From Blasia pusilla (taxonomy: Eukaryota): a stretch of 64,000 bases of DNA. The notes beneath the pieces are model-generated. The model was not told the DNA's origin, searched no databases, and worked only from the letters and a program-made list of their open reading frames with translations. Shown piece by piece: positions 1 to 64,000 of this stretch. The stretch is taken from the NCBI GenBank assembly GCA_050084515.1, contig CM114271.1, positions 7,750,001 to 7,814,000 of the forward strand, written 5' to 3'. Both the position numbers and the translations under genes were made by a program. Numbering within the stretch: the stretch's first letter is position 1; every line of letters begins with the position of its first letter.

Positions 1-145
1 TATCATGACAATCAGTTCCCCTGCATTAGAGTGGAGCACCTCAAATTCCTAGGAATGAATATCTTGACCTCTAGGTAAGGATCTTGAAAACCATCTTCCC
101 AATAATTCCTTCTCCAGAGGAACTAAAACCTTTCCAACAGCATAC

Positions 146-3100
146 CTCCTTCACAAAAGCATCTGTGTTATCCATTTGCTCATTGTGATTCTCCTCTTTG
201 GTGGATTCTTCTATCTGAGGAGGCTTTTGTCGCTCTTCAAACTGCCCAAAAACATCACACACATTGAGAATGATTAGGATTCAAGGCAAGAGCTAAGGAA
301 CCCAGAGTTTGTCTTGTCATGCACCATATGACAGGACAACATGTAGAGGAACTAGAATAAGACATTGCTGAGACTAATTTCTGGCAATTCTGAAAAATGA
401 CAAAGGACATAACAGTACCATACCTGAGCAAGGGTTGAATAGACGAGTCTGACCCACAGTGATCGAACTCTACTCTCCTGCAGTTAGCAGCTACAGTTTT
501 TAGTAGCCAATTCAGCATTGTTATGTCTTCCAGATATAGAATAGAATAGAAGCCTACTCAAGATCAGAAACTCATTCTAAGGAACTTCCCTCTTGGTGGA
601 AATGAAACCTCCAGTTACCAGTGGGTCTCTTTATATGAATTTCTTTCACCCAGAGTCATAATGTAAGCCTAAATTGCTAAGAAGGTAGTGGCAGACCTTT
701 CCGTCATGTACAGTAGCCTAAATTCACTGCCCAAGGCTGCAGCACTGGAGCCATTGCATGATGAAGTTTAGTGAACATGGGAGTGGAGATGTAAGGACCC
801 TGCATTATGGATCTCCTAGTATTAATGAAAGTGTGGTAGTCTACTCCTCTCCCTAATTTTCCAAGACTGACTGTAATTTACTTCTAGTCGTTACCCAAAC
901 TGCTAGAGATATAGGTGTAGAGCAATTCAGCTGAAAGATTCTTGTAAGTGCCTAAAGGCAAATCTTTGATATATACGCCCCTCTTGCAAAGCCATTCTCT
1001 GCATCCGTTGCCCCGATTTTTGGCCTGACAACCAGCATGCTTCAAACACTATTGCAGAAAGGCAATTTCCAACAGTCGCATAAACCATTGAAGTGGAACA
1101 TCCACGCTAACACCCTGGCCTACAACAATTTGATCAGAGTAATCAACTATGTGTGGGGAGTCATAGATCATCATTATTAGGGGGAGGAAATGATGATTAA
1201 GATGATTAGAAGGAAGGAGATGAGGATAAAGATGATTAGGAGGAGGAGGAGAGGATCAAGAGGTGCTGTTCAAATGGTCGGGAAAGGGACTTTTTGTTAG
1301 GCTTGTAGCCAGTTCTGGTCTTGTAGGTTCCTAAAATAACAGAAGTGGGAGGAGATGATCCAGGGTAGGACAAGGTCATTGAGAGTGACCGAGAGTTAAA
1401 AGAGATTGTCCTCATTTGAGTAGTCCCTTCCGTAGCCTTGCAACTATAGACTGCACGCCATAGTTGGACGGTGTTAGAGACTGGGATGGGTGCACAAGGA
1501 GGAAGAAGACAAGGAAGTACCATATGAGAGGGCGACTAGCACTCAATCCATGTGAGTGAAATCCTGGGTCTGGACTGGAGCATCCAAGCATACCTGACTG
1601 GATAATCCTCACAACTTCTGCAGACAGTCGTGTTTGCAGAAGTCAACTCCTCAAGGGTGATTTTCCCTTGGTCCTGGGTGAAAACTGCTCTTTTAATTTG
1701 GACGCTACTAGACCAGTTGCACATCGAAACTATCAATAACCATATTCATACCAGCCAGTAAACAAGGAATCCTACACAACGACTCCTATCATGTCCTAGA
1801 GCATGCATGATAGAGTTTAAGGTTTGATACGTCACGTGTCATACTCTTTGACAATTTAACCTTGAATTGTGGGTTCCGCTATCGTCGTTTAAGGAACTTG
1901 AACATTTATGTCACTCATCGAGGATATGCTACTGGCATGCTAATGTGATGTGAATACGAGAAACCAATTACTTGATCTGATAGGCCTAGCGGCGATTAAA
2001 CCTAAGATCAGGAACTTTTTAATGAATGGATGAATTGACCAGATAACGAAGCTTGTATACACACCTCGTTCATGATTGAATCATTCGAAAACCTTTGGTT
2101 TCGAATTGCAAAGGCACCTGTTAACGCGCCATCCTGGAGAACTAACTGTAGCTGAAGCTCTTTCAAACCAAACCCGTAGGAGTGAGCTTCCATGCAAGTA
2201 TCAGCAAACTCCTCCACTGCCACCTGCACTACAATCATTCCATTCGTAGAAAAGTTTACTTTATCTCAAGAGGAAAAATGTCAGCATTTTCTTGCTGCCC
2301 TTGGAATAGAATAAAATCTTGTTGCTCGGTTGCCACGTGTTTGCAAATAAGAAGGCACTCTCCAATAATAATATATATAGCCACAGCAAGATACACTAGC
2401 TTATCATTATATTCAAATCTCCTCACAGCTGCCATAAACCGGGATTAAAAAGTCAGTATCTGTAAATTTCTTCGAACCAGACACAGCTTCAGTTGCACCC
2501 ACACACATCCAATGCTCGCTCCGACCATTCCGCTCGATTTGAATCCCAGGGACAAGAGAATCGCACCTGAAACGGTTTGCCTAGCCCTTCTATGCGAGCT
2601 TGGATGAAAGCTTGTTGTAATCTGTAAGCCAGTTTGTGTGCCCTCCTGTTCTGCTCAACCAGGTGTTGAGGGACGGGATTGCTCTCTCCATCCTCTTTGC
2701 CCCTGTTCCCCGTAGCAATGGCGAGCGCTGGTGGGATATCCCAAGGCTCTGGGGGTTCTTGAAGAATTCCAGGTTCCTCTCGACTCCCAGCTTTGTTTGG
2801 CCTCTCTTGAAGGTGAGACCCAGAGATGAATGGCAGAGTGTCCGAGGTAGAGGGTTGAGAGGACAAAGCCGCAGACAGAACTCTCACTGCTGAAGATACT
2901 TCGTTGAGAGTGGTAGAGAGAACTTCTAGAGATCGAGACAAAGTCGTCATACATTGGCGCATCTCATCTTGTGTCAGCTGACCCCCAATTTGCAGAGATG
3001 GAGCTGATTGCGATGGTGGCGACGATAACGAAGACCAAGAATCTGGACTACTATTTCTTGAAGCTGAATCAAACGCTTCATATAAAGATTCTTCACGAGA

Positions 3101-3406
3101 ATCACCAGATGATTTCTGGACGCTGTTCGAGTTAACTTCACTGGCTGTGGAATCTTCTTGTCCTGAAGGAAAAATATTGTCATCCCCCGTGGGTTCATCG
3201 GACTCAAAATGCTCATTGCTGCTATTACCCGACAGCGTGGCCCGAGGGCAACATAGTGAGAAGGAACGGGAGCATGTCTTGGAAATCCGAGGCAGACGAT
3301 TCCTTGTATGCACTACGGTTGCAGCAGCACGAGCGAGGCTGAGGCGCACAATTTGAGGGCAAGGAGATTTCGCGGGTATGAGAAGATTCCAGCACAGGAG
3401 AGCCAT
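146..3406 (-). CDS. Spliced host gene, uncharacterised protein with probable plastid transit peptide; 3' part lies off the left edge of the window
   Basis: Four phase-0 exons with GT-AG junctions join in frame: 3406-2567 (MALLCWN...GLGKPFQ), 2223-2065 (VAVEEFADTCMEAH...SIMNE), 477-424 (ESRVRSLWVRLVYSTLAQ), 241-146 (FEERQ...DAFVKE). The N-terminus is Arg/Ser/Ala-rich and lacks acidic residues, like a transit peptide. Confidence 0.75.
1432..1530 (-). mobile_element. Short 3'-end remnant of LINE family A in an intron
   Basis: TAGCCTTGCAACTATAGAC...GGACGGTGTTAGAGACTGGGATGG...GTACCATATGAGAG matches the LINE 3' end at 30781-30875. Confidence 0.65.
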
Positions 3407-3865
3407 TCTCCCCAGACCCGAGTATTCTCTTTCAACGAGAACAAATGGTCTAATCTGCTCCCGAATTCTCCAGTCTTACTCAAAGAGAAGAAGCTAGGGC
3501 AAGAACAACATCCCAAACTCCCATTTGTAAATTCTTGGCTGCCATGTGCACTTCTCTTCCATGCACTTGATCAACTCCAGTTCCTTCTAACGTAACGCAC
3601 TGCCAACAATCGACTATACCCAAAAGAAGTTCTCTGAAACTCTCGGCCATTGAACCTGGCTTGCTCTCAGTGTCCCGGGAACACGAGAATGTGGAAACCA
3701 AGGTGCATGGGACAAAAGCATGTCGATTGTTTCGTCGACGGACCGGTATCAGCACACGTGTGATCATTTCCCCACTTCGGGGCAGGAAAGGAAGTGAGGC
3801 GGCACTCAGGCCCGAAGCCCATAGTTCGTCCCGGAAAGGCATTCAGCCGGGTCGGGCCACGTTTC

Positions 3866-3975
3866 ATATAGACAATATAGATTTGGGATTATGACCATAT
3901 ACTAAATGGTTGTATAGTCAATATAGACAATATAGATTTGGGATTATGACCATATACTAAATGGTTGTATAGTCA
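3866..3975. repeat. Perfect 55-bp tandem duplication
   Basis: ATATAGACAATATAGATTTGGGATTATGACCATATACTAAATGGTTGTATAGTCA occurs at 3866-3920 and 3921-3975. Confidence 0.95.
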
Positions 3976-4799
3976 TGCAACTTTTGTTACCAAGATAATA
4001 TGATTGTAAATTCATTCGAGGATTTATTATTTTTCTCGAGGGATATAGGACATAATTGAAAAATGTAAATATGTGACTTAGAGTGATTGTACATGATGTA
4101 TGATGTATCATTGTGTCACTATTGTTGAGAACTTTTTGTCACAACCTTTACCTTCTGGATTTTTCTAGAAGGTAAGTTGAAGATGGACTTTCCACCTCAT
4201 GAAGACCGTAGTCCTTATGACAAGGAGGATGATGGATAAGGGGGATAACCACACAATTCACAAAGTAGGCCAAGGTCAATGAAAGTGAACAAGAAGACAA
4301 TCTTCTTGTTCGTCAAAAAAAATGAATTGACGGTGCACTTGGGCAATGCTTTCTAAAACTTAAAGTTCACCTAACATCCCTTTTTTTTCGAGAGAGAGCT
4401 TACTAAATTCCAGTTCGATTTTAAAAGCCCCAATCCTCTTCTACCACTCTCCTTGCAAAATCCCAATTGCACAATAAGCCACTCGAACCTTGAGTTCGTC
4501 AACTTTGCCTTAAGAATATCTTGATTGGTGTCGTTCTTCAAGTGCGACTTTAATTCATCTTCAATGATCAATACAAAGACCGTTTTCTTGTACAGCTTCG
4601 TTGATGTTGGCCAACTTGGCCAACGCTTCCTTAAGCTTAAAGTTGACCTTACTTCCTCTTCTACTCCGAGAGGTCTTCAAAATTTCCAAGTTCAATGAAA
4701 AAGGCCCAATCCTTCTTCCACTCATTTTCACTTGCTCGTATATATGCAGTAGTATACTCTTGGATTTTTTGATCAAACCGGTTCGAAGCTAATATTCAC

Positions 4800-5725
4800 T
4801 TTCAAATCCTATCCAAATAAGTCCATCTAACATTCGCGTAGGCATTCTCAACAACAAGGTTGTACATCACATCCTTAAAAAAATTCTCGACCATTCCTAT
4901 TGCAAAGATATCTATGGCTATGCTAAAAGGAACCTTATAGGCTCGGGTATCAAATCCGGTGCTACGAGCCCAACATGGGGCCACCATCTGAGAGGCAAGA
5001 CTAACCACTCATCATCCCATGACGCATTTCCCCGAACTCCAACCCCATGGTTGCACATAAACGGACAAGTCCGTCCTTGGGATGGACATGGATAGAAAAT
5101 TTTGGACATGGCAATGGACATGGATAGAAAAAAAAATGGGGGCCACACTTATCGTTCATGGTGGAAGGCAAATCAAGGGCGGGCGAGGCAATAAGGGGGG
5201 AGTGAGTGGAGGTGAGAGGAGGAAGGAATGAGAAAGTACAAATCATTTGCATGAAGGCAAGGAGGGATGAGAAAGAAGGGTCATATGGGGCCAATATGGA
5301 CAAGTCCTTCTATTGGATAGACGTAAGTCCATGGACATAGACATTTCCATGGACTTGGACTTTGTTGATGTGCAACCTTATCCAACCCCGATGTATGGCT
5401 CAAAGTTGGATTTAAAATGAATGAAAGTATTCCTTGCTTGAAGATCGCCATGAAAAACTTCATGGTTCTTGACAATTTTCAGGGTAACAAGCAAGGCAAC
5501 AACAACCTCAATGATATTTGATCCTAACCTGTGACATTTGATCTTCTGTAACTCTCCTAAACTTGCCCCTTTATTCTTCAAGGTATGGCATGCTTGCAAC
5601 TTATTTTCAAGGTGCCTACCATTCGTACATGGATAGATGGTACGCGGTGGATCCTCAACCCACCTTCCCAACACGAGAACTATTCCTCGATATAAAATAG
5701 CATCAAACATCTCCTCTCCCATCAT
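4800..5725 (-). pseudogene. Degenerate protein kinase pseudogene, interrupted by a MITE; may extend further both ways
   Basis: Kinase subdomains appear in order: GIVLVLG (IV), IYPCTNGRHL (V), HGDLQARN (catalytic loop), YIGVG-VRG (degenerate DWG/DFG, frame restored by removing the MITE), VAPDL (APE), SIAIDIFAIG (IX). Frameshifts are present. Confidence 0.6.
5046..5380. mobile_element. hAT-type MITE (335 bp)
   Basis: TIRs CATGGTTGCACAT ... ATGTGCAACCTTA are flanked by the 8-bp TSD TCCAACCC (5038-5045 and 5381-5388). Internal TGGACA subterminal repeats. Confidence 0.85.
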
Positions 5726-6459
5726 TTACTATCTTGAATACAACGGAGATGCATCCTTACACACCTTCATGCAATAGAGGATATCTTACTAAAGCCCATG
5801 GTTTGGTGTATTTTTCAGCAAGAGACGATTCTTGTCTTGAACCTCATAACCGAACGTGTGTCAATGCTAAACATCGGGAATCTAGTAGGCTCACACCACA
5901 CTATGATGGATGCGCATCAAAGAGGTCTATTGAAGGACACATGAGATGTGAGACATTGAGTAAGATTGAGTTTTTCATATGTTGGCAATCGCGACTCGGG
6001 AAAATCGTGACTAAGCGCAAACCCAAACTTGAGAGGATTCAAGTCTAAGAAGAGTGGATTGCCAAAGAGGATGAGAACCAGACTTGGAACTTTACTAACA
6101 TTTGGTGTTTGATTATGTTTAAGGTCATAATCACCAATAACAAGGTGCGTTTGGGATAAGTAAGGGGGCATTGGAAAGCTCACACAAAGATTGTTCCAAA
6201 TCACTAAAGATCTTGACGAATGCATGAGTAGAGACAGAGAAATTTTCTGAAATCTTTTAGAAGGATAGTTGGGTTGCCGGCAAAAATGCGTGGCCCGAAA
6301 GTAATTTCTCAGATGTAAGGGGAGGGCGGAGAACCTGAGAAGTATATGTAAGGGGAAAAATCTCTAAGGCTGCTTAGGACCTCTACTCCACTTTGGGGAT
6401 CCATGGGGCGAACCAAGGGTTGAGAATGGATCGGGAGGTTGAGGTTTGGGTGCAAACAC

Positions 6460-8522
6460 CAAGCCAAGTCAAAGTAAGTGGATCTCGAAGTACAGCTCGT
6501 ATGAGGGTGAGTGCTTGGCTGCGATGTGGGCTGTCGCGCATTTCAGGTGTTACTTATTTGGCAACCCCTTTACCATCATCACTGATCATCAACCACTAAA
6601 GTGGTTGATGGAGTCCGACAAGCTTACAGGGAAGCTTGCGAGATGGGCTCTGTTGTTGCACGAGTATGATTTTCAGGTGGTACATAGACCTGGAACGCTC
6701 AACCAGGATGCAGATGGGTTGAGTCGTAACCCATGCCCGAGTCAGCGAGATGCGACTGGAGCTCGATGGCATGGAGAGAGTGATGAGGAGTCGGTGCCAG
6801 GATGGGCACGCCAGCCTATTTAGGCATGTTGGCTATGGAGAGCCAGCAGTGGGGAGACTTCGAGGGCGAGTTCTAGTGGAGAGTCTTTGGATCCCGAGGC
6901 CAGTGAGGACACGACAAGTGGCCGAGATATTCATGATGATGGAGTAGTCTTAGAGTACCTTCGTACTGGCAGCCTTGCGAGCACCATGGATGCTAGAGAG
7001 CGGGATCGGATCCTACAACGGGCCAGACGGTTCCGTTGGGAGGGGACACATGTTTTGAGGGTTTGGGAGGATGGCAGAGTACGCGTAGTGCTGCATCCTT
7101 TGCAGAGAGCACGACTAGTGCAGCATGCCCACAAGGAGTTGGGTCACTTTGGGGTGAAGCGGACGTATAGCTTGCTCCATTCAGTATTGGTGGCGAGGCA
7201 TGCAGATCGCGTTCGGCAGATTTGTTGCCAGGTGCATGGTGTGTGATCGGGTCCGAGCATCGTTCAATGCTCCGACTCCACAGTTGCATCCATTACCGAT
7301 CATGGGCTTAGGGTATAGATGGAGTTTGGATTTTGCAGGACCTTTGCCCTTGACGGAGCGTCACAATCGTTATGTGTTGGTGATGGTCGAGCACTTCTCG
7401 AAGTGGATTGAGTTGGTTGCATTGCCTGACAAAGCAAGTGAGGGAGTAGCTTATGCCTTCCTTGACAGAGTGCTGAGTCATTATGGCGCACCAGCTAAGG
7501 TGTTGACAGACCAAGGTACCGAGTTTCGCGGTGAGTTCCAGGCCTTGTGTGATCAAGCGCTGATTGACCACCGCACAACTTCGCGAGATCATCCTGAGGC
7601 GGATGGATTAGCGGAGAGAGTTGTGCAGACGGTGAAGAGGGGTTTACGCAAGTTTGGCTTGCAGAGAGGTCACCTAGGAGATTGGGACCTCTAGTTGCCA
7701 TGGTTGGCGATGGGATACAGATTCAGCAGGCAGGCATCCTTAGCGTCTTTTTCACCGTACTTGCTACTTTATGGCGAGAGCCGATTTACCTCGGCCATTC
7801 GTCGAGATCTTTGGTGAGGTTGAACCTTGATGACCCAGATGTATGGGTGCGAGCATGTTCTCAGAGGGCTGAGTTATTTCGGAGAGTGATGTCCATGGCG
7901 TTCGAGAACTTGGCGATTGCACAGCATCGGGATACGTTGAGGTATGTGACTATTCGAGGTGGTGGTTATCGACCAACTATCCGGAGGTTTCATCAGGGAG
8001 ATTATGTCTATTTGCAGCAGACGGCACCGACGACGTTGGATGTGACTGTAGGGCGCACTATCCTGAGAGTGCGTGATATTTTGCCATCGGGTGTTCTCTT
8101 GCTGGAGGGACGCGATGGTATGGTATGGAAGGACCATGTGCGTAATTGTGCGCCATGTCACCTTCCTAACATTGATGGTACAGTAGATCCGAGCTTAGAA
8201 GTAGTTCCTGCAGGCTTGCGTTGTATGTTGTGTGGATCTGCCCGTGGTGCGGCCACGATGCTAGTCTGTCATGGGTGTTCGAGAGGATGGCATATGGCAT
8301 GTTTGACGCCACCTCTCACTAGGGTTCCTCAGGGACGATGGATGTGTCCCAGATGTACATAGAGAAGGTAGTTCTACATTCCGACTTGTGTCTATGACAT
8401 GGATGACAAGGAGGCGACTAACGATGAGGCCACATGAGCACCCGGCCTTCTTGCCCTTAGCGTCCCAGAGATGTATGTCATGGTAGGTAGGGATAGATGG
8501 CTATCTGGAGTTAGAGGGACCT
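6460..8522 (+). mobile_element. Ty3/gypsy pol 3' fragment: RNase H - integrase - C-terminal PHD finger, then start of 3' LTR (~8476)
   Basis: RNase H: YSSYEGECLA, TDHQPL, ARWALLL, NQDADGLSR. Integrase HHCC region: HKELGHFG...CMVC. Core: LDFAGP, TDQG, GLAERV. PHD C4HC3 at 8222-8356. Several frameshifts and stops. Confidence 0.92.
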
Positions 8523-9725
8523 TGTGATACCCACAATTTTGTAATCTTGAAGAATATATCTTTTTATTCAACGAAGACTCTTGTTTATTATGATTTTGAT
8601 TATTTATTATTATGAAGAAGAATAAGTGAATCACCAAGCTCCTAAGATAAGGCAAAGAGATGGAAGATCAAGGATTTGCCTTAGAGGAGAATCAAAAGCT
8701 GTAACAAAGTATAAAGGATCAACGCGAAGCTCAGCGAAGTTTAGCGAAGCTTAACAGAGACTAACGAAGCTCAACGAAGCTCTGTATACGAAGTACTTCG
8801 CTCTTGAACGAAGCACGAAGCACGAAGCACGAAGAACAAACACGAAGCAGAAAGAAGAATGAAGAACTTCGTCCTCCGGAAATTTAGCGCAGCGAAGCTC
8901 AGCATGATTGAGATTCGAACCGACACATAGTTTAAACAATTAGACTAGGAAAGGGCGCGACCCTTTGTATCAAATTGTTAGTTAGGACAGTTTTGTATCG
9001 CGGATTCATAGGGATCGTAGGAAAAGCTAAGAGAACCATAGATCTAGGTAGTTACAGATATTGAAGAGACACCAACTTCATCAAGAACGCTTCGGATTAT
9101 AGAAACGATCCTACTCTGGAGAATATTTAAGAAACAAGACATAAGGTATTATCATCATTCACTCATGAAGTCCTTATGCTGTAGGAATGGTCCGAGTAAG
9201 AGAGTTGTACCCTCTCGAGCTTGTAGATACTTTGAAGTCTTCCAATTCTTGATGGAGTAGTAAATCATTCATTCATTCATTCTGATGTGCGATGCTTATG
9301 TCTGAGTATTCTTTTTGGGTATGCCGAGTGAAGAGTGAATCAGGCGAACCTTTCTCGTCAATGGAATAATCAACATAAAGTTGTATGAAATCTGTTTGAC
9401 AGAGAGTAACCTGCTCCGACGGATTGAGTTCCGAAAGTAGGAGAAGCCAGCTTTATTCTTGAGATCTCTGTGAGGTTCCGAGATATCGAGAGAACAAATT
9501 GCCTGAGCGTACTTTAAACTCCACTCGAGAGAATTGAGAAAGAAAACATAGGTACTAAAAAGAATCGGAAGATGTTATTGGAATACTACATTTGAATTAC
9601 CTAATCAATTACACTTTTACAACATAATCATCACTTTATATTCTCTTTTCATCCAACAATGATCCTCTTGGGGATCGAACTCTACAATTGACTGTAAATA
9701 AGAAACACTTAGACATTACATATAG
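8523..9725 (+). mobile_element. Athila-like LTR (copy 1), inserted into the 3' LTR of the PHD gypsy; 3' end rearranged
   Basis: Starts TGTGATACCCACAATTTT. It is colinear with the reverse complement of 59478-60770, with shared blocks such as GATCAAGGATTTGCCTTAGAGGAG, GAAAGTAGGAGAAGCCA and ACATTACATATAG. Contains CGAAGCA repeats. Confidence 0.8.
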
Positions 9726-9772
9726 TCGAAGACTTTATGTAATGTCTAATATGAGCCGCCCCGGCGAACACT

Positions 9773-11480
9773 TCATGATGTATCTCCTATCTCCATAAAA
9801 GTGTCGTCTAAACTATCAAATTCAAGGGTAGGCACACAACGGCCGTGAATCGTAGAAGGTTTGTTGATAATGTTAGGGGTACGATTGCGCATTCTTTCTC
9901 GCGACTTGTTAACAACTAAGTGACTCCCTAGGACTTCATTCTGGACTAAGACATCAGATGGAGTGAATGCTGGCAATTCTTCAAGAGTAAGTGAAAGAGT
10001 GGGTACTACTTCTGGAAGAGACTTGGTATGATTGTCGAATTGGCGCTTCCAATGTTTGTTGATGTAGTCGATTTCCTCGTTCATCTGCTCTTCGAAGTTC
10101 TTGCGAAGCGTGGTCTTCGTGCAGCTCTTTGACATCTTCCGGGTCCATCTGGGCTTCGCTGAGTAGCTTCTGGTCTGCCTCCAAGACTGCGATTCTCCCG
10201 GTAGCCTCCGCCCACTGCGCCAGTAAGTCTTTGTTCGCTTCTTGATGTTCTTGAAGCAACTTCGAAGATTCAGCATGTTGGATCGACAACTTCTTGAATT
10301 CGGTGTGAACCCGCCGTGTTTGATGTTGATGCTTGTCAATGAGGTGCGAAGCTTCCTTGATCTGTGAAACAAACTGATCCGCCCCACATTCGAGGTTAAT
10401 CGCCAAACTTTCCCATTGGCGTGCGTTCCGTGCTTCGTACTGACACTGGACCAAGTCGCATTGAGCTTTGCGAAGCGTGGTCTTCGTGTCTTCGAGTTCT
10501 TGATTCCGTAATTGCAGATTCATTTATGCTACTCGACGCTGTACTTCATGGTCTGACGAAGCTTGGGCTCTGCAGTTGAGGTCGTGCAGGCCTTCTAAAT
10601 AATCGTGCACGGATGCCATATCCTCGAGGTGAAGAACCCGCTGGAGTTGGTTCATGACAGGAACTGCCAATTGCAAGAACCATATCATGTCGTCTGCCGT
10701 CTGCGACATGAGGCGAAGTGCAGGTTGATGATCGCTTGCCCGCGGGTCTCGCCGTAATCCTCCCGCATGATGATTGTTGGGTCCGGGGTGTTTCAAAATT
10801 GACCCGGCCTCGCTTTGGCCGAGGCATTTCGTTGGTATCTTCGTCTTTCTTCAAAGCCGAAGTATGAGGATGTTGCTGAGGTGCTTCGGAGGGTGGGGTG
10901 ACTTCGCGACTATCCATGGTTCTAGTTGCGCCCTTCCGTGGTAGTCGGACGGGGGTCACTTGCGACCAATCTAACGCCTCCTCTGCGGTTAAATCCTGCT
11001 TGTGAATATAAAGATGGATCAAGAAAGGAGATAGGAAGGACTTCGTGCTTGGATGAAGCACTTCCACCATTCCTCGTACGTGACCGTCCACAAAAGCAGC
11101 AAAGTCGACTCCTGGGGCTTTGGGGTCAAGGTGCTGGTTCCAGATGATGTAGCACATCTTCAAGAGCTTGTCCGTCAGATAGTAAGAACGAGCGGGATAA
11201 AACAGGGTCATCAGATGTTTGCAAAATTGACCAAAGACGAGCGGAGAGAGTGACGAAGCCTTGTAGCCGTTCCTGCCCAGGCGCTCAGACGTGACACAGC
11301 CGAGTGCTTAAAGATCTTCATGTTTTACTAGCAACTCCTTGTCATACTCGTACTCTGGCGCAGCCGGGAGCAGACAAGTTGCTCTCCTGTCGTCCGCCGT
11401 CCAGTGTTGGGGCTGAGCTCGATACCAAAGACTCTTCTTTCAAAACTTGGCGACAGCAGACGTAAAGCGAAGCTCTCCCA
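9773..11480 (-). mobile_element. Degenerate accessory ORF of LTR-retrotransposon type, with C-terminal coiled coil
   Basis: Broken reading frame RAQPQHWT...GRNGYK...LFYP...SFLSPFLIHLY followed by a heptad-rich Q/E/K/L region (9981-10523). Resembles extra ORFs of bryophyte gypsy elements (from recollection, not searched). Confidence 0.5.
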
Positions 11481-12179
11481 GGAGTTCATTCTTCTTCCTG
11501 CTTCGTGCTTCTTGGCCATGCACATCCTTCTTGGCGGGCATGACAGTGGCAGATGCATACTCCCCATGCGACATCTCCACTAGTCCTGCTCCGACCAAGT
11601 CTTGGCTCCTACTCAATCGAGCCCTCTCCATATCATCACTGTAGGGTCGTCGGAAGATCGGCATATCACTCGACAACTCAATGCGGATCCCGGTCCCTTG
11701 AGCGCACCCAAATCCTCTATGCTAAACGCAAAGCAGATCCTATAACTACTGAGGAACCGATGTATTCGGCGCCGCTCTCCTCTGTCAACTTAGGGCCCAT
11801 ATCGGCTCCCAAGTCTCCATTGTGACTACGGTAGGACTCTCCGCGGGTATCGGTGGTTGCTATGGTGCAACCCCGTCTCGAACAACAACACACTGCCGCT
11901 CTCCTGTGACCAGCGCAAACTCGATCTCCTCCACGTGTAAAGGTCGAAACCACGCCGATCTTTGTGGCTATCATCTCCTTGTGAACCTTCAAAACATCCC
12001 AAGAAGTCAAGGGTGTCTCTCCCGATCTCCCTGGTGCGTAGATCTCCTCGGGTCTCTCGCCCGCCCACGCCTCCACCGTCTCGGTAGGCATGGGGCTCAC
12101 CAACGCAACCGGCCGTGATCATCCACGATCTCATACGACGCTTTCGCCCACTCCCAAGCCGAGGATCCATGTCAGCGAT

Positions 12180-13075
12180 TCAGTCCATCGCTGACCCAAG
12201 ACATGGCGTCGTGATGCCTCGACTCGATGGTACGCTCTTTACTCCGTGGAAATCCCATCGCCGCTCTCTCTCGTCGGGCGTTGGGCTCCACCAACCGCTG
12301 AACCTGGTCATCCCAAACCAGCGAGGACCGGCCTCCTTGTATGCATAGGAAGCGGAAAACTCACAACGTGGGCAAGGCGCCCGCGCCTGCCTACCCTATT
12401 GACCCCGCGACCGGTGGTCGATCATCGTGCCTCACCGCTGTGATCGGCGACCTGGATCCGAATGGAATCCACTAACAAAGGGGAGGGGCGCTCCACTCTC
12501 GCATACGCCCTCCATAACACCGCATGGGACACCAAGTTGGTCCACCATAGACGCGGGCGATGGGCTCTAGAACCTACACTTGCCGCATCCAAGAACACTG
12601 CTGGGCCGATCCAGCACGCACTGATGAGCACTCGTCACGACCCGTGACACGAGTCTCTAAGATCGGCACATTCTCCGAATGTAGGTGGAGAACAAGACCG
12701 GTGCTCCTGCATTGCCGTAAGACCCTCAACATCTCCCAAAACAACCTGGACCGAAAGTGTCACCAACCCGCCGCCTCGCTCAAAGACTCGATTGGCCTTG
12801 ACATGGCCAACCGGAAATGTCCAAATCAATGGTCCCTACCCGCTCTAAGTCTTGCGCCCCCAACAAGTAGGGAACTCTGGTACCCTTGTACTGCGGACAC
12901 AGAGAATAATGTCGGGAAAACGTAGGCGTAATTGCGCCACATGTCGTAGTGAGACGCGCCTCGCAACATCATCACTCTCCACATACAAGTACTGCTCTAC
13001 TCGCACTCTTGCCTGCAAAACAGCAGCTAACCCGATGTTAATCCCTCCAAAGAGATCTAACACTCGAATACCCTC
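12180..13075 (-). pseudogene. DNMT3-like C5 cytosine DNA methyltransferase domain within the gypsy polyprotein (frameshifted in this copy)
   Basis: Ordered motifs: I IRVLDLFGGI; II YVESD; IV DLDISGWPCQG (12827-12795); LFWEMLRVL; VI ENVP (12675-12664); VIII LDAASVGSRAHRPRLWWTNL; IX/X EPNA-RERAMGFP and ASRRHVLGQ-MD. Confidence 0.9.
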
Positions 13076-14928
13076 CTCCGGGGTACACCACCCAATGGGT
13101 GTAGTATCCAAGGGTGTCATCGTAGCACTCCCCGCTACCTTGGGTTCCTCAGACCTGTCACGCTTTGGTGCAAATGCCTCGCTCCACGCCGTCTGCTCGT
13201 GCGCATTTGCCAATCGTTGAAGCTCCTCAGTCGAGCCTCACAGCGGCACCTCTCCTCCATGGAATGATGCAGCTACCATAACACTCCTCTCCATAGAAAT
13301 GTCAGGAACGGGAGTATCCTCTGCATGGACATGTCCCTCAATCAAATCACTAGGCCAAGTGATGGCACTGCTAAATGCTGCTAAGGTCGCCATCTCTCCT
13401 GGCCGTTGCTCGATCACTGCACCTGTGAATCGAACGGGTAATGAGCTAAGGCGCCCATCACCCAACTGCCATCCTAGTCTGTAGGGCGCTGACTCCTCCC
13501 AGTAATCCAGGGAAAACCCCATCGGGTATAACACTGCTCCACCAACCAAGACGTCGTAGGACTCATCATCAGTCACTATCGTCTTGGCGCGCACCACGGA
13601 CTCATCTGTAGGATATCCCGGGCGAATCCTCACCACGACCTCCTGTCGGGTGATATACTGTGTGGTACTTGCTCCACCCAAGGATGTCTGTATCCGAAAT
13701 GGACAACACTCCACATCGGCTCTCGTCAAGCCCCAATCCTCTGAATGACGCTTTCCCCAACATCAAGGGTTGCGCTCCTGAATCCAACAAGACACGCTGC
13801 GGACTAAAAGCTCTACCTCCAGGACTCACCAACTGGAAGACCTGTCCTCGATAATCCAGCAACACAACACCAGGAGAAGCCATGGCACGCTCTATCGCGG
13901 GTCTAGCGGGCATATCCGCCATCCTAGCGACATGCACTGCCATGAATCCGCGTGGGACGGCCCAAGCATCCGCTCCAAGGGCAGGTCCATCACCTCCTCT
14001 ACAATCACCTCTGAACGTGATGCAGGAACACCATCTTCGCGCTCACATAGTGAAGCGGCCAGCCAAAAAGCCTCGGCGGGCGTACCTCCCAACGTCACAA
14101 CATCGGAAGCAAAAAATAAAGGAGTGCGGTACACGACGGTGGCCGCCCCCAACAACGTGCTCGACACATGCCCCTCCTGAGCATCAACAATAGGAGTCGT
14201 CGCACTCGCTTCTTCCATCGCCCTCCGTGCTTGCACACCAACAACATTACCAACTCTCCAGGAACTTTGATGAGGACCCATCGATGGGGTCCTCATCGCT
14301 TCGGACAACGTGAAAGATTGAGGAAGCCTAGTCTATCTACTGGCTTCCCCTCGCTGTGGATCCAACTCTGCGGCTGCTCCACGCGTCACAATTGCGGCGG
14401 CCTTCATCTGGGCAACCCCGCACATCCATCCAGGATCCTCTAGATCTCTGGCTGCTCCATATGATGTCGATGCCACGGATCCGGCATCAGGTAACCTCAA
14501 TGCCATAGCGACAACCTCCTCCTGTAGCTGTTGTATCTGAGCAGCCATCCCAGCCTCACGTCTGGCATCTCCCTCGGCGCGTCTAGGTAATGGTACTCTA
14601 CCTCCTCCACGGGCAACTCCACCACCCTGTCGGGAAACTCCAGCTCCTCGTCCCCCAACGGGACCACCTGGAGCACGATCTCTAGAAGGCCCACCCGGAC
14701 CGGCTACTCGCTCTGGGGCCCTCTCTGGCCCTTGGTCCAGCCGTAACTCAGGATGTAAACTAAAGCACCTGGCGCGTGTATGACCATACCTCTGACAATA
14801 GTCACACTGATAACCTCCTGGTGCAGCACCATCTCCTCCTCCATGCGGAGGCACACGTCCATGACCCTGACGTCGCGTTGATGATGGGCTCCACCACATG
14901 ACCAACAAGTAATAGTAGGCGGTTGCTG

Positions 14929-15879
14929 CTAAGCCGCATATGAAGGCGCAGGCCTCTGTGGCACGGCCTCTCGGTATCCTCCCTGAGCTCGTGGTGCCAC
15001 AGTCAACCTATCTCGGATTCCACGTTGCTGCACAGGTGGTGCAGACAATCGTGACTGCTCTCGCCCTGAACCCATGGTGGCTACGCTCTCCTCCGCCATG
15101 TTGCGCTCAATGTTCTCGGCGGTCCTAAAAACATCTCTCAACGTAGGGGAGGTGTTCATAAGAAGCACCCCCTCCCGCACCCGTGTTCGCAGGGTCCGGT
15201 CCAGCATCGCATACCATGACTGGATAGCCTGAGCCTCTGTCACCCCCTGAGTGACGTTGATCAACCGGCGCAAGCGAGTGTAAGCCTCACGCAAACTCTC
15301 ACCCGAGCGCCTCTGGAAGTCATGGATGCTCCGCAACTTCCCCGTCCGTACCTCCTGGTAGCTCGCCCTCAACTCAGCAAAGAACTCAACCACAGGGTTG
15401 AACCTGGGACAATCCCGACTAGACGGTGCAACTGCTCCCGTGCGAGTGACCCCTCCTAAAACATCACTAGTGGAAGAGGCAGTAGCCTCCCCTGACTCCT
15501 CCTCCTCATCTGGGAATGGCTCCGTCCATGACACATAATGTGGGTCATAGTAGAGCCTCCACGCCTCGATCTCACATGCATATCTCTGAGAGAACTCATG
15601 GTAATCGTCCGTGGGCACCCCCTCTAAATGCTGGAACATACCGTTCCATGTTGTAAACGGGTTGAACTCTCTAGAGTTCTTGGCCCGCTGGGAGTCGCAC
15701 CAAGTCCTAAACTCTACTATAAAATCGTGCAACTCAATCGTGCCTACAGCACCTAAAAACCTACGCGGTCCTCTACCCCGGTCGTCCATCTCGTACACCC
15801 AACATGTAGGACCACTCATAATGTGTGGCGATGTGCTCACAAACTCCTCTACACCCTCTCCCTCGTCTGACGATGACAC
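14929..15879 (-). CDS. Retrotransposon gag-like ORF
   Basis: 316-aa ORF with a retrotransposon gag major-homology-like motif Q-x3-ESLREAYTRL. The zinc knuckle follows after a frameshift. Confidence 0.8.
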   Translation of the reverse strand: MSSSDEGEGVEEFVSTSPHIMSGPTCWVYEMDDRGRGPRRFLGAVGTIELHDFIVEFRTWCDSQRAKNSREFNPFTTWNGMFQHLEGVPTDDYHEFSQRYACEIEAWRLYYDPHYVSWTEPFPDEEEESGEATASSTSDVLGGVTRTGAVAPSSRDCPRFNPVVEFFAELRASYQEVRTGKLRSIHDFQRRSGESLREAYTRLRRLINVTQGVTEAQAIQSWYAMLDRTLRTRVREGVLLMNTSPTLRDVFRTAENIERNMAEESVATMGSGREQSRLSAPPVQQRGIRDRLTVAPRAQGGYREAVPQRPAPSYAA

Positions 15880-16928
15880 AGAAGGAGCTTGAGGTGGTCC
15901 CTCACGTGGAGACCCTCGAAACCTCGCGCCACTCCGCGTAAAACCTCTAGAGCTACTCTCGGGTTCACCACCTCGCCTCTCAAAGTCCCGAACAAACTCC
16001 GTGATGACCCTCGTGCCCCTCTCACCCGATCACTCTGAACCTCGTGAGGAATCCCTCAATCACTCATCCCAAACATGCGGCACTCGATCTACACTCTCTC
16101 TCCCCGAGACGTGTAATGTGCGGCAACACGCGGCGTGGTGAGGCAAATCGACCAGGCTATCATCTCATCGACAACCTACCCTCAACTCGGAACATCCCAC
16201 ACAAGTCTATGTCCGCTAAACCACATACATAAATGATGCTCTGAGCATCCACACACCCAATATCCCCAAATAAATCCCAGAATCCCTCACACGTGCAGGG
16301 TAAAGGACCAGAATGGGTAACCTGAACACATGTCGATGTCGCTCCTCAAAGAATCGCAAATCTCGACCCCAACTCGATCGTGGAGACAACTCCTCCAATC
16401 AGCAAGTCATACTCCTCCCGTACTGATGCTCCTCAAAACTCCTCGATAGACAGTGCGGTCCCAGCGGAACGGTGCGACGTTGCAGGCGGCACGCAACGGC
16501 TACGAACGGCACGACCCTCGATGGTGGGATGCGGCACTCGGCGGCATACCCTCCTCAATCAATAATAATCCCACACTCTGCTCCACAATGACGGTGCGGC
16601 TCCGCGATCGAGATGGTGCGGTGCGGACACGAGCGGCACGGCGCGGCAATCGGCGGCGCGTTGCGGCTACGGGCGTCACGGCACGATACTCGATCGTCGT
16701 CGAGCGGCTGCCAATCACAACATAGCAGCATGAAATCAAAACTCAAACACCATAACCGGAGGTCATCTGCCTTCACTGGTTGATGAAGAAACTGCGATGA
16801 CGGTGGCGGCCAAAACAAAGTACGTGCTGGCGACGCAAGTCAAGGAATCAACGAACGTCATGGAAGACCCTCCACTCCGTAATGGCGGCAATGGCACCCA
16901 AAGGGTGGACAATGGACGGTGGACCCTT

Positions 16929-17048
16929 GACAGTGACGGTTGACCGCTGATGGTGACGGTTGACTGATGACGGTGACGGTTGACCGTCGACGGTGATAGT
17001 TGACCGTTGATTGTGACGGTTGACCGTTGACAGTGACGGTTGACCGTC
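16929..17048. repeat. Six tandem 20-bp repeats in the LTR/leader of the DNMT gypsy
   Basis: Consensus GAYDGTGACGGTTGACCGTY, starting at 16929, 16949, 16969, 16989, 17009 and 17029. Confidence 0.9.
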
Positions 17049-18169
17049 GACCGATGGCGGTAACTATGATGGCGACGGCCGCCGCCGGTGTGGCGGCTGA
17101 TTTAGGGTTTGCACGATTTAACCCTAAAAATCGCCTAGCAATGGTAGCTTTACAAGATTGCCCATAACTTGTTGCTCGCATCTCCAAATTGTGCATTGTT
17201 TGTTGCACAGCGTGCAGATCTTCACGATCTACGCTACCATGAAAAAATATTTAGAATCGAACATTTCAGTAAAAACTGACGGAGATTGTCGTAAAGCCCA
17301 ATGTCTCTTTCTCCTACACAAAATTCGGCAGCGCTCCCGCGCTGATTTCTCCGAACGAAAATGTAACATCTGTAAAAATACATATCAGCAAGCTACATGG
17401 TGCTCCCGAGAGCACCAGCATGGAGCAATCCGTCCCCATACTCAATCCCTATCAGAAATTGGGCAGTGCTTCCGCGCGCCACTCTTCCACACGAAAAATC
17501 GGCAAATGCAAAGAGTAATGAAAGCAGCCCTTGCTCCGGTGAGCACTCCCATGAGCCGCTGAACGGGGAACACGGTCCCCAACCTACAAAAACAGCGAGT
17601 GACCAGCGAGCTCCCCCATGAAGCTCTCTCACTCTCTTATTCTCTCTTTGTAAAGTAAGATCCAATCTCTCTCTCCACCATCTCACACCATAGCTCTCAA
17701 AGGTGTGCACTCTCTCTCATGTCAAACCAAACCCACTCTCCTAATGAGAGGCTTGGGTTACACTCACAGGGCAAGGTACCATAGCTCCGCCGCCTCATGC
17801 CAAGAGGTTCAACAAAGAGAGAATGAGCTCTCAAGTTCTCTCTCCTTGAGGTATACCCCTCTCCTCTCCCAAGCTCTCTCCATGGTAACCTATTCTCCCA
17901 AGTCACCTCCTTGGCTCTTGACCTGATGAAGGAGGTCAAGGGCCACTTACCAAAAATATTAAGTCGATCATATACTCAAAATGGTACTTACCTAAAATAG
18001 TAAGTTCCTCAATATGGCTCCAAATGAGCCAAAACGAAGGGGAAACCTGCTATCTCAGGTTTCCAAGGGCTCAGCACGTCACCCTCGACCTACAGGGCGT
18101 GTCCTCCACTACTCATGAAGGCGCTCTATTAGATCCCACCGATCTATCCCAAAAGACGTGACATCTATG

Positions 18170-20140
18170 TCCAAATGATGGACGTGATGAAGGTCAAGCA
18201 AATGATCCAGCAAAGAAGTGGATTGTCGAGCTAGAATGGGATAGAGCTCTCGGTTCTAACAATAAAATTTGCAAGAAAACACTTCCATTGCCATTCACAA
18301 AAATGGGGAAATCTCAAAAGGTTAAGGAGTTCCTCACGGTGTTCCATAGACGTTGGAGCTATACTTCGAGGGGCAAAACATTAAGGAGCAAGATAAGATT
18401 ATTGTGGAAATCGCATTGCAAAAGAATAATGTGCTCATGTGGCGAAAAAAATTATCAAGAGGAACAACTATCTAGTGGATTATCTTTGATTTGGGAGGAG
18501 TTCAAGGTGTTGATTAGCGATCCATTCACTCTAGAATACCAAGATTTCCTAGATGGAGTGGAGTTTGTGTGTTTGAGGTAGAGTGGGTCTCAAAGCCCTA
18601 ATGTGAGAAATTAGTGCAAATTTGAACTCATTGCCTAAGATGGATGAGTTCGCAAAGAAGGTCATATTCTTAAGCCGAGTATGGAGAAGGCCCTCTTTCA
18701 AAGGCCGCAGTTACGAAAGATGTGCAGAGAACTCGTGAAACTAGAGCAGCGGATAGGAAATGATTAGTTCCAAGTACAAAAACCGTTCGAGCTTTTAGAT
18801 TTTTTGAAGGTACAGAAGACCAAAGGGCCATTCAAGAGGCTCAATAGTGAGGGTGAGTATGAACAAGAAGAGTCTCTTACCCTTGCAGCAAAACAAGTGG
18901 AGTTCAATGCGAAGCCTAAAGAGGCCGAATATCCAAAGTAAGGGAGGGCAAAAGTGACTTGGTCCAATCCGGGTTGGCTTTTTTGGAGGCCAATCTTACC
19001 TGACCTCAAAGTTATTTTTGGTGTCCATTTTTGGATGAGGAGTATTCCAAGTGAAGGAGAAATTCACCATATGCGATATGGATGAGATTGTAGCAGTCTT
19101 GGGAAGATATTCTTGGCTGCCTATGCGTTGGAGCTAAATCAAAGACCATTACGGTTGAGAGTCTTATTGAAAGGCGAGCGGTTGCAGCAAAGATTGGTTT
19201 GTGAGGTTCATATGAAGAAGGAGTTGATGAACATCATTACAAGGGCAAGTAAGACCGAGATGGAAGATGGGTTTAACTGCTTGATGAGACAACTAGAGGC
19301 TACAAGTGAAACACGCAAAGATCATTCCTCAACTTTGAGGGAAATCGGAGAAGAACGCATAAGCGTAGTAAAGGAATTGGATCATTTCTTAACAACGGAT
19401 CTTCCGACGAAATGGCCACCAGATAGGGCATTCAATCATAAGATTCAGGTGCTAAGAACGTCTCAACCGCCGTCAAAGGCGCCATGTAGACTCAATCATA
19501 AAGAACTTGTTGAGTTGAAAAACAAAATAGTTGACCTCTTAGAAAGGGATAACATTCAAACTACCAAGTCACATGATGGGCACCCGTTCTTCTTATGAAG
19601 AAGAAGGATAGGAAGTTGAGACTATGTGTTGATAACCAGGCACTAAAAAAATGGGTAGTGAGGAATAATTACCCTCATTCCTAGATCGATGATATCTTTG
19701 ATAAACTTTCAAGGACTAGGCCCCTAGGTATTTCACAGGAATGGACTTAAAGTTAAGATATTACCATATTCGGAGAAAGAAAGTTGATGTGCAGAAGATC
19801 ATGGATAGAACGAGACATGGCATGTTCGTGTTTGTAGTGATGCTCTTTGGTTTGGGTAACGCGCATATTAAGTTTATACCACATTTATGAACTCCAGATT
19901 TCATAAGGAGATAAATGAGTATGTTATCATATACATTTATGACCTTTTGATATATTCGCAGTCATAAGAGGGGCACGCTTGATATTTAAGGGCGATATTG
20001 TCAAAACTTAAGGCAAACAAGTTGTACATAAATCTGGAAATGAGCAAATTTGGGTTGAGCAAGATAAAATTTTGGGATCCTGTGGTTGATATAGATGGAG
20101 TTAGTCATTATATGGATAAAGGAAAAGCGATTTCTAGGTA
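18170..20140 (+). mobile_element. Highly degenerate Ty3/gypsy gag-pol remnant
   Basis: PPDRAFNHKI...PPSKAPCRL...ELKNKIVDLL, LRLCVD, IDDIFDKL, MDLK-RYYHIR and IIYIYDLLIYS (decayed YIDD). Many stops. Confidence 0.8.
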
Positions 20141-20148
20141 GAAATTTT

Positions 20149-20300
20149 CACTAGTACAAAAACCCCCTATGAATGACTAAAAAAAAGACTAGATGTTACT
20201 CAAACTGAGACTATGAGACTCTATAATTATTTAACTTGACTATAGTAAAAAAAATTAATTCTATTTTTATAAGTTGTCACTCAAACCGGGTGTAGTCATA
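20149..20300 (+). mobile_element. CACTA/EnSpm terminus
   Basis: CACTAGTACAAAAACCCCC followed by TGACT/GAGACT subterminal motifs. It resembles the reverse-complement termini ending at 61512 and 62573. Confidence 0.6.
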
Positions 20301-23300
20301 TTTAAGTTATGTCCATGGAAAGTAGTATAAGCATCATGCAATATGCCATAACTTACAAGGATTGAGGGATTCTCACGTGACATCAACCGCTACAACGGAG
20401 GTATAACATATTTGAGCCCTGGCTTGGTAGCCTCTTGGATCCTCTTCCGAAGTGTTGGTTTTCTCACTAGCGTTGGCTTTTGCAGAAGATCCACATTATC
20501 TAGCTCCATTGGTCCACCACTTCCTACCTATATTCATGTAGTGTCGTCATTCTCCTCTAAAAATTTGGTGGGCTCCAAATTGCATCTTCGCAATGTCTTA
20601 CCTTGGCATTTTCCTATAATGGTCATGGCCTCATCTATGCTTTCTACAAGACAAATTTTTTTAAAATATTAACCAGGCTTTGAAATAGATCATGATGAAA
20701 AGTTCATCGAGGAGCGGAAAGCTCGTATGAACCCGAGTGATCGTCTTCAGCAAAGTCAGCAACAAAGTCAGGATCACAAGTTGGAGATTGTTCATCTCTG
20801 GTACGAGCATCCATCTTGTCAAAAGATTCTACCATCGGTGGCAATATCTTTCCACGCAATCGAGAGCTCTTTCTCTTCGAAGCATGAGTGTCTCTGTTTG
20901 CAAAATTTGGGACACACACTTGCCTAGAATAGAACAAGCCTCTACGTTGCACATGAGGACAAGTTTTTCAAGAACATGAATCAAGCATAATGTTTCTAAT
21001 TCATTCACACAGGCCCAAACTTGAATGGTTAATATGTCAAAGCTTACAATTAAACACCATCTTTGTTTCAATTCTGTCGCCAATTCTTTAAGGCATATGC
21101 TCACATAAGCGGCATGGACCTCCATAAAGTAACACATTTCATTCACATTTTCCATCCTATTTGTGAATGACACAATATTCGATGCGTTACACACTCCAAT
21201 GCAACCAATCACTACACAAGAGTTACACTTTGTTGAGTTAGTTTCCAACACACAACTTGTCCATGAACCCATGCCCAAATTTTTGGTGTGAACCATAGGC
21301 ATCATTAAGTTCTTCAACAATCTCCATGTTGCCTTCCCAGCTTTCTACCCTCATCAATGGTATGTACTGACTATTGACTACTCTCACAGTTTGAACTGTA
21401 CTACTAGGACCTTCAAAAGCCTTGTGGCCATCTAATTAAATTGAACTCGAGCGTATTACTTGACATCCTACAATTCCTTGCTTGCTTGTGGCACGCTAGC
21501 TACATGCCATCCTGGCAACTCCACGAGTAGGAAAACGGCTTATTCAACGTGAGTTGGGAACACAAAAGGTTCAGACCACTTAGGCATCATTTGCCTGAAA
21601 TTTGCTGGTAGGAAACCACCAATATCATGCTTCATTGTAGGTCTAGCCCCACGCCAATCTGGTTGCATCCAAGTTCCCTTCATGACAATGATAGAACTAG
21701 ATGTGTTCCCATAATTGAATTTCTATATGTTAGTAAGCTCTACTATGTATTCCATTTACATCCATCCCCTATCTTGGTCATTGGTCATTTGCTCGGATAT
21801 GGATATCAGCCGTGAATTATATATGACAAAATGAGTTTCACTTTGATATACCACATGGTAGTGGTTTCCATATGCTTGCATTCTCTTGTAAGCTAAGAGG
21901 AATGGGGTGTAATGTCTTCCACTATGTGATCAAAATTTATGTTTTTTTTGGCCCAATGCATAGCATGGGTTTTACACTAGTCTTTACTAAGTGCCTTGCC
22001 ATGTGTAAAACACAAAAAAATTAACAAATCAAGAAGCTATCCGCTCTTGACCATACGGATACTATCGATCGAAATAAAGATTGGTAGTATCCATATGAAA
22101 AATGTGTCTTCAAAATTTGGCCTTTGTGATAGAAGTAATGATGATGGAAAAGAACACGATAGCAAGTGGGAAGGGAATGCTTTTTGGGTACTCATATGGT
22201 TCTTGTCCTAATTTGTCATGAAGTTGGGGCATATTAAAGTGTCATTTGAACCATCCTATTTTGTAGTTCAAAATTACTATTTTTACCGTTGGAGGAACAA
22301 GTAGCATATGAGGCACACATATGGGTTTTCTTTGATTTTTTTTTTATATTGGAAGAGAAAAGACATTCTTTCAAATACTTGTAAGCATCATGAGGCACCC
22401 CAAATTGTGTTAAGTTGAGTTGTTGTAAGTCAAAGTTAGGGTAGTTGGTCTTGTAACGACCAACTAATCTTTATCGGAAAGGACTCTATTTTGGAGTCCT
22501 TGCTAGCCAATGCTCCATGGGATGGGCCATAAGAGTGAGTTGTATAGGAAGTTGCCGAACTAAGCACATTGACCCCCATGCTACCAAGAAGACAATTTCT
22601 TAGATATTAGAATGAGGAAAGTGATCAATTATCGTTGATTTTGATTGCATGTAACATATCTTTGCATTTGCAAGGACATACGGATAATCTTTTGTCCCAT
22701 TTCATTTTGGGCATAGATGACCTTGAGACATTTCTCTCCGAAAAGTCTCATTTGTAGTTTTGGGCAAGGGGATCTCACACTTGTTATGCAGTCCCAAGAT
22801 GCTAGGACCCCCGCAACCTCTCTCTAAGGGTCCACTCGTGTGGACATGTGTCGCTTTGCACACAATGGAGGTTAGTAGTTGTTAGTGACAACAGATCTTC
22901 GGCTTAAGGCTCACATTCCAAATTGGTCATTTGGAAGGTACTAGTTGGAGTCACAAAATTTCGATCACAATCCTCATCTTTACGACGCCCAATTAAAAAT
23001 GGGCGCAATTGTACTTGCCATCCCCTCAACCTTGGGAACTTGTTACATCTGATGGAAAAAATAGATAACTTGAATGTTTCAATACAAGCGTCTTTGTAAA
23101 CACCAAGGTTCTAGGGTTAAGGGTTTATGAAATGAAACTCTTGGGGTTGCCACGTGACCCCTAGAAGAACACCATGGGAGTAGGCCCCAAGGGTTGTCTC
23201 CCATGGGCATTATGGGGCCCTGGTATCCTAAAAAATGGAATCGAATCGAATTGTAAAAAAATACCATTAAGATTGGTTAGAAATACGACAATAGTGATCC

Positions 23301-24059
23301 AACATACGAGTTTTCGAGGGTTGTGGAATTGATCTTCACACCAATTTTTTTGCCATGGAAATGTTAGCAACCCCATGAGGATGTATTCCCATGGTCACAT
23401 GCACGACATGTTTTTTTTGTACTTTCAAGATTTTTTTATAGTCATCTATATTATGATGCGCGATAACCCTCTCGTCAACAAGAACTCGACGACGCGACAT
23501 CTGTCCTTTGGGATGGCTTCCTACTGCGACACATTCCACATTAGATGAGTTAGTCCCATCTAGCTAATTTAGAGAAAGGGGTGCGTCATCCTTATGGTGT
23601 GTTCATCTAGGGTTGGTGCAATCGTCTTTAGGTGCTAAAAATCTTCGGACCCTTGACTTTAATTCATCTAACCTTCAAAAGTTAATATCCTTATTTCTTC
23701 ATTCTCTATGTCACCATGCAAGAACAAAAAGAGAGGTGTTTGTGTGGACGAGAAAGCACTCTCCTATAATAGTATAGATATGCCGCAAAGACGCAGGGTG
23801 GTCACATCCCCTTGACCTACTTTCTCTGGCGATTGATTGATTATGACGCGATTTTGGGCGGGGACGGCGGGAGGCATGGACGGGGACGGCGGGAGGAAGG
23901 ACGGAGGGCGTAGGGGACGAAAAGAGACATGCTACATGTTGAAACGGAGAGCGTGACGAGAGCTTCGTTTTGATCCAGACCTTGCTGCATGGCGTGAAAT
24001 ATTTTAATTTTTATTCATCTTTTTAGAATTCGGTTCATATTAGGGTTCCAAATGTGAAT

Positions 24060-27000
24060 ATTAGGGCTTTGCTTATTGTCATTTGGAGAAATTTCCCAAG
24101 GTAACGTCCTCTATTCACCCACCCTTCCCCTCCTTTCCCAAGTCCTTTCTTGTTTGTTGTATTTGTCGTATGTGCTTCTTATTTTGGTTCGATTCACGTT
24201 TATATTTGTTACCCCTCTCGTACATACACTTTTCTTCTCATCTATTTTATCTCGAAGGGCCCATGATCTTTTCACACTCTTAGCAACTCTACGTATTCAT
24301 GAGTTTATTTTTGGGAGGGGGTTGGGACTAGAAGTCCTAGGTGATGTCGGTAGGTGAGAGTTTATGTTAGAGGGAGCATTACCGTGGATGGGAAGAGAGT
24401 TGTTTGCGGGACCGCTCGTCGAATGGGGATGATAGGACTATTATTGACGGGGATTGTCGCACGATTTTATTGGAGGGGGCCATGTCCTCTTCTTGGTGAG
24501 TTGCATCCATGCCTCGATCCGCATCGGCTCCCCGTGTGGGGACCCGTGGGTCGTCTAGTCGGGATACTAAATGCCCATGTTGTCCCGAATTCTTCACTCG
24601 GTCAGGAATTCAGAACCACTTAGCGGCTAAACATCCTGACTTTGATAGATTTGGATGGGTGGTCCCTCCTGTCGACCATGGATGCTCTCCGATGCTTCCC
24701 GCATCATCGCCCCCTCCTGAGGCATGGGAGTGGTTGAGGTCCCACCAGGGCAGCATTATAGGTCTCTTCGAGACCCGTTTTCCCTGCTCGAGGTTGTTTC
24801 ATAGGATCCCCCATGCTATTCGGGACGACCTCCGCCACGCATTCCTCCTTCCCCTTGCTAGGATCGCTCTGGATCCTATGGATGAGCTCTCTTGGTACCT
24901 ACTACTTCTCCTTCCACAATGGTGTCTTCGTTACACTCGGGGAGGGAAGGCCGGTCATAGAGAGGTTATAGCACGTCTGAGACGCTTTCGAGGAGGTGAT
25001 TGGGAGTCTCTGCAGAGTGAGTTTGTGGCATTCGCGAGAGGTAGTAGTTCACCTGGTTTCCCGGCGGACGATCCTAGAGCAGCCAGGTTGCGACGATGTA
25101 GGACACTGGGGCGAGCCTATGAGTACTCGCGAGCTGCACGGGCTCTTCGCCCGATGGACATGGCTCCTTCTTCAGCTGTTACCATCGATGCCCTCCGGAG
25201 GCTACATCCTCGTACAGCGGTTGACATTCCAGCTTTTGCACGTGACTTCCATCCTGACATGGCTATATGCCTTGACCCGTCCCTCTTTGCACGGGCACTC
25301 GGACGTTTTCCGAGGATTGCGGTCGGAGGTTTGTCTGGTATGATGTACGAACGAACACCTTCGTGATTGCTTTCCTTCCGAGGACACCGCTAGCGGCTGC
25401 TTCGAGTTGCTTCAGGTTGCCTCTCACCTAGCTCAGGGGAGAGTGCCAACAGCAGTGGCCCAAGTATTAGGGGCGGGGCGACTTTTGGCGTTGTCGAAGG
25501 AGGGTGGTGGTATCCGTCCGATTGCCATAGGTGAGGTGCTCTTGCGGTTGGTGAGTCGTACTCTCGCTTTGCAATTCCGTGAGGCTTTCCAGTCACATCT
25601 GAGTCCGCATCAGTTTGGAGTTGCCACGCCAGCTGGATGTGAGACGATTGCCTTAGGTTTGAGGGCTTGTCTAGATGTACATCCAGAGTGGGTGGTTCTC
25701 CAAGTGGACGTGGAGAACGCCTTCAACTTAGTATCTCGGCTACTATATTCACGAGTTGAGGGACGGGTGGCCCCATGGCGAGCCTCATTCCCTTTGTGCA
25801 GGCTTTCTATGGGGCCCCTTTGGCCCTCTATTTCCACCATGGTCGATTCGAGGAGGAGGTCACGGTCTTGGAGTCCGCACGGGGACTCGTCGGGGTGACC
25901 CCTGGGTGGCGCGTTGTTTCTTTGTGGCTCATTACCGAGCGGTTCTTTCACGGTGGAGGCTTTCCGGGTTGCATGTTCCCTTCATTTGGCAGATGATACT
26001 CATATTGTTGGTCTTGGAGATCTGGTTGTCCCCTGCATTCGAGCACTTTTCAAAGCACAGTTGGCATGTGTCGCCTGGCGGTGAAGGTGGGGAAGTGCAA
26101 GGCTTGGTCTCCATCAGGCCTACGTGATGATCTACATTTACCCGACGGCTTCTTGCGACTGTCGGAGGGCTTGAAGTCTTGGGAGTCCCGCTTGGGAGCC
26201 AGGACTTTGTATCGAAGTTCGTGGCGGCGGCCCCATCGAGGATATTCTCCACGTTGATGATCTTACGAGGATTGGTGACCCTCAAGTCGCTTCGGCATTC
26301 TCTCTTCTTGTTTTGCTCGAGACCTGGTTACCTCACTAGAACTATCGGACATCTAGTCACCTTTCTTCCCTATATAGATCCTTTGATAGGAAGCTCATGC
26401 AGGTGTTTGGGGATCTTCTAGGACCCGGCTCCTTAGAGTGCCCCATGGGGAGTTAGCTCGAGACAGGCCTCTTGGCCGATTTCTTTTGGTGGAGTAGGTC
26501 TTCTCTCGGCCGAGTTAGTGGCGCCCTCCGCTTTTTTTTAGGGAGTTGGGCCACAGTGGCACCCCTCCTTTGCTCCCGATTTTTGGTTAGAGATAGACCG
26601 CTCCTTCTACACTACGTCTCCCGGGTCGAGGATGGCTCTTTCCCACTTGATCTTCACTCACACGGCTTGTAGAGATTCCCTTCGAGTTGAGGCAGAGCCG
26701 TTCTCCCCACTTTCTCCTCCTTAGTTACCTCCGGTCGGGCCTGGGCTCCAATCTTCCTTGATGGAAGCCCACTTTGAGGCGATTTTAGAGGCACTATGTC
26801 CGGACGGGAATATCCCCATGGAGGTTAGGGCCCGTATTCGCTCTTGCTCGGAAAAGGGGCAGGCTCATGGGTAGGGGCGCCCCTTCTCCAGCTTTCCGTG
26901 ATCGCACCACTTACCTATACCACCGATGCGGTTCGCTTGGGCCTCCCCAACCATCGGTGGTTGGTTCGACATATCGCGAGTGTCGCGAGCCTGGATCCAC

Positions 27001-27715
27001 TTGGTGTGCATTTGGCACGTCTGTCGATTGGGGATGAGAGGATAGCCACTCACGATGTAGTGCGGGATATCATGTTCAGTATTGCTCGGGAGAGTGGCTT
27101 CCATGTGCAGAGAGAGAGGCACTACTCCATGCGGGATTCCCTCATTCGTGCCGATCTCTACATGACACGTGAGGTGGTTGTGGCGGACGTGGTAGTCACA
27201 GATCCCACGCGGGAGGCGGTCGAGCCCAAGTGGTGGCCCAAGGGCGAATGCTACATGAGCGAGCGGCGGCGGCGGTGAAGAAGACACATATCTCTGATCG
27301 ACTACACGAGGACACATCTTCATCCCCTGGCCATAGAGATGTATGGGGCTATGGGGGAGAGGTTCGACTCGTTCTTACGGATCGCGCCCATCATCTCCAC
27401 TCGAGAAATGGGTTGTCCTTAGCTCTGCGATTCAGTCATTGACAGGCGCTGGTCTCCATAGCGTTTGCGGCGTGCCAGGCTAATGGGATTTTGCGGCGGG
27501 CTCAGGCTGTGGGAGACGCCGACGCTAGAGGCCCACTTAGTAGTAATCATAGCTCTCTTGTTGTTGCTGATATTGTCTCTGCTATTGGTGAGTTTCGTCG
27601 TTAGGGGGGGGAATGCCCCCTTCTTCCTTTCCTGGTCTTGTTGTGGCCTTCAGGTTTTGACTCTTTGAGTCTCCCTCTTTTGTACTTCCAATGGGTTTTC
27701 CATCACTCGTTTTTA
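24060..27715 (+). mobile_element. CRE-clade-like non-LTR retrotransposon (C2H2 finger - RT - restriction-like endonuclease), frameshifted
   Basis: C2H2 CPCC...HLAAKH. RT: LLALSKEGGGIRPIAIGE, HQFGV, QVDVENAFN, GDP, ADD. C-terminal region: LDPLGVHL...HDVVRD...RE...RADL...DVVVTDP...AAAAVKK. No APE domain seen. Confidence 0.82.
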
Positions 27716-27987
27716 TCGAAGTGCATCTTAACCACGTTGGATGATTTACTCAACCATACTCATGGGTCTTACCTCGGGGCGGCTTCCGTAATGTGTGATC
27801 GGCTTTCGTGTTGCCGGGAAGGTCCTTTTATGGCAGGCCGAAAGCCTTACTGTTATGTAAATCACTTCAATTGTTGTCCACGTGGCAAATAGTACCGTAG
27901 GATATTTCTGGGTTATTCTCTTTTCGTTTCCAATCAGATTGGCTGATGTATAATAGTCAGGCTGCCACATTCCGACGCTCCGTTCAA

Positions 27988-28191
27988 TTATTATATGTAC
28001 TACGTGTTCGTTCGACGAGCAAAACGGCTGTAGGCAGCGAAGTCTGAACCATGGATGAATCTAGCGTAACCATGGTCAGATGCACGGAGTTATTATATCC
28101 ACTACGTGTTCGTTCGACGAACAAAACGGCTGCAGGCAGCGAAGTCTGAACCATGGATGAATCTAGCGTAACTATGGTCAGATGCACGGAG
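27988..28191. repeat. 102-bp tandem duplication (near-identical)
   Basis: TTATTATAT..CTACGTGTTCGTTCGACGA...GGTCAGATGCACGGAG occurs at 27988-28089 and 28090-28191. Confidence 0.95.
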
Positions 28192-30250
28192 TTAACTCAA
28201 TCTTAGTGATGAGTCAGGGGACTCAGGTCCCACCAAGGCGAGAATGCCACGCTTGACAACACCTTGTCCGGATTCAAAACTACCAACGTTCAAGGGGGGT
28301 CATAAAATCGCACTGGACGAGGAGCTATAGTCCATTCCTATTGGTTGCAGGGTGGTAAGATCTGTCGCAACAGTACTTAACGGCGTGACGCGTGGTTGCG
28401 TTCTTCCGACCGGATGGTAAGTGGCCCCCATTCCCCGGTCGAGCCTACTCGAGTTTGAACTCTGGGATTGAGAGGCAGGAGAAGTTTATGGTGGCGGGCC
28501 GCGCGTCTTTGCCCCGGTTCCTATACTCGAAACAAGGCCTGGATAAAAAGGTCATGGGGGGGAGCCGGTACAAAAGAAGGGTCAAGCGGCTCAAGCCCGC
28601 ACCGGCCAGGAAAGTGGCCAGTGCTGTCCTCCTGCCATGGCTACTGCGGGTAGGTCCAGTTGCATAACTACGGGTTTGAGTCTTGGGATTGGACCGGGAG
28701 AAAACCCTTCTTAGTTCTTTCCCAAGGCGGAGCGTTGGTAACTCTGATGAAGGGTCTGATCAGGTGAGCCCCGACACCCATGCGTGGCAGGAGTGGGATT
28801 ATGGGAGAGAATACGAACCCGTCCTGTTCTTCCGGAGTTTCCTAAACCGAGTGTAGAGGATAGTCTGATGTGGCGGTCCGTGGGTCGGGTCGGGTTCAAA
28901 CCCTCGGAATTTGAGCTGGGAGGACCGGGTGGGCAGAGTGGGAGTGATTATGAGCAGGGTCCTGCTCCCCCGGCGTCCCCTAGTGCGCATTCCTTCATTT
29001 ATGCCAGCAGCCATCCAAGACCGACATACAAACACAAAAGACGAGGAGTAGAAAAAAGAAAGGTAGAAAGCATAGCGAGCGTACTCGTCTGCTCCCTCCG
29101 ATCCTTCCCTTCATCTTTAATACCGAGGTACATATGCTGCCGGGCGTCTTGAAGCTCGCTGTGCGTTGTTGGTGCTATGATCTTTGAACTAGAACAGGCA
29201 GGAATTGGAACGGGTAAAAAAGCAGGTGGATAGGCTATTTCGTCAGTCAGTAAGGCGTGCAGGCAGGAGGTGGTTGTGATAGGCCTTTTCTTGTAATAAT
29301 ATGGCTTCCTTGCTTTCTGCTTCCACTTAGTATTCGAGAGGACGCTGGTGCGGAGAAAATTTTGTGGCAATTTCAAAGGATTCTGGATCTAGTTTTTGGT
29401 GAGGAGCGGGTTCAGTGTGAGGAGAAGAGCCTGAGAACCTAGGGCTTGCTGGCTGCCTCACGTGGGACCTTATGTTTATCGGAGTTGTCTTCTTCTAGAT
29501 CGTGCATGTGAAGGAGAGAATTGGCTGTCGGGTTTTTTCAGTTGAAGTCTTGATGATTGGCGATTTTCGGGTCCGGAATCGGTATAGTTTCTAGGGAATC
29601 ATTTGGCCTGGATTGGTTGCTATGCGCTGCTTCCGGGGGTGATTCCAGTTGATTTTGTGCCTCGTCTGGTGCGTTTTCTGCCTATTCCCGACCCGGAGCT
29701 ATGATTTCCTAGTTTTTTGCACTTGGTGTTTTGCTCCGATTATACGGCCGAGAACGTTTCTGATCATTTCTGTCGCTGCACATGCGCGGACGTCGTTTCG
29801 ATTTGCCGCATTTCATTTCCGAGTAAAACACTGCTGAGGGACGATATTCGGTCTTCTCAATAGAGGAGTCCCTGTTTCCTTTTTAGAGAGAGAAGTGGTC
29901 GAAAACAGCGGTGTCAAGAAGACAGACTTGTCCTTCGATCCGAATGCTCCTTACCAGGTTGAGGTCGGTTATTACTCGGGGGGTGTGCGGGAGGCTGCTC
30001 ATTCTAATTTCTCACTTTCACGTAGGCTGGGACTCTCGATTGCATAGGCTTCCATCCAAGCGCAGTTAAAGGCTTAATCACCACTGTTTACGCCATCTGT
30101 CCGCCGCCTTCATCTCTCGTTGCCTCGACATATTTGGAGCGTTGTATTCGGATCTGTGAGGCCAGAAGGTCTCGCTACTAGTTTCCAGGACGCATCATTT
30201 GAAGCATTTGGTGCCCAACAATCCAAGAGCATGATAGGATAAAGAGGTCG

Positions 30251-30671
30251 ATGGGCAAGCAGGGAGGAGAATTAAAGTGGTGGTCGTCGTCAACGGTGAG
30301 TGTCAACTTTCAATTATGTTCGAAGTCGCTGCTTACTTTCGGGTTTAGTGGTGTGGATCCCTCTCCCGTTCTCTGCATGGCAACTTCTAAGATGTGGTTT
30401 GATAGACAATGGTGGTGCTGTGATCTCAGGTCCTTTTGGATCCGGCAGCCTTTGTTGAAAACTGGAAGCGACAGATCCAGGTATGATCGTCCCCCAGTTT
30501 AGCATTGTCTTGCGCGCGCGCGCAAGGGAAAGAGACTTCACTCTTGAATTAGGGCCTGCTTTAGCCTGGCGACCATGGACCTGCTTAGAGAGGGAGAGAG
30601 AGACAGAGTACTCATTGAGTACTGCCTGTTATAGCTTTGCGACCGCAGACCTCGTGTCCTGGTCAGCCGTT

Positions 30672-30755
<84 letters not shown>

Positions 30756-33700
30756 TGTACTCATTAAGTAGTGCCTGTCATAGCCTTGCGACCATAGACC
30801 CCTGGTTGGACGGTGCTTGAGACTGGGATGGTTGTAGAGAGAGAAGCAAGTGAAGAAGGTACCATATGAGAGGAGGGAGACACTCTCATATAGTGCGAGT
30901 GCTGACCAAACAACGTGTTTGTGCGGAGCTTCCAAGTGACAACCAAGAAACTCTTCACCACACCATCTACTTTACCTGATTGGGATCCCCAATAGACATT
31001 ACTTACCAGTGCAGCAGCTTTGGGCAATGAATCAAGGCTACTGAATGTGTTGAACGATTCTGGTGTTACCAGCTTAGTAATATCAGCAAATGCTCTTGCT
31101 CTGTGTGTTGTGAATTTCGCGCAGGAGACCAAGTAATGACTAGAGGTTTCATCCCCATTGTCACACAAGGCGCAAGAGTTCAGTTGTGTTTCCATCCTGC
31201 TTTTCTTGTGGTTCAAGGGAATTGCCCCCGTTCTGAAGGGAATTGCCCCCGTTCTTTCTCATCTTGCTCCCACAGTTCTGTGGGTCCAGGTTTTCCCCAT
31301 CACCTCTTTAGGATAGCGATGGGAGTCCATTGTCTCCAGCTGCCTCCGCCATTTCAACATGGCGATGTCACGTCTATCCTCCAACTCGGGCTGTGCGTGA
31401 TGAGGTTGACATCATACCCCGAAACGCCTTCAGCTGCACAGCTTCAAGCCTATCCCTTTGTTTGGTGTCGGCATCCCACACTGCTGCCCTGTATTCCAGC
31501 GAGGGATGAATGGTATGCAAAATGACAGAGCGCTTTACTTCTGATGTGATATCCCGGCAGTCTTGGTCCTTCTTCTTGCCATTGAAAATCATCACACCGC
31601 ACTTCACTACATTTGCCTCCATGCCCCACATGTCACACCAGATTTTGGTCACGGAGATCATCCCTAGTCCACTATCCTCCATTTCTTCCAATAGGGAATT
31701 CACGAGAATGTTGAAGAGGGTTGGGGGAGAGAATGAATGCATAGATGTATTGTCCACGGGGACCCCACAGGGCCATGGGACTTAGTTTTGACACTTAACA
31801 ACAAATTTGGAGAGAGAGCACGCACCAGCGAGGGCCTAAGGGGTCCTCAGAGCCAGGTGAGTGTCCCTGGTCTTCACACAACTATGCAAGAATTTAGCAA
31901 TCTGAGTCTGATTCTGCCTAGTCATGAACGGGAGGACCCTGGGAGCTCGGTGAACAAAGAGATCCGGGAAGTCAAGCCTAATTTGGTCGTGAAAGGTGCA
32001 GTCGGAGAGGTAGTGATGTTCATCATCAACAAGCCCCGAGTTGCAAAATCTACATAATCTGTCCTCTCTTTTTTTCTGTGAGAATTTTCCTTTCTCAATC
32101 TCCAGGTCAGTAGAGCCACATCTGAATCTTGCTAATGTATGACGTAACTTAGTGGGAATGGGGGCAGAGATGTAGGAGGCTTGCTGCATGGATCTGCAGT
32201 TGTTCATGAGGGTGTGGTAGCGCCTCATTCTTTCACCATTTTTGTGAGAGGAATTCCCCCTGCTTTCCCAGAGGCGCTGGTGTCGGCCCCAGTTGATGCC
32301 AATGTAATTGTTGTGTAATTGTTCAGCAAGGTCCTGGTGGGTGGCCGTAGGCAGGTCACCGATGGATATTCCCCATTTCATGAGCCACTCCGTGCTGTCA
32401 TAGTACCAATTTTTAGCCCCAAGGGTGGCACTACTTTTTGAAACCATGTAGGCCCTGGCGGATAGACGATTGGGATTATCCTCGCAGATATCCTCAAGGT
32501 GTTGGAGAAATGTGATCAGATTTTTAACAGCATGGATCTCCATTGGTACCTCCCCAAACTCAGCCAATAGAATGTCGTGGGGAGTGGTTTTCCTAATGCC
32601 CAGACTCTGACGCATGAAGAGTTTCTTGGGGGACTCAAGGCCCTGGGGCCAAGCCTTGGAGCTGGGGCCCCACACCTCAGATGCATAGAGTGTGGCTGGG
32701 ATCACCAGAGCTTTGAAGAGATGGAGTTTCTGTGGAATACGCCAGAGTTCCATTCTTCTGCAATTGGATTGTAGCAGGTGTAGACCCCTCAAGCCTGCAT
32801 TGATCTTGTCGCGACTCCCATTGGCTCTCCATTGGTTGTTGGGTTTGAGTTGCACCCCCAGTATATGTACTCACCCACAATCTCAATGGTCTCCCTTCTC
32901 AGTCCCTGGCTGAAGGTGAAAGCGTGTGACTGCTGGGCCGTAGGGAGCTGTGATCCAAAGATGATTATCTTCGTTTTCAGCAAGTTGACTTCCATGCCCG
33001 ATTTGTTGCAGAAGCTTGAAAGTGCATTCAGGTAAAGTTGGAGCCCATGTGCTGTTCTAGACATCAGAACTATATCATCTGCATACAAGAGCTGGGAGAT
33101 GAGGCAGTGTGCTAGCTCTGGTGGATCTCCTTTCGCTCCAGAAAGCACCTCTTCAAGTTTGTCAATGTAGAGCCCAAACAATGTAGGTGAGAGGGGGCAT
33201 CCTTGTTTGACTCCGGATGTCGACACTCTCATATAGTGTGAGTGCTGACCAAACAACGTGTTTGTGCGGAGCTTCCAAGTGTCAACCAAGAAGCTCTTCA
33301 CCACACCATCTACTTTACCTGATTGGGATCCCCAATAGACATTACTTACCAGTGCAGCAGATTTGGGCAATGAATCAAGGCTACTGAATGTGTTGAACAA
33401 TTCTGGTGCTACCAGCTTAGCAATATCAGCATATGCTCTTGCTCTGTGTGTTGTGAATTTTGCGCAGGAGACCAAGTCATGACTAGAGGTTTCATCCCCA
33501 TTGTCACACAAGGCGCAAGAGTTTAGTTGTGTTCCCATCCTGCTTTTCTTATGGTTCAAGGGGATTGCCCCCGTCCTGAACTTGAACTTGAGCCGGGTTC
33601 CCAAGCAAGGGGTTCCCCGCAAATAGTTCTTCAGTTCTGCCCTCTCGGGATATACCGTCAAAAGAGAGAGGTCAGACATTTTCATGGCTTCCTCCGTGCT

Positions 33701-36700
33701 GTTCTGCTGTGAGCGTTTGCCCACTTCTTTGGTTATGGTATCCACGAATGCTTTCTCATCTTGCTCCCACAGTTCAGGCCCTGCTGGGAGCTTGGATGCT
33801 TGCACAATCTCTTGAACCTTTTTCGTCCAAGATTTGGCCTGTTTTACGGGTCTTCTTTGGGTCCAGGTTTTCCCCATCACCTCTTTAGGATAGCGATGGG
33901 AGTCCATTGTCTCCAGCTGCCTCCGCCATTTCAACTTGGCGATGTCACGTCTATCCTCCAAGGGTTCCACACCTAGTTCTGATCTCACACCAACACGGGC
34001 TGTTCGTGATGAAGTTGAGATCATACCCCGAAACGCCTTCAGCTGCACAGCTTCAAGCCTATCCCTTTGTTTGGTGTCGGCATCCCACACTGCTGCCCCG
34101 TATTCCAGCGAGGGACGAATGACGAATGAACTCTAAAGAGAGAGAGGGAGAATGAATGAATAGATTTATTGTCCACGGGGACCCCACAGGGCCATGGGAC
34201 TTAGTATTGAGACTTAACAACAATTTTGGAGAGAGAGCAAGCAATTTTGGAGAGAGAGAGAGACTGTACTCATTAAGTAGTGACTGTGGTAGCCTTGCTA
34301 CCATAGACCCGGCGCCTGGTTGGACGGTGCTTGAGACTGGGATGGGTGTAGAGAGAGAAGGAAGTGAAGTAGGTACCATATGGGAGGAGGGAGACACTCT
34401 CATATAGTGTGAGTGCTGACCAAACAACGTGTTTGTGCGGAGGTTCCAAGTGTCAACCAAGAAACTCTTCACCACACCATCTACTTTACCTGATTGGGAT
34501 CCCCAATAGACATTACTTACCAGTGCAGCAGCTTTGGGCAATGAATCAAGGCTACTGAATGTGTGGAACAATTCTGGTGCTACCAGCTTAGCAATATCAG
34601 CATATGCTCTTGCTCTGTGAGTTGTGAATTTCGCGCAGGAGACCAAGTCATGACTAGAGGTTTCATCCCTATTGTCACACAAGGCGCAAGTGTTTAGTTG
34701 TGTTCCCATCCTGCTTTTCTTATGGTTCAAGGGAATTGCCCCGTTCTGAACTTGAACTTGAGCGGGGTTCCCAAGCAAGGGGTTCCCCGCAAATAGTTGT
34801 GCCTTCTCGGGATATACCGTCAAGAGAGAGAGGTCAGACATTTTCATGGCTTCCTCCATGCTGTTCTGCTGTGAGTGTTTGCCCACTGCTTTGGTTATGG
34901 TATCCACGAATGCTTTCTCATCTTGCTCCCACAGTTCAGGCCCTGCTGGGAGCTTGGAAGCTTGCACAATCTCTTGAACCTTTTTCGTCCAAGATTTGGC
35001 CTGCTTTACGGGTTTTCTGTGGGTCCAGGTTTTCCCCATCACCTCTTTAGGATAGCGATGGGAGTCCATTGTCTCCAGCTGCCTCTGCCATTTCAACATG
35101 GCAATGTCACGTCTATCCTCCAAGGGTTCCACACCTAGTTCTGATCTCACACCAACTCGGGCTGTTCGCGAAGAAGCTGACATCATACTCCGAAACGCCT
35201 TCAGCTGCACAGCTTCAAGCCTATGCCTTTGTTTGGTGTTGGCATCCGACACTGCTCCCCCATATTCCAGTGAGGGAGGAATGGTATGCAAAATGACAGA
35301 GCGCTTTACTTCTGATGTGATAGCCCTGCAGTGTAGGAATCTTGACCGACCGTTCACCTTCTTGTGGCCATTCTCAGTAGTGTTCTTAATGTGTGCATCC
35401 CACATGCAATCTTCTGAGAATTCTATGCCCAGATTGATGTATGTGGGCACACAGGCGATCTCTTGTTCGCCCCAGTACCACTGTTGGTCTTGGTCCTCCT
35501 GCTTGTCATTGAAAATCATCACACCGCACTTCAGTACATTTGCCTCCATGCCCCACATGTGACACCAGATTCTGGTCAGGGAGATCATCTCTTGGAGTTT
35601 CTTTCCTGTTTCCTCGAGGCCACCAAAGTCATCAGCAAATATGAGGGCAACAGCTTGAGGGCAACAACAGAGCTGTTGCCCACCCATATGCCTAGTCCAC
35701 TATCCTTCATTTCTTTCAATAGGGAATTCATGAAAATGTTGAAGGGGGTGGGGGAGAGCGGGCATCCTTGGGCCACTCCTTGCTTAATGTCGAATGTCCC
35801 ACTGTTTTGGCCATTCACCAGGACTCTACTCATTGTGTTCTGGTACATCTTCTCCACCACCCTCCACATTTTCCCTCTCTGCCCTGCCTTCCACAAGCTA
35901 TAAGATAGCTTGTCACGCTATACAGTGTCGTATGCCTTCTTGAGGTCCATCTTTGACTGCACCTTTCACAATCACATTAGGCTTGACTTCCCGGATCTCT
36001 TCGTTCACCGGGCTCTCAGGGTCCACGCGTTCATGGCTAGGCAGAATTAGACTCAGATTGCTAAATTCTTGCATAGTTGTGTGAAGACCAGGGACACTCA
36101 CCTGGCTCTGAGGACCACTTAGGCCCTCGCTGGTCCTTGCTCTCCCTCCAAAATTGTTGTTAAGTCTCAAAATTAAGTCCCATGGCCCTGTGGGGTCCCC
36201 ATGGACAATAAATCTATTCATTCATTCATTCTCATAGCCTTGCGACCGTAGACCCGGTGCCGTGGTTGGATGGTGCTTGAGACTGGGATGGGTGAGAGTG
36301 TGTGACGCAGTGTAGCACTGACGATGCAGGGCAAGGACGGCATTCCTGCAGAGCATCAGCGATTGATTTTTGCATGCCGAGTTGCCACACAAGAGGGTCT
36401 GTCATCCACCTGCAAGCGGAGCAGTAGGTGCCCGAGGGCAAGAGAGCGTGCGGCGACAGAATTTGTTAAAGAGTTGCGAAGTTGGAAGGCGGAACTAAAG
36501 AGTGACACCCATGTCATTTGCACACTACTCCGTCCCTTGGTGAGATTCTATGCTGGTGACTTGGGGATTGGGCCTAATAGGTCACAGTTTCAGGTTACCA
36601 TGAATTGAGCAGAATCCAGTTAGATCCTTATGAATGCTTAGTAGCAAGTTTTACCTTGGAGGTCGTTTAGGGATACATGGATTCAACGGTTGAAAAATTA

Positions 36701-39700
36701 GTTTGAGCAGAAAAGCTTGAACAGGGAAAGTAAGTCCTCCTGAATGACTTATGTCGAATAACCTTTGTTCTATATGATTGAAGCTTTTGTTGTTAGTATG
36801 AAAGAGCTTACTGGTTTAATTTTTGTCTCATCTTTGTTGAAGTTCCATCCCAGTAGGCTTCCTGATTTGAATTTCCTTTTGAGTTTTGGTCCTTCTTCCT
36901 TCAGGAAGCAACCATGTAATTCTTCTTTGTGCAATCATCGCACCTGCATGGATCCATTTCTGGGACCTTCCAATTAGCTGCACAATTGTGCACTGATTTT
37001 ATGTTCATTTGAATGGTTTTATGTTTCATAAATTTCATAAATGTTTCTTGTTAGAATGAAGGTTTTTGGAAATAATCTAGGTTTTTCCTGCTTAGAGCAA
37101 AATTTGGATAAAAATTTACTATTGTCGGTGAAACAGGTTGCAGCAGAGGATGATAAAATAGCATCACATCTTTATTGTCAAACTGCCCGAGAGCTCCGTG
37201 AGATTGGCAGTAAGTTGGCTTCCCCGAGTAACCTACAGGTTGATTTGTGGACAAGGTTAGATTCTGTGTGTAATCCATGCATCACAAAGTATCCATGATA
37301 AAGGTGATAGAGAATATTATCTTTGAAGATAATATCAACTGAATCTGCACCTGCTGAAAGGTTAACTGGCAAGAAGATTTCTCAGGGAGTGGTCTTAGTG
37401 GGTTGCTTGTAATTGTAGATGTGACTGGTATGTAAGACAGTTGTCAAATAGGACTAGTGAATGTGGTGATGATCCCAGACTGCCTCTTGTTACAGGAGAT
37501 CTTTCTACAATGCAGTCTGGCCAGCATGCCTTTCCCATGATATTCTGAAATTTGTCAATTCTTCTAAATTCAAAATTTCCCAAGATGAAATAGAACTGAA
37601 GGATTGTTAAAGACCTCCCTTGATTGGATTGTGGGTATAGACGAATAGACATACAAGTCCACTAATAAACCAGGATGAATAATTCTTTGATGGTTTGATC
37701 TGGATGCAGTTCCTTGCAATGTGTATTATTTATTCTTTGATAAGTTAGAGGCCCCACAGGAGAAAGACAAGTGCTACAAAGCCACAAACAGCTTAAATAT
37801 TCAGGTATGTACTGGAGTGATTGTTATTCTGTAATTCTACAAGAATCAGAATCTCTTACATCTACGAGGGACCAGGGCTTTGTGGGGCCATACAATGGAT
37901 TTAAGATGCTTTCCAGTGGACTCCAAGGATGACATAACCTTGAATTACTTCTGACCCTAAAGTCTTATTTGACTTGGTATCTTGACATATTTGAACTTCT
38001 TCTTTCCTCTCTTACTATGCTGAGTAAATTAGAGAGCAATCACAGTGTTTTGTTAAAAAGTGTCCTGCTGAACAATCCACCTGATAGAAGCAGATGTTGA
38101 CCTCAAAACAACCGGAGTTCTCACATTGCAGATGCTGCTAACTGTTTTGGGTTAGCACAGATAGACAAGGATTTTCAGTCCAAAAGTTTCCAAATCGATC
38201 TCTTTGGGCGACTGAATGGACGGGACCTTCCTCAGCCTTTCATTTACCGAATGAATGGAGGAGAGGTTGCAGCACAGATGTCAATGCATGAGCAAACGGT
38301 AAGAACTCATGTATTCGAAGTGTTTAAATCTTACATGACGTCAATTGTGTCTTGTGCAGCCTAGGCAAATTGGCTGACCAGTTATGTTTCCTCTCCAGTG
38401 CACTTTTGATACCTTTTATTGCTGTGCAGTTGTTGTCAAGTAGCTAGCAGAAATTCTGTATTAGAGCTGTTAGAATGCCGCAGTTTGTGTTTCCTTGGTT
38501 ATGCAGCCTACTATGCAGTGTGGGTAGGTCCATGACACCTAAATGTTTAAGGTTTTGAATATCATCAAGACCCCAATCAACAGCATTTAACACTGATTGT
38601 AGTTCCTACTAGCTGGCTACGAGTTTCATGACTGTTATCTGAAAGCAGCCCTCTGCGTTATGCACTCTAGTGTACTTGCATTGGGATTTATGTTCACTTA
38701 GCTTCAGTAAAACGGGGGCTTTGGACAGGCGAAGTATAGGCAGGGGCATCAGATGCGTCACCGTCTGGGACTGAGTACTCAATCTGTTGGAAAGGGAGTG
38801 GAGGGTAGAGATGTCTTAGCGGCAATGGAGAATGATCGCTCAGTGAATGGCTATTATGGGAGTGAGCATCCTGCGGACCACCATATTCGATGTGGGAAGG
38901 TATGATCTATTGACTTCAGCTGTGATGTTCATATTTTCTTGACAAAATGTGTAGGTTAGTTGTTTTTTCAATTTGGTTTTTTCGTCAAGTAGAATCCAGG
39001 ACTGGCTGACATGGACCCTGGGGGCATGTCAGAGGAATTTGCTGTAAGAGTCCTGTAAAGCTGGTCCTTTGGGGTTTCTACATCTTAATACATGCATATG
39101 ACTGAGTGGCTTTTGCCAATTCCAGGGTCGTGAAGGACTTGAAGTTACTGCGCATGTCTCCAAGGATCATCCTCACCAACTCAAGTAGGATTGTGTGCTC
39201 ACACAATGTGTCTTTCTTAGTTCCTTTGGAAAATTTTCCTGCTTAAAATGTCGTATGTGTTGAAACTGTAAATTTGAAGGCTAGTTCTAGAAACCACATG
39301 GAATAGGTGGGGTTTCTTGACTTTGAAAATTTCTTGTACACCTCTCGGTAACCTTGACTACTTCATTTATTCTTGTGATTGAAACAGGCGTTTGGTCCTA
39401 ACAGTCATCCAGGTTCCTGTAAACCCCCTGAAAAGACCGGAGCAGTTAGCAACTCGTGGTCCTGCATTTCAGCCGGTGTGTGAAGGAAGATGTGAAGGAA
39501 GTAAAGCAGGTCTTCAAAAGGATGCAAATAGGTGTTGTGTGCTATCACCTAATGGAAGCTCTCATAAAAGTGAGATCTTGTTTGATAGCCATAAGACCAC
39601 AGGACCATCTGAAAGTCCGGTTCCTTTCAAGGACAGTGTCCATAATGCTTCGCATGCTTCAGATGTCTCTCCATCACCTGAATGCACGGTGATGGAATCT

Positions 39701-42700
39701 AAGAAGGGTGATGGGAAAGTCAGGGATGGGGGTACTGGATTGAGTGAGACTTGCCCAGAAACTTCACCAGGTACTCAGGAAGCTGGTGTGAAGACTGCTA
39801 CTAAGAAGAAGAAGAAGAAGAAAGGCAGACGAAATACGCGGAGCGCAATAGAAAACATGAACACAGTCTCTCCTAAAGTGAAAGAGTCTGTGCACGTTGC
39901 GACAGGTGATAGCCTTCCTTCTAATGGAAGCGGTGGTTTTGTTGGGAACGGCAGTGATCACATTATCCCTCATGACTATCCAAGAGGATCGCTTGAGAAG
40001 GTACATGTTGGCAACAAAAGATTCTCGCATGTAAAACAGGATGGGATGAAGATGTGTACAGGCGAGGACCAGGATTTCCGTGGAGAAGTGAGTCAGAGTT
40101 TGCATGGTGAAACCTGGTGCCGTCTGACCTCCTCGATGGTGCGGTATATAAGTGAAGGCTGTGTTTTGGAAAAGTCCTCGCAAGCAATTGAAGGGATCCA
40201 GGATGACTTGCTTGGAAAAATTCCACAAGATGTCTTTGATTTGAAATCAGAGCAAACTCGTTTTGCTCTGAAGAAAGAGTCTAAGAACGTGGAAATTTTA
40301 GATATGATCGCAAATGCTACACATATGGAGGAAGATACCAAGGATGCAGGACAGGGTTGTAGTAATGTCAGTGAAGAAACATCATCATCGAGTCCCAGTA
40401 GAGAGAAGTCAAAATTCAGGAATCCACTGGCATGCGGGACTAGTCCACATCACACTGTGTCAACCTCAAATGGTCTCTCTGAGAGGTTAAATTTATTACA
40501 TGTGTCTGGACATGAGAATCCTACATTGATGGATTGGGATTCTGAGTATTCCTCAACTTCAGCCAAGTTATCTGGTTGTTGTGAGGGATCACACTTGCCT
40601 TTAAGGGAATTAGTAGGAAATGTGGAAGTGCATAATGATTCGAAAGAGCAGGTCAGCTACTCTGACTCAAAGGTTAGTGCCCGGGGTGGTCAAAGCACTA
40701 GTGGTGCCGGAGGGAGAAATGGACGGGGCAGTGCAGAAGGCAGTAGCAATAGAAGCTGTGGAAGGGGTTCTGAGGATCGAAGAGGCACAAATGGATACCA
40801 CGGGGGAGGACAGGGATCCAGTGGTAGCGGTCATGGAAGTGGACCTGGTGGTAGTGGCATGGGTGGTGGCAGTGGAGGTTCAGGAGGAAATGGAAATCGA
40901 GGAGGTGGTAGCAGTGCAGATGGTTGGGATGGTCGTTCTACTGATAATAATGGTGGAACTGGAAGTAAGGAAGGAGATGGTGACGAAAGACATAGACCTC
41001 CCTTCCAAACGGGAAGCAATGGGGAAGCACCAAGTGATTCGTCACAGAGGAAGAAAGCGCTGAGCCCCCTGGAGCATCAACTTACTAATGCGAGAAAAAT
41101 GACTATTGGGGCTGGAGAGGTACTTTCAAATGGAATTAGCAACAGTGTTGGTACTATTGCTTCAACTAGTGGGACTGGTAAGGAAAATTTAAATTCCTAC
41201 TGGCAAAAAGTACAAAAACCTTGTGACGGAGAAGAAATTGCTGAGCCAGAAGAGATGATGGATGTTCTTGGTCCTTCTCAGAACAATTGCAGGACAGAGT
41301 CAGATGAGGTTATGTTTGGTGGTAGAGTTGATTTGAGGTTTCATCCTTCGTCCACTCACCTGAAAGGTCATCTTCAGGATGAACGCTCTCCTTGTAGAGA
41401 AGATGCTCTTGAACACATGAGCGTGACTGCAGGTGATGATTCTCATGAGCAAGGAAGTATGCTTGAAGATTTGGGGATGGTTGTGAAACCAAGCATGATC
41501 TCTTGGTTGATTGATCATGATGTCATGTCCAGTTCCAGTCTCTCTGGTCATGCTAGAGATTTCCAGATGTCTATAGCTTTGAGTGGGCAAGCGAAGGGTT
41601 CATGGCAGAGAAAACTGGTTTCTGAAGATTGTCAACCCACTCATAAAGTTGCGTCAGAAGGTTTGCAACATGTTGGTCCTTCAAGGGGGCAGGTAAATGT
41701 CAGGCAGTTAAGTGTAAGGTCCCTGAAAAATGGTGCTCTTGTCAGAGGCCAGATATCTGAAACTCAATTTATTAGTCACACTAGATCTTTCTCAGCTCCT
41801 TCCACTCCCCACGATTTTGAGGATAACTTCTCTGAAAATGGAGACCTGAGTTACTATCAACAAACAAGGCAACTGCAAGTAGTCTCACATCAGCCAGTTG
41901 TGTCAGGTACAGCCAGACAAATAGAACAGGCAATGAGTCAAGGGTCTCATGTTCGACCACAATCAAACAACACTTCATCCTTAGTGCAGCCGGGAGAAGC
42001 GAAGTCAGGTTCGGATGATGCAGTTCCAAAAATGCTCTCATGGAAAGGTCGGAAAGTTAATGGAGAACAAGAAAGGCCAGCACCAAGAGAAAAGTTTTTG
42101 GGAGACAGAGAGCGGAGTACGCATTGTGCTCAAAAGTGGGTTCCTGTTGAACCCAAGAGTGGGGGACTTGGTAAGGGATTCAATAGTCAGTTAAAGTCGT
42201 CCACAAATGTACCTATCGGGACCTCAGCCGAGAACATCAGCAGAGAAAGTAAGGAGGAAGAGGGAGATGTTGTGGACTTTAAACAAAGGGGAGTGATTGA
42301 CAATGGCAGTTCTTGTAGCTCATCACCTTCAAAATCTTCAAGGCAGGTCCTACATGTTGGCTCCAAAGGGTCAGACTCAGAGGAAAGAGCTGCATATCCC
42401 ATTGAACTTTCTGTAGATAATCAAGTTCCCTCTGGGCATGTGGAACAGGCCAATCTGCGGAACCTTCTTCCGAAGGAAAGGATAGTGGATAGTCCACTTA
42501 GCCACCTTGGACCTAGCATGGATAGTCCATTAGGCAGGATGTCTGTAAAACCTGAACTCATGAAATCTCTGAGATCTTCCGAGCGAAAGTGCTTTGTGAA
42601 ATCAGATGAGACACATAGGGAGAGTAGTGGAGCTTTTAGACCAGACTTATTACCTGAACAAAAGGAAACAAGGGAAGCTGCAAAGGCAGTCTTGGATGCA

Positions 42701-44726
42701 GTCTATGTCTCCTGTAGGAATCGAGGAGCATCAGAGAGGGTTGCGCAAATGGTCGGATGCCCCATGGCGCAGTTTGAGAAAGTCCTAATAGCTGTGGCGC
42801 CATCATTTGTTCCTGAGATTCCTACACCAGATTCTGTATCTTTCTGTAGGGGTTTGCAGGAGTTTGATAGTTCATGCATTAGTGGTTTTGAAGGAGCTGT
42901 GATGTCAAAGGAATCATGTTCATCAAGAGAGGATGATGTTTCAATTAGTAGATTTGGGCTTTCAAACACTCCCTTGTCTTCAGTTTGGCAGTGGTTCGAG
43001 GAGCCTAGTTACTACGGGGTTGAAGTTAGGGCTCTAGATTCACAAAGAGCTTACAGGGATGGTGGAGATGACGAGCAGTTTCTTGCTTACTATGTACCTT
43101 ACTTGTCGGGCTTGCAACTTTTTGGACACTCGTCTCATCTTGAAAATGATTACAGAAGCAGAGTTGAGGGTGCTAGCATAAGTGTAAAGCCAGTGTCTTC
43201 TCCAAATTCCCAACCTAGATCGTTTTCTGGTATGAGTGTCCTGGCAACCCTTTTCCCTACACCGGGAAAAGTTGATGAGTCGAACTTACATCAATGGCCA
43301 GATTACTGCCCTGCTTCTGGACAGGCATGCCCATCTACAAGAAGTGAGAGTCCTTTAGATGTCCATCTCATTTATGAGTTTTTTGATGCCGATCAGCCAC
43401 AAATGCGCCAGCCATTATTCCCAAAGTAAGTAGGCTTCTAGACTCTGGAATTGAAGTTTTTGAATACTTTCATGAGGTTTCTTTTGTGAAAAACCTTTGT
43501 CCTAACTTTTTTGGAAGATCTTCACCTGTTTCTGGGATTTTGTCTGAGACAGGGTTTTGGATATGATTGGGATAGACTTGATCTAATTTAAAGGTGGATG
43601 AATTCCAGAGTGAAAGATTTAATGAAGGGCGTCACCAGTCTAAACTCCCATAGCAGTGGTAGTGCAACAGCCTTGGAGAACTTAAGCTTGGGTGATATCC
43701 ACCCTGCGTCATGGTGAGTGTTAGTCAGACTGTACCTTTGTTCTACAGGAGGTTGGGCCAATTGATGGTAGATTGCTTACATTGAAGGTACAAAGTTAAG
43801 ATGGTGATGAGGCCTCATTGGGACATGACTGGTAGATTTGGGTGTGGAATGCAGCAGTAATTGTTGAAGTTGTTACTTGCTAATGTCAATATCTTCAGTG
43901 TATCTCTTCTATTCATGCAGGGAGAACAGTAATCTGTCGCACTGGCTCTGTTATCTACGTGACTTGGTGAAGCTTTTTCTGTGCTGATGTGAAAACCATG
44001 TTGTGCAGGTTTGCCGTTGCTTGGTATCCCATTTACCGGATATCTGAAGGACCTTTGAGAGCAGTGTTTTTGACATATCACTCATTCAATCATTTTACTC
44101 CCACAAGCAGGTTGTTTTGTGCAACGAGTGGTGGTGCTGACATCGATGATACAAGCAGCATATCGTTACCAGTAGTTGGTTTGGAGTGTTACAATATTCA
44201 GGTGAGTCAGCTTCATGGATTATTGCGTGTGGAGTTGAGTTGTGCTGAAAATGGTAGATGTCATCTGTACCAAGGTATGGGCTAGTTTTAATAATCTCGA
44301 CAAGGGTTGGTCGTCTCTTTGAGGTTTGCGGATGGTCCCCTCTTGCTTCAATTTTGATGTAAGATGTTTTTGTTGTATCTTATGTTGCTTCTCCATCTGA
44401 TCCTGTGAACTTCACACCTACTTAAAATACTTGTGGTGATGGTTAATCCTGTGTGATCACAGGCTGAGCCATGGTTATCCATGGTGAGCAGCTTCAAGGA
44501 GGCTAGTAAAAATATGGAAAGGTTTCCAGTGAACCCTGCCCAATGTTTGGATGATCGGATTAGCTCTTTGAAGGCGGTGGCTGCGGTGATGGCGAAAGGA
44601 ATACCTCATGGGAAGGCCCTCAGTTCTGCAGACAGTAGTAGTAGTAGTAGTAATCACAACAGTAGTAGTGGGTCAAGCAAGTTTAAACACTCTGATTATG
44701 AATTTTTTTTAAAGCGACGGCGATGA
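30251..44726 (+). CDS. DUF789-family protein, multi-exon, with predicted N-terminal ubiquitin-like domain and long low-complexity middle region
   Basis: GT-AG exons join in frame: 30251-30295, 30430-30480, 36330-36539, 37137-37238, 37760-37804, 38161-38298, 38729-38899, 38993-39043 (optional), 39126-39184, 39388-43425, 43609-43713, 44009-44201, 44463-44726. DUF789 motifs: VWQWFEEPSYYGVEV, AYYVPYLSGLQLF, SWFAVAWYPIYRI, FLTYHS, LPVVGL, HSDYEFF. The 3' exons are very secure; the linkage of the 5' exons is predicted. Confidence 0.85.
30673..30752. repeat. (CA)n microsatellite abutting a LINE 3' end
   Basis: About 40 CA units. Confidence 0.97.
30753..31730 (-). mobile_element. LINE family A (RTE/RTEX-like) 3' fragment with several internal deletions
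   Basis: PTLFNILVNSLL...WDADTKQRDRLEAVQ...CALCDNGDETSSHYLVSC. Colinear with 34261-35950 and 47900-49310, with gaps. Confidence 0.85.
31731..33221 (-). mobile_element. LINE family B (RTEX-like), 5'-truncated, RT through 3' tail
   Basis: GVKQGCPLSPTLFGLYID, LLYADDIVL, LYASEVWG, ARFRCGS, CRFCNSGLVDDEHHYLSDC. Ends in a (TTCA)n tail. Confidence 0.88.
33222..34120 (-). mobile_element. LINE family A C-terminal fragment, fused in frame to family B RT
   Basis: ORF 32789-34090 switches from family A sequence (…HYMRVS) to family B RT (TSGVKQG…). Confidence 0.85.
34150..34245 (-). mobile_element. LINE family B 3'-terminal fragment with tail
   Basis: Matches 31731-31820 (GAATGAAT...TTGTCCACGGGGACCCCACAGGGCCATGGGAC). 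Confidence 0.85.
34261..35950 (-). mobile_element. LINE family A, RT to 3' end
   Basis: DLKKAYDTV, GVAQGCPLSP, LIFADDF and a C-terminal CCHC-like motif. Ends at a (TC)n tail. Confidence 0.9.
35956..36231 (+). mobile_element. LINE family B 3' end, inverted relative to the rest of the cluster
   Basis: Reverse complement of ~31731-32002, ending TCTATTCATTCATTCATTC. Confidence 0.88.
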
Positions 44727-45509
44727 GGCAGGTGTACAGAATGAAGAAGCATTGTAGACAAGGCACATTCTTTTCCTCAAAATTGGGGTTGTAAATTTTT
44801 TTCCCTTGCCTGACAGGTAGCCCTAACCATGTCCCAGTTGCAAGCCTTGAAGTTTTGTGGTAGTCCATTCCATGATGGCCTGCATTCTTGAGACATGTCA
44901 GGAGAAGAACTGCAACTTTTTGGGTGTGAATGGCAGCCCAGCGGTCCGTGTTTTTTTGTAAAGTAAAAGAGAGTAGATCAGTCGGTGAGACAGACATTGT
45001 TTCATTCATTACAGTTTAAAAAAGCTCTTCCAAAGCTGGAAACAGCAAGACGAAAGGACTTTCCAATCAGTCATTAGCTATGTGGCAAATATGTGGAAGG
45101 ACACAAGCTGGAGGCCCTCAAAGTGCCAGGGTAGAGTGTCCATCGGAATGTCTGATTCTTGTACCTCATACTGTCCTTGTGGTCATTGAGCGGTGACATC
45201 AAATGTAGCTTTGTGTTAGCCAGGTTGCTATTTTGTGTGCCTTTTTTCGGAGATACTCCAATTAGGCGAGTATTTCTCAATAAGTGATTCTAAACTGTGA
45301 GTGCTTGTTTGAAGAGATGAAAGTCTCCATGATCCTGTAGTCTGGTCGGGAGTGGATTCCTGTAGATATTGTTCGAATGATTAGGGGTCTCAGGATGATT
45401 ACCAAAATCTGCCATTGTGCAACCAAAAGGAGAAATCTTCTTGCATACTTCACGTCTCTGAAACTATTGTGCAATCCCCACTTGCACATTTTAGATCTAT
45501 GAAATGATA

Positions 45510-46090
45510 ATAAAACTTAAATAGAAAAGTGGATGGGAAACCCATCAGGATACAAAGGAGTGGGCATAGAGATCCAAAGAACCCCAATGGCCAAAATCAG
45601 CCCCGAAGAGTTGGAAGGTGGTCCCCCCCTAACAACCAAAATCATCAATAACATAGGCAATATCAATAACACCTTGAGAATTATGATTATTATTAAGTGA
45701 ACCTCTAGCATTAGCGTCTCCAACCGTTTGAGTCCGTTATAAAAGTCCACTTGCGCGGGCACCTTATAAAGCTATGGACACCTGTTGCTTACATTAAAAT
45801 ATCGTAGTGGCCAATGAAAACCCATTTCTATAACGAAATGCACATGTCAATGGTTAAGGGGATAAATCGATGGTTGTCATGAAGTGCTTATAAATGTGGG
45901 TCTTCTTGATCGCCGCAGCCCCTCCTTGTAGTAATCTCCGTTGTGCCACCACTTGGGCACGCACCGCCTCCCACGAAGGATCCGTCACTACAACATCCGT
46001 TACGACCACCTCAGACTTCCGCGTCATGTAGAGATCAACACGGATAAGGGAAGCACGGATATGAAAGGATTGGACAATCCTCGGTTGCAT
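45510..46090 (-). mobile_element. 3' remnant of the CRE-like element family
   Basis: SLIRVDLYMTRKSEVVVTDVVVTDP...AAAIKKTH matches 27130-27290. Confidence 0.8.
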
Positions 46091-46271
46091 TGCATGAGCA
46101 GGTAGTAATGTGAGGTTACTTGAGCGGCACCTTTGGGGTTGTTCTTTGTAAAAGGTTTCGGAAAACCGGTAGGAAATCCCACTTTATCGATGCGGACTAC
46201 GAAACGCCGGCAATGTACTCGATCCCGGGAAAAACTCCTCGGAATTTGCTTCAAACTACTCTAGTGCACAC

Positions 46272-49200
46272 GGCTGATCACGATGTTGAGGGAACTTCAA
46301 CTGATGGCACTTAATGATAGGCATAAGGTGGGATCCTCGGCTTGGACTAGGGTCAACTTCAAGGAGAATGAGAGCTCCATTGTGGACTACATAGCTGTGG
46401 ATGAGCAACTCTACACACGCAGTGGGAAGATCACAGTGGATGCGACAGACATTGGAAGATCAGATCCCCTCCGGCGCCACCTCTACCGCAACGTACCGCC
46501 GCATTCATTGGTCTGGACAGAGTTGCAACAAAGGCTAGAATGCTAGACCAAACCAGTGAAGAGGGTGATCAAGAAATGGAGGATAGAGGACTTCCAAGAT
46601 GAGGGCAACAAGAAGGTGTACATTGGCAAGCTGGAAGAAAATCTCTTGGCATTTGACACTTTCATTGAATCTACCGTCAAGACCTTTGGGTTCACGAGAA
46701 CAATTGTGGACATGGTGCTAGCATGGTGGGAGCGTGGAGTGACAGATGCGGTCAAGATTGCTGTCGGCAGGAAATTGATAATATGCGGCAGAGCCGTCAA
46801 ATGGTGGTCCTTGGAACTCAAGGCAGCCATTGCCAAACAAAGGGAAGCGTATGTCACAAGTGCCAAAGCCAGGGACGATGCATCCTTGTGGGCAGAGTAT
46901 GTGGCCCTACGCAAGGAAACCCGTCTTCTCGTGCGCATGCACAAGAAGAAAATGAACCAAGCCACATAATCATCCATCAATGAGAATTTCACTAAGAATC
47001 AGAAAAAGTTCTGGATGGAAGTGCAGAAATTGAGCAAGGCCAGGGACAAAAACGACGTAAAGGCCTTGAAGAGAAAAGACGGTGGAATGGTGACCATAGC
47101 TAAACAGATCCGACATGTGTTGGAAGGCCATTACAAGGAGTTAGGCAGGAAGCCCGCTCCGACATCCCTTGAAGAGCAGAACTTCGAGAGGGTGGTGGAG
47201 GATTTTGTAAAGATACAACGGGAGAAGGCAGATGATGAGGTTGAGTTGGGCAACGCATATAATGATTGGTTCTCCTGGCTGAGGTGGGAGCAGCGATCAA
47301 AGAACTTGTGAACCACAAAGCGGCGGTGGTGATGAGCTTGTGAATGATTTTGTTAAAGTATGGCGATCTTTGCTATGGCTCGTTCTCTAGTGAGTCTCTT
47401 CAACCTGGTCTCAAGCGGGCGAAGTCATCCCACAAAGGTGGCGGATGGGAGTCATCGTAAACCTCTTCAAGAAGGGTGAGCGAGAAGACCCTGGAAACTC
47501 TGGGGGTATTATATTGCTGAGTGTAGTCGGGAAGCTCCTTTGCCGTATACTCAACAATAGGATCTCTGTGCCCCTGGAGGAGAATTCTGTCATCAAGGAA
47601 GGCCAGGCTAGCTTCCGGCAAGCCTGAGGATGCGTGGACCACATCTTCACCTTCAATCAGATCATCCAGGGTAGGGAAAAAGAGGGGAAACCCACCCATT
47701 GCTTCTTCTTGGACCTCAAGAAGGCATATGACACTTGTATGGCGTGACGGGCTTTCTTATAGCTTTGTGGAAGGCGGGGTGAGAGGGAAAATGTGGAGGG
47801 TGGTGGTGGAAGATGTACCAGAACACAAGGAGTAGAGTTCTGGTGAATGGCCAAAAGAGTGGGACATTCGACATCAAGCAAGGAGTGGCTCAAGGATGCC
47901 CGCTCTCCCCCACCCTCTTCAACATTTTCGTGAATTCCCTATTGGAAGAAATGGAGGATAGTGGACTAGGCATACGGGTGGGCAACAACTCTATTGTTGC
48001 CCTCATGTTTGCTGATGACTTTGGTGGCCAGAGAGAAACTCCAAGAGATGATCTCCCTGACCAGAATCTGGTGTCACATGTGGGGCATGGAGGCAAATGT
48101 ACTAAAGTGCGGTGTGATGATTTTCAATGGCAAGGAGGAGGACCAAGACCAAGAGTGGTACTCGGGTGACCAAGAGATCCCCCGTGTGGCTACCTACACC
48201 TATCAGGGCATAGAATTCTCGGAAGATTGCATGTGGGATGCACACATCAAGAAGACTCTTGAGAAAGGCCACAAAAGATGAACGGTCTGTCGATTCCTCT
48301 GATTCCGGGACATCACATCGAAGTAAAGTCTTTGTGTCATTTTGCATACCATTCGTCCCTTGCTGGAATACGGGGCAGCGGTGTGGGATGCCGACACCAA
48401 ACAAAGGGATAGGCTTGAAGTTGTGCGGTGAAGGCGTTTGGGTATGATGTCAACTTCATCACAAACACCAGCGTTGGTGTGAGATCGAACTCGGTGTGGA
48501 ACCCTTGGAGGATAGACGTGACATCGCCAAGTTGAAATGGCGGAGAGGCAGCTGGAGACAATGGACTCCCCATCGCTATCCTAAAGAGGTGATGGGGAAA
48601 ACTGGACCCAAAGAAGACCGTAAGTAAAACAGGCCAAATCTTGGGCGGGAAAAAGGTTCAAGAGATTGTGCAAGCATCCAAGCATCCAAGTCAGCAGGCT
48701 CTGAATGGGGAGCAAGATGAGAAAGCATTCGTGGATACCATAACCAAAGAAGTGGGCAAACGCCCACAATGTCTCCCTCCTCTCAGAACCAAAGACGGAG
48801 GAAGCCATGAAAATGTCGACCTCTCTCTTTTGACGGTATATCCCGAGAGGGCAGAATGAAGAACTTTGCGGGGAACCCCTTGCTTGGGAACCCGGCTCAA
48901 GTTCAAGTTCGTGGACGGGACAATCCCCTTGAACCATAAGAAAAGCAGGATGGGAACACAACTAAACTCTTGCGCCTTGTGTGACGATGGGGACGAAACC
49001 TCTAGTCATTACTTGGTCTCCTGCGCGAAATTCACAACACACAGAGCAAGAGCATTTGTTGATATTGCTAAGCTGGTAGCACCAGAATTGTTCGACACAT
49101 TCAGTAGCCTTGATTCATTGCCCAAAGCTGCTGCACTGGTAAGTAATGTCTATTGGGGATCCCAATCAGGTAAAGTAGATGGTGTGGTGAAGAGTTTCTT

Positions 49201-49316
49201 GGTTGACACTTGTAAGCTCGGCACAAACACGTTGTTTGGTCGACACTCACACTATATGAGAGTGTCTCCCTCCTCTCATATGGTACCTTCTTCACTTGCT
49301 TCTCTCTCTCTCTCTG
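46272..49316 (+). mobile_element. LINE family A, long degenerate copy (end of APE endonuclease - RT - C-terminal domain)
   Basis: SSIVDYI (APE), IVNLFKKGEREDPGN, FLDLKKAYD, QGCPLSPTLFNIF, MFADDF. Many frameshifts. Confidence 0.9.
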
Positions 49317-50885
49317 ACATGTTTATTTGAGACAATCAAAGGCTCCCTGTAGTCCGGATCTCGGCAGAGAGTTCAAACTGGTCTATAGGAGGTGACAACT
49401 GTTCCACATTAGTATTTTTGATATAGGTCCCACAATAGACTTTGTTTCATTTAAGATCATATGCGGAGCTTTAGGCTTTGAAATCCTGGCTACAGCTAGG
49501 GTTACTCAAATGATGTATGGCCGTCAATGTATCTTTAAGGCGTCTATCAAGGGTAGAGAAAGCCAATACTTGACTTGCCTAAAAACCAGGTGTCTTTAGA
49601 ATTGAGATGTGCCTACAACTGGAGGGCTATGGTAGTTAAGGGTGGTTCTAGCTTGAAGGAAAGGCCCATCTCCACAAAACCGCTGGTGATCTACATACCT
49701 TATATCTGTAGTGCTCTCCAAGGAGCCAGCAATGAAAAGCCTGCACATGAAGAGGTTCCATGTTGCAAGCACCCACACCTACGCCAGAAGCATGCCCGCC
49801 CACCCCTAACCCACTTAGTGACAGGTCTACGTTTGGGTACCTGGAACTTTAGTGGACTAACCCATGCAATAAAAGAACTGGAGCTTGTTGAGGTTTTGCT
49901 GAAAAATGAAATACATATATGCGTTGGTGAGAAAACTTGGGAAACCAAGTTAATGGAGATACCCCATGTACAACACTTTGCATGGTTTTGAAAGATGTAC
50001 AGCACCAAGAGGGACAACAACAGAGGTATGAAGGATTTGGGGTTCTTCATCAGAGACTTCATGATAGACAGGTGTGAGATCATCAACACATGCCTTGACG
50101 ATGAACACACGATCAGGGTCAAAGTTGGAGTAGAGTGCAACTCACGGGATATGTATATTGGGTGTATTTACATGCCCACAAACAATGAATGTGCTGTTGT
50201 AATAGAGGCAACATTTGATACTGTGAAAATTGATTGCCTTGGGTTTCGGACAAAGGGGAACATAGTCTTGCTGGGAGACTTCCATAGCTGGGTGGGGCAA
50301 GGCACTCATCCCCAAGTGGAGTTGGGGATGTTTGGAGATGTGAGAGTGAATGGAAATGGCACACGATTGATCACGATGTTGAGGGAACTTCGACAGATGG
50401 CATTGAATGATAGGCATAAGGCGCATTCCACAACTTGGACTAGGGTCAACTTCAAGGAGAATGAAAGCTCTATATTGGACTACATAGCTCTAGATGAGGA
50501 AATCTACACACGCAATGGGAAGATCATAGTGGATGGGATAGACATTGGAAGATGAGATCATTCATTGGATTGGACAGAGTTGCAGCAAAGGCTAAATGCT
50601 TCACCAAACCCGTGAAGAGAGTGATCAAGAAATGGAGGATAGAGGACTTCCAACATGAGGGGAACAAGAAGGTGTTCATTGGCAAGCGGGAGAAAAGGAT
50701 CTCTTGACATTTGAAACTTTCATTGAATGTATCGTCAAGAGCTTTGGGTTCACAAGAACAACTGTGGACATGGTGCAGGCATGGTGGGAACATGAAGTTA
50801 CAGATGTCACTGAGATTGTTGTCGGCAGGAAATTGAAAATATGCGGTAGAGGCCTCAAATGGTGGTCCTTGGAACTCAAGGAGGC

Positions 50886-53048
50886 TGTGCGCCCCTTCAT
50901 AAGTGGCTCCCATGTGTGTTAGATACTTTTGGGACTCTAGTTAGGTGAGTAGAAGGAGCTAGAACAACAATATGCAATTTAAATGGGATCATTGGTGCTA
51001 TTTGGACCAAGATGGTGGCAGCTCACAAATCAGATTGGGACAGGAAATTAGCTTCAGCTGTCCATGCTAACAACACAGCTAAGAAGAGTACCACAGGGAA
51101 AAGTCCCTACTTCTTGGTGTATGGGCAGAACCCTCTCTCAGTAGTAGAGTTGGGGTTGAAGACTGATCATACTCTAGAAGGGCACTTCCAACCTGAAGGT
51201 GGCATAGATAGCAGGCTGGATATGATTGATGCCCTAGAGGAGGAGAAAAAGGCAGCATTAGAGAAGACCAAGGTCGTTCAGCAACAAAGGAAGATGAGGT
51301 TTGATAACCGAATACAGCATGACCCAGTGAAGGAGGGGGACATGGTGCTGATGTATGATAGTCGACCCCAAAAGTTTTCAGGAAAGCTGCACATTCGACT
51401 GCTTGGGCCTTATCAAGTGAAGAGCATCCAGGGGAGTGATGAGATCAGGTGAAGAGCATCCAAGGGAGTGATGAGATCAGGTGAAGAGCATCCAAGGGAG
51501 TGATGAGATCAGGTGAAGAGCATCCAGGGGAGTGATAAGAGCAGGTGAAGAGCATCCAGGGGAGTGATGAGAGCAGGTGAAGAGCATCCAGGGGAGTGAT
51601 GAGAGCACGTGAAGAGCATCCAAGGGAGTGATGAGATCAGGTGAAGAGCATCCAGGGGAGTGATGAGATCAGGTGAAGAGCATCCAAGGGAGTGATGAGA
51701 TCAGGTGGAGCTGAAGAGCATCCAAGGAAAGCTCCAACAAGCTTGAGAAGAAGCAAGCATGGGAAGAATGTAAAGGTAGGTCTTACCTTCAAACATGTCC
51801 AAGAGACAAGTCGAGCCTATGCCATCAATGCTGCTCAAGAGACTTTAGTTAGGACAGGTTCAGAAGTAGATGAGGTAGAAATTTCAGGCAGTAGATGCCT
51901 TGGAGTAGATGCTTAGGGGGAGGTAGATTTGTAGGAAGGTAGGAACCCAGAATGCCAGAGAAGCCCAAGTGGGAAGAGGGCTCTTCGCTTCACTTATAAA
52001 TACTCTGTTGGGTTTGGTTGAAGGCGGGCATATACATGTTGTTGGCTAGTAGACACTCGATCTCTTGAGCCAAGCTAACCAGCAGAGTTATGTGCTCCCA
52101 GATCTAGGTAGTGTGTAGTGTGCTTGAAGGGGGCTGAGACTAAGAAGGTCTTCCATGTACTCGATGATTTTGTGATACAAAGAAGGTAGCCCTGTGAAAT
52201 GAGTTCACTCCATTGCCCTGTATCTGAGTATGTGCATGATTGAGTGATGAGTTGGGGGGGGCTTGATGAAGGGAGATTCTTGGAGCTGATTCAACTAATC
52301 ATTCACAAGTGTAGTGAGTGGACAAGAGGCTGTACCAGTAGAGGGGAGGCAAGCTTGGGTTCCAGGATTTTGCTCCACCAAGGTGTGCTTGGAAAGCTTG
52401 CTGTTCTGCCCACCTAAGCTTGGCCTTTGACACTAATCACTGATTACTTCCAGGGTGTGACAACCTGGACTTCCAGGTCTGGTAAGTGATAAGAGTTAGT
52501 GAGTGGAGAGAGAGAGAGAGGGTCATGCTTGAGCTCCCCTATAGGTAGAAGACCATGGGCTCAGCCTGTTAAGTCTCCTACTACCTGAACAAGAAGGGAG
52601 AACAAAGGATCAGCAAGGTAAGAGGAGAAGAAGAGGGTGATTGCACTACCTGATCGGTTAGGAGTTGGGTGTACTTTAGAGGATATCCTTGATACATTCA
52701 ACTCATCCAAGACAGCACATTGGAGGACCTTATGCTGCCCTGGTCATTCTTGACTGAGATTTCTAAGTAGAGTGTGCTTGTTGGGTTCCACTGGCAACTC
52801 CACTCAAAGCACTCAAGAGAAAGGAAGGAGTTTTGGTTAGTAGGGTGAGGATAGGATTGTGATATTGAAGTGGAGAGAGTTTCTCCAGCCTATTAAGGTA
52901 AAGAGGTGGGGTTTACAGTTGTTAAGGAGTACATCTTGTAGATCTGATCTTCTATTCTGGCCCTAAGCTCTTACATGGGACCGAACTGATGGAACTAGCA
53001 ACATTTTCACATGGGTTGTGTGCTGGCCATGTATTACCTGGTGAGACA
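50886..53048 (+). mobile_element. Solo-LTR-like insertion (2163 bp) containing an integrase C-terminal remnant
   Basis: TG...CA termini with 5-bp TSD GAGGC (50881-50885 and 53049-53053). TATA-like CTTATAAATA near 51993. Integrase tail DWDRKL...TGKSPYFLVYG...GKLHIRLLGPY at 51012-51415. Confidence 0.85.
51417..51704. repeat. Nine tandem 32-bp repeats
   Basis: GTGAAGAGCATCCARGGGAGTGATGAGAKCAG at a 32-bp period from 51417, with no spacers. Confidence 0.95.
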
Positions 53049-53812
53049 GAGGCCATTGCAAAACAAAGGGAAGTCTATATAACAAGTCACAAAGCCAAGG
53101 ATGATGCGCCCTTGTTGGTAGAAGATGTGACCCTATGTAAGGAAACCCGTCTCCTTGTGCGCATGCACAAAAAAAAAATTGAACCAAGCGACATACTCAT
53201 CCATCAATGTGAATTTCACTAAGAATCCGAAAAAGTTATGGATGGAAGTGCAGGAATTGAGCAAGGCCAGGGAAAAAAAGTGACGTAAAGGCCCTGAAGA
53301 AAAATGATGGTGGAATAGTGACCATGGCTAAACAGATCCCACATGTGTTGGAAGACCATTACAAGGAGTTAGGCAGGAAGCCCCCTCAGACATCCCTTGA
53401 AGAGAAGAACTTCGAGAGGGTGCAGGAGGATTTTGTTAAGATACAACGGGAGAAGGTAGATGATGACGCTGAGTTGGGCAACCCATTTAACCATTAGTTC
53501 TCCCTGTCTGAGGTGGGAGAAGCCGTCAAAGAACTTGTGAACCACAAAGCAGTCGATGGTGATGAGCTTGTAAATTAGCTCGATGGTGATGAGCTTGTAA
53601 ATTATTGAAGTATTCTGATGTTGGTATGACTCGTTCTCTAGTGAGTCTCTTCAACTAGGTCTCGCGCGCAGAAGTCATCCCACAAAGATGGCCGGTGGGA
53701 GTCATCGTGAACCTCTTCAAGACATGTGAGCGAGAAGACCTTGGAAAGTACACGGGTATTATATTGCTGAGTGTAGTCGGGAAGCTCCTCTTCCGTAAAC
53801 TCAACAAGAAGA

Positions 53813-54633
53813 TGTCGTGCGCATACATATCGCTACACAACATACATCGCTGGTCACATCTACACCACACAACACCGATCTTCCCCACACACGGGTCGAT
53901 CCACACATGTACAAAAATCAACTCATACATATACAAGGAGATTACACAAAAAAAATAAAGAGTAGTAAAAACGGCACACCCGACCTAAAACTCCACTCCT
54001 CAATCTACATCAGCATATCGAGCCTCGTCCACCCTGTGCTATCAAGGAATATGGACGCTAGCACCCTATTCCTATCTCACACACATACAAGGAAGGTGCT
54101 CCAATGGCCCAAAATGAGAAAGATGGTTTTGGAAAGCCATCTTCCTCTCTTATATAAGGTTGGGAAGAGCCAAAAGGCTCTTCCCCTAAAAATTGCCCTC
54201 CCCTGGGTAACGTGCGCGCACAGTTTACCAGGGGTGGATGACCTGGTCAACAAGTCAACAAGTGGTAGAGAGGGGGCGCCCATCGCCGCCCGTCCGCGCC
54301 TGCCGACCTAAACGCCCGTCAGCGTCCCCGGCGGCTGCAAGCCCTAACTCTCTTTTCTTCTCTCTCTCGACACCCTGACTCGCGTACACCTGACGCCCAC
54401 TCCGTATTACACTCTGTTGTTGTCCCCAATCCCTGTGCACCAACAAAATCTGAGAAAAACGGACAGCACTTGTGCCCAGGGCCTTCCGAACAGAAAAATG
54501 ACAAATATGACGCCAACCAATGCTTCCACTTTGAGACATTTTGCTCCACTCCAGAGTCCACAGGACCAACATGAAGCTTGGGGACTAATCCAGATTGGCC
54601 AGTTCTTGCTCAATTTCCAGTATGCACGAGACA
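53813..54633. mobile_element. LTR-like sequence (probable solo LTR, no TSD)
   Basis: TGTCGTGCGCATA...TATGCACGAGACA with imperfect terminal inverted repeat. The first ~36 bp recur at 63275. Confidence 0.6.
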
Positions 54634-55659
54634 TTTCAACTTAGAAACATTTATAATTGACCCTGTATCCAATGCACGAAGATTTCCAAAATGCGTTTTG
54701 CAAGAGTTTTGCAATTTCAATCAGCAGGAGAAGTACGCAGAGTAAGAAGCTCATCAACATTAACCATAGAGAGGCCAAAAAATAGTTAAGGGTCGGGATC
54801 TCTTGCAATAAATCTTGAGAAAACCTCCCAAAAACAAAATAAGTGTTGTTTATTCTTCTGCTCATGACTTCTGAATTCCACCTTTTGCCCCTCCCATGAC
54901 CCTTAGGAACCACCAACTTGCCAGAAACTCACTTCATTCAGTCGGATTCAACTCAGCTGTTTGTCAAATGATTGGTGGTTTGCTGTCTTCAAGCCTATGA
55001 GAAATCTGAATAAGGCAACCTGATTGACTATTAGGTGCAGAACCATGAGACTGCTTGCCAGAGCAGAGGCAGCTGAGAACACAAACTTCACTGCAATAGG
55101 TGCTTTCCACCGACTAAGCAGGCCATCTACAATGAGAGAGAATGGAACATCATGAATGACGTACATTGGGAAAGCGGACTCAGCCCACAACCATGGAGGT
55201 GCCTTGTTTGAGAGAGCTTGTCGAACAAACAAGAGGAGCGAACATATGATGTTTCTAGTTGCAAGAGCAGATAGGATTCTTTGGGCCATACTAGGGAGTT
55301 GGAAGGATTCTAGCAACACAGAAGGAATCAGGTACAAAATACATGAGATGGTCCTAAGCGCTGGATTGAATCCGCATCGAGAATGGATGATCCAAATTGA
55401 GCCAGACAGAAACTAGTCACAAAGAAAATGGAAAAGAAAAAAAATTGGTCCCGTCGTCCACCAAGTTTTGATATCCTAGCCACCAATCACGCAATGTCAC
55501 TTGAATTACTATCAGTTCGATCATTGGAGCATTGGCTAGCACCCATCCCCATCTCTGTTAATGGATTCCATCTTGCAAAGAACCCAAAACCGTGGGAAGT
55601 AAAGAAGTGCAAGGAAATGAAAGCGAATCCCTTTAAAGCATCAACTCCAGAATGTTAGG

Positions 55660-56208
55660 TGAACAGCTTGGACACCACAATAAGCAAACGTGTACTCCTG
55701 CCACTTGGGAGTATACATTTGCTTATTGTGGGGATTCCTTTGATGGGGATGAAACTATGATACACTTGCAACTCCTGTGAGAGAGATTTCGATGATACGA
55801 GAGAGTGATTCCAAAAAATCTAGTGACAATAAATATAGAGAGCTATGCAGACTCTAAAAGGGCTCCATGAGTAAGTGAATGGGGCTGCAAGGCATAGCCC
55901 GGGCATGAAAACCATGAAACCCTTATATCATTGAGGGTCCATTTCCTATTGAGAAAGTAGGACCTTTTCCGCTCCACAACCACATCCGAAAACGAAATGT
56001 TGTGAGGCTGGAAATCCTGGGCCTTTATCGTCGCCTCCTCCAACAGCGAAACCGGCCCCAATCCATACAGTTTCATCCCCATCTTCAGCTAGAGTTTTGC
56101 AGGATTCAGGTACAACAACGACATTTCGACAAGCGCATCCCTCATGAGCCTTTCAATTCCCCTCTTGCGCGATAAACCCCGGCTACAGTACGCCCTTAAT
56201 GGAGGCAT
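55660..56208 (-). pseudogene. Acyl-lipid (delta-7/delta-9) desaturase ADS/FAD5-like pseudogene, first-exon fragment
   Basis: ISFSDVVVERKRSYFLNRKWTLND, GLCLAAPFTYSW, GITLSYHRNLSHRS (His box 1), PKWQEYTFAYCGVQAV. It has an in-frame stop, frameshifts and an insertion of ~50 bp; later exons were not found. Confidence 0.85.
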
Positions 56209-57484
56209 CCCAATCCTACTCCAAACAGTAGAAAATTCACTTTCCTTAAGCAACGACTAGAAATCAATCAGCCATGGGAAATGAAGACATTCATCAGGCG
56301 AGTGAGTGCGGCAACCAATGCCACCGCGAAAAATCCCAAGTGCACGATTACTTCCTTTTCCATACTTTTCTCATTGATTCCTCAATTTCCACCGCTCCCG
56401 CTGCTGCTCTCACTCTTGTGCAAGCATACACACATATTGACAATTGCAAGCAAGTGGGACATGGTTTGATGTTTGAGTTTTATACATGAGATTGACCTCT
56501 TGTTGTAGTGTTAAGTGTTGAGCACGCGTTACTACCCTTGAAGGTGAACGGTGCAAAAATTACCCCATCTAAGGAGGCAGTATTGACACTTTGGCGGTAC
56601 AAAAATCACTTGTAAAAGCACAAAGAATTTTTGCTTGCAGCGCACGATAAAAAAAATGAGAGAAACCGTAGAGGAATAGTTGCACATAAATAAAGATCGA
56701 GTCCTATAGGGGAAGCGGATTAGAATCACGCGATAGACAGGGATGGTGCTTACATTGCCTTTGCTTACATGTCAACCAAAATGGGCTCCTGATCTTGACG
56801 GACTCGAACATCATCAAGACAAACACCCTAACCTCATAGCGAGTTGCACACAAGTCTCGTGCTGCCTCATCGTCGTGCAAAACCAACGCCAATTTCCCAT
56901 GCGAACTTCAAATCTTTGCCCGATAGTTTTAGCCCTCCTTTGTACGATACTCGCTCAATTTGCGTTGCTTCCGGCGTTAAGTGTAAACTTGCCCTAAATC
57001 GCGACCCCTTCCATCTTCGTTGCCGCTCTACCTTCTTGGTCGCGCCTTTTTTCTCATGCCTTGGCCTCACCTTGTTCATGCACCATTTTAATTAGGTGGA
57101 CTTTGCTCTCGCCATCTTAGATAAATTAAGTGTCGATTTTTTTAATTATTTTTTAAGTTAATTTAAAACTTAAAAACACCATTAGGATAATATTCTATAA
57201 TATTCTATTATTTTGAATATTCTACTTACACATGTACCAATAAGGGATTGCCACATGTATACCTTCATTTCAAGGACAAATAATCTCTAACTTCCATGCA
57301 CATCTTCCATGAATGGGAGCTTGAATAACATTGGCCTATATTTCTTATAAATGAATTTCCTTAAAAAGAATATCCCTATATTCCTCCCACAAAAATTCCT
57401 AAGTTTTCTCTGATATGGAATAAAACAACTCTATACTTTGTCGTACGTGATGGATCACTTCCGTGGAAGTGAGGCCCACGAGGT

Positions 57485-58396
57485 TGCTAGTACTTTATGT
57501 CATTTATTGATGACTTCTCTAGGTATATATGGGTATACTTTCTAAAAGCCAAGTTAGAGGTAGTCTTAGTGTTCCAAATATTCAGAGTTCCAGTAGACAA
57601 GCACATTGAAGAACACATTCTGAAATTGCTTTGTGATGGAGGAGGAGAGCATCTTTCAATAGAGTTTGATGACTACTTACATTACAATGTCATCCAACGT
57701 CACGTGACTTGCCGTTACACTCCATAACAAAATGGATTGGCTGAGAGGAAGAATCGACATATTGCTGAGGCGGCATGAGCTATGCTCAATGAGAAGAACA
57801 TGCCTAAGGTATATTGGATAGAAGTTGTGTGCGTAGTCTTCTTAATCAACCAAACTCCTACAACAAAAGTTCATGATAAGACTCCATTTGAAGTCTTCAC
57901 ACGAAGTTAACTTGATTTTTCCTTCTTGAAAGTATTTGGTTGTATTTGATATCCTCATGTTCCTTCTCAAAGCCATTAGAAATTAGACCTCAAATCTGAA
58001 AGATGTATATTTATTGGCGACGCCAATGGAACTTAGGGGTATAAGTGCTATATTCCATCCTTTAAGCAGCTTATTATTAGTCATATGGTTATTCATTTAC
58101 TTTAGGAAGCGCAATTCTAAGTTTGGCTTCAAAGAAGCAACCTATAATTGCTTTATCTTCAATAGAGGCTGAGACGATAGGAGCAACCAATGCAACGTGT
58201 GAGGCGGTGTGGCTTCATCGATTACTTATTGAGATTAAGGTTAGTAACTTATGACCTAGTATAATATATGCAGACAATATTAGTAGCATCAAGCTTGCTA
58301 ATAATCATATGTTTCATGCTTGTACAAAACATGTTGAGGTGCACTATCATTTTATCAGAGAGAAACTGCTTGCAAGAGAACTTGATCTTGTGTATC
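57485..58396 (+). mobile_element. Ty1/copia remnant: integrase joined to RNase H (RT deleted)
   Basis: FIDDFSRYIWVYFLK, CDGGGE, QNGLAERKNR, then SKKQPIIALSSIEAE, ADNISSI and FHACTKHVEVHYHFIRE. Confidence 0.88.
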
Positions 58397-58419
58397 TTGG
58401 GTTTCCTTGGAGTCGTGTT

Positions 58420-59220
58420 CCACTGCTGAAAAATTTTACCCTAGACAAGGTGGCCACGCGAAAAGATGACAATGAGGCAGTGGCCAATTTTTATAGGAAA
58501 TGATCATCACTCGGTATGGCTTCCCATTGGAATTAGTAAGTGATCGTGGCACTCACTTCTTGAACAAGACTATTGAGTCTTTAACTTCCCACTTCTTAAT
58601 CAAGCATCGGAAGAGCACGCCGTACAACCCTACAGCCAGTGGGTTAACCGAAAAATCTAACGGACTGAATAGCCGGATACTAAATCGCTTGACGGTTACA
58701 TATTCCAATGATTGGGACGTGAAAATCTCAACGGAATTATGGGCCTACCGAACAACAAAGAAGGTTACTACCAAGTATACCTCCATCTATCTTACTTATA
58801 GAGTTCAACCTTTGACCCCTATTGAATGGGATTTGCCCACTTATCGCGTATTGGAGGGAAATAGAATGGAGGATGCCACATGAATTCTCCAGGCAAGAAA
58901 TGAGACCTTAGTAGTCTTGGAGGAAGCACGGGTCTTATCTCTATGCCAGACCAAACGCGTACAAGACGAACGGAAGGAACGATACGATCGACATCTACGG
59001 CCATAATCTATAAGCATCGGGGACCTGGTGTTGTTGTATGATAACCGCCGACTGAAGTTCCCCGGGAAGCTATAATTAAAGTGGTGGGATCCTACCGAGT
59101 GATCGCGATATATGATAATGGATCACTGCACTTGGAAAACTTGACCGTAGAAGCATTACCCACTCATGTCAATGGCATGCATGTTCGAAGATATCATGAG
59201 ATGCAACCATACCCTAACTA
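58420..59220 (+). mobile_element. Ty3/gypsy (non-chromovirus-like) integrase 3' fragment nested in the copia RNase H
   Basis: IITRYGFPLELVSDRGTHF, STPYNPTASGLTEKSN, LWAYRT, KFPGKL and HVNGMHVRRY. Confidence 0.88.
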
Positions 59221-59454
59221 AAAGCTGAGGGAGGGGGAAAACACCGCATTGTGGTAACACGCAGGTCATAAGAGAAGAAGGCGCTTCGGTCTTATGCGAA
59301 GCCCGAAGATGAGGATGCAGTCTCTAACCGTTGGGGCAGGGTAGTTACACCCAGACCACCATAACCAAGACACCGTTCAGGTTTTTGCCCACATAAAAGC
59401 CTTGGCCTACTACCCGGGTGGTTATTTTCATGGCCGGAGTAACCACATTATCTA

Positions 59455-60770
59455 CCCCGGCAGCGGCGCCAAAAATTTGTAGCTATATGTAATGTACAAG
59501 AAGTATAAGAATTGATCTTTTTATAGTAATTTAATGAGTTCAATCCCCAAAAGGTCCACAATTATGTGAAAAGAGAGTTCAAGATGGCATTTATCTTGCA
59601 ATGGTTGTAGTTAAGTGTGTACAATTCGAATTCAATCACTTATCAGTGTATTCTTCTCTCCCTTAGTACCAAGATTTCTTTCCTTGATTCTCTTTAGTGG
59701 AATTGAATTCACGCTCTGGTAAATCTTCACTCAACATCAAAGAACCTCACAGAGACCTCAAGAAGAAGTTGGCTTCTCCTACTTTCGAAACTCAATCCGT
59801 CTAGGCATGCTACTCTCTGTCAAACATATTTCTTACTTATCAATGTTGATTATTCTCATGATGAAAGGGTTCTCCCGATTCACTCTTTACTCTCCAGACC
59901 CAAAAAGCATTCTCAGACATATGCATCGCATATCAAAATGAAGAAATGAGTGTTTTACTACTCCATCAAGAATGAGAAAGATTCAAAGTGTATACAAGCT
60001 TGAGAGGGTACTACTCCCTTGCTCGGACCATTCCTACAACATAAGGACTTTGCGAAAGAATGATGATGATAGCTACTTTCATGCTTCTTAAATATCTTCG
60101 GAATCAGTAGTTGGTCCAAAGATCTGAAGTGTCTCTTACGAATCTAGTGTCTATTGAGAGTTTGTAACTACCTTGATCTAAGATTCTCTTATCTTTTCCT
60201 ATGATCATTATGTATCCGCTCGGCGTAACTGTCCTAACTTCTTATCCGGTCCAAAAAGTTGCGCCTATTCCTAGTCTAACTGTTCTAACAGTGTGCTGCT
60301 TGAAATCACTTCAAGTCTTAGCTTCGCTTGGCTGCAAAGTCTAGACTTCTTCTTCTTCCCTTGAGGACGAAGCTCTTTCTAAGGACGAAGTGCTGCATTC
60401 TTCGCTCTTGTTCCATGTGCTTCGCTTAAGAGCGAAGTACTTCTCCCTCTTCTTCTTCATCGTGCTTCGTTCAAGAGCAAAGCACTTCATAAACAAGTTC
60501 TTAATAAGGCTTCCTTGTGTTTTCCAAGCTTCGCTCTTAGTCTTTAGACTTTGTTACCATATTTCCCTCTCCTCTAAGGCAAATCCTTGATCTTTCATCT
60601 CTTTGCCTTGTCCTAGGAGCTTCGTGATCCATTTCAATATTACTCATTCTCCCAATACATAAATATAATATATGAAACAGTCTTGTATATACAACCTTTA
60701 CTTCATAGAGTCTTCATTCCTTGAATCAAAATGTATACATCTCTAATAGTACAAAATTGTGGGTATCACA
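59455..60770 (-). mobile_element. Athila-like LTR (copy 2, 60770-59478) with primer-binding site (59471-59455)
   Basis: The minus strand reads TGTGATACCC...AGCTACA, then AATTTT, then TGGCGCCGCTGCCGGGG, an Athila-type PBS. Homologous to 8523-9725. Confidence 0.85.
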
Positions 60771-61200
60771 GTTCAGATCAGCATATTGCTCATATTCTTA
60801 TAAAGCCATTGTCTAGAGATAAGTGTGAGATGTTTAAAAATAATTTAGGCGTTAGAGATATCGATATGAACTTGAGGGGGAGTATTGAAGACTAAGTTAC
60901 TATCAAGCTCATCAAACACTTGTATTGCTACATTTGGTACTCACACGAAGTAGGAAAACTGAATCTTGGTAAGTCAATTAAGCGCGATTATCTTAACTAG
61001 GGTTAGTTATTTACAGTTAGTCTAATCGAGTCTAAAATTAATATTAGGGTTAGGATTGCTTGTACATACCCTATATAATTGAGAAGGGGACCAGCCTCCA
61101 CTTATTCTCTCATTGCAAAATTTTGTTCTCCATGGTGGTGTGTGAGTGTGAGAGCTGTTTCTCTCCAATTATGCTTCTTTAGCAATTTTCTCAAGTCATG
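60771..61200 (+). mobile_element. Copia RNase H end, polypurine tract and start of 3' LTR
   Basis: HIAHILIKPL (ADIFTKPL-like)...LRGS; PPT GAGGGGGAG at 60874-60882; LTR from 60883, end uncertain. Confidence 0.75.
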
Positions 61201-62179
61201 AGGGTGGTGATATTGATAGAGTGTTATGGCCATCTCATCTTGTTGTGTCTTTTGAAAAGTAGGGGCACCTTCCCTTTTTGTTTGGTTTTTTTTCAGTGTG
61301 GCCTTTCAAAAAAATACTTGTAAATTCTAGTCTTAATTTTGAGCTATTCAGAGGGGGTTTTTTAGGTGTGTAGTCCTTTAGAAGGGGGATTTTGTATTGA
61401 GTATTAGAGGAACCTTCCCTTTGTGTTTAAGTTTTGAGTGTGGCGATTTTGAGGTTACTTGTAAATTCAAGTCTTTATTTTAAGACAATGAGAGGGGGGT
61501 TTTGTAGTAGTGTAGTCATTAAGAGGGGGGTTTTGTACTTAGAAGTAGAGGAACCTTCCCTTTGTGTTTCAGTACTGAGAGTGGCAATTGAAATGTACTT
61601 GGGCCTTATTTGCATGTAAGTCTCTATTTTTCATAGAAATCATCATTCACTATTCAATAAGCATTCTTTTAATGTAAGTAGATATATAGTCCATTGGAGG
61701 ATGAATGTATATACTTGGTTGCTTTGGACATGTGGCCATACTTGGATGTAAGAAGCATTTGCTACTTCTAGATTTCAATAGACAAGAAATTTTGATTGTG
61801 AAAACTGACCATATGCTACAACAGGTGTGGGTTGGTATAATGATAATGTGCATGTATGATTTCATATGATGCTGGTAACATTACGACTGTAGTTATAGCA
61901 TAATGGCTTCTCCATGCCCTTTGTTGGATCTAAGAGAAGTAGTGATAACAAGATATGTAGGAGAAGGAAACCATCAAGTCCTCTAGAGGGTAGGAAGGAG
62001 TCATTCATATCTAGTGGTAGTCATGGATACAAAATGGACTCTAAATGCCATTATAATGTACATGATTCAATCAACAATAAAGCAACCCTATCATACATAA
62101 ATGACAAACTATAGTTGATTTTGTTACTTGCAGATATATTTTGCATACGCTCTTCAGTTATGTGACAAGATTATAGAAT

Positions 62180-62573
62180 GACATGGAGAAATCATTTTAA
62201 TGACTCACAATCTTTCTTTTGTGACGCATGGAGTCATTATTTATTACTCAGAGAGTCATTCCAAGTCATTATTTATGATTAGACGAGTCAGAAAGAAAGA
62301 CTCATCCACTCATTCTTTAGGACTCGTCTAGTCATTTTTTATGACTTCATGTAGTCATAAAAAATGACTACGTGAAGTCGTATTTAGTGATTATGTTGAG
62401 TAACAAAAATGAGACTCAAATATGACTTCACTCGATTTGAGTGTAAACTTATACGACTAGGAGTAATTTTTTTTACTATAATTTGGTTAAGTAACTATAG
62501 AATCTCATAGCCTTAGTTTGAGTAATATCCAATCATTTTTTTGAGTCATCCAGAAGGGGGTTTTATAGTAGTG
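62180..62573 (+). mobile_element. CACTA/EnSpm right terminus with subterminal repeats
   Basis: Ends GGGGGTTTTATAGTAGTG (reverse complement CACTACTATAAAACCCCC). Dense TGACTC/GAGTCA repeats. Confidence 0.7.
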
Positions 62574-63274
62574 CTTCATACATGCAACGCGTAAGAATCT
62601 GAAAATGTTGCAAGAGAGGACAAGAAGAGAAACAAAAGTGAGACATGACTCATTAAGGTCAAGAAAAAAGAAAGGATTGGGATAACATAGATACTGCTTG
62701 CAACCTGTTGGAATTTGACAGGTCGCAACATATGACAACTGAAAAATTTCAAGAAACAACTTCACATCCATATGAAAAAATGATATGAAACAGACAAGTT
62801 CCATTCACACATGCAACACGTCAGAATCCTACAGATTGCAAGACATTACAACTATCTAAGAGACGTTACCAGATACACCATACAAAAACCATACATGGAA
62901 GAGCATAAAATCAAGTTTCAACATGTAAGAATCCGACAGGTTGCAAGTTGCACGTAATATGAAAAAAATACATGGATTCCAAAAACACAACTTTGAGTTT
63001 GTCGCAAAGCGACAAATCCAAAAATGCCTCACCATTCAAAATTAGAGCCAAGGAAGTCTGAGAAATAAGTCTTTTACTGAAATTTATTTGCAACTCATTT
63101 ATTTACATTGGATTTCATGAACTAAAAACTCTAGTCTATGATCTCTTCCACCTTGTCATCTAAACAAATGTTCCTAACTCTCATGGGTTCCTATACAATG
63201 GACTTTGTGAGGCTAATATGTGGCTTCTCTTGACGATAGGAGATGGGGATTAAGAAAGAAGGGGAACAAGAGAG

Positions 63275-64000
63275 TGTCGTGCGCATACACATCGCTACAC
63301 AACATACATCTTTGTTATCGAACATATCCACAAACACGCATGATCCCATGCTAACTCATGGCATCCAAACAATGAGACAAGAAGTACCAAAATATCTCCA
63401 ATTAAATCAATCAAATCTCTCATAACAAGCTCTCCATGGTGTGGAGAGCTCTCACTTCCCAACTTCCTTCAACATACGGCCTCTTCCCATCCAACCTTGA
63501 TACCGGTGTCCGTTTGTGCACAGCCTCCTTGACCTACTTTTGCATGGCCCTTTCGTGTATCACGGTGACTGACCACATGCTTAGGGTACCCAACCTACTC
63601 CCACTACTACAACTCTTGCCCAACTACCTCCGTTCTCCTTTCCTCCCCCCAACACCTCAACCACGATCGTGTGCCTCGATCTTCGTCAAGGCACACGAAC
63701 TAATGCGGTTGAGCTTGACTTTCTTGGCTTAATATAACCCTTAAGGCCCAAGTGTTCCCTATGTGTGGGACATCTGCGTGCTTTTTCCTCGATTGCGTGT
63801 GATTGTGTAAAGCTCCATATGGCTCTTTCCTCCCATAGCTCTCCCTTGCTTCCTTACTTAGCTTGTGGCATCCAACTTTGTGGCACATATGCTCCTATGT
63901 GTGACCTCACAAACCTGCTCATCCTAATTTCTTTCTCATGCCCTAACTCTTGGATCTGCTCTATGGCTACTTTGGCCTAACAATGACTCTACAACCTAGC
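63275..64000. mobile_element. LTR-like sequence, related terminus to 53813
   Basis: TGTCGTGCGCATACACATCGCTACACAACATACATC nearly identical to 53813-53848. Runs off the window. Confidence 0.55.

Follow-up and report, generated by a model that had tools for sequence, protein, structure and literature searches.

The window analyzed here, a stretch of 64,000 nucleotides, contains two retroelement fragments that are inverted relative to each other, one on the minus strand (18163 to 11515) and one on the plus strand (about 6450-8522). The minus-strand piece holds a terminal repeat, gag, protease (PR), a frameshifted DNMT3-like methyltransferase domain and the start of reverse transcriptase (RT), and the plus-strand piece holds RNase H (RH), integrase (INT), a PHD finger and a 3' UTR (Table 1). 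The locus thus raises the question of whether a DNMT and a PHD finger found on opposite strands belong to one lineage of element, with the order gag-PR-DNMT3-RT-RH-INT-PHD, as a first-pass annotation had proposed. To our knowledge, retrotransposons that carry a DNMT have come to light in very few lineages, and the role of such elements is unsolved. We conclude, with a probability of roughly 0.88, that both fragments derive from one very high-copy Ty3/gypsy-type family in a bryophyte-like plant genome, the intact members of which read PR-DNMT3-RT...INT-PHD.

Table 1. Features of the two element fragments and of the adjoining repeat (positions in the window).
Feature	Position	Strand	Evidence
5' terminal repeat, A-type (inner end provisional)	17641..18163	-	Start motif like A repeats of related loci; read depth
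Extra stretch of window copy, ~1.15 kb	16486..17641	-	Read joint 16486->17641
gag, two overlapping open frames	14333..16029	-	ORFs, tblastx, tblastn with P0072
Aspartic protease region (LLDSGAQP), one frame change	13430..14128	-	Family HMM, tiled tblastn phases
DNMT3-like C5 cytosine methyltransferase domain, pseudogene	12232..13108	-	Family HMM, motifs
RT N-terminal start	11515..11780	-	tblastn with P0004 and P0012
RNase H, C-terminal half (profile 65-132 of 132)	6470..6673	+	PF17917 E 7.6e-21; family HMM
Integrase zinc-binding domain and DDE core, one frameshift	7082..7619	+	PF17921, PF00665 E 9.7e-15; family HMMs E 1.9e-53
PHD finger (C4HC3), integrase C-terminus	8213..8359	+	PF00628 E 8.2e-11
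Element 3' UTR, cut before polypurine tract, contains 8476 motif	8363..8522	+	Alignment with 21 related loci
Unrelated high-copy repeat, starts TGTGATACCC, outside element	8523..9558	+	Inverted copy; depth pattern unlike that of the element

Structure of the two fragments

The Ty3/gypsy pol order PR-RT-RH-INT with a DDE integrase (rve) is represented in the window by PR, the RT start, RH and INT, and Pfam scans of relatives place RVT_1, RT_RNaseH and rve in pol order. Pfam listed no phage-integrase (tyrosine recombinase) family in the window ORFs or the scanned relatives, where rve and Integrase_H2C2 occur instead, and no chromodomain family in any scan of either set; PF00628 occupies the C-terminus of the integrase.

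For the minus-strand piece, family HMMs, motifs and tblastn bore out the gag-PR-DNMT-RT start of the earlier reading. The element begins at 18163 with TGTCACG, a genuine start that agrees with the way repeats begin in related loci (TGTCATGACC and TGTCACGGC); read depth peaks in the bin 17676-18092 and falls in the bin beyond 18163. In transcribed copies, 34 other letters take the place of 16486-17641 (joint in 10 RNA reads), a stretch that in the window includes 20-nt tandem repeats at 16915-17074 (tandem family D5). The gag has a single CCHC zinc knuckle (CDYCQRYGHTRARC, about 14762-14809) and shares 40-70% identity with the gag region of locus L047 (tblastx). Our family HMM places PR at 13430-13832 (E 3.6e-35), and relative P0071 gives a weak PF13650 match. 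DNMT motifs I, IV (PCQ), VI (ENV), VIII and IX/X are visible, distributed over three frames. The reading phase shifts at least six times between 14128 and 12250, and positions 13235-13237 hold an in-frame stop; Pfam, run on the single broken ORFs of the window, scored the DNMT nowhere. The piece is cut at 11515 inside RT, immediately before the RMCGDYR motif, and 111 RNA reads have loose ends there, the reverse complement reading ..WTDRRMCGD.

The plus-strand piece starts between about 6417 and 6470 (depth rises in the bin 6417-6833), and its domains sit in ORFs at 6443-8362, a stretch with one in-frame stop and two frameshifts. Both window copies are dead, degenerate and truncated. This piece had been described as RH-INT-PHD-LTR start, and Pfam confirmed the three domains. 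The strings quoted as LTR starts are indeed present at the exact positions given, 18163 (minus) and 8476 (plus), but position 8476 was rejected as an LTR start: in 20 of 21 aligned related loci it matches conserved 3' UTR that precedes the polypurine tract, L039 diverging there. Reads of other copies continue past 8522 with AACCACCAGCTAGGGGGG (89 RNA reads, 99 contigs). At 8523 the window switches instead to an unrelated repeat, found again in inverted orientation at 60770-59663 (72% over 986 nt), and the plus-strand piece is for this reason without any terminal repeat. Therefore, the similarity of the two supposed LTR starts is not LTR homology.

Terminal repeats of the family

The two identical flanking LTRs expected of Ty3/gypsy elements are not found, the window keeping only the A-type 5' start. 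Related loci instead show split direct repeats, A1...B1-A2-B2, as the family ends: B-A-B is present in 12 related loci and the full A...B-A-B set in L023, L045, L047 and L049. In the organism of the window, a B-like end is joined to the A start in two RNA-type contigs that extend past 18163 into a B-repeat-like end.

Copy number and transcription

Read depth is 1e4-6e5 on both pieces versus 39-73 on unique stretches, and RNA strand bias flips with the orientation of the piece. The family is very numerous and strand-specifically transcribed in this organism. The RNA reads are mostly below 95% alike to the window (at least 99% in 32/6740) and so come from other copies.

Linkage of DNMT and PHD in related elements

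In all 22 testable related metagenome loci, DNMT precedes RT and the same element terminates in INT-PHD. A locus counted as testable when its RT start was intact and 1.5 kb or more of upstream sequence was available. The 22 are partly non-independent, L043 being nearly identical to L044 and L010 to L011, and L023 close to L047, and they stem from a few related metagenome series. Beyond these, three loci are PR-DNMT...INT-PHD deletion forms and two have the DNMT end at a contig edge. Two proteins carry both domains in a single ORF, P0012 as DNMT-RT-RH-INT-PHD and P0249 as PR-DNMT-RT-RH-INT-PHD (2358 aa). At the level of the family, the proposed single lineage with the order gag-PR-DNMT3-RT-RH-INT-PHD was thus upheld.

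The intact locus L032 encodes gag-PR-DNMT in ORF1 (1369 aa) and, after one TAG and in the same frame, RT-RH-INT-PHD in ORF2 (1047 aa). An in-frame stop is found at the homologous DNMT/RT site in 20/20 same-frame group 1/2 loci. The two pieces of the window have about 65-77% DNA identity to the same full-length loci, with L034 as the best DNA match for both (plus piece 71.8% over 2032 nt, minus piece 65-77% in patches). By tblastn, P0012 matches the minus piece with residues 3-572 and the plus piece with residues 840-1513; for Marchantia Mp_7g09570 (P0002), the corresponding residues are 1-249 and 258-608. For each half, the best relatives that carry a name are Marchantia polymorpha gene models, of which at least 14 of this type are annotated. 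No contig of the window's own organism joining both halves was seen, and the linkage rests on relatives at about 70% DNA identity.

It is very improbable that the two pieces come from distinct retrotransposon lineages and are no more than neighbors. In favor of that reading, their terminal sequences do not match, Pfam lists no DNMT in the closest PHD-side proteins (P0004-P0011), and RT, INT and PHD are absent from their closest DNMT-side counterparts (P0070-P0072). This division between protein sets arises because the conserved in-frame stop makes gene callers report two ORFs, and the 22 loci, the two single ORFs and the shared best match L034 all argue against separate lineages.

Among representatives having DNMT and INT, PHD is present in 44/60; of the 16 others, 15 terminate within 0-207 aa downstream of the integrase match. 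A pattern in which DNMT elements lack PHD and PHD elements lack DNMT is contradicted by the 22/22 loci, yet P0253, P0256 and P0257 do combine DNMT and a full-length integrase tail with no PHD, and DNMT-bearing P0168 has a different tail. Many algal RT-RH-X-INT-PHD proteins hold DNMT in X. The order seems to be PR-DNMT-RT in bryophytes and RH-DNMT-INT in chlorophytes. Among 68 proteins, DNMT was detected in 3 by precomputed Pfam columns and in 22 by the family profile, and Pfam-based surveys thus undercount DNMT-bearing elements.

One insertion or two

Two separate insertions are favored over one rearranged copy. It is possible, though less probable, that both pieces are halves of one insertion, later inverted and now missing about 880 nt of RT core and the 3' terminal repeats. 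The pieces complement each other almost exactly (in L034 coordinates, the minus piece stops at 8000 and the plus piece begins at 8882), they lie 3 kb apart and converge, as expected from an inversion with one breakpoint in RT, and their distances to L034 are similar. However, this would take at least three events: the inversion, the 880-nt loss, and the loss of the polypurine tract and B-A-B with the arrival of the other repeat at 8523. In addition, the terminal repeat of the minus piece occurs only once in the window, and recombination of the repeat at 8523-9558 with its inverted copy at 59663-60770 would, by its geometry, give the wrong order of halves. Two neighboring fragments are unsurprising because the family has very many copies. 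The choice between one and two insertions leaves the family-level result unaffected.

The methyltransferase domain

Sequence and predicted fold both support the label DNMT3 given to this domain. In a PDB sequence search, DNMT3A/B/C fill the top 29 rows (E 5e-8 versus 4.6e-5 for HaeIII), and a second search was similar. An AF2 model of the domain has a pLDDT of 96.4, and all Foldseek matches listed (ranks 1-49, similar chains omitted) are DNMT3A/3B/3C (E 1.5e-19, TM 0.83); the model shows a DNMT3 fold. By these comparisons, the family domain appears nearer to DNMT3 than to DNMT1, DRM or bacterial enzymes. Pfam finds PF00145 in P0070-P0072 and lists no ADD or PWWP in P0012, P0032, P0053 or P0070-72.

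The chance that this sequence is not an integral domain, but was broken off a host DNMT3 gene or acquired by transduplication, is close to negligible. In favor of such an origin, the sequence is frameshifted in the window, and the predicted fold is that of host DNMT3. In intact relatives, however, DNMT is in frame between protease and RT and, as noted, comes with no listed ADD or PWWP; there are 280 cluster representatives at E<=1e-30, and the DNMT tree divides cleanly by element architecture (one change, support 98).

Motifs I, IV, VI, VIII, IX and X occur in standard order, with the catalytic Cys, ENV and RxR, in 50 relatives and in L032. The catalytic Cys is kept in 44/45 relatives, the ENV Glu in 47/48 and each Arg of RxR in 47/49; together with the AdoMet-binding glycines, these residues are preserved in 44/45 to 49/49 sequences, distant relatives included. 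This conservation and the complete DNMT3-like fold of the predicted model make it unlikely that the domain is a non-catalytic pseudo-enzyme serving as a structural or DNA-binding module. In favor of such a module, the motif IV proline is replaced by Glu in 11/45 sequences, and the Klebsormidium nitens domain gave no detected activity in yeast, a result its authors termed inconclusive in the part of the paper considered (PMC5890265).

The PHD finger

All eight C4HC3 zinc ligands are present in the window PHD and are invariant in 15 sequences, the window included. Among the best 60 of 92 PDB matches, the top ones are CHD4 PHD2, PHF12, KAT6A, KDM5B/5A PHD1, DPF3, PHF21A, ATXR5, AIRE, BAZ2A/B and UHRF1; we take these to be readers of unmodified H3. 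The G-W-H motif of the element PHD is presumably of the unmodified-H3 (BHC80, AIRE, CHD4) type. On sequence grounds, the finger resembles readers of unmodified H3 (H3K4/H3R2).

The ADD domain reads unmodified H3, and the first-pass annotation saw in the element an echo of the ADD-bearing animal DNMT3. Writer and reader do occur in one element, but the PHD is a canonical C4HC3 finger on the integrase and not an ADD. Host DNMT3 shares catalytic fold and motifs with the family DNMT; it has an ADD/PWWP reader fused to the catalytic domain, whereas the family has a plain PHD on the integrase, with a stop and several domains between. Reader and writer are parts of one element, not one DNMT3-like protein, because the conserved stop codon and, presumably, protease cleavage separate PHD from DNMT.

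Comparison with known elements

The closest known relative, compared by its description, is KnitGypsy-Dnmt3 of Klebsormidium nitens (de Mendoza 2018, PMC5890265). Both are gypsy-type elements of a streptophyte host, the polyprotein of each includes an unrearranged DNMT3-type domain, and the repeats of KnitGypsy-Dnmt3, arranged "as in a DIRS retrotransposon" according to the Fig. 4c legend, match the A...B-A-B of our family (PMC5890265). KnitGypsy-Dnmt3 is described as a few-copy acquisition of the K. nitens lineage, and PHD finger has 0 occurrences in the main text (PMC5890265). Unlike that element as described, the present family is found in liverwort and moss, has very high copy number, and carries INT-PHD and a conserved DNMT/RT stop. 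No K. nitens-named protein was among our 68 + 5 + 63 database hits.

Like chromoviruses, the family places a histone-reader module at the extreme C-terminus of the DDE integrase; a GPY/F-like stretch precedes the module (FSPY..LLYGREP in the family consensus). The module is a chromodomain there and a PHD here, accompanied by DNMT, and chromatin-directed integration is likely the common role of the reader. SymbioDIRS-Dnmt3 and SymbioLINE-Dnmt of dinoflagellates are likewise retrotransposons with DNA methyltransferases; DIRS elements have a tyrosine recombinase, in contrast to the DDE integrase here. EpiLTRs, in the portion of a 2026 preprint considered, combine writers and a chromatin reader in a gypsy-like frame, but their DNMT is sister to DNMT4 and is joined by a DAM domain and chromodomain, whereas our family has a DNMT3-type domain, PHD and DDE integrase (10.64898/2026.05.21.726589). 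PHD fingers are a common accessory domain of Chlamydomonas transposons, REM1 and others, and the parts of these papers considered make no link to DNMT (PMC8557442, PMC6673714). The PHD pairing, bryophyte spread, leaky-stop layout and second domain order were not found in print, the pairing being only partly described.

Proposed mechanism and implications

The plan of intact elements is A1, gag (CCHC), protease, a DNMT3-type domain and one in-frame, leaky-looking stop, followed by RT, RNase H, DDE integrase-PHD, 3' UTR, polypurine tract and B1-A2-B2. Gag-PR-DNMT may be the main translation product, with RT-RH-INT-PHD made through stop-codon readthrough. The PHD could anchor the integrase on chromatin that lacks H3K4 methylation, in the manner of chromodomains in chromoviruses, and de novo cytosine methylation by the DNMT could fall on the new copy or on the sequence around it.

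A wider proposal, which we regard as doubtful, is that an ancient green-lineage gypsy clade keeps a competent DNMT3-type writer and an H3K4me0-type PHD in two domain orders, with the writer at Gag level before a leaky stop; that it is transcribed at very high copy in at least one liverwort-like genome; and that its DNMT aids host de novo methylation and its PHD steers insertion. The streptophyte-type DNMT element extends beyond Klebsormidium to liverwort and moss sequences, and a PHD on the integrase almost always accompanies the DNMT in these elements. If the proposal is true, the element DNMT would contribute to host de novo methylation and the PHD would direct insertions into H3K4-unmethylated chromatin. 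Marchantia is a tractable model plant in which to ask whether the element writer alters host methylation and whether the PHD reader directs integration.

Related elements carrying both DNMT and PHD domains

The first-pass annotation had proposed that the methyltransferase (DNMT) half on the minus strand of the window (the minus piece, 18163 to 11515) and the PHD half on the plus strand (the plus piece, approximately 6450-8522) derive from one retrotransposon lineage. At the level of related elements this interpretation is supported, and the observation behind it is partly confirmed. The integrase (INT)-PHD frame of the window matched 68 proteins, the best named being from Marchantia polymorpha (67% identity) and Calypogeia fissa, and the window DNMT frame as query retrieved protease (PR)-DNMT ORFs with intact motifs from Calypogeia and other sources. 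The related protein P0012 carries DNMT, reverse transcriptase (RT), RNase H (RH), INT and PHD within a single ORF, with residues 3-572 mapping to the minus piece and 840-1513 to the plus piece. Among named sequences, both halves match Marchantia gene models best (PR-DNMT 48-50%, INT-PHD 67% identity), and the Marchantia model Mp_7g09570 (P0002) also spans both pieces.

Scanning metagenome contigs with an INT-PHD alignment yielded 80 loci, 22 of them testable (intact RT start preceded by 1.5 kb or more of sequence), 3 truncated inside RT and 55 too short. DNMT lies upstream of RT and PHD after the integrase in 22/22 testable loci; L043/L044 and L010/L011 are near-duplicates, so the independent cases number fewer than 22. 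The best DNA match of both window pieces is locus L034, which is 71.8% identical to the plus piece along 2032 uninterrupted bases and 65-77% identical to patches of the minus piece. The segment absent between the pieces corresponds to L034 8001-8881, the RT core, and region-by-region identities are compatible with equal divergence of both halves from the related loci. Internal-deletion forms (PR-DNMT...INT-PHD, with RT and RNase H lost) were seen in L003, L010, L011 and P0002, and these may be non-autonomous.

Coding content of the window

The window DNA is eukaryotic and rich in repeats. In the plus piece, Pfam scored RNase H (PF17917, E 7.6e-21), integrase (PF00665, E 9.7e-15) and PHD (PF00628, E 8.2e-11) across a coding part with two frameshifts and one in-frame stop. 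Pfam on single minus-strand ORF fragments scored no DNMT, which was recovered only via relatives and family profiles. The DNMT stretch retains motifs I (LDLFGGI), IV (GWPCQG), VI (ENV), VIII (SRAHRPRLWWTN) and IX/X of C5 cytosine methyltransferases, legible only across all three frames, and the RT start comprises the first ~90 residues. The window DNMT copy is dead. Elsewhere in the 64-kb window the family profiles detected none of the family domains a second time, and Pfam on ORFs of the filler (9773-11307) and flanks returned nothing above threshold.

Features of the window, with the DNMT-RT stop positions of three related loci
Feature	Position (strand)	Description
Plus piece, coding part	6443-8362 (+)	Four stop-to-stop frames; RNase H C-terminal half, integrase zinc and core domains, PHD finger
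Minus piece	from 18163 inward (-)	Non-coding leader, gag with one CCHC knuckle, protease (LLDSGAQP), DNMT stretch, RT start
DNMT domain, minus piece	12232-13108 (-)	By profiles made from relatives
Phase changes, minus piece	14128-12250	At least 6 (tiled tblastn, intact relative as query)
In-frame stop, minus piece	13235-13237	Tiled tblastn
Extra leader segment	16486-17641 (-)	About 1.1-1.15 kb
20-nt tandem repeats	16915-17074	Within extra leader segment
High-copy repeat, ~1 kb	8523-9558 (+)	Start TGTGATACCCACAATTTTGTA
Inverted copy of this repeat	59663-60770 (-)	72% identity
B-repeat-type ends	53810-53852 (-); 63275-63340 (-)	..GATGTATGTTGTGTAGCGAT.TGTATGCGCACGACA, each then unrelated sequence
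RT-like/integrase-like matches	19726-19875 (+); 57491-58655 (+)	Weak hits to the family profiles (E 1.6e-3 to 5.6e-9), probably left over from other gypsy elements
Direct repeat, ~1.3 kb	46266-47566; 50359-50881 and 53052-53816	Second copy split by 2.2-kb insert
32-nt tandem array	51350-51774	In 2.2-kb insert
Weak integrase-like match	51018-51446	In 2.2-kb insert
GC-richer block	24001-30000	GC 0.52; AT skew strongly negative (-0.24 to -0.26)
102-nt tandem pair	27988-28191	Inside GC-richer block
Single-copy depth	6000-6416; ~10170-11003	
DNMT-RT stop, L032	5083-5085	
DNMT-RT stop, L033	4661-4663	
DNMT-RT stop, L034	7644-7646	

Terminal repeats and boundaries of the two pieces

Related elements have no plain LTRs; a plain 340-nt LTR pair was considered for these loci and replaced by split direct repeats. 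The elements start with a 337-nt repeat (A), and the polypurine tract is followed by a repeat of ~122 nt (B, with the terminal sequence ..CGCACGACA) and, after two more bases, by second copies of A and B in that order. B-A-B was found in 12 loci and the complete A...B-A-B set in L023, L045, L047 and L049, and the elements are bounded by TG...CA, their outer ends sharing a short inverted match (TGTCRTG). About half of the related loci seemingly stop directly after the first B, which is putatively attributed to short-read assembly collapse of the repeated B and A or to recombination between the two B copies. The A...B-A-B arrangement is that given in the Fig. 4c legend for KnitGypsy-Dnmt3, a gypsy-type element of Klebsormidium nitens (de Mendoza et al., 2018; PMC5890265).

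The two strings that had been read as similar LTR starts are both present exactly at 18163 (minus) and 8476 (plus); the first is a real element start and the second is not a repeat start. At 18163, depth is highest just inside and lower beyond, TGTCACG fits the A-repeat starts of related loci (main group, TGTCATGACC; L032, TGTCACGGC), and two RNA-type contigs extend past this point into sequence like the family B-repeat end. Homology between the two positions was rejected, as the related-loci alignment and mapped reads place 8476 in the conserved 3' UTR. Of the 21 related loci aligned, 20 share this stretch 5' of their polypurine tract (..CTAGGGGGG..); L039 diverges there.

Past 8522, other copies continue as AACCACCAGCTAGGGGGG.. 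(89 RNA reads, 99 DNA contigs); from 8523 the window instead carries a different high-copy repeat (TGTGATACCC..), which truncates the PHD-bearing piece. At 11515, the end of the minus piece, 111 RNA reads go on into sequence that in reverse complement encodes ..WTDRRMCGD, the following RT motif. As judged from depth, another repeat and unique, single-copy DNA lie between the two pieces. The two further B-repeat-type ends suggest 3' ends of more related minus-strand elements, with no recognisable coding part adjoining.

Copy number, transcription and origin of the two pieces

Contigs and reads of sequencing runs were placed on the window at a likeness of at least 80%, the RNA evidence consisting of raw reads only. 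Summed depth was 1e4-6e5 on both pieces versus 39-73 on unique stretches, indicating very many family copies in the window's organism, a number that summed contig depth gives only inexactly. For one stranded RNA run, the first mates on the plus piece numbered 117-208 on the minus strand versus 10-24 on the plus strand, and those on the minus piece 25-180 on the plus strand versus 2-15 on the minus strand. This bias reverses with the orientation of the piece and therefore points to strand-specific transcripts, of sense orientation if the library follows the usual convention. At least 99% likeness was reached by just 32 of the 6740 placed reads, so the RNA comes from other copies and not from those in the window. 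In ten RNA reads a stretch of 34 other letters connects 16486 to 17641. These letters take the place of about 1.1 kb of leader in transcribed copies from the window's organism, so the window copy carries that leader segment as an extra.

We favor two separate insertions as the origin of the pieces, with a probability of about 60%, since the genomic copies are so many that adjoining fragments are unremarkable. Breakage of one element by inversion is the less favored explanation: the pieces are near-perfectly complementary and converge in orientation, but this reading also requires that 880 nt and the complete 3' repeat set were lost and that another repeat arrived, and no second A-repeat copy lies within the window. 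Inversion via the inverted copies of the high-copy repeat was rejected on geometry, as the 5' half would end up downstream of the 3' half.

An in-frame stop between DNMT and RT

Locus L032 is intact. Its ORF1 (1369 aa) encodes gag with two CCHC knuckles, protease and DNMT with all motifs, and is followed by TAG and, in the same frame, by ORF2 (1047 aa), encoding RT-RH-INT-PHD. An in-frame stop occupies the homologous DNMT-RT site in 20/20 frame-keeping loci of the two main groups, with surroundings ..ASPKVFA*QPMA.. in group 1. Because this conserved stop splits the element for gene callers, PHD-side proteins apparently lack DNMT and DNMT-side proteins apparently lack RT. The plant-virus readthrough signal is stop-CAR-YYA. 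Of the three stop contexts, TAG-CAG-TTA and TAG-CAA-TCA fit this signal by sequence resemblance, the third being TAA-CAA-CCC. Gag-PR-DNMT would be the main product, and the RT-to-PHD part would be made via stop readthrough.

Breadth of the family and domain orders

An exhaustive profile-free search with the related protein P0071 returned 4102 cluster representatives at E<=1e-3, of which 280 reached E<=1e-30, and their domain orders were assigned with profiles built in this analysis. PHD is present in 44/60 representatives having both DNMT and INT. Among those without it, 15/16 end 0-207 aa past the integrase match, short of the finger's expected point, and P0168 has a different long tail. P0253, P0256 and P0257 have the order PR-DNMT-RT-RH-INT and a full-length 260-aa integrase tail without PHD; the terminal motif of this tail, ..ATAVTIESFY.., is conserved. 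In P0248 the tail is unusual and Cys-rich. For the 68 proteins of the INT-PHD search, precomputed Pfam recorded DNMT in 3 and the family profile in 22.

Representatives with RT and INT follow two orders: RT-RH-DNMT-INT (37/39) and DNMT-RT-RH-INT (2/39). Named members of the former come from the chlorophytes Haematococcus, Tetrabaena and Chlamydomonas eustigma, those of the latter from the bryophytes Marchantia, Calypogeia and Sphagnum fallax (BDL97_09G086500). In a FastTree phylogeny of 164 DNMT domains a single architecture change suffices (branch support 98); the tree is unrooted, so that a single relocation is allowed rather than shown.

The accessible portions of earlier reports describe a DNMT3 within a gypsy element with DIRS-like repeats in K. 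nitens (PMC5890265), DNMT3 "embedded within retrotransposon structures" (PMC12344493) and "streptophytes (Gypsy-DNMT3)" (preprint 10.64898/2026.05.21.726589), and call PHD fingers common in Chlamydomonas transposons (PMC8557442). Within those portions we found no description of the DNMT-PHD pairing, of bryophyte members, of the DNMT-RT stop or of two domain orders; KnitGypsy-Dnmt3 may be shown with a PHD in the figure and supplements of PMC5890265.

The DNMT domain and the PHD finger

In sequence searches of solved structures, DNMT3A/3B/3C filled the top 29 rows (E 5e-8 for L032, 1e-6 for P0012), with HaeIII (about 4.5e-5) and plant DRM ranking below. An AlphaFold2 model of the L032 DNMT domain, built with 50 relatives, reached pLDDT 96.4 and pTM 0.93. 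Its listed Foldseek matches, ranks 1-49 with similar further chains omitted, are all DNMT3A/3B/3C catalytic domains (E 1.5e-19, TM 0.72/0.83). Across 50 DNMT sequences, the catalytic Cys is kept in 44/45, the motif I Gly in 45/45, the ENV Glu in 47/48 and each RxR Arg in 47/49, and from this conservation the family DNMT domain looks catalytically competent.

The eight zinc ligands of the PHD finger are invariant in 15/15 sequences, the window copy among them. Among the best 60 of 92 PDB matches, the closest are CHD4 PHD2, PHF12, KAT6A, KDM5B and KDM5A PHD1, and DPF3, together with PHF21A, ATXR5, AIRE, BAZ2A/B and UHRF1. These fingers recognise H3 tails in which K4 or R2 is unmodified. The parallel with the ADD reader of DNMT3 drawn in the first-pass annotation holds functionally at most: here the finger forms part of the integrase, with a stop codon and several domains between it and the methyltransferase. 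The finger occupies the position that the chromodomain has in chromoviruses, and we infer that it would direct integration to chromatin without H3K4 methylation.

Follow-up and report, generated by a model that had tools for sequence, protein, structure and literature searches.

The decayed methyltransferase domain and the element around it

The window, by which we mean the whole 64-kb stretch of DNA that was analysed, carries on its minus strand, at 13075-12180, what is very probably the decayed DNMT3-type domain of a dead, truncated Ty3/gypsy copy belonging to the streptophyte "Gypsy-DNMT3" lineage. The assignment of 12180..13075 to a C5 cytosine methyltransferase (DNMT) draws on motifs and on homology to unbroken relatives. 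A motif search found seven C5-methyltransferase motifs in canonical order between 13063 and 12191, distributed over three reading frames: motif I, VLDLFGGI (13063-13040, frame index 2); motif II, YVESD (12985-12971, frame index 2); motif IV, GWPCQG (12812-12795, frame index 1); motif VI, SENVP (12678-12664, frame index 0); motif VIII, SRAHRPRLWWTNL (12571-12533, frame index 2); motif IX, ERAAMGFP (12270-12247, frame index 0); and motif X, RRHVLGQ (12211-12191, frame index 2). A preliminary description of this DNA had named these motifs, all of which were located on the one strand and in the order it gave. It had also placed the domain between a protease and the start of RT, and the protease active-site motif LLDSGAQP (13790-13767) and the RT start MPIFRRPY (11664-11641) do flank it. 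Its suggestion that frameshifts hide the domain from the ORF track is correct as well, the motifs being split among five separate stop-to-stop ORFs.

Frameshift-aware alignment to the unbroken Marchantia protein P0006 revealed 11 frame breaks in the DNMT domain (near 12919, 12876, 12787, 12648, 12620, 12436, 12404, 12351, 12322, 12276 and 12224) and one in-frame stop (12762-12760). Motifs I, IV, VI and VIII are kept, and frame breaks interrupt motifs IX and X. None of the five stop-to-stop DNMT pieces, which are short (61-130 aa), matched PF00145 in Pfam at E values up to 0.1, and a phmmer search of the PDB with two of the pieces returned nothing significant (E about 1); what identifies the domain is therefore its similarity to relatives that are unbroken. 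This homology is extensive and far beyond chance. Searching the window with unbroken relatives by tblastn gave E values of 1e-89 (P0002), 4e-100 (P0003) and 4e-126 (P0007), and 625 of 1210 codons between 15774 and 11954 match P0006 in the frameshift-aware alignment. The Pfam check proposed in the preliminary description thus failed for the window's own pieces but succeeded for their unbroken relatives, where PF00145 scored 32-51 bits, the cut-off being 22, in P0002-P0004, P0006, P0009, P0024, P0036, L001, L005 and L019, and was also above cut-off in P0031.

Upstream of the DNMT domain on the same strand, alignment to P0006 and the places of motifs define the Gag region of ORF1 (14333..15774), with two CCHC zinc knuckles, CWSCGG (14907-14890) and CDYCQRYGH (14806-14780). 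This region is lightly damaged, with stops at 14931-14929 and 14335-14333 and a single frame break near 14807, and its Pfam match to Retrotrans_gag is weak (E 0.03). The aspartic protease region (13240..14134, minus strand) was delimited by its active-site motif, tblastn and alignment to P0006; its frame is broken near 13932 and again near 13733, with a stop at 13240-13238. Its pieces gave no protease match in Pfam; relatives P0003, P0024, P0009 and L019 match Asp_protease_2 and gag-asp_proteas. Sequence upstream of gag (16030..16800, minus strand), on the leader or LTR side, resembles the coding part in its high copy number and its transcription. The true 5' terminus of the element was not located; GC skew suggests a position of about 18100. 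No LTR pair was found in the window, where self-comparison of 3000-20000 for LTRs and inverted repeats gave none belonging to the element, and no TSD or PBS was found there for the element.

Downstream of the DNMT domain, an N-terminal remnant of ORF2 (RT) at 11497..11847 on the minus strand matches residues about 9-128 of P0204/P0207. The copy breaks off from the family at about 11515, and the RT catalytic core is absent. RNase H, integrase and a C-terminal PHD finger of the same family lie about 3 kb away on the opposite strand (6384..8359, plus strand; Pfam rve, Integrase_H2C2 and PHD; alignment to P0204), in a fragment with 432 of 647 codons identical to P0204 residues 377-1028, three frame breaks and two stops. 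The domain order PR-RT-RNase H-integrase is therefore present in the window only as pieces, and the Gag-PR-DNMT and RH-INT-PHD fragments may have inserted independently of each other instead of stemming from a single element that was rearranged. The spacer between them (8360..11496) lies outside the family as judged by read depth, RNA and Pfam; 8527-9970 is other repeated DNA, and 9971-11414 has low depth, zero RNA reads and two ORFs of no known family. For one spacer ORF (10546-11307), the ESM Atlas returned no score above 0.84 and nothing usable. Low depth and lack of RNA led to rejection of the spacer ORFs (9773-11307) as a captured replacement for RT.

With a DNMT broken in 12 places, the RT core gone and RH-INT-PHD inverted 3 kb off, the window copy can carry out none of the steps that have been proposed for such an element. 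It is a dead, truncated relic without function, cut off inside RT at about 11,500. The identity and anatomy of the element as given above can be held with high confidence.

The frame breaks themselves might be indel errors made in assembling a high-copy repeat, in which case the true DNMT of the window would be intact. The ratio of lesions is consistent with such errors: the window's PR-DNMT part has 16 frame breaks versus 2 stops, whereas in the 34 metagenome relatives frame breaks number 0-3 and stops 0-11. Several of the indels lie in short homopolymers, the copy lacks CpG depletion, and the majority of RNA reads disagree with the window at five listed indel places of the minus-strand fragment (11781-13731). 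However, at the same five places, between 4 of 36 and 30 of 63 Illumina RNA reads of run X21 have no indel, and the corresponding share of DNA contig depth runs from 15% (12007, run X4) to 90% (11781, run X1). The presence of the window's indel states in both reads and contigs indicates that these states exist in real molecules, in a check that covers 12 of 214 indel rows. Moreover, an unbroken ORF of 1348 aa was assembled elsewhere in the window, and the truncation of RT is independent of the indels: at 11515, 96 and 87 RNA reads end loosely, with onward sequence unlike the window, so the copy is dead either way. Assembly error is thus an improbable explanation of the broken DNMT.

A family of unbroken relatives with a DNMT3-like catalytic domain

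Relatives of the element occur in two named land plants, Marchantia polymorpha and Calypogeia fissa, in Klebsormidium, and in many other contigs; the best 150 matches of a HMMER search all belong to the element family. DNMT takes up one constant position, in the reading frame of the protease, in P0002-P0004, P0006-P0029 and P0036, and it holds that position in 25 metagenome loci that span both the end of DNMT and the start of RT. The order PR-RT-RNase H-integrase was seen in P0024, P0036, L019 and L005. The preliminary description is supported in taking the window to hold a Ty3/gypsy-type element whose DNMT3-type catalytic domain lies between protease and RT, and the Marchantia and Calypogeia members uphold its placement of the element in land plants. 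Among 49 family members, catalytic residues are strongly conserved: the C of PC in 47 of 49, the E of ENV in 49 of 49 and both R of RxR in 49 of 49. In DNMT trees, which contain no cellular plant DNMT3, the window groups with Marchantia, Calypogeia, P0003 and P0004 in one clade, with SH-aLRT support of 100 in a 50-row tree (in which the Klebsormidium branch is unresolved) and 99 in a 48-row tree that includes metagenome loci. Two loci carry direct repeats 8.7 kb apart with TG..CA ends, of 307 nt and 94% identity in L001 and of 342 nt and 92% identity in L031. No matching TSD and no recognisable PBS were seen with these repeats, the flanks of L031 having been checked by eye for a 5-nt duplication and a PBS.

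The characterised proteins nearest to the unbroken relatives, as distinct from the window itself, are animal DNMT3A, DNMT3B and DNMT3C, as judged by sequence and by predicted fold. A phmmer search of the PDB with P0006 returned DNMT3A/B/C for all 25 of the best distinct sequences (E 1.7e-8 to 2.3e-5), followed by HaeIII (1e-3) and tobacco DRM (2.6e-3), with DRM2 at 0.3. In the AlphaFold model of P0003, pLDDT exceeds 90 across the DNMT part, and among the Foldseek matches listed for it (32, at ranks 1-49 with gaps) all are DNMT3A/B/C, with E values down to 2.5e-18 and TM scores normalised to the target of 0.75-0.83 for isolated catalytic-domain chains. The element domain shares with the animal enzymes the motif order I-X, the RxR-WxNL motif VIII, the PC motif IV and the ENV motif VI. 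It differs in being only about 21-24% identical, in being fused to Gag and protease, and in lacking PWWP and ADD: neither reader domain was found by Pfam in ORF1 of P0006, P0009 or L019, which matched only PF00145 and protease families. On this sequence evidence, the likeness to DNMT3 is confined to the catalytic domain. DRM, a DNMT3-related plant C5 methyltransferase, is circularly permuted, whereas the element domain is canonical in order and matches DRM much more weakly.

In the apparent source species, copies of the family are very numerous, and their transcripts, most of which come from copies other than the window's, are strongly biased to one strand. A total of 180,308 contigs of run X1 align to the window. 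RNA reads cover both fragments, with a strand bias that reverses with fragment orientation; runs X21 and X22 carry the same species label, and the sense call assumes the usual dUTP library convention. Reads at least 99% like the window numbered 31 of 4688 in X21 and 42 of 4510 in X22.

Comparison of family members points to purifying selection on DNMT, which is the most conserved segment of ORF1 in 11 of 11 protein pairs. For L019 and L020, dN/dS of DNMT was 0.18 (dS 0.26) versus 0.12 for the protease, and it was 0.11-0.19 in five more distant, saturated pairs; pairs containing the window are saturated for dN/dS. Medians over all pairs (DNMT 0.56, PR 0.63, linker 0.67) discriminate little, owing to the mixing of neutral decay in dead copies with selection.

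Purifying selection would also be expected had a liverwort Gag-PR-DNMT been exapted as a host gene of which the window holds a pseudogene. That ORF1 ends directly after DNMT agrees with such domestication, and Marchantia annotates ORFs of this type as genes (models Mp_4g09160 and Mp_6g11220). However, the source species has a very large number of copies, many copies are decayed, L001 and L031 are flanked by direct terminal repeats, L005, L018 and L019 continue in the same frame with an ORF2 (RT-RH-INT-PHD), and the Marchantia proteins P0007 and P0008 continue into RT. Domestication is therefore very unlikely. Finally, that part of a host DNMT3 gene was inserted by chance into a single copy of a family otherwise without the domain, a reading that the window alone (one copy, no LTRs) could not exclude and in favour of which nothing was found, can be dismissed: the other members do not lack the domain, its recurrence at one position in dozens of proteins and 25 metagenome loci refutes a one-off capture, RNA and DNA depth over DNMT in the source species is similar to that over the gag and PR parts, and the host MpDNMT3b of Marchantia is, according to a preprint (10.1101/2021.02.12.428880), a different gene, Mp5g09290.

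Two ORFs and a candidate leaky stop

The preliminary description took the methyltransferase to be an internal domain of one polyprotein. In the window's clade it is instead the C-terminal domain of ORF1: in unbroken relatives, ORF1 encodes Gag-protease-DNMT and ORF2 encodes RT-RNase H-integrase-PHD in the same frame, and the two are divided by one conserved stop followed by CAA-CCN (or CAA-TCA, CAG-TTA). In L019, an ORF1 of 1369 aa and an ORF2 of 1047 aa lie in one frame with a single TAG between them; L018 and L005 are similar, and the frame is open on both sides of the stop in all three. Comparison with relatives identifies TAG CAA CCA at the DNMT-RT junction of the window (11862-11854, minus strand) as the homologue of the stop that ends ORF1.

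This context resembles the type I leaky stop of tobamoviruses, UAG-CAR-YYA (Firth and Brierley 2012, PMC3542737). Of 26 sources compared, 24, among them the window, carry a stop plus CAR-YYN at the equivalent position, although many of the loci are near-copies of each other and represent only about five independent lineages. Five of the 26 sources have the exact CAR-YYA, as CAA-CCA (window and L005), CAA-TCA (L018) or CAG-TTA (L019 and L020). The family differs from tobamoviruses in being a retrotransposon rather than an RNA virus and in the details of the context: CAA-CCC, which departs from the exact consensus, is found in 19 of 24, and the stop codon is TAA in 8 of 24. Taken together, the sequence comparisons make it reasonably probable that the conserved stop is a functional leaky stop.

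Relation to known elements and possible role

A DNMT-carrying retrotransposon was already known from a streptophyte alga, as stated in the preliminary description. KnitGypsy-Dnmt3 of Klebsormidium nitens was published by de Mendoza et al. (2018, PMC5890265), and its lineage is called streptophyte "Gypsy-DNMT3" in a preprint (10.64898/2026.05.21.726589). De Mendoza et al. placed the Klebsormidium elements in the DNMT3 clade and reported purifying selection on their DNMT, which appears in both cases; the Klebsormidium DNMT had no detectable activity in yeast, a result described as inconclusive (PMC5890265). The Klebsormidium DNMT is homologous to that of the window's family (KFL_009030040, P0036, versus P0003: E 3.6e-52, 47% identity). 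Both are gypsy elements in which a non-permuted domain of DNMT3 type separates protease from RT, the PR-DNMT-RT order of KFL_009030040 is the same, and the integrase regions are homologous. There are also clear differences. The named hosts of the window's clade are liverworts, and P0036 is continuous whereas the window's clade has an in-frame stop between DNMT and RT. According to Pfam, integrase is followed by a PHD finger in the window and its relatives but not in the partial P0036, and DIRS-like repeats are described for KnitGypsy-Dnmt3 (PMC5890265) where L001 and L031 have plain direct terminal repeats.

A second published case, SymbioDIRS-Dnmt3 of dinoflagellates, likewise has a DNMT3-type domain in a retrotransposon polyprotein, and de novo CG methylation was shown for it in yeast; de Mendoza et al. 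regard its acquisition as independent (PMC5890265). Unlike the Ty3/gypsy family of the window, SymbioDIRS is of the DIRS class, with a tyrosine recombinase. Reader domains on retrotransposon integrases are known from chromoviruses, and PHD-bearing elements are cited in PMC6673714. The window's family resembles chromoviruses in having a chromatin-reader domain at the integrase C-terminus, but this is a PHD finger rather than a chromodomain. The kind of element is thus known from Klebsormidium, and its membership in land plants is new in so far as we found no report: literature searches covering papers outside their supplements (where PMC5890265 and PMC12344493 might give liverwort DNMT3 copies) returned no gypsy-DNMT3 for land plants, liverworts or Marchantia. 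Nor did these searches of the literature outside supplements bring up a functional description in land plants, in agreement with the preliminary description. The ORF1-terminal arrangement of DNMT and the liverwort host range appear to be undescribed.

A role for the domain can be sketched by analogy. With a leaky stop, Gag-PR-DNMT would be the abundant product and the complete fusion a rare one. The protease would free the methyltransferase, which could add de novo methylation to cDNA that the element has just made or to its recent insertions; de novo self-methylation was proposed for the algal elements by de Mendoza et al. (PMC5890265). The PHD finger of the integrase could read histone tails and so steer integration. 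Self-methylation of cDNA or insertions is a possible but doubtful role, less probable than the leaky stop. The preliminary description also supposed that the enzyme is packaged, which would be a further hypothetical step. The window copy has a CpG observed/expected ratio of 0.84, and its DNMT part 0.98, whereas a neighbouring LINE and gene have 0.37-0.38; this absence of CpG depletion does not favour long-term CG self-methylation of the window copy.

That retrotransposons bear a host silencing-type enzyme is a puzzle, its role being unproven, and the published cases (Symbiodinium and Klebsormidium) are in hosts that are hard to manipulate. We tentatively propose that liverworts, including Marchantia, harbour a high-copy, transcribed gypsy lineage in which DNMT ends ORF1 before a tobamovirus-like leaky stop and would, like Gag, outnumber RT and integrase. 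Spread in trans may continue in a subfamily whose DNMT is broken; if so, the enzyme would not be needed in cis. Family transcripts are abundant in the window's apparent species, and Marchantia polymorpha, which is haploid and transformable and has well-studied methylation pathways, carries apparently unbroken Gag-PR-DNMT genes. The position of DNMT before the candidate leaky stop leads to a testable prediction of dosage, namely that DNMT would be made like Gag and not like RT.

The DNMT domain of the window copy

The window was proposed in the preliminary description to hold a Ty3/gypsy retrotransposon with its own DNMT3-like methyltransferase between protease (PR) and reverse transcriptase (RT). 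All of the C5-methyltransferase motifs named there were found in canonical order on the minus strand: I (VLDLFGGI, 13063-13040), II (YVESD, 12985-12971), IV (GWPCQG, 12812-12795), VI (SENVP, 12678-12664), VIII (SRAHRPRLWWTNL, 12571-12533), IX (ERAAMGFP, 12270-12247) and X (RRHVLGQ, 12211-12191). They are flanked upstream by the protease motif LLDSGAQP (13790-13767, minus strand) and downstream by the RT start MPIFRRPY (11664-11641, minus strand). The domain is indeed split by frameshifts, with its motifs lying in three frames and five separate stop-to-stop ORFs, and the motif frames by themselves require at least five frame changes. A frameshift-aware protein-versus-DNA alignment to the Marchantia protein P0006 matched 625 of 1210 codons over 15774-11954, with few lesions in the gag part; it placed 11 frame breaks and one stop in the DNMT part, where break positions are approximate and breaks may be over-called at high similarity.

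Each piece of the window DNMT is, by itself, too short for profile searches. Pfam matched none of the five, and phmmer searches of the PDB with two of them reached E values of about 1. A 130-aa piece (12845-13237) matched five proteins at 50-56% identity, including one from the liverwort Calypogeia fissa that carries the methyltransferase family PF00145. Using the DNMT part of the relative P0003 as the query matched 47 long proteins. Among these were three gene models of Marchantia polymorpha (Mp_4g09160, Mp_6g11220 and MARPO_0084s0073), Klebsormidium nitens KFL_009030040 and one Cymbomonas protein. The Pfam check for PF00145 was passed by unbroken relatives (over cut-off in P0002-4, P0006, P0009, P0024, P0031 and P0036), and tblastn of unbroken relatives against the window gave E values of 1e-89 to 4e-126. 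These relatives settle the identity of the window DNMT. The family is large: an exhaustive HMMER search with P0003 matched 4102 cluster representatives at E ≤0.001, with 970 reaching 1e-10 and 280 reaching 1e-30; long polyproteins are frequent among the matches.

Likeness to DNMT3 was judged on the unbroken relatives P0006 and P0003 rather than on the window itself. All 25 of the best distinct PDB sequences matched by P0006 with phmmer were DNMT3A, 3B or 3C (E 1.7e-8 to 2.3e-5), followed by HaeIII (1e-3), tobacco DRM (2.6e-3), and DNMT2 and HhaI (0.02-0.1). P0003 was modelled with AlphaFold from a 34-row alignment; the model has a mean pLDDT of 79.7, and almost all of residues 340-680 exceed 90. 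Foldseek matched this model to DNMT3A/B/C in 32 of the 32 matches listed (ranks 1-49; best E 2.5e-18), with target-normalised TM values of 0.75-0.83 for isolated DNMT3 catalytic domains. Motif order is permuted in DRM, but not in the element DNMT. Neither PWWP nor ADD was found by Pfam in ORF1 (Gag-PR-DNMT) of the relatives, and the DNMT3-like part of ORF1 is the catalytic domain only. The DNMT trees contain element-family rows and no cellular plant DNMT3; placement within DNMT3 draws on the phmmer and Foldseek comparisons, together with the account of Klebsormidium elements in the main text of de Mendoza et al. (PMC5890265).

A 50-row DNMT tree, which leaves out the short fragments P0001, P0005 and P0052, groups the window with Marchantia, Calypogeia, P0003 and P0004 (SH-aLRT 100). 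The sister group consists of 15 Gag-PR-DNMT ORF1s, and the Klebsormidium branch lacks a resolved placement. In a 48-row tree that includes metagenome loci, the base of a 34-row clade (SH-aLRT 99) consists of several unresolved lines, of which the window is one. The best DNMT identity of the window is 61%, to P0004, and its end branch is long (0.55-0.74), which fits a decaying copy. The window ORF encoding integrase (INT) and a PHD finger is closest to one JGI protein and to Marchantia Mp_7g09570 (67% identity each). The Mp_7g09570 gene model (P0202) combines the end of a protease and a broken DNMT with the end of an integrase and a PHD finger, and represents either an element copy with an internal deletion or a spliced-over model.

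Family layout and a candidate leaky stop

Three domain layouts were observed among 52 related proteins. The first, PR-DNMT-RT-RH-INT(-PHD), where RH is RNase H, is exemplified by P0024 and Klebsormidium P0036. The second, RT-RH-DNMT-INT-PHD, comprises 18 proteins plus that of Cymbomonas in one clade (SH-aLRT 98). In the third, Gag-PR-DNMT, the protein ends about 100-170 aa past the DNMT. The nature of this last layout was revealed by a metagenome contig scan (80 loci). At locus L019, an ORF1 of 1369 aa (protease, PF00145) and an ORF2 of 1047 aa (RVT_1, RNase H, integrase, PHD) lie in the same frame and are separated by one TAG; the arrangement at L018 and L005 is the same.

The DNMT end and the RT start occur together in 26 sources (25 loci and the window). 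In 24, a stop followed by CAR-YYN lies at the homologous place: TAG in 16 and TAA in 8, in the contexts CAA-CCC (19), CAA-CCA (2), CAA-TCA (1) and CAG-TTA (2). The exceptions are L021 (TAG-TAG-CCA) and L072 (no stop). Because many loci are near-copies, these sources sample about five independent lineages. The window's homologue is TAG CAA CCA at 11862-11854 (minus strand), and the in-frame stop of relatives lies at L005:4509, L018:4661 and L019:5083. The methyltransferase had been described as a domain inside one polyprotein; instead, in these 24 sources it ends ORF1, with an in-frame stop before RT. In its context the stop is similar to the leaky type I stop of tobamoviruses, UAG-CAR-YYA, which is reported to be functional in plants (PMC3542737), and this likeness suggests that the element stop may be read through.

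Direct terminal repeats with TG..CA ends, 8.7 kb apart, were found in L001 (307 nt) and L031 (342 nt); neither a target duplication match nor a primer-binding site was seen at these repeats. Separately, some proteins with the RH-DNMT-INT-PHD layout (among them P0030, P0031 and P0039) are extended at the C-terminus by about 350 aa past the PHD finger. In this extension, DPWAG-like and SPWF/PP-like motifs, found by eye, recall a second methyltransferase; Pfam at E ≤0.001 matched no family there.

Truncation and transcription of the window copy

The ORF2-type proteins (RT-RH-INT-PHD) P0204 and P0207 match the minus strand at residues about 9-128 only (11847-11497). Residues 377-1028 match the plus strand at 6384-8359, with 432 of 647 codons identical, three frame breaks and two stops, and Pfam found rve, Integrase_H2C2 and PHD on plus-strand ORFs. 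By these alignments the RT core is missing; 3.1 kb of other DNA separates the fragments, and no LTR pair was found in the window. The window therefore holds two truncated family pieces in convergent orientation, which may derive from a single rearranged element or from two insertions. RNA reads that continue unlike the window (96 and 87) mark the truncation point at 11515; by eye, their continuations resemble the RT of Marchantia P0007 and P0008. The window copy is a relic. RNA reads that join 11783 and 6487 on opposite strands, with 31 letters on the shorter side (9 in run X21, 11 in run X22), suggest that a family derivative lacking RT is transcribed. Neither Pfam nor the ESM Atlas gave a family for two ORFs of 248 and 253 aa at 9773-11307 (minus strand), a region of low read depth that lacks RNA reads.

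Raw reads from two RNA runs and contigs from two DNA runs, all of the apparent source species, were mapped to 6000-16800 at 85% likeness, giving 180,308 contigs from DNA run X1 and 25,038 from X4. DNA depth is very high at 6361-9970 and 11415-16800 and low at 10332-11414. The first RNA mate lies mostly on the plus strand over 11415-16800 (depth 74.3 versus 9.4 at 13220-13580, X21) and mostly on the minus strand over 6361-8526 (167.1 versus 16.3 at 7444-7804); under the usual convention, the RNA is sense to each fragment. Since few reads are at least 99% like the window (31 of 4688 in X21, 42 of 4510 in X22), the RNA comes mostly from other copies. Among the 12 indel places listed of 214, five lie in the minus-strand fragment (11781, 12007, 12276, 12319 and 13731). 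There, RNA reads are mostly one letter off the window. A sizeable share of reads and contigs lack the indel; three of the five are within 3 nt of mapped frame breaks. C>T and G>A account for about half of base-difference places (836 of 1714 in X21).

Selection, decay and relation to published elements

The DNMT is the most conserved ORF1 segment in 11 of 11 protein pairs. Within the liverwort-type clade, identity is 69-77% for DNMT, 55-72% for protease and 31-48% for linkers, zinc-knuckle stretch and tail. dN/dS was computed for pairs of relatives only. The sole unsaturated open-frame pair, L019-L020, gave 0.18 for DNMT (dS 0.26) and 0.12 for protease; saturated pairs gave DNMT values of 0.12 (L018-L019), 0.11 (L018-L020), 0.18 (L001-L005), 0.13 (L005-L013) and 0.19 (L005-L011). 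Close pairs of dead copies gave 0.38-0.55, and medians over all pairs at dS 0.05-1.5 (DNMT 0.56, PR 0.63, linker 0.67) hardly discriminate.

The window has 16 frame breaks and 2 stops in PR-DNMT, versus 0-3 breaks and 0-11 stops in 34 metagenome relatives. Its CpG observed/expected ratio is 0.84 (0.98 in the DNMT part), and the copy is not CpG-depleted; values elsewhere are 0.28 in L005 and 0.60 in L001, 0.38 in an unbroken 1348-aa ORF at 39383-43429 (plus strand) that ends in a domain of DUF789, a plant family, and 0.37 in LINE-like ORFs at 31836-35699 (minus strand; RVT_1 and weak zf-RVT matches). The modes of decay differ, by frame breaks with CpGs kept at 11497-16029 and by stops in the CpG-poorer L001-L034. 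Speculatively, a subfamily whose DNMT is broken may still be spreading, helped in trans.

Other repeats in the window include an inverted pair at 8932-9558 and 59663-60288 (630-nt repeat, 78% identity) from a different family that is high-copy in the DNA runs, a 20-nt tandem array (GACGGTTGACCG-like) at 16915-17074 upstream of gag, and a 55-nt perfect tandem duplication at 3866-3975. A weak integrase-like match at 58497-58820 (plus strand; 27% to P0024 and P0036) is likely to be a relic of a different gypsy element.

The element type is already published for a streptophyte alga: the main text of de Mendoza et al. 2018 (PMC5890265) describes KnitGypsy-Dnmt3 in Klebsormidium, with conserved catalytic residues, Ka/Ks <0.2 and an inconclusive yeast assay, and proposes self-methylation of cDNA. 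That main text makes no mention of Marchantia or liverworts. DNMT3 in retrotransposons of "streptophytes" is noted in PMC12344493 and in preprint 10.64898/2026.05.21.726589, liverworts not being named in the portions consulted, and no description of such an element for Marchantia or a liverwort was found in main texts. The host gene studied in Marchantia, MpDNMT3b (Mp5g09290), is a gene distinct from the element gene models. The core of the proposal, namely that a gypsy element of a land-plant lineage carries a DNMT3-type domain of its own, is supported. A DNMT that precedes a conserved candidate leaky stop is possibly a new feature. The function proposed for the element DNMT is an inference; the practical value of the find is that a model liverwort makes it open to test.
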